Positions 1 through 64,000 of a stretch of 64,000 nt of DNA are shown piece after piece. A program made the position numbers and the translations under genes. This stretch comes from Chrysomallon squamiferum (taxonomy: Eukaryota > Animalia > Mollusca), in assembly GCA_012295275.1 (NCBI GenBank), contig CM022670.1:29450001-29514000 (forward strand). Direction: 5' to 3'. Under the pieces are notes generated by a model, which had not been told where the DNA came from, ran no database searches, and was given only the letters and a program-made list of their open reading frames with translations. The first letter of the stretch is position 1; each line of letters begins with the position of its first letter.

Positions 1-302
1 GAAGGAAATAAAGGGATTTATAATTCAGCATACTTTTTATCATTCTCTCAGACAAATGGGTAAGAACTGGAGCATACTGGAGCATTCTGGGGCCAGTTCT
101 GGTTTGATGCATGTTTTAAGTAATTCATGATCTCAGAAAACTCGTTATACTACCAAACACAGTCAACTCTAAAATCAGTTATAAAGAGCCAACAGAACAT
201 ACTACTCGTATATTATTAGCTATTCTTATCGTAACACAGAAGTATCATATGTCGAATAACGTTAGTTAAACTAACAGTTTTATATATAGCATAGAAGTAT
301 CA

Positions 303-722
303 TACTTGTCTAATAGTAGGTAATATTATACTTGTCTAATACTAGATAATCTTATACTTGTGTAATACTAGATACTCTAATAGTTGTCTAATACTAGGTA
401 ATCTAATACTTGTCTAATACTAGATAACTTGATACCGGTCTAATACTAGCTAATTTAATTCTAATTCAATTATAGACACATTTAAAATAATACAAGGTAA
501 CCTAATACTTGTCTAATACTAGGTAATCTAATACTTGTCTAATACAAGATAATCTGATACTTGTCTAATACTAGATAACTGGACCTTGTCTAAAGCCAGG
601 TACTTTAGTACTTGTCTAATACTAGGTAATCTAATACTTGTCTAATACTAGGTAATCTAATACTTGTCTAATACTTGTCAAATATTAGAAAATTTAATAT
701 TTATTTAATATTAGATAATCTA
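303..722. repeat. ~26-bp minisatellite (TACTTGTCTAATACTAGGTAATCTAA)
   Basis: Many degenerate tandem copies of the unit are directly visible. Confidence 0.85.
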
Positions 723-886
723 ATTATTTTATTAGTCAGTTTTTTAACAGTATACTTCTTACCTTCAGATTTTGTAAATAATACATTTTATTATTCAGTT
801 TACGTTTTAGTACTAAAATAATATTTACTCATACTATTGCAACAGCTGTTGCTTCTGTCGTTGTTACTATTACTGATACAAAGTAT

Positions 887-932
<46 letters not shown>

Positions 933-1339
933 TGATGATGATGATTATACAACAACAATAATAATGATGATGATGATAATGATGATAATAAAACAATAAC
1001 AACAACAATAATAATACTAATAAAATAATAATGTAAACAGAAATGTTTTCGGTAATTCATAGACGTCTGAGGACTGACAAGCAGAGAACAAACACAGATG
1101 CTTGATCCTTTCGTCACGTTGATTCGTTTGTATAAATTATAAATAAATAAATAAATAAATAAAAGCATCTTAGAAAAACTGTCGAGATGTCTTTTAAATT
1201 CTTCAGTCCGAAGTGATGTGCGTTAAAATATATATAATCTTCCTCTATTAATTTCGTCTAAATTCTCATTTTATTATCAAATTATTGCAGCAAACTAGAA
1301 AACGCTTCTGATACGCCGCCGCTAGTTGGTGCAACGAAC

Positions 1340-1925
1340 AATGTAACATCCAATGTATTTTGCCAAATTTCTTTTTTCTGGCCGTGGATCTTAAGAAAGT
1401 GAGTGCAAAGGACAGTGCTGAGAAGAAGAAGCAGATGATGTCCATTGAATTAAAGCTCGAATTCATAAAAAAATATGAACGAGGTGTGCATATAGCCGAC
1501 TTGGCTAGGCAGTATGAGCATATGTACCATACTGAAATTGAAGGAATCAGTAAAGGCTGTAACTCAAACCAAAGGCAAAAAATAATTTGTCTGATGTCCA
1601 AGATAAATACACTTTACAAAACCAATTTATTTCTTTACATTCTCTTTTATTTAGTTTTTTGCAATATTTGTCATTTATAAATACAGTTTTCTTATTTAAA
1701 AATACATTACCAAATAATAAAAAAAAATAATAATAATAAAAAAAAATAATAATAAAATAAAATAAAAAAAATAAAAAATAAAAATGGGGTGATTTTTGGG
1801 GGCTGGAACGGATTAATGGTATCTCAATTAATTTCAGTTGGGAAAATTAATTTGATATAAGAACAAACTGAGATACGAGCTCGGTCACGGAATGAATTAA
1901 ACTTGTAAGTCAAGGTACAACTGTA
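1340..1925 (+). mobile_element. Tigger/pogo-type DNA transposon remnant (internally deleted)
   Basis: ORF 1360-1680 contains KKVSAKDSAEKKKQMMSIELKLEFIKKYERGVHIADLARQYE, a CENP-B/Tigger N-terminal HTH-like sequence. It ends in a TIR-like CTTGTAAGTCAAGGTACAACTG followed by TA (1902-1925). The left boundary is approximate. Confidence 0.75.
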
Positions 1926-2036
1926 ACTTTATTTATTTATTTTTTTAATTATTTTTTAAATTTGGTTTACACATTTCATCTTAATTTTTTTTGATATAAT
2001 TTCAGGTGAATGCAAACTTTCTGAAAATTAACAGTG

Positions 2037-4776
2037 ATGATCAACATTCTGCTTGTGACAGGTAAACTGTTATTCATATGTATAGGTTATTCGAACTTAA
2101 TGTACGAACTGGACATAGCTTTTCAGTGTATATTGGTGTGAAGCAGTGTTTCACCACAATCCTAAGGATGTGGTATGTATTACACTTTCGACTGTACGTC
2201 GAAAGCATGGCATATTGAAAGTCGATAAATGATTTCCCCTTCCTAATGATTACCCTAAACATCTTTACATCCACAATATCATAACCGTCTGTAGAGAATA
2301 AATTGTGGTGTGTCAAATATTAATTGAATCATATAGATACACATACATACTTATTTATGTATGTATGCATATATGTAGGTATATGTATGTATGTATGTAT
2401 GTATGTATGAATGTACGTATATATCTACGTGTGTATGTGTGCATGTGTATGTGTTTGTGTCTGTATGTATATATACAGTATGTACGTCTGTAGTATGTAC
2501 GTCTGATTAAATTTTGCTCGTGGACAATATTCGTGAAAACACTAACATAGGACAACAGATCCAATCACAACATAAAAAACCGCATAAAATGCCGCCGAGG
2601 AGACTCATTCGCACGCCCTCAAGACAAACCTACATACATGCATACATTCCAACTATTCTATCCTAAATGTGAGATGCATCCGTATGAAAAGATTCCTTCT
2701 TTTATGGAATATATTAATTAATCATATTTAAACATTTCAGTCTTTGCGGCAGTCACAGTCGGTGTGGTACATGCTGGACGTATTGTAGATGCCAACAAAC
2801 TCTACAAGGCGGAAAGCCAAAATAAATGGCTAACCAAACGAACCCCGTCATTTCAAGGAATGCTTGGGCTTTCCAGTGACATTAAGTTAAAACCAGAGGA
2901 AGAGACTTTTCAGACTGTGCATGGTTCTGTTCAGCGCAAATTTAAAGAGGTATTTAAAGGGCTGGATGTACTCGGTGGGACTGTCGAGGCAGACGTTGAC
3001 GAAAATGGTGAGTACCAAGGAGGTTTAATCGGCGGTACGATTGTTCTGGATATCGCTAGTGATGTACCAAACATTTATTGCAAGTATTCAAGAACAAAGG
3101 CAATCGCGAGAGTACTCGAGGAAGAAGGCCTACAGCAGTCAGATATTATTAATGTCAAAGTAAAGCCACGTCAAATATTCACCGATGATAAGAACAAAGC
3201 ACATCTGGCCATTAAAGTGGAAATGCTAGCTGACACTGGGACTGAACTACGAAAACCTCATTATTACATAGATATGTGTACTGAGAAAATACTTAAACAT
3301 TTCAACAAAATAACGACTGTAACTAAATCGTTCACAGAATCAACACCGACAACATTTACTGGAGCAAACAAAGCTGAAATAAGTTCTACTGGATCAAGTT
3401 CAACTGAAACAGCTTCTACTGGTTCAAGTTTAATAGTTTCCAGTACAACTGTAGGCACTACGTCTGGCGATACCCAAACAACGGTACAGAATACCAATAT
3501 GGCAACACAGTTTCCTCTGACAACTGTCAAACCTGAAGAATGCAGTATTGGAGCCGGAGTTGGTGGTAATGCGAAAACTGGTAAATATAGTTATGGAATA
3601 CCACCACGATGCCTCACTCCTAAAGTAATGGGTACCAAATGCTTTATGGAGAATAAATATGTTGTTGTGTTTGATGCGAAGCAAACTAATAACACAGAAC
3701 GTATGAAAGTCATAGAATTCGAATGCTCAAAAGGATATAGTGATGCAATAAATGACGCTTACGGACCTGCTAATGATGCTTTCTTCCATGGCACAATCAC
3801 CCAGAGGATGCTGAATGAATGGTACCAACTGAATCCATTGTGGAAACCTTCATTAATTGTCCATTATGGTAGACATATAGAAGATGCCGTTTGGAATTTT
3901 CCTTCTGTTCTGCTTGGAGATGGGTATAGTGATCATTATCCTTTCGTCAATTTGGACACTATTGCACATGAAATAGGTCATGGGGTTACTGAAGTATATA
4001 GCGGTTTAGAATATTCCGAACAATCTGGAGGTATGGATGAAGCTTTCTCTGATATTATGGGAGAAACAGCTGAAAGTTTTTTGTTCAACTATCTGAATAA
4101 TTCTAAATCAGATAACGACTGGTTGAGTGGAATGCAGGATACAAAAGATAAGAATGTACCTTTACGATATTTCGATAAGCCATCGCGTGACGGTTCTTCC
4201 ATCGACAAAGCAAGCGAATACACGAAAAATCTTGATGTTCATCTTAGCTGTGGGGTTTATAACAGAGCCTTCTATCAAATCTCCAAGATTTACAAAGTTG
4301 CCATTAGATATGCGTTCGAGGCATTTCTGACTGCTAATCGAATATACTGGAAGACGAACTCCAACTTTGTTAATGGCGCCTGTGGGGTGATGAGAGCTGC
4401 TTACGGACTAGGTCTGGACGTAGACTCATTCAAGAAAGGTTTTGCTGCTGTAGAAATTGAAACTTGCATCATGAATGATTATTTGCAGATGTTGACACCT
4501 GATCAGCCACGTAAAAGCATCAAAGTATCCAGTATCAGGCAGCCTGTGTTTGGAATTAGTCTGAAGGCTAGTACTTCTTCAGTAACCGTAACCGCTAGCG
4601 ATAAGAAAATCAAACTGGCGATTTCTACTACTTGGTCCAGAGATTCTCCTGCAGCCACTGGTCAAGGTTCTGTAACATGGTCAACTGGTGGAAAAACGGG
4701 CACAATTTATGTCAGGCTGTTCACGGATGATGAGAAAGAGATAATTCTGTCGCAGCTGACGTTGTCTGTTCAGTAA
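2037..4776 (+). CDS. Secreted M4 (thermolysin/LasB/vibriolysin-like) zinc metalloprotease, copy 1; coding exons 2037-2061 and 2741-4776
   Basis: The GT-AG phase-1 intron 2062-2740 joins MINILLVT|VFAAVTVGVVHA (signal peptide). A propeptide and short S/T linker follow, then GGNAKTGKYSYG, HEIGH (HExxH), GGMDEAFSD (third Zn ligand), DVHLSCGVYNRAFY, ANRIYW...GACGV and a ~100-aa beta-rich C-terminal extension. AATAAA lies at ~4796. Confidence 0.93.
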
Positions 4777-4901
4777 AATACTAAAATTCGGATATAATAA
4801 AGACATGTCTCTCTATATATTCATACTTGTATTTTCATTTTAGATTATTAAACATTTTACAGCATATATTTACAGTGTAAATCTATGTTGACATCTACTT
4901 G

Positions 4902-4943
<42 letters not shown>

Positions 4944-5059
4944 TATTATTATTATTATTAGACGACATTTAATTGTGGTAAAGAATGTTTATAACGTGAA
5001 TCTTATTATATAATAAATATAAAACAGCCTTGAACGGCAGAAATAAAATATCTTCCGAT

Positions 5060-5410
5060 AATTATGAAATGTGCACAATGCCGCAGCTCGTGCTAAAACT
5101 TACTTTAAAACTCCTGAAAAATGATACAAAATATTTGATGAAAATGAACCTGTTACTACGGTTAATTAGAAACAAAATACGGACACGCAAGAAACAACAG
5201 TTATAGAATTGCAATGCTCAAAAGGATAGACGATTCCAATAAAGCGTACAGTCGTTCTAACGATCCTTTCTTCCAGATACTGTCAGCCAGAGGATGATTA
5301 ATAAATGTTAAAGAATGAATCCACTGAATAAAACTTCACTACTTATTCATTATGTTAGAATCTAGAAGAATGTCTTTTGGTCGTGTTCTTCTGTTATATG
5401 TGGAAATAGA
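5060..5410 (+). pseudogene. Decayed fragment of a third M4 protease copy
   Basis: Nucleotide similarity to the catalytic-domain code (GTTATAGAATTGCAATGCTCAAAAGGATA vs GTCATAGAATTCGAATGCTCAAAAGGATA; CCAGAGGATG; AATCCACTGAATAAAACTTCACT), with stops and indels. Confidence 0.8.
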
Positions 5411-6983
5411 ATTAGTATTATTAGTATTTATTTATTAAAGGAAATATGACTTAATTAATATAACTATCTATTTAACTCATTCCTCCCAAAATCAGTTTTG
5501 ATCGATGATTCAGTATTCACATTTGCTTACTTTGCAAGAGAGAGGGAGAGATTTATGAACAATTACTGAGACAAAAAGAATAGCAGATAAATAGAAGGAA
5601 ATAATTAGGCATTGACTTACCGTATGAAGCAAAATCTAGAACGTCTTCGAAATAGCAATACATGAAAAAAAAGAAACCATCCTTTTTTTCTCTGCAAAAA
5701 TGTTCTGTTTAAATAAACGCACTCAAAAATATATTTCATTTCGAAAAATTACAACGTTAATTGATCATATATATTGACCCCAAACTAAGGATTTTGTAAT
5801 TTATATCGTGCATACTGTTCTGTGAGGCAACCCTTTTATTACAAATTTATGGCGATAGTTAATGGCTACGTTTTCAATTTGATATGAATAGCTATTTAGT
5901 TATTAAGCGATGTAATGAAAAAGGTTACACTGAACATTAAAATTAATTTCCTGTATATCAGAGATAGTATCGCAAAATCAACACCAGTAAGTAAATTCAG
6001 TTATAAACAAAATTTACAATATGACTGAGAAGGAGCTGCACCACTGACAACGTCCGGACTCTGTCTGTGTAAAATCCTGTTAATAAAATACATATTGAAC
6101 GAAAACAGTATGACATAAACGTTATAGATAGTAATTCCCAGTAATTCCCTTTCTTTGCAACAGTTAATAAAAATGAACTCATCAATTTTTTTTTTATCAT
6201 AATTAATTTATGTATTATGTAGTTTTTAATAATTAATTAAACAACATGGCTGATATGTATCATTTCCTTTATTGAAATATATTGATATTTATCCATGCTC
6301 AAAAGATATATAAACAAATTTACTTTTCATTTACGAAACATCAGAATAGCATCATCATCATTGTCTTGGTAAGTAGACAATTTATTACTATACTTTTCTG
6401 TCGATGTCAGATTATAACTAAATTCAAATTAAAACTACAGAACATTTGTTTCATGCTTGTTATTTACATGGTTGATGTTAATGATTTGTGAATATGTTTT
6501 AAACGACAATTTTATTATGAATACTGATAGTAATGGTTCCAATTAAAAATAAAAATAAAAAATATATATAAAGAGAAAACTAATAATAGTTTTTCTGGTC
6601 AAGTAATATATATCTAAGCATTAATTTTTATAAATATTTATAATCTATAAGCACAGAAATTATCTCGTTCATTCGAACCCTTTTCTCGTTTGCTTTAACC
6701 TGACAATCCGGGTAAACTACTTTGTACCCGTTTAACAAAGGTACGCAATTTATGTTTCTTTTATTCAGTTGTTGAAGACATTTGTAGAAACCTAACTATA
6801 ATGTATGTTAATCAAAGATAGTATACATACCTTCTATATTTGGAATTATATAAATATTTGTAATTGGGATTTATTTATTTTAAAACCCAGTCTAAACATT
6901 AAATGTAATTCTAAATTATATCGTCCTTTTATGAACATTTTGTGCAGATTTTCAGGTGCATGAAAGCTTTCTGATAATTAAAA

Positions 6984-9900
6984 ATGGCGATCAATGCTTT
7001 GCTGTTAACAGGTAAAATTATTAGTTTTATATATATAGGCTATTCGAATTAAATGTGTCAAGGAGACAAAGCTATGCAGGATATAATGTTGCTGTTCAGT
7101 GTACTAATAAGGTTTACTTCCATCTGAACCTCAAACTCTTTGGTGTATGTTATTCTAAAAACACAATACATGAAAGGATTTCGTTAAAATTCACATGTAC
7201 TAATCTGTACCTAAAAAACATTTTCATGTGTCGTCAAGCATTAATCCATTTAGATTTACGTATGTACACAGTAGATATACACACACACATTCCACATTCA
7301 CATGTACTTACATTCGTACGATTGTGTCCTAAATGTGAGATGCAACTGTTTGAAAAGATTCCTTTTTTAATGGATATTACTACTTCGTTAATATATTTAA
7401 ACATTTCAGTTTTTGCGGCAGTCACAGTCGGTGTGGTACATGCTGGACGTATTGTAGATGCCAACAAACTCTACAAGGCTGAAAGCCAAAATAGATGGCT
7501 GACCAAACGAACCCCGTCATTTCAAGAAATGCTAGGGCTTTCCAGTGACATTAAATTAAAACCAGAGGAAGAGACTTTTCAGACTGTGCATGGTTCTGTT
7601 CAGCGCAAATTTAAAGAGGTATTTAAAGGGCTGGATGTACTCGGTGGGACTGTCGAGGCAGACGTTGACGAAAATGGTGAGTACCAAGGAGGTTTGATAG
7701 GCGGTACGATTGTTCTGGATATCGCCCGTGATGTACCAAACATTTATTGCAAGTATTCAAGAACAAAGGCAATCGCGAGAGTACTCGAGGAAGAAGGCCT
7801 ACAGCAGTCAGATATTATTAATGTCAAAGTAAAGCCACGTCAAATATTCACCGATGATAAGAACAAAGCACATCTGGTCATTAAAGTGGAAATGCTAGCT
7901 GACACTGGAACTGAACTACGAGAACCTCATTACTACATAGACATGTGTACTGAGGAAATACTGAAGCATTTCAACACAATCACAGGATCAGCTTCGACTG
8001 CATTTACCATAGTAGGCGATACTGAACCAAGTTCGACAGGATCAAATTCAACTGAAGTAAGTTCAGTTGAGAAACGTTCCTCTGGATCAAGTTCATATCG
8101 CTCAAGTTCATCTGGATCAAGTTCAAATGAAGCAAGTGTATCTGGCTCAATTTCCACTAAAGCAAGTTCAAATGAAACAAATTCATCTGGATCAAGTTCA
8201 TCTGGATCAAGTTCAAATGAAGCAGGTTCATCTAGCTCAAGTTCAACTAAAGCAAGTTCAAGTGAAACAAGTTCATCTGGATCAAGTTCAACTAAAGCAA
8301 GTTCAACTGAAACAGGTTCGTCTGGATCAAGTTCATCTGGATCAAGTTCAACTAAAGCAAGTTCATCTGGATCAAGTTCATCTGAATTAAGTTCATCTGG
8401 CTCAAGTTCAGCTGAAACAAGTACTTCTGGTTCAAGTTCAGCTGAAACAAGTACTTCTGGTTCAAGTTCAGTTCAAACAAGTTCATCTGAATCAAGTTCA
8501 ACAGGTTCAAGATCAGCTGAAACATGTTCAACTGATGCAAGTTCATCTGGATCAGGTTCGACTGAAGCAAATTCAATTGAAAAAAGTTCCTCTGTATCAA
8601 GTTCAGCTGAAGCTATTTCAACCGAAACAGGTTCATCTGGATCAAGTTCAACTGAAGCAAATTCAATTGAATCAAGTTTATCTGGATCAAGTTCATCTGG
8701 ATCAAGTTCAAATGAAGCAGGTTCATCTAGCTCAAGTTCAACTAAAGCAAGTTCAACTGAAACAGGTTCGTCTGGATCAAGTTCATCTGGATCAAGTTCA
8801 ATTGAAGCAAGTTCATTTGGATCAGGTTCGACTGAAGCAAGTTCACCTGATACAAGTTCATCTGGCTCAAGATCAACTGAAGCAATTTCAGTTGATACAA
8901 GTTCACCTGGATCAACTTCGACTGAAGCAAATTCAATTGAAACAGGCTCATCTGGATCAAGTTCCACTGAAGCGAATTCAATTGAAACAAGTTCCTCTGC
9001 ATTACGTTCATCTACATTAAGTTCTTCCGGATCCACTCTAACTGAAACAAGTTCATCTGGATCAAGTTCAACTAAAGCAAGTTCAACTGAAACAGGTTCG
9101 TCTGGATCAAGTTCAACTAAAGCAAGTTCATCTGGATCAAGTTCATCTGAATTAAGTTCATCTGGCTCAAGTTCAGCTGAAACAAGTACTTCTGGTTCAA
9201 GTTCAGCTGAAACAAGTACTTCTGGTTCAAGTTCAGTTCAAACAAGTTCATCTGAATCAAGTTCAACAGGTTCAAGATCAGCTGAAACATGTTCAACTGA
9301 TGCAAGTTCATCTGGATCAGGTTCGACTGAAGCAAATTCAATTGAAAAAAGTTCCTCAGTATCAAGTTCAGCTGAAGCAATTTCAACCGAAACAGGTTCA
9401 TCTGGATCAAGTTCAACTGAAGCAAATTCAATTGAATCAAGTTCATCTGGATCAAGTTCAACTGAAGCAAGTTCATCTGGATCAAATTCGATTGAAGCAA
9501 ATTCAACTGAAACAAGTTCATCTCGATCAAGTTCGACTGAAGCAAATTCAATTGAAAAAAGTTCCTCTGTATCAAGTTCAGCTGAAGCGATTTCAACCGA
9601 AACAGGTTCATCTGGATCAAGTTCAACTGAAGCAAATTCAATTGAATCAAGTTTATCTGGATCAAGTTCAAATGAAGCAGGTTCATCTAGCTCAAGTTCA
9701 ACTAAAGCAAGTTCAACTGAAACAGGTTCGTCTGGATCAAGTTCATCTGGATCAAGTTCAACTAAAGCAAGTTCATCTGGATCAAGTTCATCTGAATTAA
9801 GTTCATCTGGCTCAAGTTCAGCTGAAACAAGTACTTCTGGTTCAAGTTCAGCTGAAACAAGTACTTCTGGTTCAAGTTCAGTTCAAACAAGTTCATCTGA

Positions 9901-12900
9901 ATCAAGTTCAACAGGTTCAAGATCAGCTGAAACATGTTCAACTGATGCAAGTTCATCTGGATCAGGTTCGACTGAAGCAAATTCAATTGAAAAAAGTTCC
10001 TCTGTATCAAGTTCAGCTGAAGCAATTTCAACCGAAACAGGTTCATCTGGATCAAGTTCAACTGAAGCAAATTCAATTGAATCAAGTTCATCTGGATCAA
10101 GTTCAACTGAAGTAAGTTCAACTGGATCAAATTCGATTGAAGCAAATTCAACTGAAACAAGTTCATCTCGATCAAGTTCGACTGAAGCAAATTCAATTGA
10201 AAAAAGTTCCTCTGTATCAAGTTCAGCTGAAGCGATTTCAACCGAAACAGGTTCATCTGGATCAAGTTCAACTGAAGCAAATTCAATTGAATCAAGTTTA
10301 TCTGGATCAAGTTCAAATGAAGCAGGTTCATCTAGCTCAAGTTCAACTAAAGCAAGTTCAACTGAAACAGGTTCGTCTGGATCAAGTTCATCTGGATCAA
10401 GTTCAATTGAAGCAAGTTCATTTGGATCAAGTTCGACTGAAGCAAGTTCACCTGATACAAGTTCATCTGGCTCAAGATCAACTGAAGCAATTTCAATTGA
10501 TACAAGTTCAGCTGGATCAACTTCGACTGAAGCAAATTCAATTGAAACAGGCTCATCTGGATCAAGTTCCACTGAAGCGAATTCAATTGAAACAAGTTCC
10601 TCTGCATTACGTTCATCTACATTAAGTTCTTCCGGATTCTGAAACAAGTTCATCCAAGTTCAACTAAAGCAAGTTCAACTGAAACAGGTTCGTCTGGATC
10701 AAGTTCATCTGGATCAAGTTCAACTAAAGCAAGTTCATCTGGATCAAGTTCATCTGAATTAAGTTCATCTGGCTCAAGTTCAGCTGAAACAAGTACTTCT
10801 GGTTCAAGTTCAGCTGAAACAAGTACTTCTGGTTCAAGTTCAGTTACAACAAGTTCATCTGACTCAAGTTCAACTGGTTCAAGATCAGCTGAAACATTTT
10901 CAACTCCATCCAGTTCAACTGAAGCAAATTCAGTTGAATCAAGTTCATCTGGATCAAGTTCAACTGAAGTAAGTTCATCTGGATCAAATTCGATTGAAGC
11001 AAATTCAACTGAAACAAGTTCATCTCGATCAAGTTCGACTGAAGCAAATTCAATTGAAAAAAGTTCCTCTGGATTACGTTCATCTGCATTAAGTTCTTCC
11101 GGATCCAATCCAACTGAAACAAGTTCATCTGGATCAAGTTCAACTAAAGCAAGTTCAACTGAAACAGGTTCGTCAGGATCAAGTTCAACTGAAGCAAGTT
11201 CATCTGGATCAAGTTCGACTGAAACAAATTCAATTGAAACAAGATCATCTGGATCAAGTTCAACTGAAGCAAGTTCACTTGATACAAGTTCATCTGGCTC
11301 AAGTTCAACTGAAACAAGTATTTCTGGTTCAAGTTCAGTTCAAACAAGTTCAACTGGCTCAAGATCAGCTGAAACATGTTCAACTGATGCAAGTTCATCT
11401 GGATCAGGTTCGACTGAAGCAAATTCAATTGAAACAAGTTCCTCTGTATCAAGTTCAGCAGAAGCAAGTTCAACTGAAACAGGTTCATCTGAATCAAGTT
11501 CGATTGAAGCAAATTCAACTGAAACAAGTTCATCTCGATCAAGTTCAACTGAAGCAAATTCAATTGAAACAAGTTCATCAAGATCACGTTCAACTGAAAC
11601 AACTTCACCAGGATCGCATTCAACTGAAGTAAGTTCACCTGATATAAGCTCATCTGGATCAAGTTCATCTGAATTAAGTTCATCTGGCTCAAGTTCAACT
11701 GAAACAAGTACTTCTGGTTCAAGTTCAGTTCAAACAAGTTCCTCAGTATCAAGTTCAGCTGAAGCAATTTCAACCGAAACAGGTTCATCTGGATCAAGTT
11801 CAACTGAAGCAAATTCAATTGAATCAAGTTCATCTGGATCAAGTTCAACTGAAGTAAGTTCAACTGGATCAAGTTCGACTGAAGCAAATTCAATTGAAAA
11901 AAGTTCCTCTGTATCAAGTTCAGCTGAAGCGATTTCAACCGAAACAGGTTCATCTGGATCAAGTTCAACTGAAGCAAATTCAATTGAATCAAGTTTATCT
12001 GGATCAAGTTCAAATGAAGCAGGTTCATCTAGCTCAAGTTCAACTAAAGCAAGTTCAACTGAAACAGGTTCGTCTGGATCAAGTTCATCTGGATCAAGTT
12101 CAATTGAAGCAAGTTCATTTGGATCAAGTTCGACTGAAGCAAGTTCACCTGATACAAGTTCATCTGGCTCAAGATCAACTGAAGCAATTTCAATTGATAC
12201 AAGTTCAGCTGGATCAACTTCGACTGAAGCAAATTCAATTGAAACAGGCTCATCTGGATCAAGTTCCACTGAAGCGAATTCAATTGAAACAAGTTCCTCT
12301 GCATTACGTTCATCTACATTAAGTTCTTCCGGATCCACTCTAACTGAAACAAGTTCATCTGGATCAAGTTCAACTAAAGCAAGTTCAACTGAAACAGGTT
12401 CGTCTGGATCAAGTTCATCTGGATCAAGTTCAAATAAAGCAAGTTCATCTGGATCAAGTTCATCTGAATTAAGTTCATCTGGCTCAAGTTCAGCTGAAAC
12501 AAGTACTTCTGGTTCAAGTTCAGCTGAAACAAGTACTTCTGGTTCAAGTTCAGTTACAACAAGTTCATCTGACTCAAGTTCAACTGGTTCAAGATCAGCT
12601 GAAACATTTTCAACTCCATCCAGTTCAACTGAAGCAAATTCAGTTGAATCAAGTTCATCTGGATCAAGTTCAACTGAAGTAAGTTCATCTGGATCAAATT
12701 CGATTGAAGCAAATTCAACTGAAACAAGTTCATCTCGATCAAGTTCGACTGAAGCAAATTCAATTGAAAAAAGTTCCTCTGGATTACGTTCATCTGCATT
12801 AAGTTCTTCCGGATCCAATCCAACTGAAACAAGTTCATCTGGATCAAGTTCAACTAAAGCAAGTTCAAGTGAAACAGGTTCGTCAGGATCAAGTTCAACT

Positions 12901-15367
12901 GAAGCAAGTTCATCTGGATCAAGTTCGACTGAAGCAAATTCAATTGAAACAAGATCATCTGGATCAAGTTCAACTGAAGCAAGTTCACTTGATACAAGTT
13001 CATCTGGCTCAAGTTCAACTGAAACAAGTACTTCTGGTTCAAGTTCAGTTCAAACAAGTTCAACTGGCTCAAGATCAGCTGAAACATGTTCAACTGATGC
13101 AAGTTCATCTGGATCAGGTTCGACTGAAGCAAATTCAATTGAAACAAGTTCCTCTGTATCAAGTTCAGCAGAAGCAAAGTTCAACTGAGACAGGTTCATC
13201 TGAATCAAGTTCGATTGAAGCAAATTCAACTGAAACAAGTTCATCTCGATCAAGTTCAATTGAAGCAAATTCAATTGAAACAAGTTCATCAAGATCACGT
13301 TCAACTGAAACAACTTCACCAGGATCGCATTCAACTGAAGTAAGTTCACCTGATACAAGCTCATCTGGATCAAGTTCATCTGAATTAAGTTCATCTGGCT
13401 CAAGTTTATCTGAATTAAGTTCATCTGGCTCAAGTTCAACTGAAACAAGTACTTCTGGTTCAAGTTCAGTTCAAACAAGTTCATCTGAATCAAGTTCAAC
13501 TGGCTCAAGATCAGCTGAAACATGTTCAACTGATGCAAGTTCATCTGGATCAGGTTCGACTGAAGCAAATTCACTTGAAACAAGTTCCTCTGGATCAAGT
13601 TCAGTTGAAACAGGTTCATATGGATCAAGTTCAACTCAAGCAAAATCAGTTGAAACAGGTTCATCTGGATCGAGTTCAACTGAAGCAAGTTCAACTGATA
13701 CAAGTCCCTCTGGATCAAGTTCAACTGAAACAAATTCAATTGAAACAAGCTGCTCTGCATCAGGTTCAACTGAAGCAGCTTTATCTGGATCAAGTTCGAC
13801 TGAAGCAAATTCAGTTGAAACAACTTCATTTGGATCAAGTTCAACTGAAACAAGTTCCTCTGTATCAAGTTCAACTGAGGCAAATTCAATTGAAACAAGT
13901 TCCTTTGATTCAAGTTCAACCGAAACAAATTCCTGTGGTTCAAGTTCAACTGAAGCCATTTCAACTGGATCAAGTTCAAGTGAAGGAGGTTCAACTGAAA
14001 CAACTTCTACTGCTTCAAGTTTAATAGTTTCCAGTACAACTGTAGGCACTACGTCTAGCGATACCCCCAAAACGGTACAGAATACCAATATGGCAACACA
14101 GTTTCCTCTGACAATTGTCAAACACGAAGAATGCAGTTTTGCAGCTGGAGTTGGTGGTAATGCGAAAACTGGTAAATATAGTTATGGAATACCACCACGA
14201 TGCCTCACTCCTAAAGTAATGGGCACCAAATGTTTTATGGAAAATGAGCATATAACTACTATTGATTTGAAACATACTAAAAAATACCGTAAAAGGAAAG
14301 TCATAGAATTCGAATGCTCAAAAGGATATAGTGATGCAATAAATGACGCTTACGGACCTGCTAATGATGCTTTCTTCCATGGCACAATCACCCAGAGGAT
14401 GCTGAATGAATGGTACGGAGTCAATCCACTGAAGAAACCTTCACTGCTTGTTCATTACGGTAGAAGCTTGGACAATGCCTATTGGCTGGATTCATCTGTA
14501 ATACTTGGAGACGGGAATACTATGTGTTATCCTTTAGTCAATTTGGACACTATTGCACATGAAATAGGTCATGGGGTTACTAAAGTATATAGTGGTTTAG
14601 AACACTGCGAACAATCTGGAGGTATGGATGAAGCTTTCTCTGATATTATGGGAGAAACAGCTGAAAGTTTTTTGTTCAACTATCTGAATAATTCTAAAGC
14701 AGACAACGACTGGTTGAGGGGAATGGAGGATACAAAAGATAAGAATGTACCTTTACGATATTTCGATAAGCCATCGCGTGACGGTTCTTCCATCGACAAA
14801 GCAAGCGAATACACGAAAAATCTTGATGTTCATCTTAGCTGTGGGGTTTATAACAGAGCCTTCTATCAAATCTCCAAGATTTACAAAGTTGCCATTAGAT
14901 ATGCGTTCGAGGCATTTCTGACTGCTAATCGAATATACTGGAAGACGAACTCCAACTTTGTTAATGGCGCCTGTGGGGTGATGAGAGCTGCTTACGGACT
15001 AGGTCTGGACGTAGACTCATTCAAGAAAGGTTTTGCTGCTGTAGAAATTGAAACTTGCGACATGAATGATTATTTGCAGATGTTGACGGCTGATCAGCCA
15101 CGTAAAAGCATCAAAGTATCCAGTATCAGGCAGCCTGTGTTTGGAATTAGTCTGAAGGCTAGTACTTCTTCAGTAACCGTAACCGCTAGCGATAAGAAAA
15201 TCAAACTGGCGATTTCTACTACTTGGTCCAGAGATTCTCCTGCAGCCACTGGTCAAGGTTCTGTAACATGGTCAACTGGTGGAAAAACGGGCACAATTTA
15301 TGTCAGGCTGTTCACGGATGATGAAAAAGAGATAATTCTGTCGCAGCTGACGTTGTCTGTTCAGTAA
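6984..15367 (+). CDS. Secreted M4 metalloprotease, copy 2, with a giant Ser-rich repeat linker; exons 6984-7011 and 7410-15367, with frameshifts at ~10636-10656 and ~13177 as assembled
   Basis: Spliced signal peptide MAINALLLT|VFAAVTVGVVHA; propeptide nearly identical to copy 1; intact HEIGH, DEAFSD and DVHLSCGVYNRAFY in ORF 12869-15367. The N- and C-terminal ORFs are in the same frame and the middle of the array reads in a shifted frame. Confidence 0.85.
8020..14010 (+). repeat. Coding tandem array of 15-bp units (e.g. TCAAGTTCAACTGAA, TCAAGTTCATCTGGA) with higher-order duplications
   Basis: Pentapeptide periodicity (SSTEA/SSSGS). Near-identical blocks recur at 645-bp and 1710-bp offsets, seen from repeated shadow ORFs (9117/9762; 10844/12554). 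Confidence 0.95.
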
Positions 15368-15738
15368 AATAATAAAGTTAGGAAAAATTGACGTAATAAA
15401 GTCTCTCTATATATTTACATTTGAGATCATTTTAGATCATGAATTGTTTTTTGGTTTTTTGTTTTGTTTTTTGCAGCATTTATTATATCACTGGTTAAAT
15501 AAGCGTTGGTATCTACTTCATTAATAGTAGTAATAGTAGTAGTAGTAGTATTAGTGGTAGTGGTAGTAGTAGTAGTAATACTACTAATAATAATAATAAT
15601 AGGAGAGAGCAAGTAGCCCATAATAAGCACAAATTCGATATATCCTTCCTTTGTAAGTAGATCAGATCAGTTAATCGGTAAGTCTATATTTATCTACCTA
15701 TATATTTTTCTATATATCTGCTTATCTCTCTATATATA

Positions 15739-16893
15739 TACTCTCCCAAAAAAGAAAGGCAAAAGTAGATTTTATTGACATTGGGAATATCTATCTAATG
15801 GATCAACAGAAAGCAGCAGAATGTTCACATTTTACACACACTTTCGCTGTTCATTAATATTGGTGGTATTACATTGAAAAGGTTGAAGTTCAAGGTTATA
15901 ACAATATAATATCAATACCTTGTGTGCCCACTATGGGAGTCCAGAACTGCCTGACATCTCCTTCTCATGGCAGTAATGACATTACGAATTACACTTTGTG
16001 GAATGGTGGCCCACTCTATCTGTAGTAATAATGCCAACTGAGCACGATTCTGTGGCTGTGGTTGATGCGGCCTCAGTCGTCTATACAACTCTATAGGATT
16101 CAAATCCGGAGATTTACAGGACCTGAATGTTATTGTTGTGTAGGTACGCTGTTGTGAGTCTGGCTGTATATGGTCTCGCATTGTCGTGTTGGAATACAGT
16201 ATTACCATTATTCATAATTGGAACGACATGTGGCTGCAAAATTTCATCTCGGTATCTCTGTGCCATTACGTTGCCTTGAATGTGAACCAGGTTGGTCCTG
16301 CCAGTGTATGAGGTTGCTGCCCACACCATCACACTACCACCACCAAATCTGACCGCTTCCTGTATGCAGTTTGCAGCAAAACGTTCGCCGCGATGTCTGT
16401 AAACTCGACATCTTTCATCAGCTCGACGAAGCAGAAATCGAGCCTCGTCACTAACCCATACAGTTCTCCATCATAACTGAGGCCAGACTCTGTGCAGCTG
16501 ACACCATTGACGTCGTAGTCGACGATGTTGTTGAGTCAAAACCACTCTTCTTACAGGCCATCTGGATCGAATACCTGCCTCGCGTAAACGATTGCGCACT
16601 GTCTGAGCCGATATTCTACGCAGACCTGGTATTGTGGAAGCAGTAGAGGTAGCCGTGGTGGTTCTTTCCCGTAGATGAAGTACCCGTATGTAGCGGTCCT
16701 GGGCCCTGGCGGCTACAAGTGGTCTAACTGATCTGGGACGGTCACCTGTTGTTTGGTGTTGCTGGAACTGATACCACAATCTCAAGATGGTGCTTGGGGA
16801 TACATGGAACAGTCGGGCTATGGCCGAGAAGGATTCGCCAGCTTGTAAACGGCCGATGGCGTTGTTTCGTTGCGGTTCACACAGTCGTGACAT
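15739..16893 (-). mobile_element. Tc1/mariner-superfamily DNA transposon with a disrupted DDE transposase (15912-16893)
   Basis: HTH N-terminus (AIARLFHVSPSTILRLW, SAQTVRNRLRE), stop at 16471, then WRTVWVSDEARF, MVWAA, VFQHDNARPY and SPDLNPIE across frameshifts. A putative TA+CTCTCCCAAAAAAGAAA end lies at ~15739; the other TIR was not found. Confidence 0.88.
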
Positions 16894-17558
16894 TTGTTTG
16901 ACGTTGGGTCAGAACAAAAATAACGAACAGAAGTTTTAGAAAACCTTGCATTTTTATAACCCTCGTATTCAAGTTTCATGTACGCACGTGCTCATGCACT
17001 GGTAAAGTGGTTTGCATGCGGGGACGTTTTGGCTAATAAACACACAAAAACAAAATGTCTAAACCTATCTATATCAGTCCTGTAGTTAACATAAAGAGTG
17101 AAAAATGTATAATATAACAAAAGTACTTGTAAAACACTGCAGTTAAGCTACATCATTAACAATTCCGGCTGTCTGCAAAGAAGTAGCAACAGTTACGTTG
17201 AAAACCGATGAAAATATTATATTATAATTAATACTGTACGTGTGAAAAATCTTGATCATAATTAATATAAGTAGTGTACATCCAAGAACTTCTAATATAC
17301 AACATTCTTTTAAATTATATTTATTGAAATAATTAATACGTATCGACGTATATAAATAATTTCCTTCACCTTCAGAACCATCATAAAAGAAGCTTCATTA
17401 CTAGCACATAATTTTACTCGTTTTATAATATTCTAGCTGTTAACCTCAAAAGTCTCATTTGTATTTTGTTGTTGTTGTTGTTGTTGTAAAAATGTTGTAC
17501 TTTCTCAAAATAATAATCGTATATTTTGCTGAACAAAACTGTAACAACAACAACAACA

Positions 17559-17602
<44 letters not shown>

Positions 17603-17986
17603 TGGTATACTGACAGATACATATTACTTCAAGAAAAAACAAGGTGATCGAAAGAAGGCGTTGATGTAAAAAAAAACAATGGAAACAAATGAAAAAAAAA
17701 CACGCATTTATTAACAGCAGATTTAGCAGCACAAATATTAACAAAGGAAATTAACACAATCTTAAAATCGAACATATGTATTACTATAACCTTGTACTTA
17801 TACAATTAAAAACAAGTCTAAAAAAATATTAACCCTAATAAAAGAAACAAACCGATATAATTATATATATTTTATTAAAATACATTTCTTTTTTCGTCTG
17901 ATAATTAATAAATTAATTGTAAATAATAGTGCACAGTATAAATGCAATGATCAGCTCGTAATAGTTTACAAAGGATAGAGACACTA

Positions 17987-18189
17987 TACTGTAACTACAC
18001 CATACAACTACATGTACTGTAACTACACCATACAACTACATGTACTGTAACTACACCATAAAACTACATGTACTGTAACTACACCATACAACTACATGTA
18101 CTGTAACTACACCATAAAACTACATGTACTGTAACTACACCATACAACTCCATGTACTGTAACTACACCATACAACTACATGTACTGTA
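17987..18189. repeat. 28-bp minisatellite (TGTACTGTAACTACACCATACAACTACA), ~7 copies
   Basis: Near-perfect tandem copies with a 28-bp period. Confidence 0.95.
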
Positions 18190-18603
18190 CTATGTAGAGA
18201 TTTACCGCAACCACCCTGACCACCGATTCACGTCATCATGTAAAACTGTTAATTCACTAAAAGAAATTTATTTTGTTTATACACACATTTGTTTTGTCAA
18301 ATATGCTAATATATGTCTTGTTTATGTGATGTTAGATAATCGTACAAGTATAGTCAAGTTGTTTAATTACAAGAAACTTGGCAACGGATAGGTAACAAAC
18401 GTATTTGAACCCATAGTAAAGATTTGGATATACACTGGAAGACAAAACGTCACATTTCTGTGACTGTCGGGTATCAGCATATTGTTTTTATCGGGTTAAA
18501 ATTCATAAGACAGTACCTCTTGTTTTAAATGAAGTTCTAAATAATAATAATAATAATAATAATAATTTTTGTTATCATCATCATCTCCTTGTTCACTCTT
18601 TTT

Positions 18604-30372
<11,769 letters not shown>

Positions 30373-30874
30373 ATTGATAGGTTTAAACACCTTCCTGCCT
30401 GAATCGGAAATACAAAAATAATAATTTAAAAAGTAACTGATTTATACAGAAATGTAACACAAACGCTACAAGGGGTAAAGAAAAAAAATGTTTGTAATCT
30501 GTTAGATCTTAGTAATGTCGTAACAGTATTGAGCATATGGCCGCAGGCGACATCACAAAACCTATAAAGTAATTTTAACTAAATCTTTTCTAAACTTTGA
30601 ACAAATATTTGAAAGCCGAAAGACAGTTTTCGCATTCCGCAAGTAACGACTGTTGTTTGTTTTGGATTACGTGGCTCGTGTTTCAGTGTCCGCGACGTTG
30701 AAGACTAATGTCACTGAAATGTTTTCTCATTTTAGCATTTCCAGTTTGAATTCATCAACGAAATTAATTTTAAAAAAAATAAACATTTCTGTCATATCAT
30801 ATGACAAAATAACAGAAAAACAAAAACAACAACAACAACAACAACAACAGTAATAAATAAATAAATAAAAACTT

Positions 30875-30958
<84 letters not shown>

Positions 30959-31512
30959 AATAAATAACAAACAATTAAATAACAAATCTAAATTAATATT
31001 AATATTATATAATATTTTTGAAGAAAATGGGGTAACTGTCAATAAACAAAATAATGTTTCAGTTGACAGAAAATAAGCTAGAACATCACAAAATAAATGA
31101 AGACTCAGTTTATCTTAATAAAGGTACAAAATTTAACAGATATTTGCATGTCTTATAAGTAAAAACACGTTTAGTTTGTATATCTCCAAAACCAACATTA
31201 ATAAAAATAATAATTAAAAAAAAAATTAAATTAAAAAATTAAATCTATAACAAACAAACAGACAAACAAAACAACTAAATACAAAACAAAATTAAAATTT
31301 TATTAATTTAGAATTTAAAATAAATGATAATACAAAATAATCAAAATAAAATAGAAAAGTACATGACTTTCTCTAACCCTACCCCGCAAAAACGTTGAAA
31401 ACAGATAAAAAGAGACCTGTGCTAACATAGAAATTAAGTGTTGATTATTTTCAAGTAAGGACTGTTACAAATTCAGAGCTTTCAGATGCATTAACATTTA
31501 TTTTTATTTGTG

Positions 31513-31598
<86 letters not shown>

Positions 31599-33963
31599 GT
31601 ATATTTATGTTTGTGAATGTCTGTGTGAGTGAAAATAAATTATAACGCGGAAGTGCAAAAGCAAAAACCAAAACAACCTTGAACTATAAATAGAAACTAT
31701 ATTAAAGATCAGTCATTAATTAAACCTCCTTAAAAGTAATTCATCAAAATTAACAGACATGCTAAATTAATTATCATCATATACTGTTCAATGTCATACA
31801 AATTTAATTAGACTAAATGTAATTACGCAATTTAGCGCGATTCAAAGTGGGCGAACCTTACAGCTGCACATTTTCGTTTTACGTCAATCAGTAATTTTTA
31901 TCTTATTTATTTATAATACACACGTTTTATTTTTCTGAAATTCCTGTCTGAACACAGATAAAACAATATTATTATTTTTTTTGTATTTAAGTATTTATTT
32001 AATTGTTTGTATATTTGCTTGTTTGTTTATATTATAATCATCATGATACTCTTTGACACCGCCATTATTTTATTAATTAACTAATTAATTAAATTATTTA
32101 TTCATTTGTGTCTTTCTTTTCTTTTCTTTCTTTATTCATTATTATCATAATCATCGTCATCATCATTATAATTATCATTATTATTTTATTAATAAACGAA
32201 TAACGGATTTTTTTTATTACTTCAAAGTATATTTTGCTTCTCGAGTGATAACTTCACTTTGTAAAAATGTCTACGGACAAACATTGTTTTAAATCTTCCT
32301 GTTTTACAAAGTGATCAGTTTGTGGAAAACTCGCAACTATGAAGAGATTTTTAATAATCTAAAGAACTTCAAGCAATAGTGTGTGTTTTATAATTATGTG
32401 TGTGGATGTATATATGTGTGGATGGATGTATGGATGGATGGATGGATGGATATGAGTATGAGTGCATGGCAGTATATGCATGTATGTGTGTGTATACGTG
32501 ACGGAGAAAGAAAGAAAAAGAGAGAAACACAGAGACAAAGAGAGAAAAACAGAGATAGAGAAGAGAGACAGAGAAACAGAAAGATAAAGAGAGACAGACA
32601 GACAGAAAGAGAAATAAAGAAAAAGAGAGAAACAGAGAGGCAGAGAGTGAAAAACAGAGACAGAGAGAGAAAGAGAGAGAGAAAGAAGTAGAGAAAAAAA
32701 AAGAAACAGAGAGAGAGTCATTGCTGGATACAACGTATAAACACAAACATCTTTAGTACAATTATGAATCATTTTTTATTTTATTTTTTACTTTATATTA
32801 ATGAGTAATAAAGAAAAATAAAGGGACAGAAAGCAAATTAAAATCTGTAATGTGGGGTCAGTGGATTTTTTATTACATAATCCAGTTCATAATCACTGAG
32901 TTACTACACCAGCTCAAGGCAATTTTATAAACTCTTCGGTAAAATTCATTATAATTATGTTTGTATGATTCTTTACGAGAAATCTTTAAACAGAAAGTGT
33001 GTGCTAAATACAGATTTTCAGCGAAATGCACGTGATGACTGCACAATAACATAGTATGCAATGAAGCATCACTTTTCTTAAGTTAATTCTGAATTTTAAA
33101 CATATGAAAAGCTACCTTTATGTCATAATGAATATTCTCTTTTACTTCCTTCTGCATTAATCATACTTATTTGTCACACCCCATCGGGAAGTTATTAATT
33201 AGCACAGAAATGAGAGAAAAAAACAATTTTTAATATACTTTATTAGTTTTAACCAATTTCTCACTTCCTTTAACATCAATGATGGTGATTAATAATAATA
33301 ATCATCAATTACGTTTCCTTATGTTTTTTCTCTTTACAACAAGTTACCCAAATTCTAAATAATAATAAGTAAGTACATAAAACACCTTCATAGATACACT
33401 GGTGAAAATGAGATATAAAGATATTATAACAAAGACTGTTGGCAAATATCAGTTGATAAGCAATTTTACAGAAAAAGAAATTATGTGCAGGATGAAGATT
33501 TCCAAGGATTGAAAAAAAAAAAAAAAATTGTAATTAGTTGCAGTAATAGTTAATAATAATAATAATATCAAAAACAACAACAACAATAAAAACACAGCAA
33601 CAATTACAACTGCTGGAACTTCAATAATTACAACTATTACGACCACGACTACCTTATTACTAATAATAACACCTGATCTTATTCCTGTTAATATTATGAA
33701 TAAAGTGTACAGGTAATAAAATTCTAGTAATAACAACAACAACAACAATAATAATAATATCAATAGTATAGTAGTAGCAGTAGAAAACAGTAGTTATGTA
33801 GCACAGTGGTGGTAGAAATAATAGTTGTTGTTGTAATATAGACAGTTATACCCCAAAATCGGCGATCAATACCAGTGGTGTTCCTGAGATATAAATATAT
33901 ATATAAAGTAGAAAGAAAGATTGATACAAAGAATAACAAATAAAAAATCTTGAGAGTACTTAC

Positions 33964-34190
33964 CGAGAACAAAAAATGCCCACGCACAGTGTGAAGAACA
34001 AGGGATTTATAAATACTGGCACTGCGACTTTTAATCAGTATTGTTATTACTCAGCATACGTACGTTACTTCCTTGTGTCCGTGGATGTGTTGTGTCACAC
34101 GCCTCGACGTCTTCCAGAACGAGCCATGAGTCGGAATACGCTTCTGACTTAAATAGGCGGAGTCAGTCACGTCATGACGTTATGAACGTG
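33964..34190 (-). promoter_or_regulatory. Putative promoter and non-coding first exon of gene A
   Basis: Locally GC/CpG-richer island. On the minus strand: TATTTAA (~34149-34155), a GC-box-like GGCGGAG, CRE-like TGACGT half-sites, and a GTAAGT donor at ~33958-33963. An acceptor lies just upstream of the ATG exon (~30399). Confidence 0.35.
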
Positions 34191-35211
34191 CACCACGAGC
34201 CATCAATCAAGTCAATTCTAGGTCGAGAACTGTGCTACATTCGTGTGAAACCAAAAACTAGATAATTATGATCGCAGATTCAACACCACTTTGTGCACTC
34301 TTTGGTCTGTTTCCCGTTCCTGTCAGTGCTTTTGTCTGGTTTATCAAAGACGGTCTCGTGTACTTTTTTGACAATAGGAAGTTGCATGTTTCTTTTTAAA
34401 AACTAATCGAAAATAAACAATAAATAAATAAAATATCCCGTTTCGCTATTCGCTAGCAGGTTTATGAAAGTCTTGATTAAAAATATTTTCATTACGCTAA
34501 TATTTATAACTATTTTCACTTGTCAAACAAAAATAGCTGCTTACAAATTTTTATATATTAGTGTGTGTGTTTGTGTGAGTGTGCATGTTTGTTTTTGTTT
34601 TTGTGCGAGTGAGTGTATGTGTGTATGTTATGTTTGTACGTGTGTATTTGTGTGGGTGTATAAGTTTGTTTTTGTGTAATATGTTTATCTGAGTGTGTGT
34701 CTGTTTGTCTGAGTGTGTCTGTATGTGCGTGGAAGTTTTTCTTATTTGTTTTTTTGGTTGTTTGTGTTTGTGTGTGTGTTCACTGATAGTACTGACGTAT
34801 ACTCCACGTTGTTTTTCGAAAATGTTAAATTTTTATATAACGATATTAATTGTTCACGAAGATGAAAAATCCAAGTTAAAAATGCTTGCACATCATTGAC
34901 GTTAGTTGATGTTTTTATAGGTTAGTGACGTAGTTCTTTGTTTTGCTGGTTGTGATAAGTTCTTTGTTTTTTATGTCTGTGACATATTGGTAACTCGTTC
35001 ATGTTTAACACTAAAGTTGTCCTATAATTTAAACATTTCGTTATTGCTGATTATTTCATTCTTGAAAAATGATGATTATTGTGTAATCGGGCATAATGTT
35101 GATTGTTATTATTTGTTTTGTGTTGGTTTTTTTCCCAGAATATTTAAATTAATATATAAAATTTGTATTGAGTGATCCAAATTTATTTATTTGTAGTTTT
35201 AATAAATAGGT

Positions 35212-35618
35212 TCATACTACCAGTGTAAGTGATATCATGAGGTATATGATAGATAAAATTCAACATTAATATATATATATATATTATATAAAAGGAGTCA
35301 AATTTGAACTATAAAACTTTTTGATTTCTGAAAATTTTAAATATCCTCTACCAGCCTGCCACCAAAAAAGAATAATCGCCCTAGAAGCAAAACAAAAAAC
35401 AAAATTAAGAATTTAAGTCCCATAATGTGATACAAACCCGAATGGCTGCATAATAATGAATTTTTCATAAAGAAGATGAAATGCGAATATATATGAATGC
35501 AATTATCTATTTATATAAATTGACATAAGACAAAATGGCACGGTTGGTTAGATTTGTGACGCCCGTCTGTCCGTTTTGACGTTCATCCGTCATGATATCA
35601 CTTACACTGGTAGTATGA
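35212..35618. mobile_element. MITE-like element with a perfect 29-bp terminal inverted repeat
   Basis: TCATACTACCAGTGTAAGTGATATCATGA (35212-35240) is the exact reverse complement of 35590-35618; the interior is non-coding. Confidence 0.75.
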
Positions 35619-36868
35619 CTGTTTCGCCTGAAGCTGTAACTCTTCTTAACTCGAACACACATTCAAGTTTCGTCTACAAGTGACCATTTTAGAAATGGCG
35701 GTTACAGGATTTCCGTACACAGTGTGGCGACTTTAACTGACGGTAAATTTTGAATATTTAAAAGTATCTTTGTTTGAATTACCATTCTCCAATGACTATT
35801 TTGGTGAAAATTCTTATTATAGTAAAATTTGAAACACTGACGAGGATGCATTTTTTAAATAATTAATGATTTTATAATAGTATTGTGTAAATATAAATAA
35901 CTATATATATATATATATATGTATGTATTTATATATCTGTATAAGTAGATATATATGCCTACATGTATGAATATGTAATTAATAATTTTAGTTGTTACTA
36001 TTATTATTATTAGTAGTAGTATATTATTGTTGTTGTATTGTTTTAATCAAAGGTGTGTATGTGTATATGGAAGGGTATGTGGTTGTATTAATCTATTTTT
36101 GTGTGTATATTTATATGTATGTATTTTGTGTGTATATATATATGTATATATCTGTGTGTGTGTGTGTGTACACATACACCATATATGTGCGTGTGTATAT
36201 GTGTTTGATATACGTGTACGTGTTTGAGTATGTGTATGACATATTTGATATACACATACACACACAGACACATAGATACATACATACATACATACATACA
36301 TATATGTATAATTGTGTACATGTATGTGTGAGACACACATGCACAGATATGGACATTATTCTCCCAAGTCTTTTCTTTCCAAAATTACACGAAACTTACT
36401 CATGTACATAAATAAATGGTTTTCAAAATTTTTCTAAATTTTCTTAAACAAGTGTTTATGTCAGCCGAATACCTATCCCATGACGTTAAAATATATTAGA
36501 CTGAAAGATGTACTTAATTACTTTTCGCGAATTATTTTTATCACGAACCTCGGGTTACCTGCACAAATTACCGAGGGTGGGGTATTTTGTTGTATTGTTT
36601 ATTCATTTTGTAACTAAACACACGAGGAAAACGTAAGACATTCAAATGAATAATTTTTTGTATATAGTTTAATGCATTATTTGAAAAACGTTTTCTAGCA
36701 AATAAATAAAATAAAATAAAATAGATCTAAATAAATAATTAACTAACTAATTAAATAAATAAATATTTAACAAAGAATCAAAGAAACAAATAAATGTTAG
36801 CATACAGATAAAAAGTTACTAAACTGGAATGTTATAACGTATTAATTTGTTATTTGACTGTTTTGTAG

Positions 36869-37164
36869 ATGCACAGCGCACCTCGCACTGTGCTTGAGTT
36901 GCTGGTGCTGGCGTTGTTGCAGTTGAAACACTGTCACGCTTACAGCACTGGAGCACCGGACACTGCCTGCAACACCATGTCACCTCACCACGGCTTTACT
37001 AAATCATCCACTGCGATATCTCCATTTGTAGTGCTTGTTGCCAAAAATTCATACGAACCAAATGAAAACATTAAAGGTAAGAATAAAATACACACACACC
37101 CACACACACACACACACACACATACACAAAACAATTAATAGAAAAATGCTTTACTGCATGTTTA

Positions 37165-37200
<36 letters not shown>

Positions 37201-40200
37201 CTGTTTATAGGTTTCATCCTCCGGACAGAGAAGAAAAAAAAAGAAAGAATGAAAGAAAAAAAGATAAATTAAAAAAATCTATTTTTATTTATGTAAATAT
37301 AATGCAAATAAAAAGTTAATTTTAGTCAAGTGTGTAATTTATAACAAAGTATTTTTTATTTGTTACAGTAATGTTACGGGGACTCTGCAGTAACAAGTTT
37401 AAAGGTTTTCTCGTGGAAGCTAAGCCCGCCGATCCACTGCAAAATACAAATGACAGAATTGGAACGTTCAATGAAATTCCAGAGACTAGATATGCGTGTG
37501 GTCACGTGCGTATTTTCCTTTTTTTTAACGTATATATTTATTTATTTTATTAATGTTATTTATATCATACTAAATTTTATAAACTCGGCACTAGAGCCAT
37601 GGTCTGAATTATCATACGTTGATCTTCTGTGGCATCATCTTTGGTCTACTTTCCAATACAAGCCAGTTAATCTAATTTAGGCAGTGTTACAGTTAATTAT
37701 GTTTCTACGACTGTGCAAAGGAAGATAACAGAAGGAGCCATTGCTACTGGTTGAAACAATTGGATTCAATTCTGATGGCAGTCGGTTTCAATCCTGAAGG
37801 CAGAAAAATGGTTATATGAAATTATTACGGATGCTTCAAAACCGATAATATTAATCCACAGTAAATAATATTAATATATTTGAAATGGTTGTTAATAATC
37901 ATTTCATTACAATAATCATCGAGTGATTAATATGCTTCCAGGAAACAGGACTGACACATCTGAAGAACCACTCGAAGACGTCCATTCTGCTGACCTGGAC
38001 AGCCCCAGCTAAACCTTCTGGTCACGTTGTTATAGTGTAATTTTATTTTCATTACAGAAATATGTTCATTTATATAAATGATGTATGAGCATCAGCTCAT
38101 GTAAACAGTAACCCATCTTTTTGTTATATAATAGATATGCATAGATTCCTTATATTAAAGATATATTTATAATCATAAGACGGTTATCATTTTATTAAAT
38201 GTTCAAAATAATCTAAGAACAACGAAGCACTGTCGCCACAGCTGTGAAGAAAATGCTAAAATTAACTGCTGATTTAATATTTAAATAATATTAATATATG
38301 CTAAGAGCCCTAATTATTTTAAAATAACAACATCATTGTCATACATGAAATAATTACAAAAAAAAAATGAAGAAGGAAACAATTTTAAAATGTTATTTAT
38401 CATTTACATATTTCATAGCAGGAGCTTTTTTCAAATAAAATGACAAGATGATAAATTATTGATTGATATTTTGCTTTTAAGTACAGCTGTTACAGGAATG
38501 TTAAAATATTCTTTTACATTTTCTTATTTTATTTGTCAGAGCTACTTTCGTGAAAGGTTTCAGCACATTCTGGACAGCGGTCAGTTCTATTGCCATCACT
38601 GACCCGCAAGCCCCACCTTTGCGAATAAAAACATCGCTAATGACACCGTACATTAAACCATGCGCCGAAGATTTACCTCAGACTACAACATCACCTCCGC
38701 CAGCAAGATCCACACAGTTCAAAACAACGTTAAAGTCTGCACCAACATCAACCTCAACGACTACTTTATGGACAACTTCCAAATGGAAGCTGACGACAAC
38801 AACGAAACGTCCAATGAGACATTCCGAGAACTTGACAGTATCAGCTGTATCAACAACAACCACACCCCCATCTCACCCACCTTTTACTGTGATACACGTA
38901 ACAACGCCAAAACCTGTAAGCAGCTAAACAATATCTGTTGTCATTTATTTATTTATTTACATGACATAAATTAGCCAAATTATATTTTTGTGCTGGGGTG
39001 TTAAATAAAGAAAATTATTTATTTACTTAATATTACTGACGTACTAGTAGTAGCAGTAGTAGTTGAATCGATTCTTTTTATAAAGAAAAAAAAACTTCAC
39101 TGATTTGCTCGTATTTGTTCTTTTTGTTTATTTCTGTTCTCTTTTCCTTTTTTCTTTCTTCTCTTCATTTTATTTTTATATTTTTTTAAATTATGACTCA
39201 CGACTGGAATATATGTGTCGTTTATTTCTACATATAATTCGACCATTTTCGTTCTTATTATTCTTGGTTTCGTAGATTGCTACATTCAGTCCTGAACCTA
39301 ACTGTGGTCTTACCCACGGATGCTTCGTGGACTGTCAGAAAGAAAACTGTAAATTCGAGATTGCGTGGAAGGACGTGGGAGACAGGGTGTGGTTCCGTGT
39401 CAGAGCAGTCGCCATTTCTGACGTCCCCCATCAGTGGATCGCTGTAGGGTTTTCCACCGACACTAAAATGGTGAATGTCCTGATTATTCTGCACTAAGTG
39501 TTTTTTCATTTGTAAATAAATAAAGAAACACATAAAGAAACACACAAACATACGAATACATACACAAACAAACAAGAAAGAATTATGAATTTTATTAGTC
39601 AGAAATCATTACTGAGAATAAAGTTGGATACGTTATTTTAAACGTTTTTCTGTTTCTAATGTGCGAAGTAATTTGTATTAACTCAGTGAATGACCAAACG
39701 TGTGATCACCTTGTACACCTCTCTACATGAATCATTTTTAATTATGAAAGGCATTTATGATTTCAGATTAAATTATTTTTATATCTTGTTCAGGTCCCAA
39801 TACAGCTGGTTTTGTTACTTATTTACAAACTAATGTGGAATTATTTTGCTATTTGTGCAGGGTGACGACAGCGTTGTGGAATGTGTACATACAGACAACC
39901 GAATGATGACAATCAACGTTTCCTACAACAATCACAGGAAGAATACTAGATTTCAAACGGTTTTCAGATTACAGTATATATATTTAACACATGAAACACA
40001 AAAACATAAAAATTAAATACAGTTTATTCAATATGATTACTGGGTTTTTGCCCGTTTCTTTCAGAATATTGGTTACGTTTATTGCTATTGTTGCTTTCTG
40101 GTATTGTATAATATATATTAAAAGATAAATAGTTCGTTCTTAAAAATCTATTAATTTTAATTTTTCTTAACCATAATTTTTGTTTTACCTGGCTTGTTTG

Positions 40201-43200
40201 ACAATGTTTTTGGACACATGTTGGATATAATAGAATGTCTTTAATGTAATTAAAATAAGTTTAACAAAGCTAATCGTTTTTAATTTTTACAGAACATTCC
40301 TGTTGTCGACTTAATATCTGGATCTGTGACAAATGGTTTCATTCAGTGCGAGTTTACACGTCTGAAGAAACTGGAAAGTGAAAACAGAGTGTTTAATTTA
40401 AACAGTGACTTTTACTTGCTGATTGCACAAGGTGTGTCCGATGACCAAGGTTTGTAGTCTTTTCCTTTCAAAATCCCTTCATTCATTCATTTATTCTTTC
40501 GTTCGTTCGTTCATTCATTCAATCCTTTCATTCTTTCTTATTTATATAATTTATCTTTTTTTGTATTTTTTGTTTGTTTGTTAATTCATTATTTTTCTTG
40601 TTTCTGATGCTGTTGTTGCTGTTGTTAATCCTCTTGATGTCTTCTTATTATTGGTATTATTGCTGTACATACTAATATTATTTCAATATTTTAATATGTA
40701 AATATATATTTCAGATTTCTCGTATAACAAAGAAACAATATTATCATGTTCTTAAATTCCTTTCTTAAGAATTTTGTTCTTTGACACTCAGGTTTATTAA
40801 GGCAACACACTGGTGTACCGACAATCTCTGGAACGAAAGCAAACTTAAAAGCTTCAGTAATTCTGAAACCAAATAACTTGGGAAAATTATTCATAAAAAT
40901 ACACGGTATGTTAAAATTAACTGGAAAATTTCCCACTAGATATATTAAACAATATTAAAAAGAACAAACATCAGCCATTACTAGATGAATGGCGGCTGAC
41001 ATATATGATAAAGTTTAATATCCTAGATCCACTGACCTTTGGTTATTCACAAACACAAAGAAAATATTTTTAAAATAATACTTACCAATCAGTCAGAAAT
41101 TCATATATTTTGTTTTTCAAATTTCTGAAATGTACAGAATATATGTGATCAATAAAATTAATTAAATACAAAATCATAATTATATATATCGTGAAAGAAA
41201 CACACAAAATTTTCTCTATGGCATATTACATATTGACTTTCTAACAAATAATGATTATTCAAACTTCTTTGTTACTGTACTATATCAGGGTTTTTTAACG
41301 TAAACTGAAAAAAGACATGCTGCTTAATGAATTGATCACACACAAAAACACACGCACACACAGACAAACACACATATTTATGAAGATGGATGTATGAAAG
41401 AAGTTTGTTTTGTTTCAGCTGCCGCGATGACCTTTGCCTGGATGTTCTGTGCTAGTATTGGTATTGTTGTATCAAGATTTTATAAACCACTTTGGCCACA
41501 GAAGAAAGTTTGTGGTAGAAAAGTCTGGTTCACGGTAAGGCAAGACGAATGATTTATTTAGTACATAATTAAAATAAATAACACCAGCACCACCAACAAC
41601 AAAATCTTTAAAAATAAGTCGACGAAGCAGATACAAATAAAATAATCTAACCTTTAATGGTACATTTTTGTTTTCATAGCATCAATATTGTTTTGTTCTT
41701 CTTGTTCTTGTTCTTGTTCGTCTTCTTGTTCTTCTTGTTTTTGTTCTTTTTCTTCTTTTTCTCACTATTATTAGTATTAGTAGTTGTAGTAATAGTAACG
41801 GTAGTAGTAGTAGTAGTAGTAGTAGAGTAGTAGTAGTATTACTTATTGTAATTTTTATAGTGATTTATTTTATAGATTCATCGTTCACTGATGTTGTTTC
41901 TCGGTGTAATTGTGTCCGCTGCTTTCGTTATTATATTTTTGGAAGTTCAGGGACTAAGTGATGTAAGTTTACACAGATACAAATTTTATATATCTTTAAA
42001 CATTAGTAAATTCAAAATGGTTAATTGCTATTATTATACTCGAGTGATCTAACTGTAGAACAGATAAACAAAACTGAAATGATATTCGACTGATTGCAGG
42101 GACAAATTTTCCCAAAACGTGCGCTCAGCTCTTTAACTTAGAAAAATATAAAATTTGTATGTATTTGTGAGTACGGGCGTGCGTGCGTGTGTGTTATATG
42201 ATTAAGTTTATAAAATATAATGTCTTAATGATCTTAATAAGTAGGTCAGATATTTACTCAAATGTTATTTGTTTTCAGATAAATTTTGTAAAATTCCAAA
42301 ACATGCATCCCGTTCTCGGCATGATCGTAATGGGACTGACTGTTGTTCAGGTAAATATGTTTGAAACATTTCCACGTAAAAGATCAAATCAGTGAGCACA
42401 AGTTTTTAAAAAAGACTGCTATTTAATCTTTAATAACAAAGGACATTTTACTCCAATCTAACAAGAAAATAAATGTTGATCTCTGCTTTTCTTAATCCAT
42501 TAATAAATGTTCACAATGAAACCGGTTATTACCAGTGGTTCTTGGTAAAAATGTATATTCAGTAATTAGCAACACAATACTAATTCATCTACACATTTTA
42601 GGTGTTTGTTTTTATGTATGAAATAACAAAGTTATGCCTATATATCAGTCATTAAGATAGAACAAAAAGATATATTTATTGATTTTAATATGCTACCCAT
42701 CTCATTAATTTGAATAAATATTCTGTAATCCCATTAAAAATGTTTATGAAGCACATGTATAAAATATACTGATTTGTTATTTTTAGATACTTCTTGGTAT
42801 GTGTCGGCCGAATTCGACTTCAAATAAACGACCTGTATTTAACTGGGCTCACTGGGGTATTGGAATTATTCTGCACCTGGTATCAGGTAGGTGATACTGA
42901 AATTGTTTAATGTTTATACAAATTAAGTTTTGCTTAATCGTTGGTCCCAAACAATTCGTTGTATTAGCAATATTTTTAAATCTTGTTTATCCTTAACCGT
43001 ATCAGGTAACTGAGACTTCATTTTATAAAATAAAATAAAAGATGATTATGTAGAGAATATTCTGTATTAGTTGTCTCTAAAACTGTTATATACTTTGAAA
43101 GTTTCTCACATTACTTCTATAACATAAGAAGGAAAGATGATTTTAAACGTTTCATTACACTGGCACGGAGAAATTATCATAGTAGCTGCGGTGAAATAGA

Positions 43201-44377
43201 ACATACTTTTCTTTATCTTCAGTGTTTGTCTTGTATATTATGAGAGTAACTGCTACATATTCATGCCATTATTTAACTTACTTATTTGTGAATATCAAAT
43301 AACATAATATTAATGTATATATTATTACAGTTGTAAATATTATTTTGGGTGTGCGGCTGGAGAAAGCGATGATACAACAATATGTTTCATACATATTGTA
43401 TAGTTTCGTCGCTTATCAGTTCTTCATTGTTGTCATACTGGAAATCTTAGTCTGCAGCTCTAAAGTTAAAGGTAACAATAGCTAATGTATCTATTTTTAT
43501 GTGTATTTTACAGTATCATTGCAGAAGGACACACCAATCAATATTTTAAATATTGCAGATAAATAATATACTCGTGTTTATGTACCTTTTAATGGCTGTA
43601 AGTGAGAGATGCGTGCGCGAGTGCGTACTTCCGTGTAATATATATGTGTGACTTATGTTTTTAAAAGCCATGTAGTCTGTATAAGTAAGAACATGAAAAA
43701 AAGGAAGAAGAAGAGAAATAGGAGGGAAGCTAGCTTTTTATTATTCTTAGAAGTAGTAGTGTTATTATTGTTATTATTTTATATAGCTAACTGGGAAGAG
43801 ACTTCACTATGGAAAGTTATGCATCAGGTAGGGGCGATAAATCTTGTCTACAATACTACACGACAAATCGTGGCGCAGAAAATCAATCTTGCATAATTTC
43901 TCATCATATTGGTGACAACTCGTGACCTAAGGCCTTTTTTCATTTGTATAGCGATTAAATTTTATTATTAACGGGAGAAAATTAAAAAAAATGAATATAA
44001 ATATTTATTATAAATATTTCCCTTTTTAATACTAACCATATAATAACATTAAGAATTAACGTAATAATGAATATTGTCTGTGAATTCTATATTTAAGAGA
44101 GACACCAGCCGCTGTATCCAATGTATGCAACTCATAAACTCAGAACTTCGAGCACCAAAACGGGAGACGATGATGAACCACCAGTGAGTTAACACAGTTT
44201 TAATTATCTTCATACTAAATACTAAGTTAATAACTCTTTACAATAGCTTCAACTTTCAAAAATTAATGTCAAACCATTGTATTATTTATTTTCATTTCCT
44301 TTATGTATGTGTGTTTGTACATATATATTTGTTTTATTTTATATAATTTAATTTAATTTAATTTAATATATATGGTT

Positions 44378-44414
<37 letters not shown>

Positions 44415-44852
44415 TATTATTACAATCGCCATTACTTCTGGAACGACAACAACAGTCACTGATAGTATGATGTTCTGTTACTATCATCGTTACTAATGTC
44501 ATTTATTATTATTATTATTGTTATTGTTATTGTTATTATTGTTATTGTTATTATTATTTAAATTATGTAATCATGTTAATTATTACGGGAATAACTGAAA
44601 TGACATAACATATATTTAGGGTTGAAATAACCATACTAACTGAATTAACTGTTTTGCACATCGTGTAATTATTACTGCACAGTTTTAAACCTGAAGTCAA
44701 GTCGTTTCCATATTTAATACACGAGATATTTTAAACTTTTATATTTTTTTTCTTCATAGGGCAGCCTCGCTCGTCGTATTATTCTTAGAATACACGTTGT
44801 CATGGTGACAGCATTCACAGCATCAGTAGTCATGATAATTGTAATTAGCTGA
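36869..44852 (+). CDS. FRRS1/SDR2-like ferric-chelate reductase B. Exons 36869-37076, 37369-37505, 37942-38036, 38540-38915, 39276-39470, 39861-39959, 40293-40449, 40792-40905, 41419-41534, 41876-41962, 42279-42350, 42787-42886, 43331-43471, 44098-44183, 44760-44852
   Basis: In-frame GT-AG splicing gives a signal peptide, Reeler (YSTGAPDTAC, FKGFLV), Thr-rich linker, DOMON (WIAVGFSTDTKM|GDDSVVEC) and cytochrome b561 (KIHA, IHRS, MHPVLG, FNWAHW). Confidence 0.93.
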
Positions 44853-45108
44853 TAATAATTTGCAAGACAAAGATTACGGACGAGCAATGCTCACAGAAGC
44901 CGTTACCTGAGATGACCATTTTTAACTGCTAGAGGTCTGTGAGAAAAATAAGAAACCTATTGTAATTAGATGTAGTTGCGACAGTTCTGAGAACGTGAAC
45001 AGTAGTGAAAGTACATTTATTTGTGTTTTTAATTTAAAAATAAAAAAAACAGATGTTGTTGTTGATTTTTCTTTATTTTACAGTGTATTTATTTACATTT
45101 TTCGTAAA

Positions 45109-45163
<55 letters not shown>

Positions 45164-48029
45164 GTGGTAGTAGTAGTAGAAGTGTTTCGAATTCCGGGGA
45201 TTTAGGAGTATAATAGGATCTAAATCTATAATAAAATTTCCATTTATATTTCATATACCTCTTGTAGAAATAGTCAGCAGCAATTTTTATGTATTATTTT
45301 TTTAATAATTTTGTTTGTAAAATAACGTTTGTATATGAGAACACTATTTCTGCTTCTCGAATAAGGGATGCTCATCCTTCAATACTACACGACAGAAGTA
45401 CTAGTAGTAGTAGTAGTAGTCGTCGTAGTCATGATGTTATTACTACTACTACAACTATCATTACATCTTACTGAAGTCTCTCTCTCTCTCTCTCTCTGTC
45501 TGTCTGTCTGTTGTGTTGTTTCCTACTAAAACTGTTTTTGCAATAATATATAATTTACTCTAATCTTTAACAATGTACTACATGGTTATATGCATATAGA
45601 AAAGATTCAGAAACTGTTTTATTGTATTAACTTTTCAAAATATCTATATCGATTTGTTGTTGTTTATGTATTTGTTTTTGTGATTATTACTTATTTGTGT
45701 TTTTATGTTTATTTATATAATAATTACTGACACCTAATAAAAATGAAAAAGGGAATACTTTAGTGAAAAATGTAAATAATAATTTTGAAAATATTCACTC
45801 AGTATCGTGTGTCAGACTGAATAAATTATCAGTGTGTCAGAAAGCTGTTTTTTGTTTTATGTTTGTAAATGAAAAGTATTGACATTTTATATCTTTTAAT
45901 GCTTTATTGCATTCATATTAAAAATGCTTAAGAAATAAAATGAAAGAGGCAGGAGAGAAAGAATTGAAAGCTGAAAGATAAAAAGCAACACATATAAAAA
46001 GCAACACATAAAACACATATAAAACAAAATATATATAAAACACATATAAAACCACCAGTAAAAACTGAAATTAAATAAATAACTTTCTGTGAATATCTTA
46101 CAGCAATCTTGGTTATCTATATGTTACAGGTATTATGTTTTATCAGGAAAAAAACGATAATTCCTGGAAATATCTGAAAGTATTGGTAATCACTGAACTG
46201 AAAGTAATGTGGCCAGATTTGGTGATGGACCACAGAGTCAAAGTTCCGAAGAAAGAGAAAACTGCGAGATTAAGAACATGTTTGTTTATGCTTAGGAGAT
46301 CACAGTATAGCTGAATGGATTTGTTGATTTCACAGCTGAATCAAATGTTCCCGATTCTAGCCTCTCTCGTAAAATTCTCCTCTGATTCTAGTCAGAGGAT
46401 GAGGTACTTTTAAATAATTCCTGATAATACATATTGCCTGAAGATTAGTAAGTATGTTTATAAACATAAAAACAACAAAAATCAACAGAAATGAAACGTA
46501 TATATATATATTTTATTTATACAAGGATACATATAATATTCTAGCTTATATATTAGCATGCTGATGTACATGTTTATGAGAGTAGCACAGGTAAATGATA
46601 TATAAAAACTATATAGAAATACAGTTTATAATTGCAAATACAATTACCATACAAACGTTAACACGTAAGCATTGATATTAAAGATTAAAAATTAAAATGG
46701 TAATAAACACAATATTATTTACTTACATCACAAAATTTTATTCGTTATTATTATTACAATAATAATGTTTTGTTTGGTTTTACAGTTGTTTAATGTACTA
46801 ACAGATTATGAAAACTAACTGAAAGTAAGTACAATTTTCATGCCAATATATAACTATATATATTCATAAACGAAAAAAAACGAAAAAAACCCAAACAATA
46901 TGCACCATGAATCCGGTACAATAAAAGATATCACTAAATTTTATATATACATATACATATAAAAGGAATTCGTTAAGGAAGCAATAACTCTTTGTTTTAT
47001 TCACGTCACAATTAGTCCTCAGAGTTGTGGAAACTGAATTTCACTAGTTCACCCCACTGTGTATAAATTATCTGGATGTCAGTAACTACTGTAGGTGAGT
47101 ATTATTTGAAGACCCATTAACCATTAAAAAAATAATAATAATTAAAAAATTAAAAAATGATGAAGTATTTAAGGTGATAACATTTAAATGACTTGCTTTA
47201 ACATTTAAAATGTAAAAATATTGATACTTCAGCAAAATTGTAAAAAAGTATGACTATAAATTGTTGAAAACGTTTTGAGTTTTGCTGTAATACTTCTCTG
47301 AAATTAACCTTCTTTTTTGACAAAAAATTCTCACTTTAGATATTTGTTTTAGAATCCGCAAACAATATGATATATTGTGTCTACCAAAAGTTTTGTAAAA
47401 TGATATAACTGAAAATGGGAACTGTGGCGGAAAAACCCAATTTTATGAAAAATGAAAAAAAACAACAAAAAAACGTGATATATGGAAAAAAGAGAGTCGT
47501 GGATAAAACTTAAAGACAAACATTTTCTTATTTAAAATTAAATAACAAACGTACCATAGTAAAATGATAAATTGTGCCTAAGCCTGGTGAATAATCCCTA
47601 GGAAAGAAAGCTTTTAATATTCTTACAAACATAGGGGAAACATGAAAGGGCCAATACCAGCATATTAGGCAATAAGACATTTGTACCAAATGAAATGATT
47701 TTTTAAATAATAACCTACTAAATATTATACAGCTGCAGTGTCCAGAAAATTACTATCCATAATGGTGACATTTTAAAACAACCCTCCACACACCACAAAA
47801 ACAAATGATCATCAGTTTTAGAAATGATTATAGATTAAAATTCTGATTATAAATATGCTTATATATTCTTTCTTTGGTTTTCACAATTGCATTCTTTTGG
47901 TGTTAGTAATGTGATATGGTTAAGAGGAGGTAGATTGAAAAAAAATATATTAAAAATAAATTTATTTTACAATGTACATTAAACATGCAATATTGTAAAT
48001 ATAATAATAATAATAATAATAACAATAAC

Positions 48030-48085
<56 letters not shown>

Positions 48086-48545
48086 TAATAATAATAATAA
48101 TAAATATAAAATTAAAAATAAAATCACTGGTCTGAACATTATAATGCTATACTGATACAAAGTTTTACAGACTGACATATAAATATACTGACCAAAAATC
48201 TTCAGGATTATATTTATTCAAAAATGACAATATTTATTTTTAAAAAAACCTAATTGATGCGCAAAATGTAGTAATTTTATAGCACAAAAACACGTTGCCA
48301 TACAAATATTCCATGTTTTTTTTTTTTGTTCAATATATATATCAACAAACTACATAATCTATAATTTGTCAGCTGAATATTTAACGCATAATTTGTCAGT
48401 AAAACGTCTAATCCATAATATGTCACTTGAATATGTAATTCATAAAGTGCCAGTAGTTTAATCATCTCATCATCATTAATCATCAGCTGACTGATGTAAT
48501 AAGTAGCAAAGTGAATTCATTTTTGTTTATTTTCTGACACTTCTA

Positions 48546-51500
48546 TCAGCTGACAGCGATAATGGCCACCACTGATCCAGTGAAAGCAGTCACCACTAAA
48601 ACATGGATGCGTAGGATAACTCGACGTACAAAACTGCCCTGTAAATAATAATAATGATAATAATAATAATAATAACAACAACAACAACAACACACAACTT
48701 AATATTAGCGTCAAAGAAAATATAATAAATAACGTTAATAATAATGCGAAGCGTGCCTTGTATGTTTTTAAAAAATGTGAATAACGTGTTAATTAACGAA
48801 GAAAACTCATTTCACTGACAGTAAATGATGGCGCTGATGTCAAAATATGTCATCATTGCAACACGTGATTTCCTAGACAGAAATAGCTAATGTAATAAAT
48901 CAAATACTCATATTTGCTAAATTCTCAAGATGTGAAAAACAGACTGACTTTTTAAAAAGAATGTCACGAGAAAAAAAAGTAAAGGAAACAGAAAAAGAAA
49001 GAATGAAAGAAAGAAAGAAAAAAGAAAGACAAGAATAAGAAAAAGAAAAAGAATCAAAGAAAAGAAAAAGGACTGCATTTGACACTAAAGAGTCTGTATT
49101 AGTCGTATATTTTTATGTATACAGAATGTATAGAAATATATTTTAGTTTTGTAAATGATTACTGAAGTAAGTAAACTTACTGGTGGTTCTTCAGAGTTGT
49201 CATCTCCGTCCTTTGTACTTGAGTACGTCGTGTTTCTTGTCGCGTAAATTGAGTATGTCTGTTGTTTTCGTTCTGAGAGAATTGTTAAAAACAAAACATC
49301 AAATAAGTTAATTTTAAGTATCGAATTATAAGAAAAGACGAAAACAAATAAAATAAAATAAAACAAAACAAACAAACAAACAAGCAAACACATAAAGAAA
49401 GAAAGAAAGAAAGACAATAAAAAATGTTTAAATGCAATTAACTTTTACAGACAAAGTAATGTAGTCTATATATGCGATATTCTAATAAAGTAACAAAAAT
49501 AAAATAGAGGTAGATCATAATTACCTTTGATTCTAGAGTTGCAAGCCACCACTTCCAGAACTAACACAATAAACACTTGGTACACAGCGAAGCAATACAA
49601 GACGTAGGCGACATACTCATGTACTCGAGCTTTCTTCAAGTTCACACCCAGGATAATGTTCCCAACTTAAATAAAACTCATTGTCTTAATAAACGTATAT
49701 TTATTTATGCAAATTTAAGCTTTAAGGTAAGGAATGGTTCAGCTTTTCTTAGGTTATAAATTTTTCAAAACATAATACGTAGATCTCTTGTTCAGGGAAA
49801 CCTTACATAAATTAAAACCTACTTATGTCGGGGCATACCCTACACACTACTAGTGTGTCTTCATAACAATATTAATTGTTTAATAAGAATAAATAAATAA
49901 TAAGAACAGGAGAGAATCGCTATGTAAGAAGGATTAAGGTCGGAGAAGTATTTATTCTATATTAATTTGAGTAAGTAATAAATATACGTACCAGCCAGAA
50001 TGTGTGAAATGATACCGACACACCAGTGTGCCCAGTTAAACACAGGTCGGTTCTTTGATGTCGATGTTGGTCTACACAGACCCAGTAATACCTAGATAGG
50101 ACAAAACATTGAAAACCGTGTTAACAAAACTAGTCATTATAACTATAATGTATATGCTGGGTCTCGTTTGCTAGGGCGTTAAACGATGTTTATCGAGATA
50201 AAACTACGGCTCAGCAATATAATAATTATCATATGTCTTCTCTATAGTTTCGTTAACCTGCTAACGACATCCAATAATAATAATAATATTAAGAAGAAGA
50301 AGAAGAATGTTCGTGCTGATAGAACACTTGAACATACACTAGACACATTTTAAAAGTTAAAACAGAAAATTACCTGTATTGTGGTAAGACCCATTATTAT
50401 TATGCCAAGGATCGGATGCATATTACGAAAGTCCACGAAACTTATCTGTAAAACAGAAAACCATTTTATTACATTTCAGATAAATGGATAGATGGAAAAA
50501 AGGCAGTTGTAATTAGAAAGACATAAAATAGATAGACTGAACTGAAAATCAATAACAATAAAAAATAATAATAATAATAAAAAATGCAATGTTCAAAGCA
50601 TATAAGCAACTTTGTTTGTGTATATGTAACTGGAAATATTCATCATATTACTTACATCACTCATTCCTTGAACTTCGACAAATATTAAAATAAAGGCTCC
50701 AGTAACAAGAAACCCTAGGAATAACATAAGCAGACGATGTATCTGCAAAAAATAAAATAACAAATATATTTTACCATTAACATCCTCGGTAAATTGTTTT
50801 ATGTTAAACAAGATTTAAAGCTACTAAACTATACTTTATTAATAATATTACAGGTTAACAATATGATCATATTTTAAAAAATGCCATCTTAGAATTGTTG
50901 GTTAAAATATTTAATTTATAAAAAGCGACGTATGCTCCATTGTTGATTAACATAAAGCAGTGTACCGTGAACCAAGCCTTTCTTCCACAAAATCGCTTCT
51001 GAGGCCATAGAGGTTTGTAAAATCGTGAAACCACGATACCAATGCTGGCACAAAACATCCATGCAAAAGTCATCACACAAGCTGCAATAAAAATAACGAC
51101 CAATGACAACCATCGTTACTAATTTACTTATTAATATTATGGTTATTCGTAGTACGTGCTTGTGTCGTTATTATTTCATCAAGAGAATTCTTTGTCATTG
51201 AATCTTTTACAGAACATATTGTGTCTTTGGAGGAAGTAGATCCAGCATTTTAGAAGAACAAACGTAAAAGGCGAAATTAAACTTACAAGATGCAAATAAC
51301 ACAAGATGGCAAAGAATAACGAATGAACGTTATTCTAAAAATATACACGTATCAGGTTTTACACAATACGCTTATAAGTATGACATTCAAAAGAACGAAC
51401 CATGTATCTTTATAAAGAGCTGATCCATGAAATCTGGTGATACCACTTCCAGTGATTTGAAATTTACCATCTTTTCTGAAACTGTTGGTAATCTGATATG

Positions 51501-51942
51501 TTTCTCCATGAAACCTAAATAAAAATGATTATATCAGTTTTCAGTCATACTGGTTATACAGAAAGAAATTTGTTTCATTTTTTAACCTTATAAAAATAAA
51601 ATAAAGAAAATAAAAAATCATTTGCAATGTCTGTATTTATTTTATTCTCATAAACTACTTTTAAAGTCTAGTGCATGTGTGTGTTTACGTTTATATGTAT
51701 GTGTTTTTATCTAACATGTACTTTATGTTCATACTAACATGACAGATTTAGCAAAGTATGATTTACCTCTATTATTAGACAGTCCTTGTGCTAGCAAAAT
51801 ATAATAATTGTTGTTTAAGTCAAACACTTTGCTTTCACCATCCAGCTTTTTCAAACGAGTAAATTCACATTGAATGAAACCATTATTCAGTGAATCATAG
51901 GCCAAATTAGCAACAGGAATAGTCTGAAATTATATTTACAGA

Positions 51943-51994
<52 letters not shown>

Positions 51995-54673
51995 GTGTTA
52001 GTATGATGATGATAATAATTATAATAATGATAATGATTATGATAGTAAATCAACAAGAAGAAGAAGATTGAGGAAGAAGACGAATAATAACATCATCAGC
52101 AATTATTTTGATAAATCTGAGATATTCTCTTTGATTTTTCTTAAACGTCATAACTGTTATATCATTTGATCACTGTTAATCTATTCTCTAACTAAACAGC
52201 CTCTAACAGTATATTAACTAATTAGTTTAAAGTAACAATCTGAATACCGTTCTAATTCTTGTGTTCATTCTGTGGTCATTGTAGCTGGCACTTATTACTG
52301 TCCGCTCTTGTGTCCGAACGCACTCAACCACACTGTCATCGCCCTGCAACAAAACAACACAATTAAATTCTAATATAAACATTCCAACACACTTTCCTAA
52401 ACACGTGAAACTAAAAGAGTTTAAAATTAAATATTTCTTTAATGTCTTTATTATATAACTATAACGTTACATCATAATAACAATTAAAAAAAAAAAAAAT
52501 TAAAAACAGCACTCTTACAATTAAATAAAAGTTACTCTTTATTAACTGTTTGGATAATTTCATTTTTTAAATTTTGTTACGTAATGAAATCTTGAAGTCG
52601 TTAAAACTGGATTAATTTATACTCACCATCTTGGTGTCTTTAGAGAATCCTACTGCAACCCACTGTTCTGGTGAGTCGGGAATGGCGATCGCTCTGACAC
52701 TGAACCACACCCTGTCTCCAATGTCTTTCCAGGCGATCTCAAACCTGCACGCTCTTTTAGGACAGTCTGAGAAACAGCCCTGTGTGATCCCGCACTGAGG
52801 ATCTCTGTGAATCTGAGATATCTGAAAAACAAATCACATGTTTATTAATCTGAGGTCGATAAACAGAGATAGGTAGATAGATAGGTAGACAGATATATAT
52901 GTGTATATATATATATAGATATATAAACTAATTGAGAGGTAGAACTGGAATATATATAACAAAAAAACAACAACAACAACAATAAGCTAAAGAGAAAACG
53001 AAGACAATGATTGTAATAATAACAAAACTCACGAAATGAATATAATAATAATAATAATAATAAAACTCACAGTTGATGGCGTAGTTGGCCCCAGAGTGTT
53101 GCGAGGTGGCTGAACCGGAGTTACAGAGAACGATGTGGAAATGTTATAGTCAGATGTTATTACAGAAAGTGAACCCATTGTGCGCTGTGTTGTTGTCGTT
53201 GTGGCTATCATAGCCGATGTAGGTACTGTTGGTGGAGAATGCGTCGTCGTTTGTGGCAAGTCTTCCGCGCAGGGGGTGATGTACGGGGTGACGAGATTTG
53301 ACGCGGGGATGCTGAGAACTGAGGCTCGGGGATCGATAACAACTGCCGAGTTGACCCCCACCCAGAATTTACTTTTCTCCTGCACGAATGTAGCTCTAGT
53401 GACAAAACAACAACATCAAGCGAAAAAAATAATCATACAACAACAATAAAGTTACAAATAGAATTAACCTAATTTCTTTATGATTTTAGCTAAGACATTT
53501 CATTTCTTTTGAAAAAGAAACTACCAACTTACTTGTGAGTAAATTGTTTATTATCTAAGATAAGTATATTAGCCGATTATTTGATGATTATCTAATGATG
53601 ATAATATTTATTACTACTACTACTACTCGTACTATCATTACCACCACCTATTACTACTGTTATTACTAGAACTACTATTACTACTACTACTATCACGACA
53701 ACTACTGTAACGACTGCTATAAACATATCATAAAATATACCAGTAATGGGTTACTATTTCATTATTTTATTATGCTGCTAACACAAACCAATGTAATATC
53801 TATGACTTAATATTCTACATACTTGATAATCACATGACCAGACGGTGTTGCAGGAGCTGTCCAATTAAAGAGGAGTGACGTCTTCTGTATGTTTGTCACG
53901 TGGGTTAGTGACGTCTCCTGAAATCGGAATGTATTTTCATACATTATTAAAATGCATTGCATCTGTATTCGGGTATATTTAATAATTCCACGAGAAAAAA
54001 TAAAGGTAGAATAAGAAGAACCGAGCATATTTGAAATTATTTACGTACGTGACCACAAGCGTATCGGGATTCTTGAACTTCAGTAAATGTTCCGATTCTC
54101 TCAGTGGTGTTCGTCCGTGGATCAGCTCGTCTGGCCTCGACCAGGAAACCTTTAAACTTGTTACTACACAGTCCGCGTAACATGACTGAAACAACACAGT
54201 GTATCGGTATTTAAAATAGAAATACAAGATAAATGTTTCAAACGTATTACTAAACGTTATATGTATTATTATATTAATGTAAAAATAACATTTGTGTGTG
54301 TATATATAAATGTAGGTGTGAGTAGTTGTTGTGGTTGTTGTTTTTGTTGTTGTTGTTATTATTATTATTATTATTATTATAAACTGAAATGTTTGTTGTA
54401 TTTAATATTTTCGAAAAAGTAGCACAAATATTTTCCTAGTTATTAATTGATATTATTCTTACCCATGATACTCTCGCCTGGTTCATATGTGTTTTGGGAA
54501 ACTAGAACGACAAAGGGTGATGTCGCTGTCGATGATCTGCTGAAGTCATGACGTGGTGTCATGCTGTTACACGCCGTGTCTGGGGCCCCGGTACTGTAGC
54601 CATAGCAACCACTCCAGTGCAGCAACGCTGCAAGAAGCGCAGAATGCGCGAGACTAGGTAACCCATGATGCAT
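48546..54673 (-). CDS. FRRS1/SDR2-like ferric-chelate reductase C. Exons 54463-54673, 54049-54185, 53823-53917, 53071-53395, 52627-52821, 52248-52343, 51767-51923, 51401-51514, 50966-51081, 50656-50742, 50374-50445, 49992-50091, 49525-49665, 49181-49272, 48546-48638
   Basis: Exon-for-exon paralog of gene B with many identical exon lengths (137, 95, 195, 157, 114, 116, 87, 72, 100, 141, 93). All DOMON and b561 heme-ligand motifs are retained. Confidence 0.93.
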
Positions 54674-55313
54674 CTACAAAGATAAAAATATCTATTTTAT
54701 TTTATATTATTTTATCGTTTTTCTTGTTCTACATAATTTATCTCCAGTTATTCACGATTCTCACTGCACTCTTTGAATCACATTGCTTCTGGCCGGCGCT
54801 CCAAATTAATTAAATATTGTGAAATTTGCTTTCGTTGGATATGTCTTAATGATTTATTATTATTTTTTTTTATTTTTTTTTTTGTTCTTGTTGTTGTTGT
54901 TGTTTTTATGGTTATTGTTGTTATTATTATATAATTAATATAAATTTAATGGAAAGTATAATTTAAACTATTGCTTTTCAAACAGTAACGTAAAATTAAT
55001 TATCCTAAAACAAGGTTAATGTACTGAGATACATCTAACAGCAAATTCCCTAAAGACTTAGTACTATGGATATTATTATAATTATTATATTTCATGAAGT
55101 ATATATATAAAACTGAAGACCAATCATAAAGAAATATTAAAGTCCTGTAATTAAATTTTGATACACTGACGTTTAACGATTTGTAACATGACTTTCATAC
55201 AAGACCAGTAAATACATTCATGATTTGAGAACATCTGCGTTGCACCTAGATTCACTATATAAATGTCCAGTTCCGAAATGTATTTCTCTCATTAATAAAA
55301 TAATAATAATAAC

Positions 55314-55368
<55 letters not shown>

Positions 55369-55369
55369 T

Positions 55370-55485
55370 CAAATCAATTTTCCCAACTGAAATTAACTGA
55401 AATACCATTAATCCGTTCCAGCCCCCAAAACCACCACATTTTTTTGGTAATGTGTTTTTAAATAAGAAAAATATATTTATATAAA
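55370..55485 (-). mobile_element. Second fragment of the Tigger/pogo-like repeat
   Basis: The reverse complement matches ~1680-1855 (GGGGGCTGGAACGGATTAATGGTAT...TTTCAGTTGGGAAAATT). Confidence 0.7.
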
Positions 55486-57527
55486 GAGATACTATTTGGT
55501 TTAGAATGAAATTGTTTAATGCGAAATCAGTAAAAGAGAACATACATACATACATACATACATATAATATCTTTATATATATATATATATATATATATAT
55601 CGGGATATCACGTTATATTTTTAAAGATTTTTAAGAACATAGTATTAATAAAAAAAAATTATAGATTATTTCATATAAAAATTACAACAATTTTTGTAAT
55701 GTTTATATATGTGGTTGTCTTCGTGTGCGTGCGTGCGTGTGTGTGTGTGTGTGTATGTGTGCGTGTGTCTGTTGTTTCCTGTTTTTTTAATTTTTATTTT
55801 ACATTTTTGTTTAGAAAATATTTTCGCTTGAATATGGTTATGCTAATTGTGAGAACGACTGTGATCACGACATACACTACTGTCACTATAAACAAATACC
55901 TTAAATAAATAAAACGTTCTTCTTCGAACAGTAAAATACAAAGAACAGAAACAGGTTGTTGATTTTTACTGCACTAACTTTATTGTTCTTTACTTCTTTC
56001 ACCTGGAACATGGAACTAAAAGAAAAGACGTGACCATTGATTTTCATGTCTTATTGAAATAGATCGAATCTAAGTCATACCTAAAGGAATTATTTTATTA
56101 GGAACCTTATGTAAGAAATTATTATATTGTACGGATACTTGTACCAAATGGGGAGTTTTTGTGGTAGAAAACATGTACATTAAATACGAATAAATACCAT
56201 TCGTTTAACAAACAGAAGGAAAAAAATGAATTAACCAAAAAACGTAATTTTTTAATAACTAATAACATATCTAGATTCACAATATATGACAGCAACATAA
56301 AGATGAAATTAATTTCAAATTAAAAGAAAAAAATAGGTAGCAAATGCCACGATGAAATGCACAGATATAACACACACACACCCACCCACCCACACACACA
56401 CACACACACATTACCTTAGTTTATCTACAGTTTTAAATTACTTTCATTATCATTTCAAAATGCTACTCTCTTTATTTCTTAAATTTAGTTCTACCTGTGA
56501 AACTACGACACAGCATAAAAATAGAAAGAAAGACGACTAAAATCTTTTAACAAATCGTTTATGTCTCAACTAATGAAATGTAGTCTGTTATTACCAGGAT
56601 ACTGTCATCGGCTAATTAGTTCTGTCCGGTCTGTCGCTGGAAGTTTTCATAACAACGACGTCTGACTGATGACACTAAAACTTCTTTGGTCGTACAGACA
56701 ATGTTGTTACATAAAAACATCTGACTTTACCTCATAACATGGTAACCGTTTCATCTCTCCACTAAATATCTCTGTCACATTTACCAATGAAACAGGAATA
56801 CCGTAAATATTTCAGTAAACAGGAACTATCATCTTCAACGACACATTTAAGGAAAAAACCAAAAACAAAAACAAATAAAAAAAGCACATCTTTTGTGATT
56901 AATTAAATTGTTGTTAAGCAAAAAACATTTGTCTCTTTTCCCTGTAGAAAATACACCTATATTTATGTTATAACGTGATGAAATACATACTTATTTTAAC
57001 AAACTATTTCATATGTCAGTTTCATGCGATGATATGTTATGCATTCTAAAGAAGAAAACATTCCGCTTCATTCATTAATTTTAACTTGAAAGGTAGTATA
57101 AAGGTTGATGCTGTCAATATAAAAATAAAATAAAACACGTTATATCATTCATGTAGGATCTGTTTAACATAAATGATGATAGATCACTAAATACGTGTAT
57201 ATGTATTTATATATGTATGTATATGTACGTGTGTATGCAGGCATTCATAAATACATGTATGTATATGTGTGTATGTGTGTGTATGTGTGTGTATGAATGT
57301 ATACATGTGTAGGTGTGTGTATATACTTGGTATTTATACCAGTCCTTGGAGATTATGACAATGTATTTGTTTTTAACAAATACACTTTGGGTTATGTATT
57401 TAAGTTATTTTATGTTCACATGTCTTTTTTTTCTTTCTTTTTTTTTACTCTAGTGGGTGTTTTTCTAAACTTATCCATGTATAATCTACTACTATCTGAT
57501 TCTACCTATCTACCTATCTCTCTGTCT

Positions 57528-57665
<138 letters not shown>

Positions 57666-58165
57666 TCACTCTCTCAGTATAATCCGTCTGTGTTTGTCTT
57701 TACATGTATATCTTTATGTATGGATCTTGATTTCGTTGAACAAGTCTTAAGAGAGTAGTGCAAACACATTATAAGCAGATATTTTATTATTATTATCATC
57801 ATCGTCATCATCATCATACTGACTGCAACATCTTTTTCGTCAAAAGTGTATTCATGTATACGTAAATATTTCAACACATGTAAAAATATTATAACAATAT
57901 TATCCAAACTAACAATATATCACAGATAATTATTTAGTTATTTAGGGTCATTTCCAAATATGTAATATAAATTGTTATTAATTATTAACATTATTAAAGT
58001 AACTATAACATTGCATCAAATCAAAGAGTTGCATTAGGCAGGTTCATTTCAAAGTACAATATTTAATACGAATTTCAGGGGAGTATTTAATAATTATTAA
58101 TGAGAAATCCAGTTTAACGCTATCAAACAAAGAATATTACCTTTAGGCTCCAGTGTTGGAGAAAC

Positions 58166-58236
58166 ATGAATGTGTTTAGTTGGCTCGCGGATATTTTCAC
58201 TTGGCGCGGGTCAGGGAGCCGCGGACTTCCCGTTAC
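58166..58236 (+). CDS. Candidate first coding exon of an unidentified gene (MNVFSWLADIFTWRGSGSRGLPV)
   Basis: GC-rich island with a TTTAG acceptor at 58146, AAACATG start context and a perfect GTAAGT donor at 58237. No downstream exon was identified. Confidence 0.35.
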
Positions 58237-59248
58237 GTAAGTGTTTTAATCTAGGTTACTCGTTCAGTCTGGCGTCCATTTCACAAAACACTCTTTCGAT
58301 TAATATCGTTGGATCTTACTGGGGGCATAAGTATACCAATTTAGCAGCTGATCAGCTTACCTGCCTATCTGTCTATCTATCTATCTATATAATATATAAA
58401 TAATGTTAGTGGGAGTTAGAAAGAAAAATAATAATTTCTTAATGATTTTCGGTAAATCCCGTGAAGGTATATAATATATATTATCAAAATATTTAGACTA
58501 AGCTAATGATTTTATGACTGCTGCAAACATATTTCTTCCTCTAAGTAAATATATTTACCTGTTGAAATTATCTGTTGAAATTATCTGTTGAAATTATACA
58601 TTATGTACTTTTGTATCAGTTGCTTAAAAAAAAGATTTTTTTTAATTTTATATAATTATATATATTAAAAATAAAAAAGAATAAGAAAAATATAAAAACA
58701 AGAAAATATTTCACATATCTGAAAGCTGCACGATCCAAGATATCTCAAGAATTTTATTTACCTTAAAGACACAAAAACAATCCTAGGTATGTTATATTTA
58801 TCATTCTGCATATGAACTAATAAATGAGATGACGTATTTAACAGGATGGTCCATACATCACTGAGTCAACTCAGTGCACTAACTCCAGTTTAGTTTGGTA
58901 TACACAAAAACATAAATGTGTACAAATATGTTTATGTAAGAAGTGGGGAATAAAATTATGTACACTTGTTTGTATGTGATTAAACCAAAAGATGATACTG
59001 CTAACCTAAAAATATACCGAACAGAGAGAAATTAAATAAACCACATACACACACGCACGCACGCACACAATGAAGCAACTTAATGAAGCACAATTAGATA
59101 AATGAATAATAAACTTCAATAATTTATTATTATTATTATTATTGTGTATGTTACTTATTTGTTGTGCTTCATTATAATAATAATAGTAATAATAATAATA
59201 ATAAAAATAATTGTAATTATAATTATAATAATAATTATTATTATTACA

Positions 59249-59305
<57 letters not shown>

Positions 59306-60902
59306 GCTCTGGTTACGGCCAGAACCAGCATAAGGCAATACATATTATTACTATTACTGTATCCTTCAATGGGAGGTATTTATGCCGAATAGAGGCGTAT
59401 ATATATACACACACACACACCATTGCATTCGCAAATACCATACATTGTTATTTTATACGCTTTTTCAGTTACACCAAACTTTGGTGATATTAGACGGCAA
59501 GGATGAAAGAATACTACCTATTTATCTCTTTGTCATGACGTCATATCGTACAAAGAAATACAAATAAATAAATGACTCTAAATGACTGATAAATACGCCA
59601 AGTTTTATGTTATTAGTAAGGGAAGGCGAACAAAGAATTTTGTCATATATTTATTTGTCTATTAGCAGACATTTTTTTAGTTTTTAGTAACTCAAAGTTA
59701 TAACATTAGTATTAGAACAGTAATAAATTTAAGAAAATCCTTTTTCTTTAGAAGTTTTACTTATAATTAATTATCAAGAATGTTTAAGTTAAATATAGAA
59801 TAACAATAGCAGCGGTAGCAACAACGACCATAACTACAACAACAACAGCAACAATAATAATATTAATAGTAACAACAACAACAACAACAACAACAATAAT
59901 AATAATAATAATGCTTACGCTTATTTTTGTTTGTTTAGATATAAAGAAAGAAATATTATGGGGAAATATCTCAAATAGTTTGTAAGTCTGATATTAAGAA
60001 AACGTTACTTACTTTAATATTGTATTTTCTTTTTTGTGTCTGTAATATCCAATAACCTGTTACTTTTTCTTTACCACCGTTTGTTTCTTTATCTCAAAAA
60101 CTGTTTAACGGTTACTACTGTCATTTCAGGTAGGATTAACCTACGGCGAATTTGGATAGTTAGCCATCGATCTAAAATTTGATTGATTTCTTCCTGATGG
60201 ATTTGTACGTAAATAAATTAATTTAATTAACTTGAGCCTAGATGTGTACTTTTAGTAATACAACAAGGGGAAGCAACTCGAGAAGGTTCTGTTCGTGGTT
60301 GTAGTGCTTAGGTCAATATTTGGTGAATATTTATTCTGCGTGACGCGGTACGCAAATTTCAATATGTTTACGTCATGTTAATTACCTTCTGATGAACCTG
60401 TAAGATGAAAACATTAATGTCGGATTCACTGGCCAATCCAATAAATTGCTTACAGCATAATACGAAATCGTGAAATGAATGTCTGCACCTGGTGGATCTA
60501 TCCATGACAAAACATTTTGACGTAAATTATAATATATGTAAATTATATTACACAGAGAACAGTCATTTTACTAATGAAATTTGTGTGTATATAAAAGTCA
60601 GTATGTAGGTCTCTATCCTGTTTGTTTATTGTATTTTGATACATAACGAATTATGACACTAAGATAGGTATCATTGATTAGAAAGTCCCTAAACTTTTAT
60701 TGCCTATTAAAGATTGTCGTTCAAACTTTGTTTGCAGCTGGATTTTATTTTAACGTTTTCAAAATATAGTTCATGTACCATTTGTCGTGTTTTCATTTGT
60801 CTTACAGTTTTTTCTTTTTCTTCTTCTTCTTCGTCTTGTTCTTATTATTACTGTCATTACAGTTACTACTATTACTACTACTATAATACTACTATTACTA
60901 CC

Positions 60903-60934
<32 letters not shown>

Positions 60935-61611
60935 CTCTAGTACTACTATTATTATTATAGTTGTTGTTGTTGTTGTAGATGATTTTGTTTGTGTTGGTTC
61001 TGGTGGTGGTCATGTGCTCTCACGACAGTAAAGACACTATTTTTGTAATTATTTAACATGCGTGTATCTTCTTGTTACTTTTCGGTTTACTGGACAAAAA
61101 TATTATTATTTTACTGATTAATCTTTTCTTCTAATAGATGATAACGAAAATATTACAGTCGTTGAGCAAATAATAAAAAAATAAATAAATAAATAAAATA
61201 AAATAATATAATATAAAATAAACACACACACATTAAATATATATATATATTATTGAAAGACAAAATATTAATTATATTACGGACACAAAAAATGTATTTT
61301 TAATTGTTACCAGGTAATTTCTATCACTATGCGGTTACACATTTTGCTGAATCTGTTACGTTTGTCTATAACACGACAGGACGTCACGCTCCAGCAGGTC
61401 AGGTCAATGGTGCCGTGTACAGAATGCGTCTATAATTAAATTTTATTATTCCCTGGCAGCTGACGCGATCATCGAGGCTTTGCCCACTCAAGTTTGGAAC
61501 GATAAAAGCAGAACTACAATGATTTTTGATAATGTATACTTTAATAATTTATCTCTGTACTGTATTAGAACATTTATTCTCTTGTATCGCTGAAACTAAA
61601 TTTATTTGCTA

Positions 61612-61644
<33 letters not shown>

Positions 61645-62531
61645 CTTCGCTTTTTCTTCTTTTTTATTTTTATTTTATATCGTTTATAATATGCGATAGA
61701 TGTGCAGATCTCTCAAGCATTGAGAACAGAGAATACAGAATCACAGAAGCAAGAAAAGATAAATTACTTTCACTTATTGTCAGTTTCCATATCGTTTTCC
61801 ATATCGTAATAAATGAATGCATCAATATTTTTTTGAAGGGTCTTAAATACATTTGTATAATGATAAGAGAAAACATTTGTACCTTGTGTTTAACTGTATA
61901 TGTGACACTAGCTATATATTATTTACATAGGATCTAATCGGAATCTTTTAACTTAAGCTATCGTCATCTTTGGGGAAAAAAACCTTTTTATATATATATA
62001 CATGATTAAACTATTGGCTATCCAGTTTGCTTATTTCTATCTAAAACAACTGTGTGTGGAAATGGATGGGCGTAAGTGTATAAATAAATGTGTGTATATG
62101 GTGCGCGTAACTATTTTTGTTTGTGTATGTATATGTATGGTGTGCGTGTGCGTGTGTGATTTGTTTACAACAGAGAAAGGCAGTGAAACGTCATTTTAAA
62201 ATATATATAAAACATGACTGAACTAGGTATTGATTTGTTTTGTTTCTCTCTGCTTCTATGACAACGAGATTTCCGTTTGTTTATTTTTATTATTAGTGCA
62301 TGAGACAGGAGATATTGACGTATTCAGGGAGACTTCTTTCTGTTTATCGAGTTCAGAAATGTAATGGTCGTTTGAAGTGCATATAAACGTGAACCGCTTG
62401 ATAAAAACAACTGAACAGGGAAAACAAAAATCATTATTTAATGCCTTCAGCACAAATTTTATTCATTACTTGTAAAGAATATTTATACAAACTGATCGAC
62501 TGATATGGGTTTCTGAGACAAATAAAGGAGA

Positions 62532-62633
<102 letters not shown>

Positions 62634-63515
62634 AGATGGTTCTGACAAATGTTTACATATACATTTATCATAACTTCTTTTTGCAGAAGAATAAAATTTG
62701 AAAGTGCAAAAAATTATAATTAAAAATATATAGTCATTTAAAAAGTTTTTCCATCAAAATATGCTACAACTACTTTCAGAAAATTAAGAAAATTATAAAT
62801 AATAAAATCATAATTTGTAAAAGGTCCACAAAATAAATAAATAGATAAAGTTGATTATTTAATTTAACTGCAAACAGTACGTAATGATATCAATATAATT
62901 CTTACAAAAATAGTTAAGCTAAAGAAAGGTTTTAAAAGCATATTATATTTATTTACAAACTTCACTAAATAAATTAACCATTAACAAGAGAAACACTATA
63001 GTAATCATAGGCATGAAACATGATTCGTTGTAAAAATGTATTTATTGTTTTTTTTTACTTTTTATATGAAGATTAAAAAACAAAGGACAGTAATTCCCAA
63101 ATAAAATTTAGAATCATTTTATACTGTTTTGTTTTTTTAACTCGTCATCCCTTTTTCAATTATCTTTACTAAATATTACTCCTGATTTAAGAACTTACAC
63201 AACTGAGGTATTAATTGTCGAAGTAATAATTTAACAAAATGTAAACTGCATGGTCAAATGTTCTTAAAGTTACTTTTTAATACTAAATAACAGATTCTGT
63301 AAATGACAATGATTTTAGTAGAACATCAAACGCAGATATAAAAATTTACAGAAACTAACATAGAGATAATTTTTTAAAATAAATATATTGCAGCTAAGAA
63401 CACAGTTTTGAAATTAAAAGACAGAAATTAACATTCTACTTAAATCTTGGAACCAACAAGAGATACAACAAATTTTTACAATACTCTAACGTATTTAAAA
63501 TTAATAAATAACTAA

Positions 63516-63595
<80 letters not shown>

Positions 63596-63736
63596 GAATA
63601 TTTACAGCTTATTTAAACCAGTACACGGAGAATATTACATGGAAAGAAAATGCTACTTCTTTTTTATTATTTGTTTCATAATAATATCCTCTTATATAAG
63701 AAAAATATTATTTTAGTAATAATAATAATAATAAAA

Positions 63737-63772
<36 letters not shown>

Positions 63773-64000
63773 TACGTAATCTTGCTTTTTCCATATTTTA
63801 ATATCCTCATTAAATTATTTTTTAAAACTAAAACAAATGATCTAAATTAATGATGAAGAAATGATATCTTTCGTTAGTTTATGAATAACGTACGATGGTC
63901 CCTGTTTCTGCGTAATGAAATTTACTTTACATTTATATACGTTATGATATTTTGAATTCGCCTTTCATAAGTTTCCTTCTACATAATTAAACAGCAGAAA

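What the first reader, a model, noticed from the sequence alone, without database searches (positions are those of the whole stretch)
2037..15367. Domesticated bacterial-type (LasB/vibriolysin-like) M4 proteases in an animal genome
Seen: the motifs GGNAKTGKYSYG, FEC...AINDAYGPANDAFFHG, DVHLSCGVYNRAFY and ANRIYW...GACGVMRAA track the gammaproteobacterial elastase subgroup. The protease body is a single intronless exon, while a GT-AG intron splits the signal peptide at the same position in both copies, and the flanks carry animal transposons and intron-rich genes. Established: M4 is mainly a bacterial family. Inference: horizontal transfer from bacteria, then signal-exon acquisition and tandem expansion, rather than contamination. 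Similar genes may already be annotated in some invertebrates.
Basis: partly seen in the sequence, partly recalled or inferred. Interest (0 to 1): 0.78.

Follow-up and report, generated by a model that had tools for sequence, protein, structure and literature searches.

The report
Bacteria-derived snail proteases, giant serine spacer
This snail genome carries two intron-split genes for a zinc protease of the bacterial elastase type; they belong to a family found in snails, clams, octopuses and chitons that likely came from one very old gene transfer from bacteria, and one copy likely encodes a 2,000-residue serine-rich spacer in front of the enzyme.

Summary
Two tandem M4 protease genes (2037-4776, 6984-15367) have a GT-AG intron at the same place in the signal peptide and keep the full vibriolysin layout: signal, propeptide, catalytic domain, PPC domain. 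They are host DNA: short-read depth equals that of AT-rich flanks, or multiples of it.

The transfer is not recent. Named relatives occur in 13 species of four mollusc classes and form one clade (100/96) inside the proteobacterial pseudolysin/vibriolysin group. The donor is unresolved (AU p 0.05-0.12). Databases already label these proteins 'elastase-like', and one snail genome supplement lists a peptidase M4 expansion. Ten paper searches found no description as a transfer. 'Signal-exon acquisition' is unnecessary: the bacterial relatives already have signal peptides.

- Copy 2 carries a 6-kb 15-bp repeat, about 2,000 residues and 48% Ser, between propeptide and enzyme; its two frame breaks are likely assembly errors.
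- The copies differ mainly around the substrate-binding subdomain (35 of 43 changes).
- A decayed fragment lies between them, and depth suggests a third copy.

No transcript was seen.

The parts
2037..2061 (+). Copy 1, first coding exon (first 8 residues of the predicted signal peptide)
   Evidence: ATG at 2037, donor GT at 2062; frame fits exon 2
2062..2740 (+). Copy 1, phase-1 GT-AG intron inside the signal peptide
   Evidence: GC 0.34, microsatellite-rich; a short-read contig covers 2479-2772 across the acceptor at single-copy depth
2741..3312 (+). Copy 1, rest of signal peptide plus FTP/PepSY-type propeptide
   Evidence: model matches the MCP-02 propeptide 3nqz_A (E 4.5e-11, TM 0.75 by target); sequence hit to 3nqy_A E 3.2e-7; no Pfam FTP/PepSY hit in this protein
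3313..3540 (+). Copy 1, Ser/Thr-rich spacer of about 75 residues, absent from bacterial relatives
   Evidence: pLDDT under 50 for model residues 187-247; junction 96 residues against 21-23 in 20 of 22 bacterial proteins
3553..4467 (+). Copy 1, M4 catalytic domain (HEIGH, DEAFSD, LRY, DVH; the four Cys of elastase are kept)
4471..4776 (+). Copy 1, diverged PPC (pre-peptidase C-terminal) domain and stop
   Evidence: profile-profile match to bacterial PPC 96.4%, E 1.1e-9; fold matches collagenase PPC domains Z 11.3 and 10.0 and the vEP C-terminal domain Z 8.7
5126..5416 (+). Decayed M4 fragment with stops and frameshifts, covering only the N-terminal part of the catalytic domain
   Evidence: 72-73% nucleotide identity to both copies; tblastn E 6e-11
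6984..7011 (+). Copy 2, first coding exon (9 residues of the predicted signal peptide)
   Evidence: one short-read contig spans 6582-7441, i.e. upstream DNA, exon, whole intron and start of exon 2, at depth 52
7012..7409 (+). Copy 2, phase-1 GT-AG intron at the same position
7410..8020 (+). Copy 2, rest of signal peptide and propeptide, nearly identical to copy 1
8021..14012 (+). Copy 2, 15-bp tandem repeat (399 units) read as about 2,000 residues: 48% Ser, 13% Thr, 9% Glu, 8% Gly; frame breaks near 10637-10655 and 13176
   Evidence: no stop in the Ser-rich frame of the three segments; 228 of 231 core spacings are multiples of 15; breaks not supported by short-read contigs
14144..15058 (+). 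Copy 2, M4 catalytic domain; His at the position of elastase Tyr155
15062..15367 (+). Copy 2, PPC domain and stop, almost identical to copy 1
16114..16908 (-). Tc1/mariner transposase remnant in the flank
   Evidence: Pfam HTH_Tnp_Tc3_2 E 3.7e-10; summed depth about 10,000 in the DNA run

Best explanation
These are two tandem snail genes for a likely secreted zinc protease of the pseudolysin/vibriolysin type, belonging to a mollusc-wide family that likely descends from one ancient transfer from a proteobacterium, and copy 2 likely encodes a 2,000-residue serine-rich spacer. Shown: the domain layout (signal, propeptide, spacer, M4 catalytic domain, PPC domain), intact zinc ligands, host location and molluscan clade. 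Inferred mechanism: the spliced precursor enters the secretory pathway; the propeptide guides folding and blocks the active site; it is cut off at the end of the propeptide, probably by the enzyme itself because these copies lack the furin-type site seen in some relatives; the mature enzyme then keeps the Ser/Thr-rich spacer as a glycosylated or phosphorylated N-terminal tail and uses the PPC domain to hold protein substrates. The likeliest job is extracellular protein digestion in gut, mucus or matrix. The two copies are likely kept alike by gene conversion or recent duplication, while the substrate-binding subdomain has diverged, giving two specificities.
For: Host location: short-read contig depth is 48-62 on six single-copy stretches, 117 on shared propeptide DNA and 158 on the shared C-terminal half; GC3 is 0.35 and the flanks are 26-30% GC. 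Family: Pfam M4 and M4_C above cut-off; model pLDDT 89, pTM 0.89; Foldseek TM 0.92-0.96 by target to pseudolysin and vibriolysin against about 0.80 to thermolysin; PPC domain. Distribution: named relatives in Gigantopelta (63% over the catalytic part), Haliotis, Lottia, Nucella, Aplysia, Physella, Lymnaea, three Octopus species, Liolophura, Ruditapes and Mizuhopecten. Tree: 17 of 17 molluscan-clade rows form one clade (100/96) inside a 74-row pseudolysin/vibriolysin group (100/100). Spacer: homologous to the short spacer of copy 1; a relative, P0003, has an independent Thr-rich expansion (410-residue junction) at the same site. Divergence: 35 of 43 residue differences lie in residues 312-432, and the last 212 codons differ at only 4 codons.
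Against: No transcript: three RNA contig sets showed no meaningful cover of either gene, so splicing and expression are unshown. Trees that place the animal proteins outside all pseudolysin-type bacteria are not rejected (AU p 0.053 and 0.12), so the donor group and the number of transfers are open. Twelve unnamed animal-like proteins outside the molluscan clade could not be assigned to phyla. Copy 2 is out of frame as assembled. Absence of stops in the repeat is significant over all 391 units (5.9 expected, 0 seen) but not over the 106 distinct units (2.4 expected, P 0.09). The cleavage site, modification of the spacer and physiological role rest on inference.
Confidence: 0.7

Rival explanations
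1. Copy 2 is a pseudogene: the repeat expanded, real frameshifts truncated the protein before the catalytic domain, and only copy 1 (plus a possible third copy elsewhere) is functional.
For: As assembled, the frame stops at 10642. Copy 2 has His in place of the Tyr155-equivalent residue. A decayed fragment nearby shows that copies do die here.
Against: Short-read contigs give no cover at 10480-10669 or 13235-13320 and little at 13140-13234, while the intact sister unit is present at depth 178, about 3.3 times single copy, matching three window copies. A contig at depth 156 carries the base typical of the second broken unit but not its extra letter. The catalytic half has no stops. The run may be another individual and contigs in repeats are incomplete, so this is indirect.
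Confidence: 0.2
2. The family is older than molluscs: one transfer into an early animal (or several separate transfers), inherited vertically with many losses, so the snail genes are ordinary members of an under-described animal protease family.
For: Twelve unnamed animal-like proteins lie next to or near the molluscan clade, and holding all of them together with molluscs is not rejected (p 0.33; with the M4-ShK protein p 0.14).
Against: Every named animal hit was a mollusc (10 of 30 clusters looked up carried names). The best tree splits the unnamed proteins into two groups. This rival shifts the date, not the bacterial type of the gene.
Confidence: 0.35
3. Recent transfer from a symbiont or gut bacterium into this snail lineage, followed by recruitment of a new signal exon.
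For: The body exon has no introns, and identity to proteobacterial enzymes is 40-47%.
Against: Molluscan relatives are closer than any bacterium and form one clade across four classes. Bacterial relatives already have signal peptides. Base composition is host-like.
Confidence: 0.03
4. Bacterial contamination or a chimeric assembly.
For: No whole genome or RNA holder was available for a cross-check; the DNA run may be the source of the assembly.
Against: Depth is one, two or three times that of the AT-rich flanks; one contig spans exon, intron and exon; the same genes are annotated in 13 mollusc species, several on chromosome-scale contigs.
Confidence: 0.02

Closest known systems
Vibriolysin MCP-02 (Pseudoalteromonas; PDB 3nqx, 3nqy, 3nqz) and E495 (PMC3327674)
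   Same: Signal, propeptide, M4 catalytic domain and PPC domain in the same order; catalytic fold TM 0.94-0.96 by target, propeptide TM 0.75.
   Different: One diverged PPC domain (E495 has two); a Ser/Thr-rich spacer of about 75 to 2,000 residues at the propeptide junction; a spliceosomal intron; an extra Cys pair around the start of the catalytic domain shared by many molluscan members.
Pseudolysin (Pseudomonas aeruginosa elastase LasB; PDB 1ezm, 8cr3)
   Same: Best sequence match among solved structures (E 1e-71); zinc ligands, His223- and Arg198-equivalent residues and four Cys align.
   Different: LasB has no PPC domain or spacer. Copy 1 has Asp for Asn112 and His/Phe/Thr at 129/132/137; copy 2 has His for Tyr155 and Cys/Leu/Thr at 129/132/137 (numbering read from the alignment; the roles of these residues are recalled).
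Molluscan proteins annotated 'elastase-like', 'neutral protease-like' or 'virulence metalloprotease-like' (e.g. Gigantopelta XP_041359647.1 and XP_041357676.1, Haliotis XP_067678047.1, Octopus XP_014782361.1, Aplysia XP_012939109.1); orthogroup 'peptidase M4' in Supplementary Data 1 of PMC7142155
   Same: Same clade and layout; 52-63% identity to the Gigantopelta proteins. The supplement lists 3 copies in the scaly-foot snail, 4 in abalone and 1 in Radix as an expanded family.
   Different: These are automatic labels with no account of origin or function. No examined relative has a spacer near 2,000 residues (longest junction 410), but searches for much longer proteins were not run.
Thermolysin (Bacillus) and protealysin-type M4 proteases
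   Same: Same family and fold.
   Different: Much more distant (E 4e-13; TM about 0.80); outside the group that holds the snail proteins.

Membership tests
Peptidase family M4 | Peptidase_M4 and Peptidase_M4_C domains above curated cut-offs | tested here: met
   61.6/94.7 bits (copy 1) and 81.1/88.9 bits (copy 2) against cut-offs 22.4/24.4
Peptidase family M4 | HEXXH plus a third zinc ligand Glu about 20 residues downstream, and the catalytic His | tested here: met
   HEIGH, DEAFSD and DVH in both copies; invariant in the 80-row alignment for H, E, H, E
Peptidase family M4 | Transition-state Tyr (elastase Tyr155) | tested here: inconclusive
   Tyr in copy 1, His in copy 2; the effect on activity is unknown
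Peptidase family M4 | Zinc-dependent endopeptidase activity | not testable with these tools
   needs an assay
Pseudolysin/vibriolysin subgroup | Catalytic domain closer to pseudolysin and vibriolysin than to thermolysin | tested here: met
   inside the 74-row group with support 100/100
Pseudolysin/vibriolysin subgroup | Long FTP plus PepSY propeptide | tested here: met
   fold match to the MCP-02 propeptide E 4.5e-11; Pfam FTP is not hit in this protein but is hit in 50 of 80 aligned relatives, molluscs among them
Pseudolysin/vibriolysin subgroup | C-terminal PPC domain | tested here: met
   hhalign 96.4%; Z 11.3, rmsd 2.3 over 93 residues to a collagenase PPC domain; below Pfam detection; pairwise BLAST alone showed nothing
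Pseudolysin/vibriolysin subgroup | Propeptide joined directly to the catalytic domain and removed by self-cleavage | tested here: inconclusive
   direct junction not kept (96 residues against 21-23); self-cleavage could not be tested
Horizontally acquired gene (bacteria to animal) | Integrated in the host genome | tested here: met
   depth equal to host flanks, contig across an intron, relatives in 13 mollusc species
Horizontally acquired gene (bacteria to animal) | Nested within a bacterial donor clade with the alternative rejected | tested here: inconclusive
   nested in the best tree; AU p 0.053 and 0.12 for the non-nested alternatives
Horizontally acquired gene (bacteria to animal) | Absent from most other eukaryotes | tested here: inconclusive
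   only molluscs among named animal hits, but only the best 150 of 6,323 representatives were listed and 20 of 30 clusters looked up had no name
Horizontally acquired gene (bacteria to animal) | Transcribed and spliced in the host | tested here: inconclusive
   no RNA holder listed; three RNA contig sets without meaningful cover

The most novel reading that the evidence does not exclude
Copy 2 makes a 2,660-residue 'protease on a stalk'. After the bacterial-type propeptide is removed, the enzyme keeps a 2,000-residue tail in which 180 of 185 Glu have a Ser two places before them (S-x-E, the recalled consensus of the secretory kinase Fam20C). The heavily phosphorylated or glycosylated tail anchors the protease in mucus or a mineralising matrix. 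This snail lineage would have turned the cleavage junction of a bacterial virulence-type protease into a repeatedly expanding spacer, and diversified the substrate pocket between paralogues.
Probability: 0.25. Interest if true: 0.72.

Novelty: new variant of a known kind. Interest (0 to 1): 0.5.

Why it matters
M4 proteases are described as known almost exclusively from bacteria (PMC7851659, abstract) and several are virulence factors. A clade present in four mollusc classes would be an old bacteria-to-animal transfer that genome papers have passed over; the Gigantopelta preprint reports a lack of transfer although that species has two named members. It also warns that 'vibriolysin-like' hits in shellfish data need not be bacterial. 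The spacer and the diverged substrate subdomain give concrete, testable ways in which an animal changed such an enzyme.

Tried and rejected
No whole genome is held for the window, so copy number and linkage could not be read directly. No RNA holder was listed, and three RNA contig sets covered mainly the transposons; this says nothing for or against expression. A scan of metagenome contigs with copy 1 found no relative among 36 candidates. A second scan with P0121 returned 80 loci at 41-54% identity that did not include its own contig and were not used. Attempts to name non-mollusc carriers failed: 0 of 10 clusters had names, the profile search returned only unnamed animal-like rows and named bacteria, and two Atlas look-ups returned bacterial clusters only. 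Pairwise BLAST of the C-terminal domain against a bacterial PPC protein gave nothing; profile and fold comparison did. The stop-avoidance test is weak once identical units are merged. Ten paper searches listed no paper whose title or abstract start describes molluscan or animal M4 proteases as a transfer; I saw listings only, and subscription journals are not covered. Passages of four genome papers had no mention of thermolysin or elastase. The paper on MCP-02 maturation was not held, so the self-cleavage mechanism is recalled. The joints 2066-2863 and 10897-12893 in the DNA run were read as paralogue or repeat effects, not splicing. No complex prediction was run.
Full report
Observation. Two genes lie head to tail on the plus strand. 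Copy 1 has a 25-base coding exon (2037-2061), a phase-1 GT-AG intron and a body exon ending at 4776, 686 residues in all. Copy 2 has a 28-base exon (6984-7011), an intron at the same position and a body exon from 7410 to 15367. Both catalytic domains pass the Pfam M4 and M4_C cut-offs and match Pseudomonas elastase and vibriolysin MCP-02 far better than thermolysin.

Host DNA. In the one DNA run that holds the stretch, contigs on six single-copy stretches have depth 48-62. The propeptide DNA shared by both copies has 117 and the shared C-terminal half 158, while the flanking transposon has about 10,000. One contig spans upstream DNA, the first exon, the whole intron and the start of the body exon of copy 2. 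This fits host genes in about three copies, two of them in the window. The run may be the source of the assembly, so it is not fully independent. The flanks are 26-30% GC and hold a Tc1/mariner remnant and an inverted pair of Reeler-DOMON (FRRS1-like) genes. Three RNA contig sets did not meaningfully cover the genes; expression is unshown.

Architecture. An AlphaFold model of the copy 1 precursor without its signal (666 residues, 80 sequences) has pLDDT 89 and pTM 0.89, with one disordered stretch at the spacer. It matches vibriolysin and pseudolysin catalytic domains at TM 0.92-0.96 by target and the MCP-02 propeptide at E 4.5e-11. The last 100 residues are a diverged PPC domain by profile (96.4%) and by fold (Z 11.3 to a collagenase PPC domain). 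In the bacterial enzyme E495, PPC domains bind protein substrates (PMC3327674, abstract and introduction read). The whole bacterial precursor layout is therefore kept. Bacterial relatives begin with their own signal peptides, and the intron falls after residue 8 or 9 of a 20-21 residue signal, so a recruited signal exon is possible but not required.

Family and origin. The closest named proteins are from the vent snail Gigantopelta aegis (52% overall, 63% over the catalytic part). Named relatives occur in seven gastropods, three octopuses, a chiton and two bivalves. I built a maximum-likelihood tree from 80 of 407 available catalytic domains, picked by hand after removing near-copies. All 17 molluscan-clade rows form one clade (100/96) inside a pseudolysin/vibriolysin group (100/100) made mostly of proteobacteria. 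Deeper branches are weak. Trees with the animal-like proteins outside all these bacteria are not rejected (p 0.053; p 0.12), nor is a single origin of all animal-like rows (p 0.33 and 0.14). Twelve unnamed animal-like proteins outside the molluscan clade could not be placed in phyla. The safe reading is an old acquisition, at or before the mollusc ancestor, from a bacterium with a vibriolysin-type gene; the donor is open.

The spacer. In 20 of 22 bacterial proteins the junction between propeptide and enzyme is 21-23 residues; in the measurable bivalve, limpet and octopus proteins it is 23-40. It is 96 in copy 1 and 119, 126 and 410 in the three closest full-length relatives, all rich in Ser and Thr. 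In copy 2 it has grown into a 15-bp repeat of 399 units (8021-14012) that is homologous to the short spacer of copy 1. Read in its Ser-rich frame it gives about 2,010 residues with no stop in any of three segments, 48% Ser, and 180 of 185 Glu preceded two places earlier by Ser. Of 231 spacings between core motifs, 228 are multiples of 15; the three others mark two frame breaks. Short-read contigs do not cover those junctions but do hold the intact sister units at about three times single-copy depth, which points to assembly error. Depth on six of eight repeat contigs is at or above the number of window copies, so the repeat is probably not inflated. Several relatives have an R-x-x-R site in the junction, absent from the 22 bacteria and from copy 1, which hints that some lineages switched to activation by host convertases.

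Divergence of the copies. Over the 415 codons of catalytic and PPC domains the copies differ at 43 residues; 35 of these fall in residues 312-432, and the last 212 codons differ at 4 codons. The variable part includes the strand and pocket positions that align with elastase Asn112, Phe129 and Leu132, and Tyr155, which is His in copy 2 (alignment; roles recalled). A decayed fragment at 5126-5416 covers this same part. Gene conversion or recent duplication with divergence at the substrate site is the likely cause; I did not run a selection test.

What is known. These proteins carry automatic database names, and Supplementary Data 1 of the scaly-foot snail genome paper lists a 'peptidase M4' family as expanded, with 3 copies (PMC7142155; passages of the main text, term searches of its supplements and part 1 of file 8 seen). 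I did not test which species the window comes from. The Gigantopelta preprint states a lack of transfer from prokaryotes (passage; its supplements are closed and may bear on this). Ten searches found no paper on the family's origin. An unreviewed note of this scan reached the same view for an abalone gene; it is not independent support.

Verdict. A real, host-encoded, bacterial-type protease pair. It is an old mollusc-wide family rather than a peculiarity of this genome, apparently undescribed as a transfer, with a lineage-specific giant serine spacer as the most unusual feature.

Noticed in passing
P0113, P0322, P0323 (unnamed records): M4 proteases with ShK domains in place of the PPC domain; P0113 groups with Vibrionaceae enzymes (99/98), apart from the molluscan clade. 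Possibly a second, separate transfer into a eukaryote; host unnamed.
   Followed up: partly
window 1975-2005 and 6925-6955: Both copies have a pyrimidine tract and CAG about 30 bases before the ATG, where their similarity begins; likely the acceptor of a further intron in the 5' untranslated region.
   Followed up: no
window 36900-42900 (+) and 50008-54598 (-): Two FRRS1-like (Reeler, DOMON, membrane-helix) genes in inverted orientation, exons 72-80% alike; each has a Thr/Pro-rich exon (38505-38927, 53029-53415).
   Followed up: partly
P0002, P0003, P0042, P0066, P0073, P0081, P0100, P0127: Many unnamed relatives begin just inside or after the signal peptide, as expected if the start sits on a separate small exon there too; a hint that the signal-peptide intron is old. 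Their DNA could not be read.
   Followed up: no
P0042, P0043, P0047, P0049, P0051, P0073, P0105: R-x-x-R (furin-type) sites at the propeptide junction in several animal members, none in 22 bacterial proteins.
   Followed up: partly
P0174 (Aplysia): Long-branch member with intact HEXXH but without the DVH motif; may be inactive or altered.
   Followed up: no
window 1312-1900: High-copy repeat (summed depth about 58,000 in the 1500-2033 bin) whose frame resembles a pogo/Tigger-type DNA-binding head (resemblance recalled; no Pfam hit).
   Followed up: no
window 28302-29192 (-): 296-codon frame rich in Pro, Gln and Asn with no Pfam hit; probably an exon of an unrelated gene.
   Followed up: no
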